Below are positions 1-64,000 of a stretch of 64,000 nt of DNA, piece after piece. Source of the stretch: Yuukianura sp. NJ FZ-2021 (taxonomy: Eukaryota); contig CM102285.1 of NCBI GenBank assembly GCA_046563655.1, forward strand, positions 14,260,001-14,324,000, read 5' to 3'. The translations under genes and the position numbers were made by a program. A model generated the notes under the pieces. That model worked only from the letters and a program-made list of their open reading frames with translations, had not been told where the DNA came from and did no database searches. The first letter of the stretch is position 1. Each line of letters starts with the position of its first letter.

Positions 1-489
1 CCGCTTTTCGAGGTCCAAATTGCAGAATTTTTCGAAGGTTTTCACCTTGTCAATTGTGCAACTCTTTTTTAGTGAAATTTTGACCTACTTTTGGAAATTG
101 TGCTTTGAAAATGAAAATTTAGCTTTGGAAAAGTTCTTTTTCGTTGAAAAGTTGCAAGGACACTATGATGCTTGTGTTGAAGGTGCTGCTGATCGTCATA
201 AAACTGCGACTGTTTCTGGAACATTTCTGGAGTTATTTTTGTCAAATTTTGAAAAAAAAAATTTGAATGAAAAACAGACTTCCATAAATTATAAAAACAA
301 GACCGCATTTCCTTTTCAGTTTTCAAAAATTACAATTTATTGGAGGAAAATTTGACGACACGTTGTCACTTCTGTCACGATTGACGCAAACAATAGATTT
401 GACCTTTCCGCCAAGGTCATCTACTCCAAAATTTGTCACTTATCAGGAACTTAAACTCTCAAAATTTTACACGAACCTAATCAAGCATA

Positions 490-667
490 ACCTAGTATGT
501 TTAATCATGGTCAAAACAATTTCATCATAACATAAAAAAGTCAAAAAGTGAAAATGACGACCAATGCAAGTTGTGGGTTATGGTACGATTTCTTCTGTTT
601 GACCTGCTCACTCTTTGACCTTTTCACTTTTTGACCAAATTGTTTTTGACCATATTACATAGAACCG
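490..667. mobile_element. Short degenerate MITE-like inverted-repeat element (family copy 1)
   Basis: GGTCAAAA..GTCAAAAAGTGAAAA arm faces TTTTCACTTTTTGACC..TTTGACC arm; reverse complement of ~585-667 closely resembles 49708-49785. Confidence 0.55.
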
Positions 668-692
668 AATTAACATATTGAAGTGGTTTTGA

Positions 693-1607
693 TTAGTAAC
701 GTTGTGCATTGGCTTGCGTCATTTGCAGAAACTGGAATCCACTGGACACTCCGAGCGTCTTTTGACAAAGTGGACAAGAGTGGGTGATGTCCGGAAACAT
801 TTGATCGGCCAAACGTCGTTGCTGTCTGGAAGCATAAAGTGCTGCAAACAAAATTAAAATGATGAAAAGTGGCAGCGCGAACAGCGTAATTACTGATCCA
901 GCCATGAACATTAAAGCACCAAAAAGAATCAAAATGAACACAAGGAATCCAGCGTAGGGGTAATACGACCTAGAACTGCGGCGGAACACTGGCGACGGCG
1001 TTTCTGTCGTCACGGTCAAAATAGAGTTACAGCAAAATGGACACACGACGGCAACACTGGAGCGGCCGTTGAGAGTAATGGCTTGGTTTGCTCCAGCGGC
1101 AGCGCTGAGTGTGGAAGATCCACCGTAGTTGGCCGTTTGTGGTCCATAGGCTGGTGGTGGTTCCAGTGTAAACGGTTGGTAAGATGGATTCAAGAATCCG
1201 ATTGGTGGCAGCACTGCTCGGCCAGAAGAGGGCGCTGCTGCGGGTGGAGTTGGGGTGGTTGGTGGCTTTAGTCCGGCCAAAACAGTTGTTGGATCGATTG
1301 AGTCTGTGGAAGAAACTGGGCTGGCCAAAGTGGACGGTTCTGGTGGTTGAAATGAATTTGAAGGGTCCACTGGCTGAATCGGATTTGGGCGTTCGGGTGG
1401 CTCAAATACAGAAGTAGAAGCATCCACTGGCTGAAACGAAGATGTTGTTGGGCCGTCTGGCAGAAACGAAGTCGGAAGGTCCGCTGGCTGAAATGAAGTT
1501 GAAGGGTTTACTGACTGGTTGCTTGTTTCAGACCTTCCAACAGCAAAAGTCGTTTCAGCAATTTGAGTCGGTCCTAGTTCCGAACTGACTTCACTTCTGT
1601 CGCCCAT
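693..1607 (-). CDS. LITAF: LITAF/SIMPLE-like zinc-ribbon protein, single coding exon, 304 aa
   Basis: Pro/Ser-rich N-terminus with PPPAY; CPFCC...hydrophobic segment...HSCPLCQKTLG matches the LITAF CxxC-hydrophobic-HxCxxC layout. Confidence 0.85.
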   Translation of the reverse strand: MGDRSEVSSELGPTQIAETTFAVGRSETSNQSVNPSTSFQPADLPTSFLPDGPTTSSFQPVDASTSVFEPPERPNPIQPVDPSNSFQPPEPSTLASPVSSTDSIDPTTVLAGLKPPTTPTPPAAAPSSGRAVLPPIGFLNPSYQPFTLEPPPAYGPQTANYGGSSTLSAAAGANQAITLNGRSSVAVVCPFCCNSILTVTTETPSPVFRRSSRSYYPYAGFLVFILILFGALMFMAGSVITLFALPLFIILILFAALYASRQQRRLADQMFPDITHSCPLCQKTLGVSSGFQFLQMTQANAQRY

Positions 1608-2437
1608 TTCGTTTTATTTTTCAAAATGAGCACCCAAAAATGCAAATTTTTTATGAAATCTCTTTCTTAAAACAAAGCACGTAGAAATTGAAATTCTAAC
1701 AGGAAAAAAATGGTGAGTGATGAGATGATATTGCAAAAACTAGGAAAAGTTAATTTTTTTTTAACTGAGAATGAATGTCCTGATAGTAACTTTATTATTT
1801 TTGACACCTTGATGAAGGTGTTAAGGACAGCTCACCTTTTATCTAATCAATCCTCAACAGGTTAACTAACTTCAAACTCCAATTTACTCCTATTTACATT
1901 AACACAGAATTTCAGCAAAAGAGCGAAAATTTTTCACAACATTTGAAATATAAAAAAAAATCGACAAAAGTTTTTCTATAAGGTACCATGAAGTTGGAAT
2001 GCAATTGTAGAAGCGTGGTACCATTCCCTAGAATTCCATTTTTGAAAATGGCATCGTGTTCGTTTTTTTATGAATTGAAGGTGATTTATTTTTCGTACGC
2101 GTACGTAACCGAATTGACAGACTAAAGTCAAAACGAAAAACATCCGTTAAGAATTAGCATGGATACAGTGGATGCTATTCCGTTTTAGCGCATCCTATTC
2201 CTTGTGCTTTCTATTTTTTTGCTCCGAGTGGAGAGATAAGAGAAGGCTGCGATGCGAGAACAGTGTGAACAGACTTTACTGTAATATAGGTTAGATAATC
2301 TTTCCAATCTAATAAACTACTCTAACTGCCAGTTTACAATCTATTCCTCTGGTTGTTATTGTAAATTCTAAATACAGGGAAACTTGGATTAGAATGAACT
2401 TCCTCAGTACTCAGAAATGGTAAGGAGTAAAATGGTC

Positions 2438-2891
2438 GGATAGTGAAAACATCGGAGGTGAAAAGATCGCAGACTAAAATAATCGCAACATGAAGTGGTG
2501 GAAAAATGAAATGCTCGGAAGTGAAACAGTCCGCTTCCACTGAACTGCAATTTTTTCATTTTTCTTATATTTGTTACAAAAAAAATTTGATTTAGACAAA
2601 AATATTAGCAGTTTTTTCTTTACACGCTGTTTTTCGAAAACTGTTTCATAACGGTGAGAAAATCAGACAATGAATGCTTACGCTACGTAAGAATGCTTTC
2701 CTTGAAATTACCGAATTTTGAAATTCTGAGTGACCTTCGACATTTTCCCATTATTTCCACGTATTTATGATTCGACCTTTTCTTCTTAGACTATTTCACT
2801 TCTGAAATTTCCGACTAATTCACTTTGCGACCATTCCATGTGGTGATTTTTTTATGATGCGATCTTTTCACCCCCGATGTTTTCACTTTCC
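2438..2891. mobile_element. MITE-like element with imperfect inverted arms
   Basis: AGTGAAAACATCGGAGGTGAAAAGATCGCA (~2442-2471) vs TGCGATCTTTTCACCCCCGATGTTTTCACT (~2858-2887); inner pair GAAGTGAAACAGTC / GACTATTTCACTTC. Confidence 0.6.
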
Positions 2892-3477
2892 AAAAAATTC
2901 ACTTCGCGCGATTTCCTATATAATATGTAGATGATAAGTGATAACATTTGTCGTGGTGGTGGGTTTTTGACATAAACAAAACGAATGGAATAGTAGATGG
3001 AATCTTTCAGGTTCATTAATCAGGTTAACGTAATTATTTTGGTAATTTATGATTGCTATTAATCATTGTCCATTAACTCAGTATTTCTTCTTAGCCATGC
3101 TGTGACAATCACACTTCTACTGCAAAATTTTTTATCTTTATATTTCTCAGAGGCTTTTTAATCTCTGCACTGCAGTTGAGGCTTCTTTAATGAAAAATAA
3201 TTCATCAGAGTTTTTAGAATTCGTAAGGTTTTGAAGTATGTCGTATCAACTTTATATGTGTTTTTCATTTAGTATAAAGTAGTATTCATTTAGTTTCATT
3301 TCTGTATCAAGGACATTCTCATTATCACCCTTCAAATTGTTCTTAATGTTGAAATTCATTTTTTTAATATTTATAATCCAATAATCAATAATTGATTTAT
3401 CTTTTCAAATCCTCAGTTTTTTTAAACAAGTCTGGCAGTTCGAAATTAAAGTCAACCTCCCCAATTTCTGATGTGTA

Positions 3478-3870
3478 GAAAGTTGATTTAGTGGGAAAAT
3501 TCTGAAAATATTTATATGAACTTCTTAACAACCCCCGATACTAAAAAGCAAAAAAAAATTCACAGGAGATAAAAGAACGCTTTAGAAAAAATAATTTTTT
3601 TTTTTTGGAAATTTGAATTTTTTTTCCAAATTGCATGAAAAACGGTTTTAGGGTAACAATTACGTATGCTGAACATGATCCTGAAAGAATTTTTTCGAAA
3701 AAAGTCAACAACAAAAAAGTTAGACTTCATTCAGTGCTCAGGTTAGGTTAGGGTTGTCAAGAATCGGATTTTGATTTCCGGTGAAATTTTATTTTTGCTT
3801 CCTGATATCAGGGGCCGATAGGAAGTTTACATAAAAATTGTCAGAATTCTCCTACTAAACCAAAGATTTA
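3478..3870. mobile_element. Degenerate MITE-like element with ~90-bp inverted arms
   Basis: TTTAGTGGGAAAATTCTGA...CCCCGATACTAAAAAGCAAAAA..TTCAC vs GTGAAATTTTATTTTTGCTTCCTGATATCAGGGG...TCAGAATTCTCCTACTAAA. Confidence 0.5.
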
Positions 3871-3891
3871 CCCAATAACTTTCGTTTCGAT

Positions 3892-4596
3892 TCAAATGTC
3901 ATTTTCTTTGGCGTTTTTGTACGTAATCTCAGTACTACAACAAGCGTGATCCGAAATGCCAAAGTCTTTCACCTCAGCTTCAGTTGCTGTTGCATCGTCA
4001 GTAACAATGAAATCCAAAAGGGTTTGGGTTTCTCTTCTCGTGACTTGGTTGACTAGTTGATACAAGTCATAGTTTTCAAAAAGGATCTTAATTTGCGTAG
4101 TGAAGTTATCTTCGCTAAGCCAATCTCTGTTAAAATCACCCAAGAGAAAGAATGATCGATTTGAACTAACAAGTTGCTGAATAATCAGCTCCAAATTGTA
4201 CAAATCAGCTTGGTTCGAGTTTCTGTGAGGGATATACACAACTCCAACAATAATACTTGTGTCAAATGTAAGTTGGATTTCCATGCACATAAATTCTAAT
4301 GAAGAAGAAGGTTTAAATGTTTCTTTGGCAATGTAAAATTCTTTCACTTCTAAGTTTTCCTCACATAAAATTCCAACGCCACCTCCTTTTCTGCCTACTC
4401 TATCTTTTCTGTAAAGAACAAAGCCTTTTGGAACAATGAACGTTGACTTCGGATTTAACCAAGTTTCTGAAATACATAAGATTTTTGCTTGTAGTATATT
4501 TTGCATAACTCCTATCCGATTTGCTTTTCCTTTATAGGAGCGTACATTCTGGTGCGCTAGTTTAAATTTTTGACACTCAGTTTTTGGGTCATCCAT
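3892..4596 (-). CDS. Stand-alone non-LTR-retrotransposon-type AP endonuclease (EEP/exo_endo_phos), 234 aa, no RT
   Basis: APE motifs in order: HQNVRS, ISETWL, RKDR..KGGGV, VYIP, GDFN, TR..LLDF, ISDH; no reverse transcriptase ORF downstream. Confidence 0.85.
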   Translation of the reverse strand: MDDPKTECQKFKLAHQNVRSYKGKANRIGVMQNILQAKILCISETWLNPKSTFIVPKGFVLYRKDRVGRKGGGVGILCEENLEVKEFYIAKETFKPSSSLEFMCMEIQLTFDTSIIVGVVYIPHRNSNQADLYNLELIIQQLVSSNRSFFLLGDFNRDWLSEDNFTTQIKILFENYDLYQLVNQVTRRETQTLLDFIVTDDATATEAEVKDFGISDHACCSTEITYKNAKENDI

Positions 4597-4631
4597 TTTG
4601 ATTTATTTTCGAAATAGCACCCAAAAATGCA

Positions 4632-7110
4632 GAGGAAAAGTTAATAGTTTTTTTGTTGGAAACTGAGCGAATACTATATATAGTCATTTTATTATTTTTG
4701 ACAATTTGATCAAGTTGTTGAGGACATCATACATTTTATCTAATCATTCCTCGACGGATTCACTAACTTCAAAAATCCAATGACTCAAGTGCGAAATCTC
4801 ATTGTTTGAAACATGGTACGTGGAAGTTCAAATTCTAACAGGAAAGAATTGCGAGTGAGGCGATATTAGAAAATCGAGGAACAGTGAATAGTTTTTTTTG
4901 GAAACTGAGTATCTACTATATATAGTAGTTTTATTATGTTTGACAATTTGATCAAGTTGTTGCGGACACCATACATTTTACCTAATCATTCCTCGACGGA
5001 TTCACTAACTTCAAAATCCAATTACTCAAATGCAAAATCTCATTGTTTGAATCATGGTACGTAGAAGTTCAAATTCTAACAGGAAAGAATTGCGAGTGAG
5101 GCGATGTTACAAAATCGAGGAACAGTGAATAGTTTTTTTTGGAAACTGAGAATCTACTATATATAGTAGTTTTATTATGTTTGACAATTTGATCAAGTTG
5201 TTGCGGACACCATACATTTTACCTAATCATTCCTCGACGGATTCACTAACTTCAAAATCCAATTACTCAAATGCAAAATCTCATTGTTTGAATCATGGTA
5301 CGTAGAAGTTCAAATTCTAACAGGAAAGAATTGCGAGTGAGGCGATGTTACAAAATCGAGGAACAGTGAATAGTTTTTTTTGGAAACTGAGAATCTACTA
5401 TATATAGTAGTTTTATTATGTTTGACAATTTGATCAAGTTGTTGCGGACACCATACATTTTACCTAATCATTCCTCGACGGATTCACTAACTTCAAAATC
5501 CAATTACTCAAATGCAAAATCTCATTGTTTGAATCATGGTACGTAGAAGTTCAAATTCTAACAGGAAAGAATTGCGAGTGAGGCGATGTTACAAAATCGA
5601 GGAAAAGTGAATAGTTTTGTTTTTGGAAACTGAGGATCTACTATATATAGTAGTTTTATTATTTTTTACAATTTGATCAAGTTGTTGAGGACATCATACA
5701 TTTTATCTAATCCTTCCTCGACGGATTCACTAACTTCAAAAATCCAATGACTCAAGTGCGAAATCTCATTGTTTGAAACATGGTACGTGGAAGTTCAAAT
5801 TCTGACAGGAAGGAATTGCGAGTGAGGCGATATTAGAAAATGGAGGAACAGTGAATAGTTTTTTTTGGAAACTGAGAATCTACTATATAGAGTAGTTTTA
5901 TTGTTTGACAATTTGATCAAGTTGTTGCGGACACCATACATTTATCTAATCATTCCTCGACGGATTCACTAACTTCAAAATCCAATGACTCAAATGCAAA
6001 ATCTAATTGTTTGAAACATGGTACGTAGAAGTTCAAATTCTAACAGGAAAGAATTGCGAGTGAGGCGATATTAGAAAATCGAGGAACAGTGAATAGTTTT
6101 TTTGGAAACTGAGAATCTACTATATAGAGTAGTTTTATTGTTTGACAATTTGATCAAGTTGTTGCGGACACCATACATTTTATCTAATCATTCCTCGACG
6201 GATTCACTAACTTCAAAATCCAATGACTCAAATGCAAAATCTAATTGTTTGAAACATGGTACGTAGAAGTTCAAATTCTAACAGGAAAGAATTGCGAGTG
6301 AGGCGATATTAGAAAATCGAGGAACAGTGAATAGTTTTTTTTGGAAACTGAGAATCTACTATATAGAGTAGTTTTATTGTTTGACAATTTGATCAAGTTG
6401 TTGCGGACACCATACATTTTATCTAATCATTCCTCGACGGATTCACTAACTTCAAAATCCAATGACTCAAATGCAAAATCTAATTGTTTGAAACATGGTA
6501 CGTAGAAGTTCAAATTCTAACAGGAAAGAATTGCGAGTGAGGCGATATTAGAAAATCGAGGAACAGTGAATAGTTTTTTTTGGAAACTGAGAATCTACTA
6601 TATATAGTAGTCATATTATTTGGCCAATTTGATCAAGTTGCTGAGGACATCATACATTTTATCTAATCATTCCTCGACGGATTCACTAACTTCAAAATCC
6701 AATTACTCAAGTGCGAAATCTCATTGTTTGAAACATGGTACGTAGAACTTCAAATTCTAACAGGAAATAATGGCGAGTTAGGCGGTATTGCAAAATCGAG
6801 GAAAATGTGACGCTCAGGGGTCCCATGGCTTGTGAGATGAAGAACACAGGAGGGTGAGTTTGTGATGTAAACCAAAAGGTTGGGTTTATTTTGGTTGCCC
6901 CGACTATAGAATCATCGCTTCCATGCAATCCTCATCCTGTGGCGAGTGGGATGGGACTTTTCCCAAACGCCACAAAAAGTTAATAGTTTTTTTTGGAAAC
7001 TGAGAGTCTACTGTATATAGTAGCTTTATTATTTTTGACAACTGGATGAAAGTTTTGAGGACATTATAGCGTTTATTAAATCATTCCGCAACAGATTAAC
7101 TAAATAACTT
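4632..7110. repeat. Tandem array of ~240-bp units, about 10 copies (last one degenerate and interrupted by an LTR)
   Basis: GAAACTGAG recurs near 4659, 4901, 5142, 5383, 5626, 5867, 6104, 6343, 6583, 6995; units nearly identical (e.g. CCTCGACGGATTCACTAACTTCAAAA in the nine intact units). Confidence 0.97.
6806..6974 (-). mobile_element. Short (169 bp) solo LTR
   Basis: Ends TGTGACG...CGCCACA (TG..CA, short inverted termini); AAAA duplicated on both sides within the unit sequence GAGGAAAAGT; AATAAA on minus strand. Confidence 0.7.
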
Positions 7111-8107
7111 CATTGCCAGTTTTCTCATTTTTACCTAACATAACGTTCCACCAAACTAGGCAATTTTTTCCACATTTTTTTCCACACTCGACATTTTTCC
7201 ACAACTTCAAAAGTATTAAACAGTTTTCCAGTTAAATTCCATTAAGTTAAGTTCCATGCATTACAGTAACCGGGAAAAAATCAGAACGACAAACCAAACC
7301 AGAAAAGTTGGGATGGAATTATGTAAGCGTACTTTCTTTCCATAAAATTCCATTTTGAAACTTCCCTCCTATTTCTCTTATTTGTGATGAGTATCAAGAA
7401 AAACGAGGAAGATCTATTGTTTGAAATGACAATGGGAATGTCTTCAGGTGAATTGTTTCTCCAAATGGAATTCGGAGGCACAAAGTAAGTCTATGGGAAA
7501 ATTATGAGTTTGCTCATTTTTTTACTTTTCAAAAAAAGTCGAATCGAGAATTGTAAGCTGTTCAGAAGTTAAAAGGCGGAGACAAGGTTTCCATCTCGAA
7601 AGAATCTTGACGGATTTGACCAGGGTCAAAAAGTCAAATTGCTCCTTCACTCTCTTTCTCTCTCTCTCTGTCATCGTGGGAACAAATTTTTCAAAAACGA
7701 AAAACAGAAAAAATCACTTCTTGATTTCAATCACATCATATGACACATCAGCTCAGCATCACGTCACTAACCACAACTCAATTAAAGTTAACTTAAATTA
7801 CGTCCGACTAACATAGTTAATACAACAGTGTAGTACACGAAAAAATTTGAATGATTTTTGGACTATGCACTTTTACGTCAAAATTTCAAAATTCTGCGAA
7901 AACTAAACACGCAAAAGACAAAACCTTATGAGAAAATGACAAAATTGAGGAAAATTGATCAAGGAAAGCCTTTTTGGAGTGAAAATGCCAGAAATCCTGC
8001 GGTTTTTGGAAAAATATAAGAAATCGGGGTTTTTCATTTTATGCAATCAGTTAAATTTTGGTTAGACTGAGAACACTTTTAGTGACCTTTGACCTCTGAC
8101 TGCTACA

Positions 8108-10031
8108 ATGTCTCTCTTGTTGGGCTCCTTCAAAGACTTTTTCACAAAGGTCAACTATCGCAAGGTCATCGTTGACAGTCTTGCGTTCCGACTGCACTAC
8201 AAGGTTACTGCGCTCATTTGTCTCATCTGTGGAATCATCATTGCAGAAAGACAGTACATTGGAGATCCCATTGACTGCATCATTGATCACAAAAATGCAG
8301 ACAGAATCATTGACAATTTCTGTTGGGTCCATGGGACATACACGCAACTCGCAATTTCACCTAAAGGCAACATCGGATACGACAAAGGTAACTTTTCACT
8401 AAAAAAAGCTTCAATTTTTTGACCATTTGGATTAATCACGTTTTCGCCCATTTTGATTTTCAATGAATTTGAAGGATTTCAATTTCCACAAAATGATTTT
8501 GACCAATTTGGTTTTTTAACTTTCGACGTTTTCGATTTTCCACTTGATCCATTTTGGATTTTTAATGAATTTGATCAATTTCAATTCCCACATATTAGTT
8601 TTGATCTTATTTCCATTTTTATAATACTTTTTATCATTTTGGCTCTTCGAATTTTGATCTAATATTATTTCGATTTTCAATTTTTGGCATCTCATTTTTT
8701 CGCGAGTTTGAGATGACCTTCAGCCCTTTTCGCGTGACTTTCACTTTTGAGCTTTTGCGATTTTTATTTGACCTTTGACTTTTCATTTGACAGTTAAGAC
8801 TATAGAGGATGACGTGGCGATTGTTCTGAAAGTGAAAGCATTGAAAGGCGACGTCGCTGCACATCCCGCTCTCACCAGGGAATTTTGGAACTACAGACCA
8901 GGAGATGTTAATGATCGTGTATTCCACCAGTACTACCAATGGGTCTGGTGGGTACTCATCATACAAGCAATTCTGTTCTACTTTCCCCATGGGCTATGGA
9001 AGTCATGGGAAGGCGGCAGAATGAAAACGTTCGTGGGAGATTTGAATTCTTACACACTTTCACCCGATGATCGCAGAAAGTATGAGGCTATCGTCTGTGA
9101 CTACTTTTGTAACTGCGAAAATGGACAATGGAGAGTATTTTCTTACAAGTCCAAAGGAAATCACACTTTCTACTCACTCAAATACGTATTTTGTGGTAAG
9201 AAACAGAATTCCAAATTTTTTAAAACAGAATTCCAAATCAAAACTAAAACTTTCTAATTTTGAATATTCTGTTTTTCTAGAATTGCTGAACTTTTCAAAC
9301 GTAGTTTTTCAACTGTACTTCATGGACTGGTTCTTCGATTACTCATTTAGCAAATACGGAATGAAATTGTACAATTTGACTGATCTGCGTCCATACATGC
9401 GCAATGACTACTTGACCAAGGTGTTCCCGATTGTTACAATATGCGAATTGCCGATCATTGGATACGGAGGCGAGATTACCGGACACCAAGCTATGTGCGT
9501 TTTGCCAGTCAACCTCATCAATGAAAAAGTCTTTCTCTTTTTATGGTAAGTTTTCAATTTTTAGAGAATTTTGGGAATTTAGAGAAAAATTTAATTGTAA
9601 GCTACTTCATGCAATCGTATTTGTCGGTCTGTCTGACTGTCCGGTTTTCAATTTCCTAATAACATTATATATTTTTATTTATATAATATATTTTATAATT
9701 TTGCAGGGTGTGGTTTCTGATCATCCTGTCCCTGACTAGCGTCAGTATTTGCTACCGCCTCTTCACCCTCCTTCCGTTCTCGTTCTTCCGGAAGTGGCTT
9801 TTACTGCGATTCAACCACACGATGTGCGAAAAGTCGGTGGACAAACTATGTCGTAAACTAGGTTATGGTGACTGGTATTTCCTGCACCTTCTTGGAAAAA
9901 ACATGAATCCAATCTACTATGCCGAACTGATCAGTACCCTTGCCGATCGGATCGACCAGGACGACCGTGCCGATCCTGGAAACATTCCAACCTGGCAGTT
10001 GGGCAACAAAGAGTCACTCATGCACGCTTAA
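8108..10031 (+). CDS. Innexin gap-junction protein; exons ~8108-8387, 8794-9195, 9281-9545, 9707-10031
   Basis: FRLHYKVT, QYIGDPIDC, NFCWVHGTY, YYQWV, PHGLWKSWEGG, VFPIVTIC, CVLPVNLINEKVFLFLWxWF, GDWYFLHLLGKN. Confidence 0.97.
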
Positions 10032-11394
10032 AATTATTTCAACGCACAGCAAATCAAAAAAAAATGATTCCTACTTTTCAAAACTAGTCGAATTAATAAA
10101 AATATTTTAATTTATAAAAAGTTTGAATATAATATTAATATTTAAATAAATTATTTTATTAGAACTTTTGAGGAAAGAAGATGGATTATGAATGTGAGTT
10201 GATGTTGGAGATTGTAAATATTTGGAATTCCTGAGAGATGGAAGTTGAATCTTGAGGATGACAATGATCTTAGAGCTCCATTTATTTTAGGTATTTGGTT
10301 AGAGATGGAAATGAAGATGCTCTTTTCCCAATGACACAAGAATCCATTAGTAAATTAATACAACTTCAATTACTCAGCACAAATCTCAGAACATGAACAA
10401 CCAAAAGAGCACGATCTGGAATAACTCACTCAAAATTTCAAAATCCACAAGACTACTCTGTGGAATTCTAAAATTTCACGATTCAATTTTAAATCTTAAA
10501 AAAAAAGTTCCTCACTTAAACCGGGTGTGGGCTCCGTCACTCTCTTTTTTAAAAACTGAAACTTTATGCAACTGAAAAAAGTGAAATGAATCCGTGGATC
10601 ATTAGATTTTGTATAGTTTGAAATCCCTGAGTTAGAGAGTGATGAAGATCAGTAACAGTTGGGACTTGAAGGGTCCCCTAGGGGTCCCTTATCCTCAGAT
10701 CAAAGCCCCTACTAAACTGTTGACAGTTGACAATGGCCCAAATGAGGTCGTTGAGCTGTCCATTGTTCTCTGTCAACTGAGCTCCCTACTCACTTCCATT
10801 CACTCACAACTTTAAGCTACTTTCGGTGCAACTTCAGCTCTTGTGCGGCGTCGCAACATTTAGAGACACACGACACTTCAAATTCGAAACTTCAGACACC
10901 CTCCAGGTCACTTTCGGTCAGCATGTCTTCGGCAGCATTTCGCTGGAGCAGCATTTTGTGTTTTCGGCAGTATTTGAGCAGCATTCGGTGTCTTCGGCAG
11001 CATTTTGGATGAAATCGGAAGCCGAGTTGAAGTTGGAGAAAGCATTTGAGAGAAAGTGGTGGGCGGAGCTTAGGAGGTGACTCCGCCCAGCATTTGTAAG
11101 CGGAAGAGAGGAATTGAAAGTGGGATTTAGACGGAGAAGGAGCATTGGAGCGGCTCTTCTTTCAGTCTCAAATCACACCTCATTATTCTCTCACCAAACA
11201 TCAACGCATCTTCTTCATCTTCCGACAAAAGGAATTCATCTTCATCATCTCTTGTGTTAAACACCACTAAACATCATCAACACTACTTAAACAATTGTGT
11301 AAACATAAACAATTCATATAATAAAAATAATTAACTGCCTTTAATACAAAAAGGTTAAAGCATAGTTTAGGTTGTAGAGGAAGTACGGAAAACT

Positions 11395-14300
11395 ATGAAA
11401 AAAGTAAAGTTCCAGGAGAAAGTTCTCAAACTTTCTCCAGTGGCGTCCGCCTCGATACTTTTCATCTCAGCTCTCCTCCTCACAAAATCAAGGTAAACTT
11501 TCAAAAAATTTAAAATCTGAAAAATTATTTGTCAAAAAGTTGAAAATTTTGGAAATTTTCTCAATGAAACGCTCCACGCTTTCCACCCAATCAGAGGAGG
11601 AAAACAGGTCAATTGACAGAAACAGAGAAAGTTTTTTCTCCAAATTTTTCTTTGTTAAACCTCGTTCTCTTTTTCGCATTAAAAGTTATTTTTTCTTTTC
11701 ATTTCTCTTCAGTTTAATATTCAAGTTTTGGTAAGTTTTTTCCCTCAAAGTTTGTTTCTTTTTCAAAATTTAGTAATTTTCTTGTTGAAACTCAAAGTTC
11801 ATGTCAAGCTTTTTTTTTGTGTGTAAAACCTGAAACGTAATTTTTGGAGTCAGTGATTCTTAATTTCTATTGACGAAAGTCGTGTCTCTTCCGGATTTCC
11901 TGTCCCCTCCTTAGAACAATGTCAAAATTTATTCACTCTTGTGACACAAAGCTCTTTTTTTTTGAAAAGACAAACAAAACTCACACAAACCTATAGTCCT
12001 TCAGTCTATTGTTTGTTCACTGAACAAGAATGTGTAGGATTGAAAGGATTTTGCAAATATTTGCCACTTATTCAGTCTCTTCCCTTTGCTTTTCCAGTTC
12101 TGGCTACGACAATTCCCTCCGCAGAAGAACAATTTCAGACCAGCACAGGGAAGCCTCCAGGCAGCGATTTCTTCGTACAGAGCTGAATTTACTCCATATT
12201 CCAAAAAACGGTGGCGGGAGACACGAAAACGGCGGAGCGCGATTCCATGACAGTAGTGCCGTGAATCAAATTCGGAGTTTAGATTCCGCGCTAACGGCGC
12301 GTTGGGACGCGTCGACTTCAATTTGCCAGAGAATCCCGGGTTTAACAAGGGAGCAGCTTGAACTTTGTCTGAGAAGTCCGGACGTGGCCGAAGTGGCTGT
12401 GACTGGAATTGAGCTGGGCCTGAAGGAATGTGGCCATCAAATGGCCAAACATCGCTGGAACTGCTCGTCACTCCAAGGTTCACTCAATCCACATGCTACG
12501 CACCTTCTCCAAAAAGGTAATTACGAATTACTCAAGTAATTACTTGTAATTAACCAAGTAATTACGAATTAATGAAGTAATTAACTGTAATTACAGCGAA
12601 AATTAACTTTAATTAGTCAATTTTAAAAATTTAGGCGCCAAAATTGCCATTTTGAAGCCCACAATTATGCAATTTTTGAAAAGCTGACCAACTTTCTCTT
12701 TTTTGGTGAAAGGTCAAACCTTAGAGGTCATTGACCTCGAAATATTTTTTTTTCTTTTGCACTCAGTTTGAATCGATCGTGTAACTTCTGAAGGTGTTGA
12801 AAAGTTGGGAGAAAGGGGAAAGCAGACGCTGAAGCTTAATTTTTTTTTTTGAAAATTCAATTTGAGCTGAGCGGGATTCGAACCGAAGGCGCTGCTGGAA
12901 AGATCAAAGAGATGCAAATCTCTCATCATCTCCCTCCTTTTCCCGCTCCACTTTCATCATTTTCTGTTTGAATTCAAAATGAAAAGGCAGTACACTTTCA
13001 TTTTGCCGCGTACTTTTTTGAAAAGATGATGAAAAGATCAAAAGTTGGATCGAAGTCCCGTTTCTAAGCAACCAGTTTCTGATGAATGGATTTTTATTTT
13101 TAAACTCCCTTGTTCTTTTCAAAATTTTGAAAAACATGGATATTGCTCAACGTTTTGTTGAGGTAGAATTCGAAGTGGTGGTCCAAGGTGACCTCCCCGA
13201 GCGGATCCAATTGGAGGTGACCGAGTAGAGACCTTAAAGGGCTCCCAGGGGGCCCTTTGCTTCGTTATGGGGGCCCTTTGGTGCGTTCCATTCATCTCCT
13301 TCGCTGATGTGTCTAATTGAGTTCAAAATGTCTTCATTTGGGACACTGAAATGAATAGCACGGAGACAATGACGGAAGGACATGAATCTTTTCCTAGTTT
13401 TCAAAAATTTTTGAAAAAGTGTCCTTAAGGGCCCTCTGTCCCTTGGAAGGAAAGTGAGAGATGAAGACAGAGTAGAAAAGGAAATGGGCCCTTCCTTCCA
13501 GAAAAAGGCCCCTCCTACCCTGTCAATCTTCGTTTTGAATCTTTACACTCAAAATTTTCGTTTTTGAAAATATATTTTTCAAAATAATGTTTTCATAATT
13601 TATTTTCGCTTTTTTTTGGACTAGATTAAAATCAGGTTCACTTTGATCGCTCAACTATAAAAAATTTGATTAAAATCTCATTTTTTTCGTCTTTGAAAAA
13701 AATGCTTTGTATATTTTCCATTTTATGATTTGGGCCAGGGGGCCCTTAGCGCTGGCGGGAAAACGATTTGAATAAGACATAGTTTGTATAACGTAATTTT
13801 CATTTCCAAATTTCAATTTTCATTTTTCAATTTTGAAAGTTGGGAAATTTTCTTTTCAAAATGGTTGCGTGTCCAATTGATTTTGGAAATTGGTCGAAGG
13901 AGTTTTCCCTTTGAATAGTTTCCATTTACACAACATTGGTTCCAGACCGCTTGAAGCCTTTTGTGCTTTGTTGTTTGAATTTTTGTGAAATTCTAAAAAT
14001 AGAATTTGAAATCTGTGTGGAATGCCGTCTCTCACCTTGACTCTTGCTTAATTGTTGCTCTGGATTCATTCGTGTGTGGCAACCAATCAAGTAAGCGGTG
14101 GGCGGTTCCCACCCGGGCTTATTTCCTAATGGAACATTTTAAAAAACGGCGCTTTTTAAAAAAGAACTTTTTAGAACAAGTTGAATGAAGACCTAATTTT
14201 GAAAAAGAGTGCGGTGAGATACTAGAGTTTGTGGGTTAAGTCATTTTGTGGCTCTGATTAAGCCTCCACCGCACCCGCCCATCAATTATCCCACCACGGA

Positions 14301-17300
14301 AGACCCGCCTACGCAATTAGATGGAGATTGAATTTGATGAAGATGACGAGCAGACCTAGAGCCACCAAAATGAAACGAAACCCACCACGCCCACCATGCC
14401 CCACCATCAAATGCTCCCACGTCAATTTGACTAAAAAAAAATTTGAACCCACGTTAATCTAAAGAAACCGCCAGAAACCATTTAAAAAAAAGTGTTGACC
14501 GTTTTGCTGTTGACCTTTTTGCGTAAACTGCACACATTTTACGCCAGAGGCACAATTCTGTGAATGAACTTTTTCCAGTTTGGAAATTTCAGTGACAAAA
14601 TTTCATAAAAATGTCAGATGCCTTCGAAATTCGAAATTCGGAAATTCAAAATTCAGTTTTTTGAAAAAGTTGAATTCAAAATTTTGATTGACCTTGTTAC
14701 AGGTTACCGTGAATCGGCATTTGGGCATGCGATTGCAGCAGCAGGCGTGACTTTTGCAGTGGCCAAAGCCTGCAGTCAAGGCAAATTGCTGTCTTGCGGT
14801 TGTGGTTTTCAGTATGACGACATGAAAAACTACTACTCAACACAAGATGACGGTGGACAGTTACCTCTGAGGTAAGTCACGAACTAAAGGTCATTGACCT
14901 TCTGACCTTTGTTGACCTTTTGACCTGTTACAGCCAAGATGACCTGTTAGGAGGTCACGGGTCAGCCTGGAAGTGGGCCGGATGCAGCCACAACATGGAC
15001 TATGGAATGCGATTTGCCAAAAAGTTTTTGGATTCGCGCGAAAAGTCGACCGATTTACCCTCGAAGATTAATCTACACAACAACCGTGTCGGAAGATTGG
15101 TAAGCCTGGTTCAAAATTTTAAAATTTTGAACTTTTTTTTCTTTGAAATTTTGAACTTGATGTTAGGTTATAAGGTGTATTGTGTTTGTGGGCCACCGCG
15201 GTAGTTTCAATTTCCATTGTTCCTTGTATGCCTTTGGACAGTTAGCGTCGAGGTGTGAAATGAGATTCCCATTGTTCTGTGAAAGTCTTTTGTTTGTTGG
15301 GTGTCTCACCATAAATATTTATGAAGGGCCTAATGAAACGGAGAGCCCTTGGCCAATCAAGGGCCCTCCTAGGACCCCTTGGCCAATCAAGTCAAGGGCC
15401 CCCTTCCAGAACACTTAAGAGTACCTACCACAGTCTCAAGACTGACACTGACACAAAGGTGCTTAATAACATGATCATCTTACTCTAATTACATGGAAGT
15501 GTTATGGGCCATCCCACACAATGGAACTATTAAATTCATCCAAAAGTTGCAAAATTCACTTGCAGATTTTCCAACTAGAAAAAAATTCGCGAGTTTCACT
15601 TTGGCGAATTTCTCATTCAGTTTCAGGTACAACACGACTCACGACTAATTCCTTTGTGTCTGGTGTCTTCCTCATCTGCGAACAAAAAAAAATCCAAATT
15701 ACAATTTTTTTTCTCGATTTTGCAAAGCGTGAGCAATTCCGTGTCTCACGCTAAATTGAATTGTTCAACTTTTTTTTTGAAAAAAGAAGTCTCTTTCTTC
15801 TCTTGTTTTGTCACTTCAATCGTGTTGAAATTTGGACAAAAAAAGTTAATTGATTTGTTAATTGGAAATTGGCTGTCAATAGAATTTGAAAAAAAGAGAC
15901 TTTTTATTCACACTTTCAATCACGATTTTTTCAAAGTCACAAATTGTGACTCACAATTGACTGTGTTTTTCCTTTGAATAAATTCAAGTTTATGACCAAT
16001 TCAAACTCAAACTGAATTCATAAAAAAATTACTTTTTTGAAAGTTTTGAGCGTGAGAATTTATAACGATTGGAAAACGCAATTTCAACTTCGTAAAATTT
16101 GCAATTTCTGCACAAAAGTCACCAAAAAAAAATGTTGGATGGAATTTAGTCGCAACAAAAAAAAAACGTTTAAGAAATTTTGTTTAGAAAATCGTTTGTA
16201 CCGGAACTTTTTTTTTGAAAAAGGGAGGTAGGTATTTAGTTAATTGCACGTTTGAATTGAATTTTGAGAGCGTGTTTTTGAAATTTGTTTTCGGCTTGTG
16301 GAGTCCCTTAAGTCCCCTCCCCTTCACTTCCCTTTGTGTTTTTATGTTCAGAAGAGGAAGAAAATGGATTGTTTTGTTCATAAAAGTGATTGAAATTGAC
16401 TTGAGTAAGTTTATTACTTGGAAGATGAAGATGTTTAAGGTTTTTATGGAGTTGAGGTAATTGGATGTTTAGGTTTTACATGTTGAGGTAATGCCTTTTC
16501 CTTCTCACCTGTCGTGCCATTAGAAGTAAACGTACCCTGTACTTACACTTCCTTTATGAAGTCATCTTCCCTTCAATTTCATCTTCCAAAAAGAGAGGGA
16601 GAGAAGTAATTTTTCAAATTAATGGGCAACACGGTCATGATTGCGGGGCGAGTTTTTGAAACGACTTTTTGTTCTTGTTTCCGGAACGGCTTCCAGACAG
16701 ACACCACCACCAAAAATTTAAGAAACACCGCCACCGTGGGTGGGGCCGTGGGTAACACCGTGGGTGATCCACTTCTTAAATTCTCACCTACAAATTAAAA
16801 TCAAACACCTCACTTCAAAAAAACACCCGACAGAAAAAAAAACATCCGACACGAACAGGATTTTCAAAAATTGAAATTTTTCATGAAAATGAACAGGTTA
16901 TTTTTTTTTTCAAGAATTGGTAATTTCAAAACTGATATACTGCGCAGTTTGTGCGCACTTTATGCGCAGTTTATGCGCAATTTGTGCGCAGTTAATGCGC
17001 AGTTTGTGCGCAGTTAATGCGCAGTTTGTGCGCAGTTTATGCGCAGTTTGTGCGCAGTTTGTGCGCAGCGCAGTTTGTGCGCACTTTAAATTCACTCCAA
17101 AATTGAATTGGATTTTTACAATTTTATGAAAAACGAGACTTAATTCTTTTTTTTTTTTTTGAAATTTTAGGCCGTGGCTTCTAATATGGAAGTTCGGTGC
17201 AAATGTCACGGTTTGTCCGGCAGTTGTGAGCTGCGTACTTGTTGGCGTTCGTCAGCCGAGTTCCGCCGAGTCGGAACCGAACTGAAGAACAAATTCCGGC

Positions 17301-17701
17301 AGGCAGTGATGATCGACCAAACGGAATTCGGGAACAGGCCGCTTCTGGGCGGGAATCGGAGACAACATGACCTTGAAAAGAGAATGAGCAGGTCACAACA
17401 GCGTAGAAAACGACGTGGATCGAAAGAAGAGACAAAGAAGTTGGACTTGTGGTACTACGAGAGGTCACCGCAGTACTGTGAAGCCAATACTCAGTTTGGA
17501 TTCCCGGGAACTTCTGGGCGGAGGTGCAACCGTACAGATGATAGACGTGACCCTGGCAGTTGTGCCACTCTGTGTTGTGGTCGAGGCTACTCTGTCATAA
17601 GACAAGTGACGACGACGAGGTGCAAATGTCTGTTTCGATGGTGCTGCGAGGTCATCTGTCAAAACTGTACCGTTGACGAATGGATCACGGTGTGCAAGTG
17701 A
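11395..17701 (+). CDS. Wnt10: Wnt ligand, Wnt10 subfamily; exons ~11395-11492, 12098-12516, 14703-14871, 14934-15099, 17171-17701
   Basis: [58 protein letters not shown]-terminal EWITVCK typical of Wnt10; exon 1 is a hydrophobic leader whose phase matches exon 2. Confidence 0.92.
16940..17085. repeat. ~11-bp minisatellite (TGCGCAGTTTR-like) in Wnt10 last intron
   Basis: About 13 consecutive TGCGCA-containing units. Confidence 0.9.
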
Positions 17702-18244
17702 AAGTAAAACCGTGGTCAGCACGGTCAACCGCTGTCACGGTCAACCGTTGTCATGGTAAACCGTTGTCACGGTCAAGGTCATCCCACCGCTGCGCATGCC
17801 CATCTGATCTCAACTTTTTAAATCCTCCCATGTTACTAAAATTGTTCAAAAGAGTTAAAAATATTCAAGATTTAACACTTTTCAGTAATCATGTACAAAA
17901 ATAGTATTAATTTAGGTTAGACTCTTAATTATCCTGGTGCATGTTAAGTTAATTAATTTAAGTTAAGTTAATTAACTTGTTAATTAATTAAGTAATTAGT
18001 TTAATCAATTAAGAATTAACCAAGACTGAATTTAAAATTAATGTCAAAGGTCAAACCTTCGTGGCGAGCTATGAACTTTTGGCATGACACTTTTCCGTGT
18101 TTTGTTACGGTTTTATTTTCCAATGGCAGCAAAGTTACACTCTGCACGTCAAAATTTCAAAATTCTGTAACACATTACATAAAACTTTTTAAATTCAAAA
18201 TTTGAACATTTAAATTTAAAATTTCAAAATTTTGAAATGAAAGT

Positions 18245-19511
18245 ATGAATTGCTGCTGGGACACTTCAAACGACTGCTGTCGTCCGTCCAGACTTGCTGA
18301 ATTTGTGAACGGGAAAGGCAGTGTAGAGAAGTGGAAGGAAGAATACTGCCGACGACAAGCAGCTTGTTGTGCCCAGGCGACATGCTGTGACACGTCGCCT
18401 GAACGAGTCATCAATGTGTACATGCCCATTCGTTGTCCACGACCTTGTACACCGTGTCCCAGAAATCGACTAGGGAGCATTGACATTCTGGAAGAAATGA
18501 TGCCACCAGTCAGAAACTGCTGCGTGACCTCTGACCCCTGTCGTTGTGAACCCTGCTGTGACCCATGTTGTGACCCATGCTGTAACCCATGCAAGGTCAC
18601 CAGAAGACATAGAATTACACTTCAAGAGCCATGCTGTCCACAACAAGTTTGTGCCCCGAGGTGGCCCAATCTTCCACTTCCAAAGAAAGTTCCAGGGTAA
18701 GCGCCAAAAACTTTTTGGAATTTTTGAAATTAGGAATTTTTGATTTTTGAAGTTATGAATTTTTGATTTTTGAAATTTTGATTACAGTTGCAATCTCAAT
18801 CCATGTCCACCTTGTCGGCCGGATCCCTGTGCTCCAGAAGAAGATACGGATGAAGAAGAGGGCAGCGGCATAGGAAACATGGAGTCTGGAACTTATTTCT
18901 GGAACGAAAAAACTGGAAAATTTGAACCCTGTGCCCCGCCCCCTAAACCCCCAAAACCCCAGATCACAATTATCAAGGCCCCACCGCAGTGCCCACCCCC
19001 TTGCCCCCCACCCCCTCAGCAGATCCCCGTCCCTTGGCCAATTCCAATGCCTCAGTATGGTGGTGGCTACGGATGTCCACCGTGTCCCTGGAACCCTTGT
19101 CAGCCTTTTGGGGGGCCCTTTGGAGGAATGGGCATGATGCCACCGGGTTGTGGAGCTGGAGGGTCCCAAAACAATATTCCAACGATGTGCTGTCCTCCGC
19201 TGGACAGCATTTACAGAAGGCGACATAAAGACAGACGTCGCCGGCGACGTCGAGATCGGGATCGGTCGGGTGACGACAGAAGAGATCGGAATGGGTCGGA
19301 TGATGAGGAAACTGGAGAAAAGGAGAGTGGGAGCAGTAGTAATAGCAAGGAAGGTTCAAAGGACGGCAGCGGCAGTTCAGGTTCTACACCGGAAGTAGTG
19401 ATCGCGGGCGAGTCAAAAGCTCCTGAAGAAGAAGAGGAAGAAGAAGATGAGGATGCAGAATGGAAAAACTATTTTCTTCAAACAGGACAGATATTGAAAC
19501 CGAATCGTTAA
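18245..19511 (+). CDS. Cys/Pro-rich uncharacterised protein (~391 aa); exons 18245-18696, 18788-19511
   Basis: Two ORFs joined in frame by a phase-2 GTAAGC..ACAG intron; CCxPC repeats, Pro-rich middle, Arg-rich then acidic tail. Confidence 0.75.
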
Positions 19512-19539
19512 ATATTTTTAATCAAAAACCTCAAAATAT

Positions 19540-19900
19540 TTTACTTATTTAACATTAAAAGGGCATGGGAAAATCAATAAATATTTAGTAATAAAAAAAA
19601 AACCCAAAATATTGATTTCGCTAACATTGAAAATATTGGTTTCGTTAACATTACGGGCATGGAAGCTGAGTATTTTTTCCATGTGTAAGATCAGGGTTGT
19701 CAAAAATATGTAGTAAAAAGGCCCAAAAATATTGGCAAAAATTGTTGTTTTTGAAAAATTCCCAAAAAATTTACTTATTTATTAGGAACATGGGCAAATA
19801 AATAAATATTTAACTAACAGATAATCCCGAAATATTTTTTACTACCATTACGGACATGGACCCATGTAGACTAAATATTTTTGACATGCCTGATAATGAT
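19540..19900. repeat. Degenerate AT-rich repeat (GGGCATGG...AAATATT units)
   Basis: Recurrent GGGCATGG/GGACATGG and AAATATT/AATAAATATTT blocks. Confidence 0.4.
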
Positions 19901-20070
19901 GACAAATGACATTGTGAAGGTCAAAGGTCACATTGAGCTAAACCGGGAAACATGTTACCGTATCTTTATTTCCCGCAAATTAGCGCCAGTTACGAAATTT
20001 CAAAAAATTCCATACGATTTATTCGGTCAAAGTAGTTAACTTGATAAATCCGGATTGATTGATAATTTGA

Positions 20071-20622
20071 TTAGTAAAAATACACTCCAAAAACGGTGCC
20101 AGTGACAAATAGAGTGTCCTGCAAGAAAATATTCAAGAGTTAAGAAGTGAGAGGTCAAAGGTCAATGAATTTTGACATTTATATGCTTACGGTGACGTAG
20201 GTGTAAGTTGCATAAGCATCAGTGGCATTGTCCCACTGCGTTTTGACTCCAGACAGAACTCCTCCTCCGACGTTTTCTCCAATGGTGACTAATGACATGA
20301 CCTTGTAGCGTGGGAATCTTAAAAGCTTGACCTTGTCATTGACCTGCGCAGACAAAAGTGATGTCCACTCCATAGCTTCGTCTGGAACATAACTTTTCCC
20401 TTTCATGAATTCCTGGATAGTCTCCTGCAGAATTAACTCTACCCGGGGAACACTGAACTTGTCCCGGAGAGAAGGTCGCATGGCAGACAACACGGATTGT
20501 CTCGTGTCATCTGCTGGACTGGCAGAGGATGACTGTCTGAATAGAGAGGCTCTGCGTTGAAGCTTGTCCGGGTCAAGGTGACCTTGACCTTTGTCCAAAA
20601 TTGACTTAGGATTGTCACTCAT
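20071..20622 (-). CDS. Tctex1-domain dynein light chain (TCTEX1D2/DYNLT2B-like); 2 exons
   Basis: RPSLRDKF, ILQE, FPRYKV..VTIGE..GGGV, WD..TD; final exon DTLFVTGTVFGVYFY*. Confidence 0.9.
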
Positions 20623-21293
20623 TCTGTCCAAACTTCAAAGCTCAAAGTTCACAAAACTGGCGGTTGTCAACCGTGTAGCTGCTTTGAAGAGAAAGCACAA
20701 CAAAGAATTCCTTGGTAAAAATCAATAGTTGATCGTTGAAAGTTAAAATTATATTAAAATTATAGTGAAAATTAAAATTAAAGAGATTGAAGGTTAAAAT
20801 AAGTGAAAATTAAAGTGAAAATTAAAATTAAAGAGGGTGAAAATTAAAATGAGTGAAAATTAAAGTGTGAAAGTGAAAATTAGCAAACAGAAAGAGAAAG
20901 TTGTTAAAGAAAGCAGGAGAAAGTGACGCTAAAAATTTGAAGAGAAAAAAAGCGCGGGAATTTCATAAATCCATAAGAAAAAACAAAACAAAACAAAAAA
21001 CATGTGTTTGTTTTGACATTTTAGACTGACAAACGGTTTGAGCGTTGACTTTATAGTGTTCATGTGTTCTACGTCTTTAATTTAATTGATTTGTGCAATT
21101 AGTTTATTTAATTTATGTAAGCATTGTTGAAATTGGAACGACAATGCCCTTGCAATGTACTAAAGGTAGGTGGATTGATCATTGGGTATTTGTTCAACGT
21201 TTTTCTTTATTTTTGTGACGTTTTGTTTTTGTTTAGTAATGCATGAATTCAATTGGTTTTTGTGTTTCTTGTGTGACGGATTTCTGGTTGTGA

Positions 21294-23810
21294 TTAGCGG
21301 TCACAGATCTGTGGAACTTTGACCTTGACAATGTCAGCTCCAGTATACGGATATGGAATGTCACGATACATTGGTGGCCATTTGAAGTCCTTGTCGGCTG
21401 GTTCAGGGCAAATTGGAGGCTGGCAAGGGGCTGTATCCTTTTTCTGGCACACTGGGACAAGGACCACTTGCGTTTCAGTATCGTCATCTTCTGTTTGACA
21501 TTCCTTTTTCTCTTTCGGATGATGCGTGGAGTGACCTCGGTAGAGTTCCAGCTTGGAACGTTCCAGTCTAGGGTAAAAAGTAGTTTTGCCATGTTCATTT
21601 ATCTCGTTTGCTGAACATTTAACTAAACTGAACTTACGTTTTCCAGAAGTCATTATAGCTGAGGCGGTACAAGGTGTCCGTATCTCGGAACGAACAGGGA
21701 TGCATGCATCGATATCCCTTGGAACTCGGCGGATCCATCACGGCTGCCTTCTTTCCTCCAGGAACGATGAATGAAGAACGATACAGAGAGTCTCCCTTGG
21801 GAACGTTCAGTTGACGACAAGTTGCCTCTTCCTCGGCTTCCATCATTTCACGGTTCCGGAAAATAAAGTCACGGTTGTAGGACGAACGATCATCAAATGG
21901 TCCACATGGACATCGCGCCTTCATAATTGAAGTAATAGAGGTCAACTTCAAATTCAAAATTCAAAATTTTTGCTAATTGGGTAACAAATTACTTGCAGAA
22001 ACGGTTTCAGTGGATTGCCATAAGGTGACACAAAACGTGGCAGACATTTGTCAGTAGTCGGTGGACACTTGTAGACATCCCACTTGATTCCATTTGGATT
22101 TCCAGCATTTCCAACTGACTCTCTGTACTGACATAAGTTGTAAGCCGGATATGATATTTTCATTGTCGTGTCATCTGTGAACAACAAACATCAGATATCG
22201 GAATGTGGACTTCGAAATCGGAACGTCGTCGTCGGAACGTCAATGTCATCGGAATCGGACTTACCGTTGAACGGAACCATCGTCTGGACGTATCCTACCG
22301 TTGGTCCGAACGACGGCCGACGTCCACATGTCGTTTTGGCGTAATAATCAGTTTTGTAAGTCGTTTCGTCACGAAACGGTGCACAAGGATCCGTTTGAAG
22401 GTTGTCTGTGTAACGATACTGTTGTGTTTTTACTACAGGCCATGGATCGTTGTCACGCATTTCAACTGGAGTCTTCTGATTGATTTCTGGATCATGACAA
22501 CTGTAACACAAGTTGTTCACGGTGCAAAATGGAATTGCTCCTGGAGCTCCTACTTCCGATGACTGAAGCTGCAGAAGTCACGAGGTCAACTTTAAGTTTC
22601 AGAACGATTTGCAGTTACTGAAGCGTCTTACCTTGTCCGGAATGCAATGCGGCCGATAAAAATGTTTGTAAGTTGTGCAACTCTCCAAGTTTGTATCCGG
22701 TTTTCGGTATTCGTCATTTGAAATCCAGTGGGGATAACACGGATCTTCTCCTTCTTTAGGACGATAGTCAACACGAGTCGTTGTGTCCTCTCGCATTGGA
22801 CAGCATTCACACAATCCAATATTCGGAATCATTTTGAACGGAACGCGTCGTTCAGCACATTTCCGTCCAAACTCAGCGCCAGTTGTTGTTTCATCGGTAA
22901 ATCTAGAAAGACAATAATAATCTCAAAGGTTTTTTCGTCATGTTGTAACAGTTTTTTGTTTTACTCTTTGCAGAATTGGCTGGTTGACCAGAGTCCGTTT
23001 TGCAAGAGCTCGGCTGGAGCCGGACCATTTGGAATCGGATCTTTCTTTGTAAATTCGCTTCGGGTTGTGGTGCATTCTTAAAATGTAAGGTAATTGGGTT
23101 GACAATTAATCAATTAACGATACTATTGGATTTTATATAGTTCAAAATGTGATCCATTCTTACGTTCCATAGGACATTCACAAGGATCCCAAGGTCGTTT
23201 CGGTATGACTTCTCGCGGCTCAAGTTGATGTGGAACGTAGAATTCGCGGTACGTAGTGCAAGTATCCAGAGGAGGACAAGTTTCCGGTTCTTTAGCGCAG
23301 TAGTAAATGTTGGTCGGCATTTCTGGAGGCGGTTCACAGCCGCGACAGGGAGGACGACAGCAGCAGTCGATCTGAAATGATCAATTGAAGATGAAAATTT
23401 AAGCATTTTCAACTGCTACAAGCACAAAATGCTGGCTGAGGTATGATGTTTCCACTTACGGCATAGTATGACTCTGGATATTTGTAGTGTCTCGAATAAC
23501 TTGTTTTGCCTTGTTCCAGGATTGGTGGATTACAAAGTATTGTTTTGCCACAGTCTTGAGGATCGATTGACGCACAAGTCCGCGGAACCGGAAGAGGTTT
23601 TGGACGATGCGGATTGTCTGACAGCTTCAGACAAGGGTCATACTGTAGTGCCGCGGATTCACAGCGCTGACCGCATAGAAGATGCTGGCGATCTCTGGCC
23701 AACTGTCGACGTTCATCGATTTTACAAGCTGGATCAAATGGACTTGGTGCACAAGCCTTAGGTTGACAGTCACTCAGAAGTCGTTCGGACAAGTACGGTT
23801 CAAAAGCCAT
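21294..23810 (-). CDS. SAXO/FAM154-like microtubule-stabilising protein, multi-exon, Cys-rich
   Basis: Repeated Mn-like motifs: TTYREFY, TTTRVDY, TTYKHFY, ETTYKTDY, DTTMKISY, DSLYRSSF, DTLYRLSY across consecutive minus-strand ORFs separated by short introns. Confidence 0.72.
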
Positions 23811-24010
23811 TGCAATGGTGACAGAGTTCCAGAAATTTCTGCTTCCAAAGACTAGAAGCTTGTTCGGATCTTTTCTTCAGGAATCCAAGTTGCGGTAAGC
23901 TAAAAAATTGGTATGAAAGGCTTGTTTGCTTGCTTTTGGGCCGGAATTTCAAAAAACTGGAAAATGGTTTGTTTAATTTCATTGTTACGTTGAATGGATT
24001 AGTGGTGGAA

Positions 24011-24023
24011 GTTGCTTAGCAAC
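24011..24023. promoter_or_regulatory. RFX X-box upstream of SAXO-like gene
   Basis: Palindromic GTTGCTTAGCAAC ~200 bp upstream of ATG 23810. Confidence 0.65.
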
Positions 24024-24331
24024 AAAATTCTAAAGTTAATTTCATTTTTTAGAAGTTCTTCATTCCAGGTTTTCTGAAATTTTGGATTTTTTGGATGTCT
24101 TTCTCTGGATACCTCGCATGATACACTTTTAAAAGCGCCAAACTCATGCATTCCGGGACCTTATTTCCAAATTGCAATGTTGCAACAGACATGTGAACAA
24201 CCGAATTTGTGGATTTATTTGGATCTTCGATTTTGATTTGGTAAGTAACGACGTTATGAAATTATTTAAAATTTTAATTTGATTAAGAGTTCAACTAAGT
24301 CAACAGGTTTGTGTTTCAGTCGTTTTGGTTG

Positions 24332-25539
24332 ATGGCTTCACAAAGATTTTTGTTTTACATTTCGTACATTGGTTCAAAATACAAGTAAGCTAACAGTTTA
24401 TTCCTCGGTAACAATTATTTTGTCGTAATCGATTAACGCTTCGCATAATGGGACGTATGTAATAATAATCGATTGATTGATTAATTAATTAATTTTTGGT
24501 TTCCAGTGGTATGCAAAGGCTGGTTGAAAGATCAAATAACTCAAAGGATTTTGGTACAATTCAAGGCATAATTGAATTTGGTCTGCAGAACGTTCTGCGA
24601 ACGCAAGTTGCACGTTTGGGAATAACGAGCAGAACTGACGAAGGGGTCCATGCAATAGAATCAGCTGCGTATTTTGATTACTTTGGTATGTCCACTGGAA
24701 TTTGTCTAAAACGTAAAGGGTATAATTGTAGATTCTCTTTTTGATTTTAGAACTGGACAAACTAAGTCCAGAAAAACTTTGTCGTAACCTCAACGCTTTC
24801 CTGCAACAACACGAGACTGATATTCGGATTCGTCGAGTCATCGAAGTTCCAACGGACTTCAGTGTTCGTCGAAATCTAATCTCCAGAACCTACTGCTACC
24901 GGATTGCCGTACCAAAGTACAATTATTTCGACAGTTGTAACAACTTCCGTTACATCACTTCGTCCATACCCATTACACATCTCAATCGAGTTCAAATTGT
25001 GCCTCAACCATTTGACCCTCAAGCAATCCACGACGTCTGTAAAGTCTTTCTTGGTACTTGGAACTTTAAAACCTTCAGTAAACCGGCTACTGGACGTGAA
25101 CATCTTGCGCAGAAGGATTACGTCAAAACTGTCAAACGAATTTCCATTAGTCACATCAACAGTCAATTCGAACACTCGTACTACATTGATCCGCGCCTCA
25201 AAGACATTGACTTTTTTGATTTTCATGTGGAGGGGAGTGGATTTCTGCGAAGACAGGTATGTTATGATATCACGTGGGCGCTGTAACTTTTTCAATTGAT
25301 TTCTGTGATTGGTTAGTTAAAAACAATTGATTTTGTTATGTTAGGTGAGACGCATGGTTGGAACTTTGCTTGGAATCGGCAGTGGTGTTATCCAGGAGAA
25401 GGACATTCGATTTATGCTGGAGAATCCTTCTCCGCAAAATTGGAATGTCAAGTGCATGACAGCTGAGGCGGATGGACTCTATCTAAAATCCGTCAACTTT
25501 GTAGAAGATTTGCCAATAATTCGTGGTTCGCTGATTTAA
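24332..25539 (+). CDS. PUSL1: tRNA pseudouridine synthase-like 1 (TruA family); exons ~24332-24384, 24507-24685, 24751-25256, 25345-25539
   Basis: RFLFYISYIG, SRTDEGVHA (catalytic Asp), RTYCYRI, GSGFLRRQVRRMVG, AEADGLYL. Confidence 0.9.
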
Positions 25540-25588
25540 TCTCAACGTTTCCAGTAAGCAATCTCGGACGTCGCAACTATCTAACGTC

Positions 25589-26215
25589 ATGAGTGGGAGT
25601 AGTCTGGCTGAAATTTTGAACAAAAAGCGACACGGCCTCAAACCTACTCAAACGAAAGTGACCAATCCAGACGGAAGTGTTCAAGTTTTTGACCAGGCTG
25701 GATCCACCGTTGTACCGTTACCAAGCAACCTTGTGCCAAATCAAACTGGTTACGGATTTGTCGTCGACACGAAACCGGATTTAAGTGTTGGAGAAATACG
25801 TCAATGGCTTCTGGTATCTTCCCAAGATGTTCCAGCTGATCCGAATCTTCTGAAAAATCTGTCCGTTACTCACGTTCTGTCACTCCTTCCAGGATTCCAG
25901 TTGGATCCAAGTAGTCAACCAATCAAGCATCTCAGTTTAGATCTTTACGATGACGAATCAAGTATTCTGGATTCCCATGTACTAAAACCAGCTCTAGACT
26001 TCATCAGCGAAGCAAAGTCCTCTGGTGGCCGAGTACTTGTTCACTGTAACGCTGGAGTCTCTCGAGCTCCTTCTGTTGTTATGTTGTACTTGATGGCTAT
26101 CGAAAAAGTGCCATTCGAGCAGGCGTGGGAGACTGTTAAAACTGCCCGCCCTTGTGCAAAACCCAATCGTGGATTCTGGAATCAACTCAAGAACTTTAAT
26201 TCTCATAGCTCATGA
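25589..26215 (+). CDS. DUSP19: Atypical dual-specificity phosphatase, single exon, 208 aa
   Basis: LKPTQTKVT..DG, GFVVDTKPDL, SQDV, VHCNAGVSRAP active site, KPNRGF. Confidence 0.9.
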   Translation: MSGSSLAEILNKKRHGLKPTQTKVTNPDGSVQVFDQAGSTVVPLPSNLVPNQTGYGFVVDTKPDLSVGEIRQWLLVSSQDVPADPNLLKNLSVTHVLSLLPGFQLDPSSQPIKHLSLDLYDDESSILDSHVLKPALDFISEAKSSGGRVLVHCNAGVSRAPSVVMLYLMAIEKVPFEQAWETVKTARPCAKPNRGFWNQLKNFNSHSS

Positions 26216-26512
26216 TAATTCAAGTTAGAAATTCATTAGTTAAATTCATCGATCAAGTTAAATGTTAATTAATCTAACCTAAAGTCTCTAAATCAGTAGT
26301 CCAACAGTACTTAAACTAATTGATCAACACTTAATTGATTCGGTACAAAAATTATTCCTGACTTTCAGTCATCATCTCCGAGTGGTAACAACGGTTAAGG
26401 CGAGCTTCTGCAATAAAGGTACGAAAACGAAACCTAAACAATCCCAGTCACACTTCTAGTAGTAAGAAAGTAAATTAATCGATTAATCGATTAATAACGA
26501 TCAATTAAGTAA

Positions 26513-29500
26513 CTAATTAGAGTTTTCATCTCTTCCGAGACTGGTAACAATGTTGGCATAGTGGGCCACACTTTCGTCAGCATTTGTACAAGTATCAGTA
26601 GTATTTTCTGGACTAGAATTGTTGTTGTTAGTGGTTGACACATGACCATCTTCAAGTATTGGAGAAATTGGACGCAGTTTTTTCGGTTTCTTCGGCACAA
26701 TGGGTCTAGCAGCAGGAGGGATACAGTAGTCTTGTTTAGTCGGACGTGGCATGTCGTAGTACTCCAGTGACGACGGTGTCACCACACCCGATGTCACCTC
26801 CGGCGACATTGTCGCCTCACATACCGTACCGTCCGAGTTTTCACTTTGTACTTCCCGGCATTCCGGTTCTACTTCATCTTCCCACAAATGAGAATTGTGA
26901 TCGTACTTGAGAGCTTTGGATCCCAAGTTGACATCGTTGAGTGTCACCGTGATTTCGAGTAACACTGACCGGTCATCCTCGAACAGGGACACTAAAATTC
27001 AAAAACGTAAATCATAAAAGTTCAAAATTTTGAAAAGTTGAAATTGAGTAGTTCTTAGGTTCTTACTTGGCATTTGTATAATTCCAGAATATGGGTTGAC
27101 AAGAACGACTTCCTGGACATATTCTTTTCTCCTGCCTCTCCGGAGCTGAACTGTCACTTTGTCTTCTGTTTCAATCGGACTTTTGAAAAACATGACAACT
27201 TTTGACTGGTACTTGGTCACTTTTTTCGGAAAAATTGAAAATCCTGCCGGTGCTGGTTGTTCCGCAGTGTAAATCCCGATGACCTTCTCCGTAAACTTTT
27301 TGTAAAACTCGGAATCCAATTTTGATGACGGTTTGAGTTCCAGTGTTTCCCATTTCGAGAATTCAACCAAATCTAAAAAGAGAAAAAACGAGTGTCAATT
27401 TTCAACTTTTTAAAAGCGTTTTCAGAAAACGCTTTTCAAAAAGACTTTTTCAAAACCCTTTCTTTTGAAATGGATCAAAAGGAGGGGAAATGTTTAGATG
27501 AAAAGAAGAATATCAGTTTAATTAAACGGAAATGATGAATTAAGGATCCTAAATGTTCTCACACTGTTGAATTCCGTCCCCAGCTTCACTTGATCCTGAT
27601 GTTCCTGATGTTGTTCCTGATCCTGATGTTCCTGAATTGACCACTCCACTCAGCAGGATTGCAATGACTCTTCTAGAGCGCAGAATCCTGTTGACCGGCG
27701 ACACTTTCCGTTCGACACTTGAACTATGGCGTAAATGATCCAAAAAACTGTGAGAAATTACAACGATTTGGATTTTGGCTCGATGCAGCTCAACTCCTTT
27801 AACGTTTTCGCCAATTTCTTGAATATCAAACGCCTGCACACTGAAAAACGAAATTCAAAATTTCAAAATTTAAAAAAAAATTGGCACAGCGTGGTTCCAA
27901 ATTTTGAAAATACATAATGCTAAGGTGTATCCTGTTCCATTCTTACTTGACATTGATTTTCCTCCGATCTGGACCAACGATAGTCTCAAAGATTTTTGTG
28001 ATTTGACTCACAGCACTTTTTGAGAAGAAACAACCTTGACTCGACAAAATCCCAACGTTCATTCTACTTGACCCTGAAACAAAAATTCAAAAAACTTAAA
28101 AAAAAAAGTTTTTAAAAAAAACTAAAAAAAATACAACAATTTCAAAACAAATATCCTTCTAGACATACACTACAACGAATTAACTAATAGATTTACACCT
28201 CAAGATACAACTTTTTTTTGAAACTTTTTTTAAACAAAACGAAGGTTAGTCAAACACGTCTTTTTTTTTCAACTGTTTCAAGTTCACCGTTTGTCAAAAC
28301 CCAACAAATTCGTTGACACTGTTTTGGCAGTGACTTTTTAAACACTTTTTTTAAAACCCTTTTTTTGAAAATGCTGGTGCGAAGTTCATGTTCCGGCTAA
28401 CTGCTTTCGTTATGAAAAACAGACGCCAGGGGAGGCATGAAAGCATGCTACAACGGTAAATGCATGTGTCCTTGCATTCCTCGTAATGAAAATAAATTTA
28501 CGTGCCAAAAAAATTCAACTCAAAAATTTTGAGCCAAAATGCGGATTGTAAATTACTTTTTTTTTGAATCTCACATAAAAAAACATTTACAGTTAAGAAT
28601 TTCTATTTGAGTCGATGATTTTTCCATTGAAATGTTCTTGAAATGATAAATTTCCCAAAGCAAATGTCATTCATTCCTTCACTTTGTAGATTAAAAGTGA
28701 CAGTATTCAACACAGTTGACCTTTTGACCTCATCTCTAGCTCTCCAGCAGCGATTTGAATTGTGGCGCACTTACAACAAAAAGCCCAATGATGAAGTTAT
28801 GTTAAAAGGAGTTTAGGAGTACACCGCTTCCGCTTTACTTTGACCTCTGACCTCTCGCAACATAAATTTTAGTTTCCAGCGTTCCAAGCGTCGCAAAAGC
28901 AACAAAGCACTACGCAAAATGTTGCTAAATAGACCGTGTACAACAAGTTCCATTTTCTTTTCATCTTTTGCCGGATCTAACTCATCTGCTTTCCTTATTT
29001 TCTGCGTTTTTGTTAGTTTTTTGGTTTTTCGGAATGTTTTTTTTTGTTCGTTTTTTTTCTCTTTTTTTGAAAGAGTCTTTGAATTTCAATTTCCAAAGAT
29101 CACCGACCTAAATCTGGCAGCATCAAAGTGGAAATGCCAGAAGCAGAATTTCCCATTTTCCGAAAACTTAAAAAAACAAACACAACAATTTGATTCATTC
29201 GAATTTTGAAATTGACTTTCCTAGTTCCGTGTGGGTGGTATTTAAAACAAGATTTCAAAAAGTTATTTACAAAATCAACCCAGAATGAACTCAAAATCTA
29301 AACAGAAAGTTTGAAAATTGAAAAACACGCTCCAAGCAACTTTTTTTTTCTTGAAACTTATGAATTAAGAGAAGTTTTGAATTCAAAAATGGCATTTTAA
29401 AACTAAACAGACGGTTAGGTTCAAGAGCCCGAAAAATGGACAAATAAGACAGGAAAAGAGGGAGTAATTTTCTATTTTCGAAGCAAAAATAAGGCAGTTT

Positions 29501-32500
29501 AGCAGAAAAGACAAAAAGTGTCAACTAATTTTGAAATTTTCTGTTGTCCAAAAACTCCAAATTGATGTTTTTCGTAATCAAAGAACTCTGTTCATCAAAA
29601 GGTCATCCGCAGGTCAACTGTCTGTTCCTCAACCCTAATCTCTTTTCACGTAAACCCTTTGGTTCTAACCAGACTTCAAAATTTCAAATCCTAAAGTGTT
29701 TTTCGAAATTTCCTTTTTCAAAAAATTCAAATCCGAAAACCTAACCATGCAAGACTAAAACTAAAACAAAGAGTTCAATTGATTCTTTTTTTCTAAAATT
29801 GAAAACTGAAGTGTCTGTCTGCTCAATAAAGAAAAGCTTTTGAAAAACCTTTTCTAAATTTCAAAAAACATTTTGTTCAAATAGTTTCAACCTTACTATA
29901 ACTTTTACAAAGTAAACTTTGTGTCTCCCATGAAATGAACCTGTTTCCGTAACCTAACCTAACCTTATTTTAAAACAATATTTCCAACAGTACTTTTTTG
30001 TGTCTTCAAATTCTATCTGTTTTGTCTATCTTCTAAAAAAGATGTTATTCCGTGCCGTATCTTCGGATCTTCCCAGAAATTCAAACCACAAAAAGTTGAA
30101 ACTTCATCTCTCAAAATCTTCCGTTTGTTCAAAACAAGATTCCTAACGTGTTCCATACTCTGTTCACAGTTTTTAGAAAAAAAGAGAAATCTAAAAAAGT
30201 TATTCACATTATTCATTCAACATCTCTAGGGATAAGGAAATTTTAAGTAATTTAGGAACTGGCGACATAGAATGCTCTGAAAAGCTACAAATCTTGCTGA
30301 AAATTTCAGCAATTTCAGAAATCTGAAATTTATTACGACACATTTTAAACGACACGAGCTAAAGATCGTAATGTCGATGACAATTTTAATAGCGTAAACA
30401 AAAATGTCTTCCAGAATTCCAAATGCAGACGCGTAGCAGCTCAGACATCAATCTACACTTTTTCTAAAACAAGTGCAAGTAGTTTCTAACTTTTTTCTAA
30501 ACAGGATCTAAATTCTAAAAAGTTAAAAAAGTCAAAATAGGATTTTGCACGGATCAAATCCTAAAGAGGAAAACCACTGCAATGAATTACTCCGTAAATG
30601 GCTTCATGCGTGACAGTTTTAGTAGGTACGAACTGTCGGCAAAATTTTCTAAAAATTTAAAAAACGCACCAAACCGCAACTGCATTTGCACTACAAAGTT
30701 TCAAGGAAAGTTTTTATGTTCTAAAAATTCTTTTGTACAATTTCAATTTCTGAGAACTGAAAACTTGATCTCCCAATGGGATCAATTTACTTCTTCCCAT
30801 TCCAAGTAAAAGAACAAAAAAAGAGTGAAAAACGATCTTCCAAAAAAAAAAAAAAGTTTTCAAAAAAGTTTAGAAAAAAGTTTTAGTCAAATCCACCCAC
30901 TTACTATTTTGAAGAAAAAAAAGTTCACAGGAAAAATGAAACGCCGGAACGAAAATAAAAATGAACGCTTGATTTCATTTTTAGAAAAGGCTTCATGCGT
31001 ACAACTTTTTCAGTTTTTCAATTTTAAATTTTCAAAAAAAAATTGTTTTCAAAAAGATGAAAGTGAAAGTGAAAAAAGATCTTGTTCAAACACCTTTCCG
31101 AAAGCACCTGTCTTCATCTAAAACCCGCCCTCCACTTAAGGGCTCCTTTGTGTAGCACTTAAAAAGTTCTAAGGGCCCCCTTGATCTTTTTTAAATTTGA
31201 AATTTACACTTCAAATTTTGAAGATCCTGTTTGAACAAAGCTTTTTTTAAACACTCTTAACTTCTAAAACTTTAAAGATCATCATTCATCCCCGTTTTTT
31301 TCGCTCTTTTTTTCGGCGTTTATTTACGAATTAAACGAATCGCAGTTCCGTTCAAAACCGGAAGTCAAAAAAGCTACAACTTTTAATTTTTCTTTCGCTC
31401 TCAATTTGTTCAAAACTTAAAAAAACTTCCAGTTTTTAAAAAACTGACATTTTGAAACACGTTGTAGACTTAGACATCTCCCTTCCAGAAAATTTTTGAA
31501 CATTTTACAACTTGGAATGGGAAGTTATAAATAAAGTCAACTTTATACGACGAGGAAGCTTTTTCAATGGCCTGTTTTTAGTTTTTAGTTCTTCCAGAGT
31601 CGAAATCGCTTCATCTCGTGTCTCTTTTTAAAAAAAAAATTTGTTCTAAAATTGAACACGATCATTTTTTTTTCCAGTAGCGACATTGGCACATTTCGTT
31701 TTTCAAAATACTTTTCCCTTTCTTAATTGACAGTTTGAACAGGAATATGATGATTGAACACAAGTTTATTGCTTTTTTTTAACAAGTTCGAAAAAGCAAA
31801 ACTTCAAAATGCACTTTTTTGAAATTCCGAAAAGTGAAAAATCAGATCCCGTTGAAGTGGAAAATCTAGTTTCAACAACACTTTTTTTTTCGAAAGAATT
31901 TTTTGTGTCGGAAATTTAGAACGCGTTGATTGAGTTACGAGAAAGCAGGAAAAGTTATAGGTAGGACAGGAATTTAGAACAAGCCTAATTTTCATTTTCA
32001 AAAAAACTTTTTGAAAAACTTTAGAAAAACAGAAGAAAAAGGAAGTGAGAAGATAAACAGAAAAGAGCGGATGCAAAACCCAATTTTGAATTTCTTCTGG
32101 AAATGGCTTCGTTTCTGCTCTCTCCGCACCTAACGAATCTTTCATCATCAGGGGGGCAATTCTGTTCTAAAAATTGGAATTCCCCACCTTTTCTAAAAAA
32201 AACTTGTTTTAAAAACTATTTTAAACAAAACGCCAATGAAAACTAACAAACCATCTCCACCTCCGGAGAAAGAGTCATCTGCAGTCCACATGCAGAAGAT
32301 GCGAGTCCGCAGGAACAAGCGGAAGTGACTTCACTTCCTTCACCTCATAAATTTTAAAAATTTTAAACAACTTTTTTAAAAAGTTTTTTAAACAAGAAGT
32401 CTTTTTGCAAACAACTTGTGACTGGCTGCGAAATTTCTAATTTAAAAATTTCCTCAAGCGTGATATTGTTTTTGGCAACGAGCTTCCAAAACCTTTTTTT

Positions 32501-35500
32501 GCTGACAAATCAAACGCCTGCGGCGTCCACGTTTTAAAAAACTGTCAAGATTTCTCAACCTACTTCTTAAAAATCAGTTTTTCAATTGTTGTCAAAACAA
32601 AAAAAAAAGTATAAAAACCTTCAATTTCTGGTTCACACTTTAAAAAAAATTTGTTTTCGTGTCCTCATTTCCGATTCTCTGTTTCTAAACGTTCTAAATT
32701 TTATTGAAAACCGAAAACACATTTTGAAAAACACATTTTGAAATTCGAAATCAGATTGTTTGCCAAAAACACCAACAAACAAAACCTCCAAGAACTCTGT
32801 CTGTCAATCTCGCATCTTTACTAAAAACCAACCAAAGTTCAGAAAAAAAATTCAAAAACAAAAAATTTAAGTCGCACTAAAATCCTAAAGATGCAGAAAA
32901 GCCAAGTTTTTCTAGAAAATTGGGTTGTAAAGTTAGAGGTTACGAAAACTTTGAAAGTTTGGAAAATTGTAAACTGAAAAAGTAGCACTAAAACTTCCAC
33001 GGGAAAAGTTCGAAGAACTTAAAATTTCCTTCTGTTCTAATTTTTTGAAACAATGGTTTGTTCTGTTTTCCATTTTCAAAAATTTTGAACCTTTGAGACA
33101 ACTCAATCCACATGCGGTCGTAAAATTGAAAAGGTCAAACACTATGTTCTCCAAAAACAAAAAACAGGGTCACATTCACATCATTTTCAAACACTTCTCA
33201 CTAAATCCCTGAAACTAACTAACATTAGGCGCCTTTTGCACTTTGACGTACTCAAAGCTAACTTACTTTTAAACTAACCTAACATATTTTTGTGCAACAT
33301 CGAAACTTACAATGCTTCACCAAACCTGGAAAACAAAATTTCAAAAGAAAAAAATACACTAAACTAACATCCGAAATTTTGAAATTTAAAAAGCAAAAAA
33401 CTAGCCTGTGAAAAAAAGAAAAAAACATCGAAAATCTCAAAAAAGAAAAGGAAAATCCAAAAACACTTATCAATCAGGACAACATACCAACTATCGAGTA
33501 CTAAAATTCTAACACTAAAATTTTTTATTAAAATTCAATCGGCATCAATGCAGTCCCCCAGCAAATCGAAAAAAAAAAACAAATTCAAAAAACACGCTAT
33601 TTTCTTCGTTTTTAAAATGACGCCATTTCTAGTCCGTTTTATTTACACTTTACCTAAAAAATGCGCCCTTAGCACTAAAGTACTAAAAACTGCAGTGAGC
33701 ACGAGCAGTATTACTACTTACGTTATTTTGTACCTAACTTTTCAAATGTTAAAATGTTACGTTTTCTCCTTTTTAGTACGTAACTGGAAAACCCATCTGG
33801 AATTGACGTTTTTGGCTAACCTTCATCACTCATTTCTTGGAAAAGTAGTTACTCCCTCCGTTTCTTACTCCTTGTGAGTACATATGACTTCAGTTCACAC
33901 TCTCCGCTTTTCACTCTCACACCAAAACCAACTGATCACTGCACAGAATCATTAACTTTGAGCAATGACACAACGTCCAAAAAACACATTCAACCAAAAA
34001 ACCCTATTTATCATCATAGACTTTTTAGTCTTTTAGTCCTTCGTTTAGCTCGTGCTTTTTAACCATTTTTCATCTTTTGTAAAAATAAAAATACGCAACT
34101 CATCGCTTTCTAAAAACAGAACCAAGATCATGTTTTCACTTTTTAGTACAATTTTTAACTGAAGCAGAAAAACTAATGTGGATGTCTCAACTTTTCTGTC
34201 TTTGTCTACAAAGAATCGAAAAAAAGAGGCATTTCCGGTTTTTAGTCTCTAGAGAAAGCATTAACAAAATTTAAAATTTGAAAAAGCACTTTGGAGTAAG
34301 GTGGATTCCAAACGGAATTGAAATTCCGACATTCATTTGTTCATTTCCGGTTGTCTGTGTCAAGTGAAACAATCGACTTTCGGTGTTTTCTGTTAGCGGT
34401 CGTGCGGTTGCGTTAATTTTAAGAATTTGAATTCAAAGAAACTCAAATAGAATAAATTTTTTGGTTAACTTTTCAAACTTTTCTGTCAAAAGTTTTCAAT
34501 TTATGCGTCCTGGAAAACTCATTTCAAAATTTTCAATTTTTGAAGTCCGAAAATGCCGACTTCGTTAAAACTCAATTTTAAATTTCAGTTTGACCTTTTC
34601 CGCCATTTTTGACCGGGTAAAACTCAAAGATCAAAGTAACTTGAGAACAACTTTTTTTTTTGAAATTTTGAAACTTGAAATGACTCTATGGGGTAATTAA
34701 GACACAGTCGTAAGTGTCCCTTAGTCGCAGGCCCAAGGGCCCCCGTCCACTTTAACTACTTGACCAAGGGCCCCTGCCTCACTTGATTACTTTTAAACTA
34801 AAATCGAAAAGCACAAGATGTCAAAATCTGAAAAACTGAACGCGCGTGCCCTTTGAAAGCTTAAGTCCCCTTAAGTCTCCTTCATCTTTTCAGCTGTAAG
34901 ATGTTAAGGGCCCCTCATCTGCTCCACATAAGCTAAGCATATTTCCAGCGCTTGAGCACTGGAAGAAGCAGCGGCTGGTGGTAAATAGGAAACTAATCCA
35001 GGACGAGTGATCTTGTCTGTTGATGGACCGGAAGTGGAGGAAGATGATTCAAACTGTGCAGAAGATCAAGGGACATGGGCCCTTTGATTCATCTTTCAAA
35101 GATCCAAGGGCCCCTAGACAAAGGCAAGCCAAGTCCCCCACTATTTTTTGTTTTATCGTTACTAATCTCCTGCCTGCTTTCAAACAAAATGCGGCGGATG
35201 GTTGACATTCCTGGCAGCCGCGGATCGCTGAAGAGCTGGAGCAGATGTACTGGCAGCATCAAGCATCCAGCACCCAGTCAGCATTTTTTTTTCAAATGTG
35301 AAAGCGTAACCAGAGACCTTAGTCACCCTCGCATCATGTCACCCTGCATTAACTCTACACGCACAAAAGTTGCTAAAAACTAAGCCCGCTTTGGTTCGAA
35401 AAAAAAAAATTTCCCAAAAAAATTTTTTTTTCAAAAAAGTTTCAAAATTTCAAACTTACTTGAATAAGGTACACGCGGAAGTGAGGGTGACGAACAAAAT

Positions 35501-37811
35501 TTGCAGTACAGTTCACAATCCGTTCCAGTTCCAGGAAATTCTCTGCGGACATTAGACGAATTGGCTTGTTGCGGCTGCGCATGCCGATCGCTGGAACGAC
35601 GACCATCGCTGATTCCAAGTACTGAAGCGATGTCGCCAGCATTTGACGAAGACGTTGAAGGATGTCGGTTGAGTGTCACCGTGGATGCTTGGGATGGTCG
35701 CCGACGGTCGCCGGAGTAAACCGACAGTGGAATCGCTGTTGACGCTGATGAGTCACAAAACATGTCACTATAAGTGTGACTACTTGTTGTTGGCGAGTGG
35801 ACTTCGACGGTCGTCGTCTCTTCTGATGCTGGATCGCTGAAGTAAACATTTTTGTATTGTACTTGTGCTGATGCTGGAGCGGGAAAAGTTGGACGAGTAT
35901 GAATAGGAACCAAGTACCCACCGCCAGTACTACTGGCAGCATCAGTTACAACTTCCGGTGACAATACTGGCGAACTTGGACCGGACACAGAATGTCTCCG
36001 ATTGTTTGGCGAATTGAAAGTTTCTAAATTTTGGGTATTGTAGTAGAACGGAAGTGGATTTCTGCGATTCGGGAAAGTATTTGGCGGCGAGGGAACCGAG
36101 TACTTCCGAGGACCACGAAAACTGCCTTTGACATTGGAGTAAACCGGAATTGGAGTGACCATGTCCAGGTCATGTGACCTTTGACCTCCGGGAGTGACCA
36201 TGTCAAGGTCATGTGACCTTTGACCTCCGGGATTTTGAAAATGAATGTCTGGGTAATGCCCTTGGTCAGATCCAGTAGACGGTTGAGAATGCGAGGAACA
36301 ATGGGAGTCAGAGTCAACCGAATTGGTGTAAATCGATAGTGAAGAATCAGGGGTAAACGGGGGTGAGCTGATTCCGCTTGAAGTTGACCTTGACCGTGAC
36401 CCCTCCGAAACAACACTGGAACTGCCAGTACTTTTTGAAGAACTTTTAGACTTCCAGAAAAATTGTGTCAGACGTCCAAAAGGTGACGCTCGTTTTTCAG
36501 ATTTTGATGCTGCCGAAGTATTTTCTTCTGTTTCAGTAGCAGGATTAAGAAAAACGTCAATTTCTTGTTCCTCTATGACATCGTCCCGCGAAATTTCAAA
36601 ACGATGAAGAGGCACTGGCGGCGGGAGTTTGAAGAATCTTGGTCTGGGTGGTGCTGGGGCTATTGACCTCGGGATGGACATGACCGTTGACCGTTGTTGG
36701 TCCACTTCTGGTAGTCCAAATGATGTTGACTCCTCGTTGAAGGCTTCTTCAAAATAAGTAGGGTTATCTGCAAAAGAGATAAACTTTCGATTAATTACAA
36801 CTTTTACACAAAAAATCTTGACTTTTAAGCGCGCGGAGAGTCTTTGTAAAACTAAACTTTCGCAAGGATTGCGGTTACCTTGTTGTCTCAAACGCATTTT
36901 CAGTTCTTTTAAGGTTAAACTGTTAAAACTAAACTTTAACTTTTTAGAAATGTTAAAATGTTTAAGACATTAGATTCCTTTTTGCCAAGACTTGAAGACT
37001 TGGACTGTTCAACTCAAGATCTGAATCTGAAGTGAAAAGAATTTGAACAAAACAGAAACTGAGTCGAACACCCACACAAGTGCATTAATCCTAAGCACTT
37101 TTTCTTTACTCCTCCGTAAAATCCTAACAAAAATACGCTTAGAAAACCATGTGCCTTGCCAGAAGCCACTGATGATCATGGTGACGACGATCCCCCAGTT
37201 TAGAAAATAAACTTTTTAGAAAAACGGGAGCATGTCTCTCGAGAGACGGATAAGATCGTCGGGAGACATGGTTCTCTGGCTCCCATATTTTCAAAAGAAT
37301 CTGCAACGTACAACATTTTAGTCGATTAGTCACTGACTTAGTACTCAGAGTTGGAGTATGAATTAGTGCGAACTTACTAATGACGCATCACTTCTGGCTG
37401 GCACACAGCTTTTCATCCGAATCGGATCAAAACCGGAGTACAAGGTTCAGTTGAAACTGAAAAACTTGCAAGGACAACCAACTGATTAATTGTAAACAAC
37501 TACTTACTCAAAACAGTTGTCGTTTGTGGTTGCTCTTGAATAGTATTGGCAGCAGTAGTATTCTTTGGACTTGGAATGCTTGGCAGAATATCTTCAATAT
37601 CAAATGTAAACTTGAGTGGAGGTTTCTGCAACATGGACGGTTCCTTCTCCATTTTCATTGGTTCTTGTAGACCAACAGGATTTTCAACAGGAATGTCAAC
37701 AGGATGGTCGACAGGAATGTCAACAGGATGGTCGACAGGAATGTCAACAGGAATGTCAACAGGATTGTCAATGTCAGAGACAGTGTCCAGAATGTTCCCA
37801 GAGTCAGCCAT
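26513..37811 (-). CDS. BCAP/BANK1/Dof(Stumps)-related adaptor; exons ~37811-37508, 36767-35460, 28073-27946, 27835-27563, 27372-27068, 26992-26513
   Basis: TIR-like segment (AKIQIVVISHSFL...RVIAILLSGV) followed by DBB-like segment (FSIFPKKV...VNPYSGIIQMP...NLGSKALKY); matching splice phases link it to the upstream Ser/Pro/Tyr-rich exons across a ~7.4-kb intron. Confidence 0.65.
36156..36232. repeat. 39-bp coding tandem duplication (PGGQRSHDLDMVT x2)
   Basis: Direct repeat visible in DNA and in the 35431..36897 ORF. Confidence 0.85.
37674..37770. repeat. 12-bp coding minisatellite (PVDI/PVDH)
   Basis: ACAGGAATGTCA/ACAGGATGGTCG units. Confidence 0.85.
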
Positions 37812-38641
37812 TTAATAAATCCGTTGTTTCAGCACATCAAAATACTGCAAATTCAGATCGATCTTCAGTTTAAACTTTCAGAACTGCTTGAAAATCGGGT
37901 AGTTTACCTTATTGGATCGTGAAAGGGAGCAGTTCGGGAGTAAATTCGTCAACTTGTTTGTTCTTCCCAGAAAAAAAAACACGATTCTAAACTGAATTGA
38001 AGACAAAGTTTATGAAAACAGAAGCATGTTTATGTAAACAAACCGAGAGGGTAACAAATTATCCCAAGATAATAAATTTATCTTAGATTTAGATAAAGTA
38101 TTTCATATAAAATACAGCCGAAGTTTACCTCTTTACCCCCAAAAGTTAGTAAACAGCAACAGGGACATAGAGACAACCAGATTAAGAAGCGAAGATGCTG
38201 ATTAGACTCATTCTATAAAAAATGGACACAAATATTTAATCTTAATCTTCTCACATTTGGAAAAATTAAATTCTGATTATTAACACGAGACTGGAATTTG
38301 AATTTGATGAATCGCTGAACGCTGCTGATATCGAGTAATCGACATTTCTTTTTTCTTGTAAGTGGTTCTACGAAGATGGAGTGATGAGGAACAAAGAAGA
38401 GCGGGAGCAGAGATGTCGTCGTAGTCTTTGCCCATTCTGCAGTGAACTTTTTTTTATGCATTGTCCAGAGCACAATATTTCGAATAAAAACTTTTCAGCG
38501 GCAGCTAAATTCATCGATTCGATCGAAATTTAATAACTCAGAGCAGTGTGTAATTTTCCTCGTTTAAAAAAAATCTTTGAAAACCGTTTTGCAATTTTTC
38601 ACAGTGCAGCGGAATACGACGCTGATTTTGGAATGTTTTGT

Positions 38642-38656
38642 GTTGCCAAGAGCAAC
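38642..38656. promoter_or_regulatory. RFX X-box upstream of ROPN1L
   Basis: GTTGCCAAGAGCAAC ~170 bp upstream of ATG 38823. Confidence 0.6.
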
Positions 38657-38822
38657 GACGTTGTACCGTTTTGGCTGCGATGCTGTTTCATACTCATGAG
38701 CAGCCAAGACAGAGTGATTCAGCACTGACATGACATACTAAATTTCTACACAAAATTTTCAGCGTCGTCGTCGTCATCGTCGTTAAGGGGTGGACAAAGG
38801 ACTAGCTCGACCACCATCGGAA

Positions 38823-39674
38823 ATGTCTGCCGGACCAAACGCTGCCGAACCGGTACCGGTTGTCCAGATCTTGCCTCCACGTGACATAGGTCGGTTCAGT
38901 GCCGACAAGGATAAGGATAAGGATAAGGCCGCAGAACTCAAAAAGTTATGCTGCGAAGATATCGACATTCCACCAGATCTCCATGGAATCCTCAAAGACT
39001 TTACCAAGGGAGCCATTACGACCCAGCCACGTGACCTCCTCCATTGGTCAGCAGCGTACTTCCGGTCAAAAGTAAACCTAAAACAACAATAGTTAATTAA
39101 ATTTTAATCAATTTCTGATTACTTAACAATTGATTAATCTTATCTTACAAAGTGCAAAGGCGAGATTCCTCCTGTGAAGGACCGACTAGAGTATCCCGTC
39201 ATCGAAGGGCCCAACGGACTGACCAAAGGGCTCCTGCGCGTCCTTCACAAGCAGCTAGGAGGTCAAGCACAGGGAGATTCCGGAGCCCTTGCAGAAAAAT
39301 GGACCGCAATTTGCTTGAATGTTGACGATATGCGGAAACTGCTGCAAGAAAATGGTCTTCCGGAGGTTGGATTCAATTGGACACATTTTGTAGTTGCTGC
39401 TGCAGCATCGCTGAAACAAGGTGGACTTCGTGATGTGATGGAGGTCGTTTGTTTCGTCATGGCACCCGATGTGAGTCATGGAGTGACAGTGACCATGCGC
39501 ATTGACAAGTTCCTGGAGGCTTACGTCTTCATTGGTCCAAAATTTGGCGTTACCAAGGAAACCATGGATGTCGCTTCTAATTGGTTGGTGGCCAGAGCAC
39601 AAGGTCAAGGAAATCTGATTGGTCCGGCAGATCTGAGCGATCCACAATGTCCACCGCTGGATGGACCCCACTGA
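38823..39674 (+). CDS. ROPN1L: Ropporin-1-like (RIIa domain, radial spoke/AKAP-binding); 2 exons
   Basis: EDIDIPPDLHGILKDFTKGAITTQPRDLLHWSAAYF, PVKDRLE, GLTKGLLRVLHKQ, C-terminal CPPL. Confidence 0.92.
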
Positions 39675-39779
39675 AATCTAAATTTTTACAAAATTTGAAA
39701 TTAGGAGTGAAGACGATTTAGAAATGCTCATCAAAATTTTTTATACAAGATTCAAAATTCAAAATTGACGAATAAAATT

Positions 39780-41291
39780 TTACAAATGTGATGTCTCTGG
39801 TTTTTCTTTTTCATCTTGAACTTGAATGTACAAATTCTTGTGCTGGAGTTTGAACACTTCATTGCCGATGGAAGTGAATCCTGGTACCAGGTAGCGGGCA
39901 AAGAGTTCGCAGCATTTTGGATCCTCAGGAAGATACTTGCGAAGTATATCGATAACGGGAGGTTTGTGACTATGGATACTGCTTGGAACACTGACAATTA
40001 CTTTCATTTTTCTTAAATCTGACAGAATTGAATCGCTGGAAGAAGTTGCTACCAAAGCATTTGAGCTTGATTCTGGATTACGTTCTGGAATTTCCGTTTT
40101 CACATCATGGGAGGAAGTTTTGTACTGCCCGATGACCAGGATTTCATACGGTTGCTTCTTGTTAATTGGCTGGAATGGGAGAATCGGTAGCCCAGATTTC
40201 GTCACCTGAGATTAAAAAATGAATTATAATAATAATATAACTATAATAATTATATTGTAATTAATTCTATTAGCTTAGTATTAATATAAAACGACTGTCC
40301 AATCCTTACTTTGACCCAGTACCAAGTAGTGAGGTAGGTGACGTGCCAAGCTGGAAATATTTTTTGGACAAGATCATTATGATGAGCAGCAGCATTGGTG
40401 CACCACACGGCAATCAAGGCACCGTCATTACAAATCCTGTCTATCCTCATTCCTTCCAGTTGCAGATTGTCAATCATCTCGTACCTGAAAATGAAAAGCC
40501 GAAGTTTAGTCAATCAACTACTTAATTGGTCAATTAGTTTTTGCAATTAATCAGAAGACACAGTACCCGCCACCTTCTGCATGCCTTCGTTTCCTGTTTC
40601 TCCAAATGTATTTGTTCATCCATGGAGGATCCATTAGAACAAAGTCAAAAGATTCTTTTCCAACTAAATCCTCCTCCAGTATTCTGGAAATATCTCCGCA
40701 GTAGAAGGCCGTTCTTAGTGGAAACAGAAATTCTTGACCAGCGATGCAGTGCAAAACAGTATAATCAGTAGTGTTGGCTCCGTTTAGCTTTACTTCGGAA
40801 TGAAAAATACTTGGGTGAGGAATTTTAAGAAATTCAGCTGCTGCACGACGTGCAATGAAATTGTTTTTCCTATCTACTTCTTGTTCCTGAGGACCTTGGT
40901 AGGTATCGTTTGATTTTGAGTCGTCGTCGGAAAAGCAGTTTACAGAGTGTCCAATTGCGACAATTTCACGGAAAAGCCGATGCAATTCTGTTTGAAAATC
41001 TGGCCAAACGTTGACTTTCTTGGAAGGTGACAAAACGTCATGGTCATCGAAGTTCTGTGCCTGGTCAGCGTTAGCAGGAAGAAGTGTGTCCTTTTCCTTA
41101 GTAGTTTTGTTTTTGATAAACTGGTCTTTGATGTCAAATAGATTAGGATTCAGTTTGAAAAGTGAACAATTCATACCGGAAACAGGGAGGTCATCTTCTT
41201 GAGCTCTGGACACGTTCAATATTTTCAGTGAATCAAAGAACTTCGGATGAGAAATGATCCAACCTTGGTCACACTCCAAAAGTATTGACAT
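39780..41291 (-). CDS. METTL4: MT-A70 family N6-adenine methyltransferase; 3 coding exons
   Basis: MSILLECDQGWII, FDFVLMDPPWMNK, VWCTN, WYWVK, KKQPYE, SVPSSIHSHKPP, ELFARYL..GNE. Confidence 0.93.
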
Positions 41292-41549
41292 TTTTGATTC
41301 GTGAGTGCCCAGAAACGATTATAAGTCTAAGCTTTGAGTAACTGACGATGAGTATCTTAATCTGCTCTTTTTCCAATTAATGATTAACGATTACCGGTGA
41401 TCAAATGATAACATTTGACATTTGGAATTTCGAAATGTCAACCTTTAATTTTGAAACGGAAAAAAATGTTTGTTTACATTTTCAAACTACATGTGCTTCC
41501 CGCTTTTTCCAGATTTTCCGGAGCGTGAATTCAAATGAGACTTGTCATC

Positions 41550-42051
41550 TTAATAGCTAGTACAATTATAATTTTGCACATTTTGCTTTTGCCTCATTTT
41601 TTGTTGAACTTGTTGCTGATGTATTCTATTGAGCTTTTTATTGTCGTTGCCTTTTCTTGTTCTTATTGTGGTCGTCGTCTTCTGTTGAGCTTTTTGCTGT
41701 TGATGTTGTCTTCTGTTGAGGTACTGAATGTAGCTCAAATGGTTACTTTCAAAACGATTCCAACACAGTGGATTTAAAAATATTGTTAAAATGCAATAGA
41801 ACAGTTCAGTAATTGGACCTTGGGCACGTTTAGAACGATTTAAAACTGCTACAGTACTTTTTTCCAAGAAGAAGTGGTACAAACTGGTGTTTTTCATGAC
41901 TAGTTTTGTACTTAGTTCCTAAAAAGTTTAAAGTCTGAGTTAACTTGAACAATCAAATATTTTTTGAATTCACAAAACTTACCCTTGTACAAACCATTTT
42001 CAACCCAAAGGTCAGCACTACCAAGAGTGCCACACAAAAACTCTTCGACAT
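41550..42051 (-). CDS. Putative small secreted protein (145 aa); exons 42051-41983, 41918-41550
   Basis: Exon 1 MSKSFCVALLVVLTFGLKMVCTR is signal-peptide-like and ends at GTAAGT; phase-0 TTTTAG acceptor joins it in frame to the 115-aa ORF; RSKR site. Confidence 0.55.
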
Positions 42052-42403
42052 CCAACCGTCAACTTTTTTAGCTAAAGATGAAACTTAATTTCTAATTAAT
42101 TAATTCAAACTAAAATTCAACATTGAATTACATTTCCCTTAAACTTGGAGGAAAGTGGGAACTTCACACTTTGATGAGTGTTAATGAACTCAAGGTTTTT
42201 GGCTAAAGTTGCTTTTCCGTCATAAAATTTCCTAATCCGTCCTAACAATTTTCAGAAATTGGAGTCTTGGCAGTTCAGAAAACCAGTTTTATAATTTAAA
42301 AAATAGGATCGTGTGAATTCAAAAAAAGAAGCGTGAGAAGAAAAATAAATTTAAAAGATTATTATGACGTTTTTCGTACTTATAAGGAAGAGACGCCAAA
42401 TCA

Positions 42404-42423
42404 TTTTAGGCGGGAAATTTAAA
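42404..42423. promoter_or_regulatory. E2F-like site (GGCGGGAAA) with adjacent TTTAAA in the bidirectional CWC25 promoter
   Basis: TTTTAGGCGGGAAATTTAAA; similar GCGGGAA motifs upstream of METTL4 (~41497) and JMJD6 (~57267). Confidence 0.35.
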
Positions 42424-42683
42424 ACACTAATTTTCAAATTTTTGGAATTTTGAATTGGATTTTTACTTTTTTGAAAATTGAAATTGCAAATTGCGAAATT
42501 CACAACACATTACACAGAGAAGAACGGAGACAAAGAATCATCTGTTTAGTGGTAAGTTTTGGAATAATTAAATTAATTGCGCAGGTACAAGCACATGAAG
42601 TGAAAACTGAATCGTTAAGTAGTGTACCAATTGACTAATTTGCAATTGACCAAATTTCTTACAGAAGGTTGGAAATTTGAAGT

Positions 42684-43989
42684 ATGGATCCACCGAAGGG
42701 AATGGCGATGGACTGGATGTACAAACCGGCTGCACTGGTTAATCGGGATGAGTACTTACTTGGCCGAAGTGTGGACAAATCGTTTGACTTGCTCGAATCA
42801 GTTGAAAAAACTGGCACTTTTAATTACGCCGACGAAGTTGAAAAAGGTACCGATTTACTACATGCTACCTTGATTTTGAATTCAGATCCACTGAATCCTC
42901 TCATTTCAATTCTAGATTTGACCCCACTTTCCATCTTTGCTCCTACTCGAAGTGGCCCGGTCGATGTCATTCAGAAAATCAAGGAAGATCCGTTGTACCA
43001 AATCCAGAAAAAGGAAGAAGAGAATTTGAAGCAGTTACTCAAAAACCCCGTTCGAATGAAAATGATGCGTCAAATTAGTACAGAACTACAAGAAAGACAA
43101 CGAAGACTCTCAGAATCTTCATCTTCAACGTCAAAACGTAGAAGGAGACATTCGAAACGAGACTCCAGTTCAGACTCAGATTCAGATGACGATGACCCCA
43201 AGAGGTTGAATTTAAAGAAGGTCAAATCGTTCCAAGATATTGACAAATTGATTTCAGAGAAGCTAAAGTCTTTGAAGAAACACGCATCAGACGTGGAATC
43301 CGACTCGTCTGAGGAGGATAACAAGAAACACGTTACCAAGAAACATCATCATCATCACCACGATAAAGATAAGCACGATCACCGTCCAGATAGAGGTAGT
43401 GACCGACGTGATCGATACCGAGAAGAACCTCGGCATTACCGTCCAGAAAAACGAAGGTCAAGAAGTCGGAGTCGCGATAGAAACCGTGATCGGTACAACG
43501 GTGACCGTGGGAAGAGGTCAAGAAGTCGCAGTGGCAGCAAAGACCGTCATGTTAAGGACCGTGATCGAAAGCCAACTGAAAAACCAAGTTCATCTCGGAA
43601 CAATTTCACAAGTTACAGAAAACCGGCACCGCCGGTACAAAAACGAGCACCGTTGGATGAAGCAGAACTGGAAAAGCGCAGACAAGAAATGATGTCAAAT
43701 GCAAAATGGCGTGACGAGCAACGGACGAAAAATGTGACCAAGTACAGAGAAGAAGAAAAGAAAGAAGAAGAGCAACGCACTAGCAAACATGACCCAGATT
43801 TTATACGGTAACGTTAAAAAATCATGAATTTCATTAAATTAAGCAATTTATGATCAATTACTTTGTCGTTACAGGAAACAATTAATTGAAGCAGCCAATA
43901 CTGGCAGTGTTGAGAAGCGAATCAAGTCCAATTCCTACAATATTCAAAAGTCCTACTCCGCCATGAGCCAGAATTTTGCCAAAAGGTGA
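42684..43989 (+). CDS. CWC25: Pre-mRNA-splicing factor CWC25 homolog (apparently N-terminally shortened)
   Basis: DWMY..VNRDEYLLGRSVDK, KIKEDPL, LLKNPVRM, ELEKRRQEMMSNAKWRDEQR; last exon 43875-43989 ends NFAKR. Confidence 0.92.
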
Positions 43990-44054
43990 CAACCAAGAGA
44001 TCAATTGGTAAGTACCTAATTCATTTTTGTAAGTGTGAATTGTAAAACCAACAC

Positions 44055-44125
44055 CTCTGTCCTTGTGGTTAGAGTTACTTCCTCTAAGTTATGCATCCTT
44101 GGTTCGATTCCTAGTTCCTGCAAAA
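44055..44125 (+). other. tRNA-derived SINE/pseudogene fragment
   Basis: A-box-like GTGGTTAGA and B-box GGTTCGATTCC but no paired acceptor or anticodon stems. Confidence 0.4.
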
Positions 44126-44633
44126 AATCAGCCAGGATTGGGCAAGAGTCTGATTCAATTTACTATGAATTTGCACTCTAATCAATTCAGGCGAAATCAA
44201 AATCAATCGGGTATTTAATCCCACGATGAAAAAGTTTCAATCGTGATTCATGGCTCGATTACATTTTTGCCAACAATTTTGTCTAACTTTAATTTATGGA
44301 ATTGATGAAAAACGATTCAAAAGTGACAATTTTCTGTTTTCAGGTAGGTCTAAGGTCATCGCACCAAGGTCAGCCTGCCCCTGCCATTTGTGTGTGGTTA
44401 CTGAAATTGTTGGGTATTTTTTTCTTAATTTAACTTTGACAATTTCAAAGTCAAATAAATTTTTATCCAAAATGTGCAAATTGCAATCTTTATTGGTAAG
44501 CAGTTACTTAATGGTTAAGGAGTACTATCTACCATACCTTTTAGATTATTCTTCTTTTCGTTTATTTCGGACAGTTTTTTTTTTTTGCAATTTCAAAAAT
44601 TGATTTTCCAAGTTTTTCGACAAAACTTTGAAA

Positions 44634-44647
44634 ATTGCCATGACAAC
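44634..44647. promoter_or_regulatory. RFX X-box-like site upstream of CFAP57
   Basis: ATTGCCATGACAAC (vs GTTGCCATGGCAAC consensus) ~190 bp upstream of ATG 44834. Confidence 0.55.
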
Positions 44648-44833
44648 CACTTTGTCATCGTACATTCATCCGCTGCGCTGCGACTATAATATTTTTTTTC
44701 GAAGTCTTTATAGATTTTTCTGTTTTGCATTTCACGATTTTTTTTTGAAACTCAACTTATTCAGAAATCAAAGATTTAAAGAAATCCATTTCCATTTCGA
44801 TTACTCATTCGAAAACAATCGTTTTTTTTAACA

Positions 44834-47800
44834 ATGACTACCTTCGGTCTTCTTCATCCGAAGTACATCTTTGGACTGAATGCTGACTGCAAAGCGACCA
44901 ATGTCTTTTTCCTGGACGCAAGTACAATCATCTACCCCGCGGGGAACACCGTCGTCATGCTCAACATGGACCAAAAGACTCAAACGTTCTTACATGGAGT
45001 TGAGAAGAACAAGGGCGTCACGGCCTTGACCATTTCTACTCTTCAGTACCAAAAACACACTTTTCCTCCAAAATTTTATTTTGAATTTCATTAATTTTTT
45101 TTCAAATTTTGAATTTTTAGTTCAATTGCTGCAGTGGGGCAAGTGGGCGACAAGCCTCTGATTAGCATTTTCGATTTGAAGCAAAACAAGAGACGAAAAA
45201 CGCTGATTTTCGGTGAGACTTTGGCCACGGAGTACGTTTCACTGTGTTTCACTACTGATGGACTCCACCTTGCATCGCTCAGCGGTAATAATCACAAGTT
45301 AATTAACAAAATACAAAGTTAATTAACAAATTACAAAACTAATTAACTTTTTTAATTACGTTTTCAAGGGCCCCCGGACTACACATTGTATTTCTGGAAG
45401 TGGGACAAGGGTCGCATGGTCTGTCAAGCCAAAACGACTGGAGGACTTGGACCGGTCTATGAGGTGCTAAAACTCAAATTGAAATTTGGAAATTGTGATT
45501 TTGAAATTTTGAAAATTTCAGATCAGCGCCAGTCCGACGGAGAACAACGTGATGTGTGCGATTGGACGAGGATCGTTTCGTTTCTTCCGTGCTGGAGAAG
45601 GGTTCATGAAGCCCTTTGGATTCCAGAAGGGCGACTCCTATCACTTCCTGTGTCACGCTTGGCTGGGCAAAGGTGATCGACTCATTGCTGGAACACGGGA
45701 TGGGCACTTGATGTACTTCGAGCGTGGGGACTACCGTTGTGAAGTACCCGTTCCATCCATGGCTGAACTCAATCTAAGCAAGTAAGTTTTTCATCAATTA
45801 AATACTTAATTAACAAATTAACTGCACTTCTGGGTTGAAATAAGGTTTGACGATCCTCATTGTATCCCCACAGTGTAGCCACTCCGGCCATTTTATGTGA
45901 ATACTGTGTTGGTGGATATCCACTTTTTCGATATTTCATCCAGCGGATATAGGGTTTCGTCCAGTTCTATCCACTTTTTCGATATTTCATCATTCAGCGG
46001 ATATAGGGTTTCGTCCAGTTCTGTCCACTGTTTCGATATTTCATCGAGTGGATATAGGGTTTCGTCCAATTTTATCCGGTTGAAATGGCTGGATAAATTT
46101 GATACATCCAATTAAATCCGGATATTTCCACAAATTTCGACTGAGATGGAAGAAACGTGTTATACATCTACCAACACTGTGTGGCTGCAATAGGTGGCGA
46201 CATTTGTAGCCATTAGAACCTAAAAAAAACCTAAGAACTTAAAGTGGCAACACAAAAATCCACCAATTGTCGCCGCAAAGTGACTAAAACTTGCTGCTAC
46301 AATGATAATCGTTAAACCTTACTCCAACCGCACTTCCGGATTGATTTTTGTTAAATTTTGGTGATTTTTAGTAAAACAGGGACGAAAGATGGGCGAGACA
46401 CGTCTGTTGTGAACTTGGCCAATCTGATGGGCTTGGCAACTGGAGCTGGAGGTGCTGGAGATGCTGAGGAACGCCGTGCCAGTGTTGGTTCCAGAAAGTC
46501 CACGAGCACCATCTTTGACGCCAAAGGAGTCACGGCCATCACGGTTTACTCTAAAGTTAGTCAAGTTTTGTAAAAATTAGGCCAACTAATGTTAATTTTT
46601 AGTGAAAAAGTTCAGTTTTTGAACATTTTGAACATTTTTTTAGGGTTTTGCCATTGGATACGGTGCTGGTTATGTGATTGTCTACGAAGAGCAAGTTACT
46701 TACGAGAGTCAAGAAGATCGCTTTAAGCCTGTGCATGTCATTCAAGTGCCGTTTCACTCCGGTGACCCAGCGGACAAGGTCATTCGGGCACTTGCAATCA
46801 ACTCCACAGAAGAAACTTTGGTAGCCACAACTGCCAATTCACAAATTCTCTACTTTTCACTGCCCAGTGCCGAGATCAAGGTAAGAAATTTTCAATATTC
46901 AAAAAATAGAAATTGAATCTTTCATTTATTTTTTTAAAATTTTGAAATTTTTCAGGATCCGAATGAAATGTACTTTGAGTACGCCTCTGCTTCGTTCCAT
47001 TACGGAGCCATCATTGCCCTGGACGTGGCCATTCGGAAGTCACTTTTTATTACTCTTGGAGCAGACAAGTTTATTCGTGTTTGGAATTACGCGACGATGA
47101 CACAAGAAGCTGCGAAGGAATTCCAGGAAGACATTTACTGCATCTCTTTTCATCCTACTGGACTCTTCATCTTGGCAGGATGCAACGATAAGATCAGAGT
47201 CTTTGCTATAGTGATGGACGATATTAGAGAAATCAAGGACTTCCATGTGCGTGGATGCAGAGAATGTGTTTACAGTAACGGTGGACATCTTTTTGCAGCA
47301 GCCAATGGCGGCATTATTCAAATGTACACGACTACTTCATTTGAAAATATTGGCAACATGAAGGGTCACAGCAATAAGGTGAGACAAACAGCAAAAAAAC
47401 GGCAAACAGCAAAAATATCGTTTCATACTTGAGAATGTCTAATTTTAGAATTTTAAATCTTGAATTTTTGAATGAACAAGAATTTTTTTTTAGATTCGGC
47501 ATCTCCGATTTTCGCCTGATGACACTACGCTAGTTTCTGTTGGGGCGGACGGAGCCATTTATGAGGTTACACAAACGTTTTTGAATTTGAAAATTTTGAA
47601 ATTTTTTTTGAAAATGATGTTTGATGACCTTTGACCTTTGCCCTTCCTGTTTCAGTGGGATGTCGGAACGATGAGACGTGAATCGGACTATGTTGAACGT
47701 GGAACAGATATGTTGGACGTAGCAGTTTCGCCTGATGGAAAAACACATTACGCCATTACTGCAGCCCGATTTGTCAAGGAAGTCCAAATCCAAGATGGAA

Positions 47801-50645
47801 TTGTACGTTTTTTGAAAAAAAGGTTCAAAATATTTTCAAATTTTGAAAACAAAACTGTTTTTTTTTTTCAGTTACTGAAAGAAGTCAACCTGGATACCGA
47901 ACCGAGGTGTATCACGATGGGTCGCTCCGGTAAAGTTCTTGTGGTCGGAATGGAGCAAGGCGTGGTTCGATCTCTTCGTCAACCTCTGACTTACGCCAAT
48001 GAGTGGTTCGATTTTCGAATTCATTTGGACAAAATCAATGCCGTAAGATTTTCAAAAACTTTTCACAAAAGTAAAAAATAAAATCTTTTCAAGTTTAACA
48101 TCAGTTGTTAAGTTGTAATGATGCATTTGCAGATTCGAATTACGTTTGATGAGATTTACTGCATCTCTGTATCTGAAGACGGTTCAATTATTCTCTGGAA
48201 GATCACGGATGCTGATGGACGAACATCAAAATCCGAAAAGGAAATTCTCTATTCCACTGAAGTCCTCATTACCAAGTACATTTCAAAAAAGTTTTGGATT
48301 TTTAAAAAAATTGAATTTCGAAATTTTGAATTTCAATTTTGAACTTCTTAGAGCCGATTTGGACGAACGTGAAATGGCTCTGAGAGAGCTGAAACAGAAG
48401 TTTGGTGAACTTCGGCTTGAGATGGACTACCAAATGCGTCGCAAGGAAATGGCGTACCAAGAGGAAGCTAAAACTGTCAACGCCACTTTCAATTCACAAA
48501 TTGACGAATTGAAAGCAAAAATTAACGAGTTGGTTGCAACGAAAGAAGAGCATGATGCCAATTACCATGCATTTGTAACCCAAATGGACACTGATCAGAA
48601 GCTGACAGTGGAAAATATCAAGGCTTACTACAACACGAGACTCATAGCAGAATTTGAAAAATACAATGAACTTCAAAATCTACTTGAAGATACAATCAAG
48701 GAATACGAAGGGTAAAAAATCTCAGTTTTTCAAAAATTCGAATTTCTAAAATTTTAAAACTATGGTTTTTAGAAAATTGGTGAACTTGGATGGCGACTGT
48801 GAGCAATCTGTGGAGGAGTTGGTTGATTTTTTTGAAGGAAAAATCAAGGACAAAAGTGTTGCATTAGAAGAGGCAAATTTTCAAAATTTCTTCAAAATTT
48901 GGAAATGTCTGGAATATGATTTTTTTTTTTTTGAAAATTGTAGGCTTATGAAGAAGCTCGAAACACTTTGACTGAAAGTGAGGAAATGAAGAAACAAATT
49001 GAGGAAGACGCAGACGCCGAGATCCTGCAACTGACGCTTTCCTATGAAAAAAGACTCAAAGCCGAAATGGGCGCCAATGCCAAACTTCTTGCAGATTCCA
49101 CCATTATGAAACGCAATTTCGCTGCAATGAACCGTGAAATTGAGGCCAAGAAAGAAGAAGTTTTGAAACTACAAAACGAAGGAGAAAAAATGAAGTCTAC
49201 CATCATGCTATCCGAGAAAGAAGTTCAGTCACTCCGGAAAGACCTGGTTGACAGAGATGTCAATGTCATGGGCAAGGTGACCACTTCAAACAAAATCAAA
49301 AATTTCGTAATTTGAATTTGAAAACTTGATTTTTTTTTAGGAAAAAGTGATTTACGACTTGAAGAAAACGAATGGCGAACTGGAAAAGTACAAGTTCGTG
49401 TTGGACTACAAAATAAAAGAACTGAAGAAGATGATTGAACCAAAGGAACGGGAAATTATATACTTGAAACAGCAGAATTCAGACATGGAACAAGAGTTGA
49501 GCACGACCGTAGCTGTTCGCAACGGCCTTGAACTCCAAGTGAATGAACTCACAAATAAGCTTCACGTGACTGACCGTGAATATCACATTGAGAAGCGTCT
49601 GCGCTGGAGACTACAAGTTTTAGTCGGACGGATTCGGTCGTACATGAGTCGCTGCATGAATGTTCTTCAGGATCATCACGCTCTAAAAGCTAACTTGAAG
49701 GTATGTGGTTCCATGGAATTTGGTCAAACACAATTTGGTCAAAAGTGAAAAGGTCAAAAATTGAGAAGATCAATATAAGAAAACCTTAGATAGCGTGACC
49801 AAATTTACGAATTTATGATAATTGATATTTCCACTTTTTGACCTTTTCACCTTTTGCTCAAATTATTTTGACAATTTCGCCTTCTATGAAGATATGTCTC
49901 TGTTTTCAACATTCAAAAAACTTTTGTGAAATTTTGAACTTTTTTAAAATATTGAACTTTTTTGAAAATTTGAACTTTTTTTAAGGCAATGTATGCCAAG
50001 TATGGACACACTCTTGACGTTGGATTGGCCAACAACGCTGAGCAGGAAGCCATTTGTGAGTTGGTTCGACAAAAGAATTACTTGGAAATGTCGCTGGCTT
50101 CACTCAAGCGGAAAATGGCTAAAGAAGTGGACTTTACTCGTAATGAGCAGCTGAAAATCATGCATGTACGTTTTTTTTTTCCAGAAAAGTTGATTCTTTT
50201 GGTGTTGAACTTTTAAGCATTGATGTGATTTGTGTTTAGGAAAACATGCTGTTGGTATTTGAAATCAACAATTTGCGTCGCGAGTTGAAGACGACACGAG
50301 ATCGTGCTCAAGCCTACGAAGTTTGTCTGGGAATTCTGCCTTCGAATTACAACAATTCAAACACAACTGAAATGAAACTGCGACTCCAAGCGGCCATTCA
50401 AGATAAAGAAGATGTGTCACTCCAACATGACAAGGATCTTCAGGTAGAACGGAACATCGATTGGCACTTGAAGTCGAATGTTACAGAGGTCAAAGGTCAA
50501 ATTTTGATTTTGTTTTTAGGAGAAACAAAACGTGATTGATGCCCAGTCGAGTGAAATTGAGCACTTGACGGACAAATTGCTCAAAGTTCAGGAAGATGCT
50601 GGACTCACGGATGAGCACATGGACAATGTCATTCTCCAACTTTAA
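44834..50645 (+). CDS. CFAP57: Cilia- and flagella-associated protein 57 (WDR65), WD40 + coiled coil, ~17 exons
   Basis: IFGL..IIYPAGN, WD40 blocks (FHPTGLFILAG, SNGGHLFAAANG, KGHSNKI), IYDLKKTNGELEKYKFVLDYKIKELKKMIEPKE, EINNLRRELK. Confidence 0.95.
45900..46182. mobile_element. Small TIR element with internal 42-45-bp tandem repeats in a CFAP57 intron
   Basis: Ends GTGTTGGTGGAT / ATCTACCAACAC; three TTCGATATTTCATC..GGATATAGGGTTTCGTCCA units inside. Confidence 0.6.
49708..49890. mobile_element. MITE-like element (family copy 2) in a CFAP57 intron
   Basis: GGTTCCATGGAATTTGGTCAAACACAATTTGGTCAAAAGTGAAAAGGTCAAA, homologous to reverse complement of ~610-667; inverted arm TTTGACCTTTTCACC. Confidence 0.55.
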
Positions 50646-50993
50646 ACTCAACAAGAGCAACGTAATTTCAAAAAGCTTAAAAAAAAAAGTACTTCATTTC
50701 GAATATATTTGCAATCTGCAAATAAAAGTTCACAAAACTAAAAGAAAAAAATAGTATGTTTTTCTTCCTGAATGATCATGGTTTTGGTTTGGACAAGTTC
50801 TTTGTAGGCCAAAGTTCAGAGGTCAATTTTTCCAGTCCGTCGTAGTACCATAGCATAGCAAGTAGGCATTTCCATCTCCATCTGCGGTGTAGTTCACATT
50901 TTTACATTTTCGCATTTTTATGTTCATGTCTACAGTGTGCAAAACCTAATATCCACCATTTGAACCTCATCCAAAGTGTTCTACTCCAACAAG

Positions 50994-51065
50994 TCCCATG
51001 TGGTCTAGTGGTTAGGATTCGCGCCTTTCACGTGTGAGGCCGGGGTTCGATTCCCCGCATGGGAA
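50994..51065 (+). tRNA. trnE-TTC: tRNA-Glu, anticodon TTC
   Basis: Acceptor TCCCATG/CATGGGA, D arm TGGTCTAGTGGTTAGGA, anticodon loop CT-TTC-AC, T arm GGTTCGATTCC, downstream T7 terminator. Confidence 0.95.
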
Positions 51066-52017
51066 GATTTTTTTGCTTTTAAGATCATTTTTGGTCCCGG
51101 GAATCATTCTGAGTTCAGTCGTGAATAGATTAGGTTCGGAAAGCAATCCGTTCCCGAAATATGAGTTTTCAAAATATTTAACGCTACAGATCTTCCCATT
51201 TTCCTATTACAAGGAGTAATTAAATATAACTAAAACGATTAATCATTACAATTTAAATTTGTACTAATTTGCACTTAACTTTAGAAGTTGCTGAAGGTTC
51301 ATGAAAATGCTGGACTAAAACAATTAAAATTCAAACGTACTTCATGAAGTGAAAATTTGTGTCTCTGTTTTTCAAAATTTTGAAAATGATCTTTGACATT
51401 GACACACTGATTTCAAGTCAGTATAACACGATGAGTAAACAGCAAAAAGTGAAACCATAAAATAAAATTGACGACCCAATTAAAATTTAAAATTTGACAA
51501 TTTCAAGAGACAAATTGGACAATAATTGTCCAAGTTTTTGTCTCTGTTCAACTTTTTCAAGTCGTCGTCAAACGTTGTGTTTTTGAAAATGGACAATTAC
51601 GCAAGCAAGATCCAATTTGCACTTAAATTGAGCCCTTCACTTCCAGATCCTCTGCGCAGGTCAGCAATTGGTCAAATTGTCTTGACATGAATAATGCAGT
51701 GACTACAGGTTGACGATGTTCACAGAACAGCGTCACTCTACAACTCTTTGAAGTGATTTTGAAAGCAATTTGAGACTAAACTAATTAAGTAACTAAATTA
51801 TCAGTTAGTTAAGCTCGTCGTCACCTCATGCAAGAGACCAATTTGGATTGCCAAGGATTCCCTCATAGCCTCATTCAGAAGTCAATTGCTTGAACTTGGA
51901 ATTGATCGGAGTGCGCAGCCGCAAACCAGATTTTAGTCAAAATTCAACATTTGAAAGTCGCAAAATCAAGCAGAAGAGTCAGAGGTCATTTGGACGTCGC
52001 TTGGACAAGGAGACGCC

Positions 52018-55000
52018 ATGCCAAGCTACTATGTCAACAAGGGATTCGACACGGACAACGAAGTTCAGGTAACTTTTGACGTTTTGAACTTTCGACTTTT
52101 TGACCTTTGACCTCAGATTTTTGTGTTTTAGTTGAAGGATGTTAGCGGGAGTTACAGAAATGGAGTTGAGCAGAATCCGCCTAGGAAAAGCATTATCGGC
52201 GAAACGTATTGTGTGGACGAGCACAGAGTGCCGCTGGAAGACTTGCTCAAGCGATACGCCTCAAATGTGTCCAGGGTAAGCTTTCGTTTTTTGAAATTTC
52301 AAAATTTTGAAAATTTTTGGGAAAATTTTCATTTTTTTTTGTCGCAGGGCCTCAAAGCAGACCAAGTTGAACAGAACAGAGAAAAACATGGACGAAACGT
52401 TTTGACCCCACCGAAGAAACCGTCCAGAGCGTTTGAATTTGCAAAATGCTTGATTGGCGGGCTGTGTGCTTTGCTGTGGGGCTGTGCCATCCTGAGTATT
52501 GGATCCTACTCGTCCCAGTATTTCTACACCGACAACATTTCCACAGACAATGTAAGAAGCTCCAGGAATTGAATTTTTCGAAATTTTGAAAAAATATTAA
52601 TTTTGAAGATTTTGATTTTCCTTTTGTGTTTCAGCTTTTCCTGGGCATCTCCATTCTCATTGTCATCTGCGTGTCAGCTTCGTTTGAATTCTACCAAAAA
52701 TTTAAATCAGACAGAATCATGCAGTCGTTCAAAAACATGGCGCCAAGATTCGCCAAGGTCACGCGGGATGGCAAAATGGAAGAAATTCCTGTCGACGATT
52801 TGGTCGTCGGTGATATTGTAGACATTAAATATGGTAAAAATATAAAATGTGTAATTATACAAAATATATTAAATATTATAATATATATTAATGATTTTTT
52901 TCTACTCAGGTGACCTGATTCCCGCCGACGTTCGGATAATTGAATGCATTGACTTTAAGGTGGACAACAGTTCGCTCACGGGGGAGTCCGAACCGCAACG
53001 ACGCTCTCCCGAATGTACCGACGACAATCCAATGGAAACTAAAAACTTGGCGTTTTTTTCAACGAATGCACTGGAAGGTCATGCCAAAGCACTTGTAGTT
53101 CGGACGGGGTCAAGGACATTCATGGGCAATTTGGCGTCACTTGCCAGTACAGTTGACTCTGGTCCGTCGCCGATCCAGAAAGAAATGTCACGATTTGTGA
53201 TCATCATGACCTTTAGGTCACTTCTGTTCGGTGGAACGTTCTTTATTGTGGCCATGTGCATGGGATATGCCTGGTAAGATCAAAGGTTAAAAATTTTGAA
53301 ATCAAAACCATTTTCAAATAATATGGCATGCATAAAATTCAAAATTACCTTTTCAATTTCCTGTACTCTTCTAGGCTCGATGCAATATTTTTTGTAATTG
53401 GCATTGTAGTGGCCAACGTACCGGAGGGATTGTGAGTCCGAAATTTCCAATTTTGAAGCGCATGGAATGCAAAATTTTTGCATTTTGTTTTTAGAACGGT
53501 GACATTCACGATGATGTTGGCGCTGACAGCCATGCGCATGGCCAGCATCAACTGTTTGGTGAAGAATATCCAATCAGTAGAGACTTTGGGCGCAACGACA
53601 GTAATTTGCAGTGACAAAACTGGGACATTGACGATGAACAAAATGTCCGTTGCACATTTGTGGTACAATAACGACACGCTGGAAGCCGACATCAGTGAAA
53701 CTGTCACCGGGAAAGTCATGGAGGCTGATGATGCTGGATTCCGAGCACTGGCAAATGTCGCTTGTCTTTGTTCAAAAGCCATTTTCAGACCAGGAGACGA
53801 AAATTTACCGGTTTTGAAGCGGTTTGATTCAAAAAAAGTTTAAAATTTTGAAATTTCAGGTTTTTGAATTTTGGATTTCTCATTTAGGGAAGTGAATGGA
53901 GATGCCAGTGAAGCAGCGATTTTGAGGTACATGGAAGACGTTATGGGAAGTGTCGCCAAGTACAGAGCAAAGTATCCGAAACTGATGGAGATTCCATTCA
54001 ATTCTCGCAACAAATATCAAGTATCTATTCATGACATGCGGGATCCAAATGATTCTCGTCATCTTTTGGTCATGAAGGGAGCTCCAGAGAAGGTCATTGC
54101 CTTGTGTGACCAAATCCTCATAGGATCAACGACTCATCCACTCACAGCTCACTGGAGAAACGAATTTGAAAACGTTTATATTTCGATGGGTGGACGAGGT
54201 GAACGAGTGCTTGGATTCTGTGACTGTCTCCTGCCATTGGACAAGTATCCGGTTGGATACAACTTCGATCCGGACGATCCAGTGTTCTTGACTGAAGGGC
54301 ATTTCCGATTTGTTGGTCTCATTTCAATGATTGACCCACCAAGACCTGCTGTTCCTGATGCAGTGGTAAACGTTTCAAGAAGAAAATCAACGTTTTTGAA
54401 ACGTTTTGTTGAGACGTTTTTGAAACGTTTTATGGAAACGGTTTTGAAACGTATGGAAACGTTTTTGAAACGTTTTATGGAAACGATTTTGAAACGGTTT
54501 ATGGAAACGATTTTGAAACGTTTTATGGAAACGTTTTTGAAACAGATGGAAACGTTTTTGAAGCGTTTTATTGAAACGTTTTTGTTTCGTAGGCTAAATG
54601 TCGAGGTGCTGGAATCAAAGTGGTGATGGTGACTGGCGACCATCCGATTACGGCAAAAGCAATCGCACGTTCAGTTGGTATTTTATCGGAAGGGAACTTG
54701 ACGATAGAAGAAACGGCTCAGCGGCACGGTGTCACCGTGGACGAAATTGATCCAAATACAATCAAAGCCGCTGTGGTCACTGGAGCCGAACTTCAACTTC
54801 TGAGTCAAGAGCAACTTCAAAACGTTTTGACCAATCACAAAGAAATCGTCTTCGCTAGAACTTCTCCAGAACAAAAGTACACAATTGTCGAAGCGTTTCA
54901 AAATTTGGGTCACGTTGTAGCTTCAACTGGTGACGGTGTCAACGATTCTCCAGCTCTAAAGAAAGCAGACATTGGTAAGCATGTCAGAGCCATGTAAGGA

Positions 55001-56304
55001 TGTAAATCCGGATTTTTGACGGAATCGGATTTTTCAAAATCCGAATTTCAAATCCGTCAAAATCCGAAATCCAGATTTCTAACAAGCGGTGACAGATAGA
55101 TCTTCTCTTCAGCACTAAAACCCTGACATGACCATGACCTATATTAACTTAAACGTCACATTTTCGTTTCAGGAGTGGCCATGGGAATCAGCGGTAGTGA
55201 AGTATCGAAAGAAACTGCTGACATGGTCCTGATTGACGACAACTTTACTTCAATTGTTGCTGGAGTTGAGCAAGGACGTTTGATTTTCGACAATTTGAAG
55301 AAACTAATTTGCTACAACTTGGCCGACAACATTGCTGAAATGTACAGCGTTTGGGTGTTTATCGTGTTGGGATGTCCACTGCCCATGGGCACAATTGCCA
55401 TGTTGCTCAGTGTGTGTTGTACTGACGTGTATCCAGCCATTTCCATTACACATGAAAAAGCAGAAAGTGATATCATGAAACTGACACCCAGAGATCCCAG
55501 GAAGGGCAAACTGGTCACTCCGCAGTAAGTATTGCACTAAAAATCGTTTTCAGAAACTTCAAATTTTTAAACAAGTTTGGCAACTTTCTAGGCTGTTGTC
55601 CTACACTTACGGACAAACATCGGTGTTTGAACTTGCTTCTGGATTCTTTTCGTACTATGTCGTAATGGGTTACAATGGATTCAGTCCTTGGAGACTCTAC
55701 AACTTAAACTCCGCCTGGACCAACAATGCCATCAATGACCTCCAGGATTCCTATGGCCAAGAGTGGGCATACAGTTCACGAGCTGAACTGGGATTTGTGG
55801 CACAAACGTGCTTCTTTGTGTCCATCGTCATGACTCAAATGTCCAATGTCATCATTTGCAAGACGAGACGCTTGACACTTTGGCAACAAGGCATGACGTA
55901 AGACCTAAAAGTGTAAAAAATTTTTATGAATTTTAAAAATCTACATGCTCAAATTCAAAATTGGATTTTTGTTGACCTGGAGAGCAGAAATTGGACAATG
56001 AACTTTGCTCTTTGCGTGGAGGTTGGGCTAATGTGCTTCCTCGTCTTCACTCCCTATGTCAATTCAGCAGTAAATCTAAGACCAATCAGGTAACTGAATT
56101 CAAAAACTTGCAAAAAACTTTTTAAATTAATCGATTGATTGGAGTTAATCATGAATTATATTGATTGTTTTTGTTTTCAGATGGGAATGTTTTGTTCCGC
56201 CACTTCCGTTTATGTTACTCATGATTCTGTATGATGAAGCCCGCCGTTTCTGTGTTCGTCATACTTCGGAGGGGTCATGGGTACATGGAGAATTTTACAC
56301 TTAA
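52018..56304 (+). CDS. P-type IIC ATPase alpha subunit (Na+/K+-ATPase alpha-like, divergent), ~13 exons
   Basis: [78 protein letters not shown]. Confidence 0.95.
54385..54582. repeat. 21-24-bp minisatellite in an ATPase intron
   Basis: (GAAACGTTTTTGAAACGTTTTATG)n-like, ~8 units. Confidence 0.9.
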
Positions 56305-56485
56305 GAAAACGTTCAAAAAATGTGTAGTTTAGCTCAAGATTTTCAATAAATTTTTTTCACAATTTACAATTTTTTTCAAAACTTACAATTTGCAAATCAT
56401 AAAAGTCAAATAGAACAAAAACTTTTTTCTCCCAAGCGAATTTACAAATCCAATTTGTAGGTTGTCTGATTGCCAAGTAGTTGTT

Positions 56486-57212
56486 GGAAAAAGTGAAATA
56501 TTTAGTGTCTATTGTTTAATTACTATTTGAATGTATTGTTTTAATTGTGAGTTTAATCATGAACTTTGCTCCAACAATTAATTAATTGGTCGAAGTAAAC
56601 TTTGGTCCGCCGCCTGTCCCCACCCGTTCAAATTTTCGCGCTGCTTCTATTGTACCCACCCATTGTCCCCACCGGGTGGAGACAAATGTCTCCACTTGGT
56701 GGGGACAAATTTGTACCCACCAGGCTTACACCGAGTCCCCCTAGCGGCTGAAGTGGAACTAGCGAATTCGAGCTGGCAACGTTGCAGCATTACTCCATTG
56801 TACCCACCCAGGGCAAATTTAATCAACATAGCGAAACTCAATTTAAATTAAACCTACAGACGTAATCAGTATTGCGTGCTTTACCAAACCTAACGCCGCG
56901 CCTTCGGCGCGGGAAAATATAACAGGATTTACCTAATCAAAAAGGTAACAACGTTGCCAGCTTGAATTCAGAGGTTACTGTATTGCCGCTAGGTGGATGT
57001 ACTGCTTTTGGCTGTGGTGGGGACAAATGTATCCATTCAGTGGGGACAATGGGTGGGTACAATGTAAGCAGCGCGAAAATTTGAACGGGTGGGGACAGGC
57101 GGCGGACCAAGGAAAAAGTGAAATATTTAGTGTCTATTGTTTAATTACTATTTGAATGTATTGTTTTAATTGTGAGTTTAATCATGAACTTTGCTCCAAC
57201 AATTAATTAATT
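56486..57212. repeat. 102-bp direct duplication flanking the foldback element (56486-56587 and 57111-57212)
   Basis: GGAAAAAGTGAAATATTTAG...CCAACAATTAATTAATT present twice, apparently identical. Confidence 0.9.
56602..57110. mobile_element. Foldback/MITE with ~70-bp near-perfect TIRs
   Basis: TTGGTCCGCCGCCTGTCCCCACCCGTTCAAATTTTCGCGCTGCTT... vs ...AAGCAGCGCGAAAATTTGAACGGGTGGGGACAGGCGGCGGACCAA; nested inner inverted repeats. Confidence 0.9.
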
Positions 57213-57634
57213 AATTTAGGTTTGGTTTAAGCATCTCCAATAGACTAGAATGTTGAGACTAGAAAAGGCGGGAAAGACTCAACTCCTTTAAACTGGAAAA
57301 GTTTTGACAGATTTTTTTTTCTTCATGTTTTCGTTTTTTGTCTCTTCCTCTCTTCATTTCATTTTCACATTTCGATTTCACGTTCACCCACCATTACGTG
57401 TGAATAAACTAATCAGCTGTTAATTCATTTTTGAGGGCTGATTACTAATCGTTTCTAACTTACTGAAGTCCAGGGAATAATCTGCGTTTCGAAAATATCA
57501 ATTTCGGTCAAGGAGGGAGTTACGCTCGAGGGTGCAGGTCATCGACCGTAGGAAGTGAGATGAAAAACATGTTTTTATTAGTATGTTACAACAACAAAAG
57601 TCTTATTAATTAATTGGTTAATTGTTTAAATAGG

Positions 57635-59260
<1,626 letters not shown>

Positions 59261-60117
59261 CCCACACTCAAACAAAACCCAATCAATAATTCAGCAGAAT
59301 CGAACCGCAGAGCTGGCACTCTGTCCAGACTGTTGTGGACATTTACGATTAGATTTTTACGACTAAAACCGGAATTAGGCTAAAGATTTTCAGATTTTCT
59401 TTGTAAAATCTTGAACTCTCATGGAATATCCTAATTCCGTAATTTATTTGACGCCTTTTTCAATAAGCCCGGAACTTATTAGGCTTCCGCTGTTTTGAAA
59501 AAAAAGAAAACAAAACTTGACAATGCAGTTGCAGCAAAATTTTTACATGCTGTTAACATTTTGCTGTAAATTGCACATTTTTTCTATTTCTTACTAGAAA
59601 TCTAATTCGTAAAAGTCCCTTTCTACTTGCTAGATTCCTCTACGATTTACTTCATTGCACGTTCATCTTTCCTTGTTGTATTAAAACTAAATCCGAATCG
59701 GAATCCAATTAGTAATCGAAAAGTCAAGTTATCGAATCATTCTCACTGTTTCCGTTTTTCATAACATTTCTTTTTGCATTTATGATTTAGTTTGTAAGTA
59801 TTTTGTTGACGCCTTGTTTATTGCAAATGATTTGTAAGGTGTGTCGCAGAATCTTAATTGAAATTGTGTGCAAATTTTTTTTGGCAAAACCCCGTTGTTG
59901 CAAAAATTCCCATGATACGCATTGCCTTTGGGGCGAAGACGACAGAAAGTGTCCGCGGGAAGAGAAAGCAACAAAAGATCATCCGGAGATGAATCATCTC
60001 TTCATCTCAATTCAACAGACACACAGGAAGTTTATGTCGCAGAGTTTACTAACATTGATAAAGTACAGTGACCTTTGACCGCTGCGCAGTATTTTTGAAC
60101 TAAACTTGGAAACAACG

Positions 60118-63100
60118 ATGTTTGGTTTTGGTAAAAAGAAGGCTCCTCCGCCTTCACAAGAGAAACGTGCGAGAACGTCTGGAGGAAGAACGAAGGAAGA
60201 TTACAAAGACGATTTGGCCAAGGTAATTAAGGATTTTGATTAACTGACTTTCGATTAGTCGGTTTTTCCAATCTTTTTGTCTTTTGTCAGCTCGGGTTGC
60301 TAGGAATCGGAGTTGATGACTTTGATATTGACAATGCTGGGAACGACTTGGATTCAGAACCAGATGAAGCCGATTTGGAAGACGAATTGCTGGCAATCCT
60401 TGGTCAAGATGGTGGCTCAACAGACATGTTACTTCCGGAGGTCAAGCCGAAACCAACTCCAGTCCGTCAAGCACCTCCACCCACGAGCCAGTACAACTCA
60501 GGACCACCAGAAGCAGTTCCTCCACCAGAGACATCCAGTGAATCGATTTTTAAAGCACCACCTCCTCCCTCGACCATTCAAGAAGCACTGGATCAACGAT
60601 TAGCAAAGTATAAATCGGAATTGGACAAGGCAACTACTGCCAACGAAGGACCAAGTAAAGTGAGACGAATAGGACGAATAGTAAAGCAGTATGAAGATGC
60701 TGTCAAGGATTATAAGAAAGGACGTCCAGTTGCCTTCGATGAACTTCCAACACCGCCTGGATATGGTCCAATTCCTTCCGATGGAAGTTCACAACCTCAG
60801 TTACAACAATCTCCTCCAGCTCCGGACGTACCAGTACCACCTCCACGTCAAAAATTAGTTGAAGTTTCTGACTTTCATAAGAATGAAACAGTCGATAACG
60901 AACCTGGTCCACCTATGATATCATCCGATGAACCACGGCGATATCCAAGTCAGCCCCAACCGGAACCTGAAGTGACCTTGGAGAATGCCCAACTAAACGT
61001 TGTCTTAGGAAGACAAAAACAGCTGAAAGAGGCTGCAGTGGAAGCAAAACGAAACGGAGATATTGAATTAGCGAAGGAGTATTTACGAGCTTCGAAAGGA
61101 CTTGACACGATGATTCAAAGTTTACAAGGCGAATCATCTGTAGAGGTAGACATACCCACGGTATGTTTCTATGTGTGCAATAAAATTCAATTACTAATTG
61201 AATCGCTGAATTATGAAATCTTGATTTTGTTTTTAGCTCCCCACGGTGGAATCCGTTTTCATCAGGTTGTCGGAGATGAAGGCAGTGAGAGACGAACCAG
61301 TCAGTAGTGGTGGAATTCAAGTTGAACCAATACAAACGACGGCTCCACTTTTACAGCCGGAGCCACCAGCTGACCCTCCAACTGATGCCAATCTCGAGTC
61401 TATATTCAATGCTCCTCCACCTCCGAAAACAATCGCTGAAGCGCTTGATCAGCGTCTGGAGAAGTATAAATCCGAAGTCCAAAAGGCCAACGAAACAAGT
61501 AACTCTGGAAAAGCTAGAAGGATGGGTCGGATTGTCAAGCAATACGAAGAAGCAATCGCTGCTCACAAGAAAGGCCGTCCAATTGCCTTCGATGAACTGC
61601 CGACTCCTCCTGGATTTGGTCCTATTCCTACTGGAGCTCCGCCTCCAACCACCGCTACGCCTGCTCCAGCATCAGCATCAGTGTCTGGTTCGTCAAGTTC
61701 TCCAGCACAGCCAGCAGCATCAGCATCTTCAGCAGAAGCTCCTAGAGTATCCCCGGGTCAAGGTCACACTGGTTCGATCAACCGCGGTGCTAATAAACCC
61801 CAGACGAAATTGACGTTACAAGAGAAACAACTGCAGGCAATACTGGAACGACAGAAGAAATTCAAAGAAGCTGCGCTAAATGCCAAGAATCGCGGAGATA
61901 TTGACCAGGCTAAGGAATTTCTTAGAACTGCCAAAGGATTTGACAAGTTGGTTCAAGCATCTGAAGCGGGACTGCCAGTAGATATGAACACAGTACGTAA
62001 TTTCAAAATTTGAAACAAAATTTTCAAATTTTTAAACATTTGGAATTCTTTGGATCACAATTTACGATTTTTGAATTTCCAGTTGCCTTCACCTCCGGAA
62101 GCTGTGGACGCATTGAAGTTAGAAACGAGTGATGACTTTGAAATTGTACGTGCCGGTGATTGCATTCCGCCGCCAGAAGGAAGTGCTGCGGAAGTATTTT
62201 CCAAATTAGAACACGATTTGCGGGAACAGCTAAAAGTAGGTTTTAAAAACCGTACAAACTAAGTTTAGTTTTCACTTCTTTCCATTTTTTGTGGTTCTAA
62301 AAAGTTATGTTCTTTACCACTTTTTGTATAGATGTGTATGACCCATCGGGAACATTTTAAGAACATGGGAGACGTCGCTTCTGGAAATCGATTTGAAAAA
62401 ATGGCGGTAGAAACTAAAAAGGATTTAGACGCTTTGAGAGTTTGCATGAAACAAAATGGTGAACTGCCAAAGTACCATTACGAAAACCGGATTTTCAGCA
62501 TCACAGAGTACGTTTCAATATTTTTGCAAGTGACAATGTCGTCAATGTCATTTTTGCTTGTGCCAATGTCGTAAACAACATTGATTTTGAAATGTTTTGA
62601 CTTGTTTTTCCAGGTGTAACTCGGATTTAGCTGACGACGAAATAGAAATCAGTATTCTGAAAGGCATAAACTACAAAGTTCCAAATCCTACTGACGTTGA
62701 CACATTTGTGAAGGCTGAACTCCCATATCCTTCTGTAAGTACAGAATCTATCACTGATGACATGGTCCACTAAATACTTGAAATTCGTTGATCCTCAACC
62801 TGATGTACATTTTGACTGTGGTGATTAACGATTTAGTTTTGTCTGGTTCATGGACACAAAAATCAAACAAGTTAAATTTTCAAATAATAAGGATTTGAAT
62901 GTTGGATTTGAAACGTTTTGTTGTTGGTTTTAGGCAGAAGAGGCCCAGATGAACAAGACTGGTGTGATTAGAGACACGAATAATCCAGATTACAACATGA
63001 CCTTCAAAATGAAGATCAACAGGACAGCTAGACCATTTCATCGATTTATCCATCGACATGGGGTCAAGTTAGAAGTTTGGTCAAAGGGGTAAGTAATGTG

Positions 63101-63924
63101 GATTCAAAAATTTCAAAATTCAAATTCATGACACCAGAATTTCTGTCCCGCTATTTCCTTCGTAATCGATTCATTTTGGCTCAAAGTCAAAATTGACTTC
63201 GTTTGACTTTCCCGATCAGTTTGACATTTGACTTTTTTGCATGACTTTCCTGATCAGTTTGACCTTTGACTTTTGCTTTTTGTCAAACCTTGTTAGAATT
63301 CTGGAGCATGAAACGCGTGTAGTTTTGTATTTGTTGTATTTTTGGTTTTGTGATTATGTCCCACCAGTGGGTTTTGGTACGGCTTCAAAAAACTGATTTT
63401 GTGTCGTAGCGGATTCCTTCGGTCAAGTACGCTCATTGGAACGGCCACAGTCAAACTACTGCCACTGGAGACGAAATGCACGATGCACGATGCCTTTGAC
63501 GTAAGTCATGCACTTTTCTGTTCAATGAGTTGAGCAATTGCTCTCTAGTTACTAAGTAGTTAATTAACTTTCTGGAATTTGGACTCCACTTGTGGGATTT
63601 TGAAAGGAAACTGGTTATTTCTGGATTTAAACTGCTCAACTTCGGACTCTGTGTCTTGAAGTTGTGTTTTGCAATGCCAGATTATAAATTGACTTGAGTT
63701 GCAACACAATTTATCACTTTTACTAACTGACAGGATACAGAAATAACACTTCTTGGAATAGATGAATACATGACCACTGTCACTGACACTTTTGTTACTT
63801 CCAGGTTCTGGAAGGGCGGAGGCCAGTGGGCAAGATAGAGGTCAAGGTGCGACTCCGTGAACCTGTTCTAACTAAGCAAATTACTCAAAGGAAAGAAAAG
63901 TGGCTAACAATCGATCGAGTATGA
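60118..63924 (+). CDS. CC2D1: Coiled-coil and C2 domain protein 1 / lethal(2) giant discs 1; 4 DM14 + C2
   Basis: DM14 repeats (RLAKYKS..KVRRIGRIVKQYEDA..ELPTPPGY; RQKQLKEAA..AKEYLR) in two pairs; C2 region with VKLEVWSKG, IEVKVRLREP. Confidence 0.95.
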
Positions 63925-64000
63925 TCAAAAACACTGTGCTAAATGGCGACTTAACTTAAAATTTTAAACTTAATTTCAAACTAACCATAATTTTGCGAAA

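Follow-up and report, generated by a model that had tools for sequence, protein, structure and literature searches.

The closest described counterpart of the locus studied here is the BCNT-p97 gene of ruminants. In the excerpts available from the literature (Iwashita et al. 2003, 2006; PMC12129022, PMC4613681), a tandem duplication of BCNT was followed by the insertion of an RTE-1 element with an intact endonuclease (EN) domain, and this domain lies inside a fusion protein in which host coding exons are retained; this gene is both expressed and conserved in ruminants. Few LINE-derived host genes are listed in the excerpt of PMC12129022, where BCNT-p97 is the one that retains the EN domain. The 5' UTR promoters of mouse L1, as presented in the excerpts of PMC9022269 and PMC6454616, consist of tandem monomers, a short unique stretch and the ORF, and the number of units varies by recent duplication. 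The RTE elements covered by the excerpt of PMC1291365 (C. elegans RTE-1 and the schistosome elements SR2 and SR3) are 3.2-3.9 kb long, with proteins of 922-1066 aa.

In this study, we analyzed a 64-kb stretch of DNA (hereafter the window) that contains a 234-aa ORF for a LINE-type endonuclease next to a LITAF-like gene. As in the case of BCNT-p97, so far as the excerpts describe it, host-gene-derived DNA is duplicated nearby and a LINE has left an intact AP-endonuclease domain without reverse transcriptase (RT), whereas here the shared DNA is confined to non-coding 5' flank and the ORF consists of nothing but the EN domain. As in the mouse L1 5' UTR portrayed in those sources, tandem units of ~200-240 bp and a short unique stretch stand directly before an ORF and there were recent duplications; unlike the L1 monomers, the unit and the short stretch also occur once before the LITAF-like gene, the units seem confined to the locus, RT is absent, and there is apparently no family. 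The surrounding DNA is gene-dense (innexin, wnt, Tctex-1 and other genes), and mobile-element debris surrounds the locus, whose parts are the following:

693..1607, minus strand: LITAF-like gene, a single 304-aa ORF in which CPFC ... HSCPLC knuckles flank a long hydrophobic stretch
1604..1644, minus strand: ATG-proximal block of the LITAF flank, ending at ATGG and common to the endonuclease flank
1645..1944, minus strand: LITAF flank proper, a single repeat-unit copy (part B, 1645-1745; part A, 1742-1890) with a tail to 1944
1991..2047, no strand: weak match to 7305-7360, putatively the outermost piece of duplicated flank
2414..2915, no strand: inverted-repeat element in the spacer between the two genes (107-nt arms, 76% complementary; self-match 81%)
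3472..3874, no strand: MITE-like inverted-repeat element (87-nt arms, 75% complementary), starting 17 nt past the endonuclease stop codon
3892..4596, minus strand: 234-aa ORF, a predicted complete LINE-type AP (EEP-fold) endonuclease domain without RT
4593..4631, minus strand: homologue of 1604-1644 in the endonuclease flank, likewise ATG-proximal
4632..6805, no strand: array of 9 tandem units, each 238-248 bp long and made of parts A and B
6806..6939, no strand: unique insert, ~134 bp, separating the ancestral-type unit from the end of the array
6940..7177, minus strand: endonuclease flank of ancestral type (end of part B, part A and tail), collinear with 1700-1944
7305..7360, no strand: weak match to 1991-2047, again putatively the outermost piece of duplicated flank

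First, sequence and predicted fold identify the 234-aa ORF as a complete LINE-type AP endonuclease domain without RT. It matched Pfam PF03372 (Exo_endo_phos; E 2.1e-10, 41.2 bits against a cut-off of 24.5) and scored just under the cut-off for PF14529 (26.7 vs. 27.4 bits). The catalytic motif set is whole (N17, E44, Y121, D154/N156, D195 and S215-D216-H217), its columns being invariant or nearly so, and in a PDB profile search these residues aligned with the matching motifs of L1 EN. Among 31 strongly conserved family columns, 29 are kept; the remaining two have F in place of Y and E in place of K. In the PDB search L1 EN was the best match (E 1.8e-19), above ExoIII and APE1 (2.7e-11 or weaker). 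The AF2 model (pLDDT 94.9, pTM 0.91) and Foldseek indicated a complete four-layer alpha/beta sandwich, with human L1 EN on top (E 5e-12, TM 0.68-0.72) and TRAS1 EN at TMt 0.74. The domain thus shares the EEP fold and the full motif set with the EN of LINE ORF2 proteins (human L1 EN, 1VYB, 2V0R and 8SP5; TRAS1 EN, 1WDU), whereas its identity to L1 EN in structural alignments is 15-18% and it stands alone, L1 EN being the N-terminal domain of an EN-RT polyprotein. The HxN motif begins 14 residues into the ORF (offset 4-21 in 21 relatives), and the N-terminus looks native. At the other end, the last predicted strand comprises residues 219-227, and the ORF ends 7 residues on, 17 residues after S-D-H.

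Second, the relatives of the ORF are EN-RT proteins of 920-1100 aa, with Pfam RVT_1 in 10 of the 12 longer ones, which makes the ORF a derivative of a LINE endonuclease. With a profile built from 43 relatives (850-1120 aa), the match had E 5.4e-66 and covered profile positions 6-236 of 946. The nearest full-length relatives lie on 4.1-4.2 kb contigs, and each has a single ORF (924-940 aa) that opens with EN at its very N-terminus. In size and single-ORF layout they resemble the RTE-clade LINEs of the PMC1291365 excerpt, a likeness of size and layout only, whereas the RT and the 3' tail by which the clade is defined are absent here. No RT remnant was detected in the 64 kb, either by tblastn with 12 full-length relatives (nothing better than E 0.24 outside the ORF) or with the 43-relative profile (next best match E 0.03, at 15475-15645). 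Past the endonuclease stop there is no recognizable LINE 3' end before the inverted-repeat element begins; neither an RT downstream of EN in the same ORF nor a 3' tail with target-site duplication, as in an autonomous LINE, was found. The preliminary description of this DNA had called the ORF uninterrupted, with the APE catalytic motifs kept and RT absent, and had derived it from a retrotransposon; the Pfam match, the motif columns and the RT searches of the 64 kb agreed with the former, and the EN-RT relatives with the latter.

These results bear on a possibility that has to be taken seriously, though as a minority one, namely that the ORF is a neutral relic. A fairly recent LINE beside an old, diverged copy of LITAF-type flank would have lost its 3' two-thirds by deletion and would have no host function, and the ORF would still be open only for want of time. 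Its composition is AT-rich as in intergenic DNA (GC3 0.33 in both, vs. 0.42 in the LITAF gene), debris of mobile elements lies around it, and an ORF chosen for being open carries an ascertainment bias. In addition, no protein more than 40% identical to it was found among 1.84 billion representatives, and hence no conserved orthologue exists in public data. On the other hand, LINE relics are normally 5'-truncated and retain the RT end. Here exactly one whole domain is left, from a native-like N-terminus to just beyond the last strand, with nearly all conserved positions retained, and the lack of any RT trace suggests that the loss was old.

Third, the two ORFs share their upstream DNA. Both are on the minus strand, with CAT at 1605-1607 (LITAF-like ORF) and 4594-4596 (endonuclease ORF), and their ATG-proximal blocks of 41 and 39 nt, respectively, both terminate at ATGG. 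Between 1644->1604 and 4631->4593, 36 of 39 aligned pairs are identical (3 mismatches, 2 one-base gaps; 87.8% over 41 columns and E 9e-7 by blastn against the 64-kb window), including a TAA in frame 9 nt upstream of the ATG. Beyond the array the homology resumes, with 81% identity between 1745-1944 and 6975-7177 (155 matches, 37 mismatches, 12 gap events, E 2e-21). A weak block farther out, 1991-2047 vs. 7305-7360, is also collinear, with 77% identity across 57 nt (E 5e-5) and a local score of 74 that is borderline against shuffles (mean 48.3, sd 8.1, max 75). The former part of this pair overlaps 1969-2296, a stretch with high summed contig depth. LITAF-type 5' flank of ~0.35-0.45 kb is therefore present twice, in direct orientation and 3 kb apart, and the copies have diverged by ~17-20% (JC 0.20), with one gap event per 16 nt. 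They bracket the ORF and the spacer as direct repeats, far longer than usual target-site duplications. Neither the flank blocks nor the endonuclease ORF recurred elsewhere in the 64 kb (blastn). The locus is a real chimera, in which the distal flank copy stops at ATGG exactly where the LINE ORF starts.

The homology starting at the ATG had already been noticed in the preliminary description, with correct coordinates, and its resumption past the array proved wider than the ~1845-1940 vs. ~7080-7180 claimed there. A common dispersed repeat, which that description had set against its own reading, is not what the shared flank appears to be, as far as the contig depths of a second study tell. Its proposal of a tandem LITAF duplicate holds for the ~0.35-0.45 kb of 5' flank but not for the rest, since no second LITAF coding region or 3' flank was found at 1960-3891 (tblastn and blastn). 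Its view of a young chimera is not supported, given the divergence and the gaps of the flank copies, and only the array is young. Its suggestion of a possibly domesticated nuclease under a host promoter goes beyond what the locus shows, the conditional neutrality simulation given below being the one argument for it.

This array, at 4632-6803 according to TRF (241-bp unit x 9.0, 95% matches), is an amplified piece of LITAF-type flank, a relationship overlooked before: all nine units are homologous to 1645-1890, with 71-79% identity. Units u2-u4 are 100% identical, as are u6-u8, and u1 and u5 are 94% alike; judging from the identical units, the array alone is the young part of the locus. Each unit contains a palindrome around a TATATA core. 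The post-array part A (in 6940-7177) and the LITAF part A share states that are absent from all nine units, which marks the array units as derived and the amplification as local and later than the duplication. The insert at 6806-6939 had no match within the 64-kb window and contained no RNA family and no tRNA.

We then compared the locus with contigs of two studies, X1 and X3, of which X1 may be the source sample of the window assembly, X3 being the only independent support. The path from the MITE-like element through the EN ORF, the ATG and the flank into the first unit was bridged without difference by X1 record 7 (3702-4730) and covered by X3 records 23 and 24 (3631-4681; 1 other letter, 1 gap). 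Thus, the junction stands in contigs of both studies. An X3 contig also 'goes back 204' with a u6-type unit, and so the tandem arrangement is present in the second study as well. Repeat mis-assembly of the junction or the array is consequently a highly improbable account. It could draw on the 100% identity within u2-u4 and u6-u8, which makes the copy number of such an array hard to assemble, and on the fact that none of the listed contigs spans the whole array, but both the junction contigs, with 0-1 differences, and the unit-to-unit contig argue against it. The locus is common to two organism labels, between which it shows 1 difference.

The same data gave summed contig depths, which are rough and are not copy numbers: in X1, 1097 over the core of the MITE-like element (bin 3609-3772) vs. 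33.5 in neighboring bins, indicating many read copies, and in the second study, 38.8 over the array unit (bin 4757-4900) vs. 4.1 over the ORF. The unit depth in the second study is about what nine units of one array give, with the ORF and the LITAF flank at baseline, and these depths suggest that there is no family carrying array units at >=88% identity. X1 record 3 (1176-2128), a second version with ~6% divergence, and X3 record 19 (1548-2128) of the other study both carried LITAF coding sequence continuous with its flank, and thus the flank accompanies LITAF in more than a single copy. Over 4101-4592, the summed depth in organism A was 2-3x that of its neighbors, with a joint 4267->4454, and there may be further EN-like copies. 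A contig of this organism joins 1820 to 4722 with 10 other letters between, which points to at least one more unit variant elsewhere in organism A.

These observations also weigh on the opposite direction of copying, in which the shared DNA would be the LINE's own 5' UTR, made of tandem promoter monomers, a short tether and the ORF as in mouse L1, and the LITAF-like gene would have taken up a piece of it, including the ATG, as its promoter. Nine units of ~240 bp, a 38-nt unique block and a native-looking ATG do reproduce the monomer-tether-ORF1 layout of mouse L1 promoters in the excerpts of PMC9022269 and PMC6454616, and the end of homology at ATGG is symmetric between both directions. However, the depth of the second study, rough as it is, fits this one array and no unit-bearing family at >=88% identity; two diverged versions show the flank running on into LITAF coding sequence; the units of the array are derived, as expected of local amplification after the duplication; and the locus lies in gene-dense DNA. 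Copying from a LINE 5' UTR to LITAF is therefore disfavored, and we regard it as improbable.

Whether the ORF has been kept by selection depends on the age of the fusion. In a simulation with the flank parameters (K 0.197, 0.061 gap events/nt), which assumes that the window's flank copies are direct duplicates, neutral and as old in their split as the fusion, a neutral ORF stayed open in 0 of 5000 runs at half the flank divergence, 1 at a quarter and 72 at a tenth. Should the fusion date back to the flank split, the lack of neutral survivors hints at selection on the ORF, and even at a tenth of that age few neutral ORFs would survive, which speaks against a neutral relic, as does the coincidence that it requires for a junction at the ATGG of host-type flank. 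Conversely, the extra unit variant in organism A means that the distal flank could stem from an unseen, already diverged paralogue, in which case the fusion would be younger; the extra EN-like contigs there suggest that a LINE family may persist; and over 3631-4555 the second study departs from the window by no more than 1 letter and 1 gap, so that purifying selection is unreadable from this pair.

In the history that we propose, the 5' region of LITAF would have been duplicated, and fusion with a single-ORF LINE, possibly RTE-like, would then have taken place at the start codon or beside it, perhaps by way of ATG(G) microhomology. All that followed the EN domain (RT, 3' end and any duplicated LITAF coding DNA) would have been lost, and a 241-bp piece of the distal flank would finally have been amplified to nine copies, some very recently. 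This would be the route described for ruminant BCNT-p97. The ORF would be transcribed from the LITAF-type flank, with a TATA-like palindrome in each unit, the nearest ~80 nt before the ATG; its product might be a stand-alone, Mg-dependent DNA-nicking enzyme, unable to retrotranspose alone; and the ORF would have been kept open by selection since the fusion. The structural part of this explanation, a duplicated LITAF-type flank joined to a LINE EN ORF at the ATG, is probable, while the whole, including expression and selection, is plausible but falls somewhat short of probable. Intergenic-like GC3, the lack of duplicated LITAF coding sequence or 3' flank, and an ATG junction that a LINE 5' UTR fits equally well all count against it.

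With its RT-less EN ORF behind a diverged and locally amplified LITAF flank, the locus is a candidate for a captured nuclease gene. There are few documented cases of LINE enzymatic domains being co-opted, and an intact EN ORF without RT, joined at the ATG to host-type DNA, provides a clean natural test case for the retention of a retrotransposon nickase by a host and for the role of promoter duplication and local module amplification in gene birth. It is also conceivable, though rather unlikely, that a nematode lineage turned a LINE EN into a stand-alone host gene by placing a duplicated LITAF-type promoter at its ATG and boosted it with a nine-fold 241-bp TATA module. If so, it would be an invertebrate, EN-only counterpart of BCNT-p97, a nickase without RT that might act, for example, in DNA processing, defense or genome rearrangement. 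If the ORF is an untranscribed relic, it would be an unusual 3'-truncated LINE fragment ending exactly at a domain boundary, and would show how easily such fragments mimic genes.

Finally, the LITAF-like neighbor scored below the cut-off for Pfam zf-LITAF-like (21.3 vs. 23.8 bits, E 3.1e-4), and the match, which takes in a longer hydrophobic insert, extends across residues 183-287. Its best Atlas cluster was a nematode LITAF-like zinc ribbon family (score 0.86), which is a lead only. The zinc-ribbon pattern of LITAF runs CxxC, hydrophobic stretch, HxCPxC, and CPFC and HSCPLC are both visible in the ORF.

We found that host-type flanking DNA is joined to a LINE-type AP endonuclease ORF (EN ORF) exactly at an ATGG, and that this flank is homologous to the DNA 5' of the ATG of a LITAF-like gene nearby (LITAF flank). 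The window as a whole was AT-rich (38.6% GC), gene-dense invertebrate DNA, in which 14 of the 29 long ORF pieces had Pfam family matches. The features of the locus and its surroundings are as follows.

Features of the chimeric locus and its neighbourhood
693-1607, minus strand: LITAF-like ORF of 304 aa (Pfam zf-LITAF-like, E 3.1e-4, under the curated cut-off)
2414-2915: inverted-repeat element with 107-nt arms of 76% complementarity, in the spacer between the EN ORF and the LITAF flank
3472-3874: MITE-like inverted-repeat element with 87-nt arms of 75% complementarity, beginning 17 nt past the EN stop codon
3892-4596, minus strand: EN ORF of 234 aa (Pfam Exo_endo_phos, E 2.1e-10, over the cut-off)
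8108-9546, 12024-17698, 20182-20634, 25535-26212 and onward: host genes around the locus (Pfam: innexin, wnt, Tctex-1, pseudouridine synthase, dual-specificity phosphatase, CWC25, WD40, P-type ATPase, CC2D1 DM14)

Since these neighbours are ordinary host genes, the chimeric locus lies in gene-dense DNA and not in a repeat desert. The LITAF-like ORF had recognisable CPFC and HSCPLC knuckles, and the best Atlas cluster for its protein was from nematodes. Much of the spacer was occupied by the two inverted-repeat elements; that at 3472-3874 supplied the first AATAAA 3' of the EN ORF, and its core had high depth in the reads.

The coordinates in the preliminary description were exact on checking. 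The shared DNA ending at the start codon (proximal block) covered 41 nt at the LITAF-like gene (1604-1644) and 39 nt at the EN ORF (4593-4631), each up to ATGG. In the alignment 36 pairs matched and 3 did not, with two gaps of one base each (blastn E 9e-7 within the window). Both ORFs had an in-frame TAA 9 nt 5' of the ATG, and past ATGG their coding sequences were unrelated. Farther out, the homology beyond a tandem array proved longer than first described, pairing 1745-1944 with 6975-7177 at 81% identity over aligned pairs and with 12 gap events (E 2e-21), and an outer collinear block (1991-2047 vs 7305-7360) was weak (E 5e-5; score 74 against a maximum of 75 in 200 shuffles). Outward from the ATG, the LITAF flank consisted of the proximal block, part B, part A and a tail, and the flank of the EN ORF (distal flank) of the proximal block, nine copies of A+B, a 134-bp insert (6806-6939), the end of B, A and the tail. 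No further copy of the flank blocks, the units or the EN ORF was present elsewhere in the 64 kb. Of the chimera originally proposed, the flank homology at the ATG and the intact LINE endonuclease ORF without RT were borne out, whereas duplication of the whole LITAF gene was not, because neither a further LITAF coding region nor a further 3' flank was present between 1960 and 3891; nor was the supposed youth of the duplication, since the flank copies had diverged (pooled p 0.173, JC K 0.197, 0.061 gap events per nt).

One other interpretation of the proximal block was discarded. Its similarity to the repeat unit, of which it could have been a divergent fragment, was not significant, the observed score being reached by 167 of 500 shuffles for the LITAF block and 322 of 500 for the EN block. 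When metagenomes were scanned with 20 bases taken from the shared DNA as the pattern, 19 loci came up, all matching just 20-30 nt and none coding for an endonuclease or LITAF relative, and these were chance hits.

The tandem array was itself part of the flank homology, which the preliminary description had overlooked. TRF reported a 241-bp unit in 9.0 copies (4632-6803, 95% matches), and every unit was 71-79% identical to the LITAF flank at 1645-1890. Part A after the array and part A of the LITAF flank had common states that were missing from all nine units, so the array is a later local amplification within the distal copy. Units 2-4 were 100% identical, as were units 6-8, and units 1 and 5 were 94% alike; the expansion was recent and stepwise. 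Between the last unit and the ancestral-type unit lay the GC-richer insert of about 134 bp, which matched nothing else in the window and contained neither an RNA family nor a tRNA. A search for RNA genes in the array, the insert and all of 1-9000 gave one Rfam match (E 0.75), far under threshold, and no tRNA.

The stretch was found in DNA runs only (five rows, two studies), which has no bearing on its expression. Contigs without any difference covered 3702-4730 (one contig of 1029 nt) and 3677-4711 in the two runs from organism A (X1 and X2, respectively), and a run of the second study (X3) gave contigs over 3631-4555, with one other letter and one gap, and 4527-4681, with none. As X1 is possibly the assembly's own sample, independent support comes from X3, in which unit-to-unit linkage was also visible within a contig. 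Summed contig depth, a rough gauge and not a copy number, was flat in X3 at about 4.1 over the EN ORF; it was about 5 in the LITAF flank and reached 38.8 in the unit, which is roughly what one such array would yield. These data also bear on the possibility that the units and proximal block together make up a monomeric 5' UTR native to the LINE, for which mouse L1, reported to have such a 5' UTR (PMC9022269, PMC6454616), would be the model. The ATG junction would be explained equally well in that way; however, the flank occurred in two diverged versions that were each continuous with LITAF coding sequence, the array units were derived, and the X3 depth fitted this one array only, so we consider it improbable that the flank belonged to the LINE.

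In organism A, summed depth over 4101-4592, the 5' two-thirds of the EN ORF, was 2-3 times as high as in adjoining single-contig DNA in X1 and X2, and one contig joint (4267->4454) fell inside the ORF. Thus, organism A may have another, rearranged EN-like copy elsewhere. A further joint (1820->4722, side 31) could be taken for an allele without the 2.9 kb that carry the ORF. We rejected this reading, because both ends of the joint were homologous unit positions separated by 10 unrelated letters; more likely, it represents a third unit variant in this organism.

Comparison of the EN ORF with 1.84 billion representatives yielded 6594 matches with E <= 1e-3, of which 400 reached E <= 1e-10 and none reached E <= 1e-30; the nearest relatives were 36-40% identical. 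RVT_1 was present in 10 of 12 longer relatives, and the best full-length ones had a single ORF of 924-940 aa on contigs of 4.1-4.2 kb, with the endonuclease at the extreme N-terminus. This size and layout are those of RTE-clade LINEs as far as these are outlined in PMC1291365; the source LINE may thus have been RTE-like, judging solely from the ORF length and layout of the relatives. A profile of 43 relatives, 946 positions long, matched the EN ORF through profile positions 6-236 with E 5.4e-66. Its HxN motif began 14 residues after the Met, within the range of 4-21 seen in the 21 M-initiated relatives caught by the pattern (44 examined), so the N-terminus looks native. Strongly conserved columns were retained in 29 of 31 cases, including N17, E44, Y121, D154, N156, D195 and S215-D216-H217. 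The AF2 model (pLDDT 94.9) placed the last strand at 219-227, followed by a 7-residue tail. With the EN ORF alone, phmmer found nothing at E <= 0.01 among PDB sequences, and a profile search was therefore needed; the best solved match was human L1 EN (profile E 1.8e-19, vs 2.7e-11 or weaker for ExoIII and APE1; fold TM 0.68-0.72). Searches with relatives and profile detected no RT remnant anywhere in the window, including the DNA past the MITE-like element from 3471 downward.

As to how the junction arose, we favour an order of four steps: the LITAF 5' region would first have been duplicated, a LINE would have joined at the start codon or beside it, all DNA past the endonuclease domain would then have been lost, and finally the 241-bp module would have been amplified. 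We regard this structural history as reasonably probable. It parallels that of BCNT-p97, in which, as summarised in PMC12129022, tandem duplication was followed by insertion of RTE-1, leaving an intact endonuclease domain of unknown function (original reports: Iwashita 2003 and 2006, titles cited in PMC4613681). The locus is of a kind already known, a LINE endonuclease domain kept beside duplicated host DNA, and any function it has is putative. In searches of the openly available literature, none of the papers listed dealt with a LITAF-LINE fusion or an EN-only co-opted nematode gene.

Whether the frame is maintained was addressed by simulating neutral decay, on the premises that the fusion is as old as the flank split and that the flanks drift neutrally. 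The ORF was still open in none of 5000 simulations at half the flank divergence, in 1 of 5000 at a quarter and in 72 of 5000 at a tenth. Together with the clean domain boundary, this speaks for constraint, conditional on the assumed fusion age. A third unit variant, however, implies other flank copies, so the distal flank may stem from an unseen paralogue and the fusion may be much younger. GC3 of the EN ORF (0.33) equalled that of intergenic DNA, vs 0.42 in the LITAF gene, and no orthologue was known among the 1.84 billion representatives, whose closest members were the relatives at 36-40%. We tentatively treat the ORF as a candidate expressed and selected EN-only gene, which is quite possible if short of probable; that it is a neutral relic is only slightly less likely.

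Some further observations concern the DNA around the two genes. The segment 1969-2296, adjoining the outer edge of the duplicated LITAF flank, was multi-copy, with bin depths of 570-667 in the reads of X1 and 38-162 in those of X3 and with loose ends at 2099, 2161 and 2205, and had no Rfam match; conceivably, it represents the 3' end of the lost LINE. At 493-656 lay a very high-copy short element (summed depth 18305 in X1 and 383 in X3, where nearby DNA had about 33 and 5, respectively). Loose ends were numerous at 607-667, and the element had 15-16-bp tandem repeats, a second copy at 49707-49875 (72% over 172 nt) and just a chance-level Rfam match to MIR8643 (E 0.75). It is probably a MITE directly past the LITAF-like stop codon. 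A possible first exon on the plus strand (7386-7484; ATG at 7386, 33 codons and then a GTAAGT donor) began 26 nt past the outermost flank block, and the peptide of 7417-7467 matched the C-terminus of the LITAF-like protein at 10 of 17 residues (tblastn E 1.2), a likeness most likely due to chance. Finally, the sole X3 contig on the LITAF-like coding region (830-1548) departed from the window over 713 nt by 62 letters and 6 gaps, whereas the X3 contigs flanking this region (2115-2848, 2823-3526 and 3631-4555) were just 1-2 letters off. Several diverged coding versions (33-52 differences) occurred alongside an exact one in X1 and X2; either the LITAF-like gene exists in multiple copies that undergo gene conversion, or its polymorphism is unusually high.

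What the first reader, a model, noticed from the sequence alone, without database searches (positions are those of the whole stretch)
55295..56304. Na/K-ATPase-like pump with rewired ion-binding sites
Seen vs canonical alpha1 (numbering recalled). M5 YTLTSNIPE becomes YNLADNIAE (T774A, S775D, P778A). M6 CIDLGTD becomes LSVCCTD (D804V). M8 QWAD becomes QMSN (D926N). C-terminal KETYY becomes GEFYT. PEGL, E779, D808, DKTGT, TGES and GDGVND are intact and the frame is open. Known: S775, D804 and D808 coordinate Na+/K+; D926 and the terminal YY support Na+ site III; Asn at the 926-equivalent occurs in electroneutral H/K pumps. Inference: an active P2C ATPase with different ion selectivity or stoichiometry, with the acid lost at 804 perhaps relocated to 775.
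Basis: partly seen in the sequence, partly recalled or inferred. Interest (0 to 1): 0.75.

Follow-up and report, generated by a model that had tools for sequence, protein, structure and literature searches.

The report
Springtail-type sodium-pump relative with rewired ion sites
This is an intact 13-exon gene for a sodium/potassium-pump-like ATPase from a little-known, apparently springtail-only family that keeps the ATP-driven engine but has moved or lost key ion-binding acids, so it probably pumps ions with a different number or kind per cycle than the ordinary pump.

Summary
Splicing 13 GT-AG exons (52018-56304, + strand) gives a 1029-aa P2C ATPase alpha subunit. TGES, DKTGT, GDGVND, PEGL, N776, E779 and D808 are intact. 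It carries T772N, T774A, S775D, P778A, D804V, D926N and a broken C-terminal Tyr pair; numbering was checked against pig alpha1 chains.

These are not private changes. Asp775, Asn776, Ala778 and a non-Asp residue at 804 occur in 18 of 18 members of a clade. Every named member comes from springtails (Orchesella, Folsomia). All 114 canonical animal alphas compared keep S775, P778, D804 and D926.

Two further springtail proteins are intermediates: they have D775 and N926 but still keep D804. They are sister to the clade (SH-aLRT 99), so the new acid on M5 seems to have come before the loss of the M6 acid.

In the derived clade the Na+ site III supports (E954, terminal YY) drift.

Best reading: an active, beta-dependent pump without Na+ site III and with a rebuilt site I/II, hence altered stoichiometry or selectivity. 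Function and expression of this copy are untested. I found nothing on springtail pumps in four literature searches.

The parts
52018..56304 (+). Whole coding region of the alpha-like P2C ATPase gene (13 exons, 1029 codons plus stop)
   Evidence: spliced model, 12 of 12 introns GT..AG; tblastn of the model back on the window finds only this locus.
52018..52068 (+). Exon 1 (ATG at 52018; in-frame stops upstream)
   Evidence: The N-terminus is the least certain part; an upstream 5' exon is not excluded.
52132..52275 (+). Exon 2
52348..52551 (+). Exon 3 (Cation_ATPase_N, M1)
   Evidence: PF00690, E 2.6e-11
52635..52833 (+). Exon 4 (M2, start of A domain)
52910..53273 (+). Exon 5 (A domain with TGES at 52978-52989, M3)
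   Evidence: PF00122, E 4.3e-21. TGE in 7 of 7 clade sequences covering it.
53375..53431 (+). Exon 6 (M4; VANVPEGL, with E327 codon at 53424-53426)
   Evidence: E327 in 7 of 7
53495..53821 (+). Exon 7 (rest of M4; DKTGT at 53613-53627)
   Evidence: aligned to 3wgu_A 332-437. DKTGT in 8 of 8.
53888..54365 (+). Exon 8 (N domain, KGAPE)
   Evidence: PF13246, E 1.3e-21. KGAPE in 10 of 10.
54593..54974 (+). Exon 9 (P domain; MVTGD; GDGVND at 54929-54946)
   Evidence: PF00702. GDGVND in 17 of 17.
55173..55524 (+). Exon 10 (M5 and M6). M5 is YNLADNIAE at 55313-55339, with D775 at 55325-55327. M6 is LLSVCCTD, with V804 at 55412-55414 and D808 at 55424-55426.
   Evidence: aligned to 3wgu_A 725-839. D775 18 of 18, N776 18 of 18, A778 18 of 18, E779 17 of 18, D808 18 of 18, no Asp at 804 in 18 of 18.
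55592..55897 (+). Exon 11 (M7, DSYGQEW loop, M8 with Q923..N926 at 55836-55847)
   Evidence: aligned to 3wgu_A 842-942. N926 in 9 of 10; the one Lys sits in a poorly aligned tail.
55988..56089 (+). Exon 12 (M9; Glu at the E954-equivalent is kept in this copy)
   Evidence: E954-equivalent kept in only 3 of 8 clade sequences
56181..56304 (+). Exon 13 (M10 and C-terminus ...WVHGEFYT, stop at 56302-56304)
56345..56350 (+). AATAAA polyadenylation-like signal 41 nt after the stop codon
   Evidence: Read directly; function inferred.

Best explanation
The gene encodes a working, beta-subunit-dependent P2C (Na/K-pump-type) ATPase of a springtail-type family.

Shown by sequence:
- The ATP-driven E1/E2 machinery is intact.
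- The M4 main-chain site, E327, N776, E779, T807 and D808 are kept.
- The carboxylate that canonical pumps share between sites I and II (D804) is replaced by Val.
- A new carboxylate sits one helix over, at the position of the K+ ligand S775.
- The only carboxylate of Na+ site III (D926) is Asn, and the C-terminal Tyr pair is broken.

Inferred:
- Site III is not used.
- Site I is rebuilt around D775, N776 and D808.
- Site II is weakened.
- The pump therefore moves fewer cations per ATP (at most two out, one or two in), or different cations, than the 3Na/2K pump.

The exact ions are unknown.
For: 1. Intact gene: 13 exons, 12 of 12 GT-AG introns, no stop, AATAAA after the stop codon.

2. All catalytic motifs are invariant in every clade sequence that covers them: TGE 7 of 7, DKTGT 8 of 8, KGAPE 10 of 10, DPPR 10 of 10, GDGVND 17 of 17. 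The DSYGQEW loop is kept.

3. The odd residues are clade-wide: D775 18 of 18, A778 18 of 18, position 804 = V14/T3/M1 (0 of 18 Asp), N926 9 of 10. By contrast, 114 of 114 canonical alphas have S, P, D and D at these positions.

4. Coordination table of PMC5026471 (passages read). In E2, K+ site I uses T772 O, S775 OG, N776 and D804, and site II uses V322 O, V325 O, E779 and D804. In E1, site III uses Y771 O, T774 O, Q923 and D926.

5. Site-III supports drift only in the derived clade. The E954-equivalent is kept in 3 of 8. The C-termini read GEFYT, TEFNY, NHLDT, TEFLT and TELNY.

6. The intermediates P0407 and P0408 (D775, N926, D804 kept, FYY kept) are sister to the clade at SH-aLRT 99.

7. 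A side chain of this size is tolerated: S777N (rat numbering) is transport-active (PMC10812997, passages).

8. There is an arthropod precedent for a reduced-stoichiometry pump made by site substitutions: Artemia alpha2KK, 2Na:1K (PMC10756188, abstract).

9. Relatives P0003, P0005 and P0012 run without gaps across 4 of the window's intron positions on contigs of 1531, 1234 and 1837 nt. They look like spliced transcripts.
Against: - There are no expression data for this copy and no functional data for any member.
- D804 substitutions cripple cation binding in canonical pumps (experiments cited in PMC5026471).
- Bulky Ser777 substitutions abolish transport (PMC10812997). Asp itself was not among the seven mutants.
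- The clade evolves much faster than canonical alphas: end branches are 0.35-2.3 against 0.03-0.2. This could mean partly relaxed constraint.
- One member (P0121) has E779Q and lacks KTRR. One Folsomia member has PENL and GADV.
- No 3D coordinates were available, so the geometry of D775 is inferred from position alone.
Confidence: 0.55

Rival explanations
1. It cycles or binds partners but does not transport. It would be a regulatory or scaffolding alpha-like protein whose cellular role is independent of pumping.
For: - D804, regarded as essential for cation binding, is absent.
- The clade evolves fast.
Against: - Ion-pocket residues are strictly kept: E327 7 of 7, N776 18 of 18, E779 17 of 18, D808 18 of 18, and the new D775 18 of 18.
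- All catalytic motifs are invariant.
- This is hard to explain without cation-coupled catalysis.
Confidence: 0.15
2. It pumps a different substrate class, for example H+, NH4+ or a divalent cation. This would use the carboxylate cluster D775, E779 and D808 on M5 and M6.
For: - There is a new acidic residue in the pocket, and site III is lost.
- P2-type relatives with one site or with other ions exist (PMCA and H/K-ATPase are mentioned in PMC10812997).
Against: - No residue pattern matches a known Ca2+, H+ or H/K site. Position 775 is Asp, not Lys, and position 804 is Val, not Glu.
- This is pure inference.
Confidence: 0.2
3. It is an ordinary 3Na/2K pump isoform and the substitutions are functionally neutral.
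For: - Overall 54-55% identity to canonical springtail alphas.
- Same architecture.
Against: - Four positions invariant in 114 of 114 canonical alphas are all changed.
- D926 and D804 are direct ligands (PMC5026471).
- Canonical alphas exist alongside this family in the same springtail species: P0344/P0345 and P0347/P0349/P0361.
Confidence: 0.05
4. It is a decaying duplicate (pseudogene in the making).
For: - Long branches.
- No RNA run could be listed for this stretch. That result carries no weight either way.
Against: - A 1029-codon frame stays open across 13 exons with perfect splice sites.
- Motif conservation holds across 18 sequences that are only 45-83% identical to the window's protein.
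Confidence: 0.05

Closest known systems
Canonical animal Na+/K+-ATPase alpha subunit (ATP1A1 / insect ATPalpha; PDB 3wgu, 2zxe, 7e1z)
   Same: - P2C architecture, all catalytic motifs, PEGL, N776, E779, D808, Q923, DSYGQ loop.
- Best hits among solved structures: exon 10 E 7e-38 to 3wgu_A, exon 11 E 1e-26.
- 54-55% identity to springtail canonical alphas.
   Different: - T772N, T774A, S775D, P778A, D804V, D926N and terminal Tyr to Thr.
- M4 reads PEGLTVTFT instead of PEGLLATVTV.
- Lies outside the starred clade of canonical bilaterian alphas in 3 of 3 trees.
Gastric H+/K+-ATPase alpha (ATP4A; PDB 5ylu, 6jxh)
   Same: - P2C pump whose selectivity and stoichiometry differ from Na/K through changes at the 775- and 804-equivalent positions.
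- Similar scores to exon 10.
   Different: - ATP4A has Lys at 775, Glu at 804 and Asp at 926 (5 of 5). The window has Asp, Val and Asn.
- A grouping with ATP4A in one tree (95) vanished when the intermediates were added.
Artemia Na+,K+-ATPase alpha2KK (PDB 8k1l; PMC10756188)
   Same: - An arthropod alpha paralogue that exists beside canonical alphas, with substitutions inside the ion pocket and a proven reduced stoichiometry of 2Na:1K (abstract).
- Best PDB hit of exons 11-13.
   Different: - alpha2KK inserts two lysines at Asn positions in M4 and M5 and keeps D804 and D926-type residues.
- Here a carboxylate is moved and another is neutralised, and no tethered cation is added.
Springtail 'intermediate' alphas P0407 (Orchesella dallaii) and P0408 (Folsomia candida)
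   Same: - D775 and N926, and P778 lost.
- Sister group of the window's clade (SH-aLRT 99).
   Different: They keep D804, T774, the canonical M4 and the C-terminal FYY.
Other divergent alpha paralogues (C. elegans CATP-1; firefly P0123; protist P2C-like lineages lacking D804)
   Same: - Show that P2C alphas diversify.
- Several protist lineages also lack Asp804 and have Asn926, for example YLLAGSFSE / IVICxxTD / QxGNL in 8 of the 150 representatives, plus P0139 and P0156.
   Different: - None has Asp at 775. Among the 150 representatives, only P0121 (Orchesella cincta) has it.
- None of them is characterised, to my knowledge (recalled).

Membership tests
P-type ATPase, subfamily P2C (Na/K- and H/K-ATPase alpha) | Phosphorylation motif DKTGT and A-domain TGES | tested here: met
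   both present at 53613-53627 and 52978-52989.
P-type ATPase, subfamily P2C (Na/K- and H/K-ATPase alpha) | Domain architecture Cation_ATPase_N, E1-E2_ATPase, Cation_ATPase, Hydrolase, Cation_ATPase_C | tested here: met
   exon by exon. The exon 10 piece of Cation_ATPase_C scores 24.6, below the 27.3 cut-off. The exon 11 piece scores 29.3, above it.
P-type ATPase, subfamily P2C (Na/K- and H/K-ATPase alpha) | Closest solved structures and tree position are Na/K and H/K alpha chains | tested here: met
   (the top 36 chains are all Na/K or H/K alphas; SERCA is far lower). Trees.
P-type ATPase, subfamily P2C (Na/K- and H/K-ATPase alpha) | Beta-subunit-binding SYGQ motif in the M7-M8 loop (role of the motif recalled) | tested here: met
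   DSYGQEW present. Actual beta binding not testable; no beta gene in the window.
Canonical 3Na/2K Na+/K+-ATPase | Site I/II ligands S775 and D804 | tested here: not met
   Asp and Val, against 114 of 114 canonical with Ser and Asp.
Canonical 3Na/2K Na+/K+-ATPase | Site III carboxylate D926 and C-terminal Tyr-Tyr | tested here: not met
   Asn926; the C-terminus ends ...FYT.
Canonical 3Na/2K Na+/K+-ATPase | Electrogenic 3Na/2K transport, ouabain-type inhibition | not testable with these tools
   Needs expression and electrophysiology.
H+/K+-ATPase (ATP4A type) | Lys at the 775-equivalent and Glu at the 804-equivalent | tested here: not met
   Asp and Val here; Lys and Glu in 5 of 5 ATP4A.
Springtail D775 group, derived (D804-less) clade | M5 x-A-D-N-x-A-E, no Asp at 804, D808 kept, Asn926, M4 PEGLxVTFT-like | tested here: met
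   The clade has SH-aLRT 100 in 3 of 3 trees.

The most novel reading that the evidence does not exclude
Springtails evolved, in two steps, a new cation-binding architecture inside the Na/K-pump scaffold.

Step 1: gain of Asp775 and loss of the site III acid (D926N).
Step 2: loss of the 'essential' Asp804.

The resulting multi-copy family would have a stoichiometry or substrate unknown among P2C ATPases, for example one or two ions per ATP or a non-Na/K cation. Such a pump might serve ion and water uptake from very dilute soil films. That last physiological link is speculation.
Probability: 0.35. Interest if true: 0.8.

Novelty: new variant of a known kind. Interest (0 to 1): 0.6.

Why it matters
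Asp804 and Asp926 are textbook determinants of Na/K-pump ion binding. This is a natural, conserved family that drops both and adds an acid at 775, and it has living intermediates. That makes it a ready-made experiment on how stoichiometry and selectivity are encoded in P2C pumps, comparable to Artemia alpha2KK or the engineered H/K-to-Na/K conversions. It also shows that database labels 'Na/K-ATPase alpha' on several springtail proteins probably hide a functionally different pump, which matters for springtail osmoregulation and ecotoxicology.

Tried and rejected
- Whole genome of the window: none is held, so paralogues and a beta subunit in the same genome could not be sought. Within the window there is no second copy and no beta gene.
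- RNA evidence: no RNA holder was listed for 52018-56304.
- DNA of relatives for dN/dS and intron comparison: the single metagenome scan with P0003 returned only two distant loci, L001 and L002, at 36-40% identity. No dN/dS could be done.
- Earlier findings of this scan: nothing.
- Origin of the family:
  - Free trees put it outside canonical bilaterian alphas.
  - AU tests do not clearly reject a springtail-specific duplication (p 0.045; p 0.063). The groups were named after seeing a tree and long branches are involved.
  - A grouping with ATP4A is treated as long-branch attraction, because it disappeared.
- Structure prediction was not run. The tool returns no coordinates, so site geometry could not be measured.
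- The representative library collapses most of the clade into other 50% clusters. It therefore cannot show that the family is absent elsewhere.
- Literature:
  - Searches gave nothing on springtail pumps.
  - One search gave nothing on arthropod P2C ion-site variants.
  - One search gave only two papers, on Drosophila ATPalpha disease models and on the invertebrate pump and neurotransmitter receptors.
  - No supplementary files were consulted.

Full report
GENE MODEL

The + strand between 52018 and 56304 holds 13 exons. All 12 introns start with GT and end with AG and are 63-227 nt long. Spliced, they give 3090 nt and a 1029-aa protein without an internal stop. In-frame stops lie just upstream of the ATG, and an AATAAA lies 41 nt after the stop codon.

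Exon by exon, Pfam finds Cation_ATPase_N, E1-E2_ATPase, Cation_ATPase, Hydrolase and Cation_ATPase_C. A tblastn of the model back on the window finds no second copy.

The frame there is open only after three introns are removed.

OBSERVATION

I checked the numbering by aligning single exons to solved structures:
- Exon 10 residues 1-115 align without gaps to pig alpha1 (3wgu_A) 725-839.
- Exon 11 residues 1-101 align to 842-942.
- Exon 7 residues 3-108 align to 332-437.
- The last exon aligns to the shark C-terminus.

This gives the following residues:
- M4: VANVPE(327)GL.
- M5: Y771, N772, L773, A774, D775, N776, I777, A778, E779.
- M6: V804 and D808.
- M8: Q923, M924, S925, N926.
- M9: a Glu at the E954-equivalent position.
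- C-terminus: ...GEFYT against ...ETYY.

TGES, DKTGT and GDGVND are intact.

WHAT IT BELONGS TO

A word-seeded search with exon 10 found 16 proteins (P0002-P0017) at 65-84% identity, ahead of all canonical pumps. All 16 share the odd M5, M6 and M8 residues.

The named ones are all springtail proteins: Orchesella cincta (P0007 'alpha-B', P0009), O. dallaii (P0008) and Folsomia candida (P0015). The other 12 are unnamed metagenome or Logan proteins.

An exhaustive HMMER search of 1.84 billion representatives added P0121 as the only one of the 150 best with the signature. It is a third O. cincta protein.

Canonical alphas of the same species also exist: P0344/P0345 in O. dallaii and P0347/P0349/P0361 in F. 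candida. They are 54-55% identical to the window's protein. The window's protein is 62-70% identical to its nearest clade members over long alignments.

The window is a gene-dense animal region carrying innexin, Wnt, JmjC and other genes. That it comes from a springtail is inferred only from this gene's relatives.

CONSERVATION

I compared two sets: 18 clade sequences (the window plus 17) and 114 canonical alphas. The canonical set is the 114 of 116 retrieved sequences that carry YTLTSNIPE; two were dropped for a variant M5.

Fifty-seven positions are fixed differently in the two sets. The key ones are:

| Position | Clade | Canonical |
|---|---|---|
| 775 | Asp, 18 of 18 | Ser, 114 of 114 |
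| 778 | Ala, 18 of 18 | Pro, 114 of 114 |
| 804 | V14 / T3 / M1 (no Asp in 18) | Asp, 114 of 114 |
| 926 | Asn, 9 of 10 | Asp, 114 of 114 |
| 774 | Ala, 16 of 18 | Thr, 114 of 114 |

- E327, 7 of 7.
- N776, 18 of 18.
- E779, 17 of 18.
- T807, 15 of 18.
- D808, 18 of 18.
- Q923, 9 of 11.

Catalytic motifs are invariant wherever they are covered.

By contrast, elements that in canonical pumps support only Na+ site III drift within the clade. The E954-equivalent is kept in 3 of 8 sequences. The C-termini read GEFYT, TEFNY, NHLDT, TEFLT and TELNY.

INTERMEDIATES AND ORDER OF EVENTS

A profile search with C-terminal halves of clade members brought in P0407 (O. dallaii) and P0408 (F. candida). These have:
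- M5 YTLTDNI(S/A)E.
- A canonical M6, ILCIDLGTD.
- M8 CQWAN.
- A canonical M4.
- A C-terminal FYY.

Among the 459 proteins stored at that point, the motif scan found Asp at 775 only in 18: 16 clade proteins plus these two (the scan missed P0121, and the window's spliced protein is not among the stored ones).

In a 26-row tree (IQ-TREE, PMSF, quick search), the two intermediates are sister to the D804-less clade (SH-aLRT 99). That clade itself has support of 100.

With canonical pumps as the outside state, parsimony puts S775D, D926N and the loss of P778 on the common stem. It puts D804V, T774A and the M4 changes on the stem of the derived clade. The new acid therefore came before the loss of the old one.

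ORIGIN

Free trees place the whole springtail group outside the starred clade of canonical bilaterian alphas. However:
- The branches are long.
- One tree pulled the clade to ATP4A, and this vanished once the intermediates were added.
- AU tests holding the group together with canonical springtail alphas gave p 0.045 and p 0.063.

An ancient paralogue and a fast-evolving springtail-specific duplicate both remain possible.

MECHANISM

Shown: the engine (phosphorylation, dephosphorylation, nucleotide and hinge motifs) and the beta-binding loop are intact.

From the coordination table in PMC5026471 (passages read):
- D804 is a ligand of both K+ sites in E2.
- S775 OG is a ligand of K+ site I.
- D926 is the carboxylate of Na+ site III, together with Y771 O, T774 O and Q923.

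Inferred:
- With N926, a broken Tyr pair and clade-wide drift of E954, site III is not used.
- With V804 the bridging carboxylate is gone.
- D775 can supply a carboxylate to site I, next to N776 and D808.
- Site II is left with E327, E779 and M4 carbonyls.

The most likely outcome is a pump with fewer or different ions per cycle.

Two papers make this plausible:
- Ser777 mutants (rat numbering) with small side chains, including Asn, remain transport-active, and occupation of site II alone can trigger phosphorylation (PMC10812997; abstract and passages). Asp itself was not tested there.
- Artemia alpha2KK is a natural arthropod pump with 2Na:1K stoichiometry caused by pocket substitutions (PMC10756188; abstract).

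Points against:
- D804 mutants of canonical pumps lose cation affinity (cited).
- The clade evolves fast.
- Some members (P0121, P0015) carry further hits in the pocket.
- Nothing is known about expression of this copy.

EXPRESSION HINTS

Three relatives (P0003, P0005, P0012) align without gaps across four of the window's intron positions, on contigs only slightly longer than their ORFs. They look like spliced transcripts, but this is unverified.

Several other relatives stop aligning at residue 853, which is the exon 10/11 junction, or carry 20-29-aa inserts (P0006 and P0014 at window junctions; P0004, P0009, P0011 elsewhere). That pattern is expected for unspliced genomic predictions.

COMPARISON AND NOVELTY

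The protein is a P2C alpha by every test. It fails the defining ion-site features of both the canonical Na/K pump and the gastric H/K pump. ATP12A was not examined.

Other P2C-like lineages without Asp804 and with Asn926 exist in protists, but none has Asp775.

Four literature searches found nothing on springtail pumps or on this residue set. The database proteins carry only automatic 'Na/K-ATPase alpha' names.

I rate it a new variant of a known kind. It would be of real interest to pump biophysicists, and the function remains open.

Noticed in passing
window 54389-54584 (intron 8 of the ATPase gene): Tandem array with period 24 (AACGTTTTTGAAACGTTTTATGGA), 8.4 copies, 84% matches. It fills most of the longest intron. 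Read in frame it mimics an open reading frame (FLKRFMET...), which could mislead gene callers.
   Followed up: partly
window 56486-57212 (just downstream of the gene): Two perfect 102-nt direct repeats (56486-56587 and 57111-57212) flank a unit with 94-nt inverted arms (56602-56695 and 57017-57110, 90% complementary). It looks like a foldback or MITE-like insertion with an unusually long duplication.
   Followed up: partly
window 35434-36969 (- strand): A 512-aa stop-free frame with no Pfam match at E 1e-5. It is the longest open frame in the window and is unexplained.
   Followed up: no
window 3895-4602 (- strand): An endonuclease/exonuclease/phosphatase domain of the kind found in LINE retrotransposons (PF03372 at 2.1e-10; PF14529 at 5.7e-06, below its cut-off).
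   Followed up: no
window 8093-10028, 12024-17698, 20182-20634, 25535-26212, 39783-40211, 42681-43808, 46938-47429, 58518-59026, 60240-62010: Neighbouring genes by Pfam on open frames: innexin, Wnt, Tctex-1, dual-specificity phosphatase, MT-A70, CWC25, WD40, JmjC, CC2D1 (DM14). No Na/K-ATPase beta subunit and no second alpha copy.
   Followed up: partly
P0121 (Orchesella cincta, third clade member): It carries E779Q and lacks the KTRR motif after M8 (reads KGHTAS). It has by far the longest branch, 1.6-2.3. It may be a further functional shift or decay.
   Followed up: partly
P0180, P0184, P0194, P0206, P0235, P0253, P0263, P0268 (representatives; P0180 is a eukaryote transcriptome protein): A separate P2C-like lineage with M5 YLLAGS(F/W)SE, Cys at the 804-equivalent (I(V/L/Y)IC.. 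in 7 of 8; S-I-C in P0206), and Asn at the 926-equivalent. P0139 (Andalucia) and P0156 also lack Asp804. Loss of Asp804 together with Asn926 has happened more than once.
   Followed up: no
P0123 (Ignelater luminosus, firefly): A divergent insect alpha paralogue (M5 YTLASNMPE, M6 LCIDLLTDM) that keeps D804 and D926. It sits unresolved near the base of the animal pumps.
   Followed up: no
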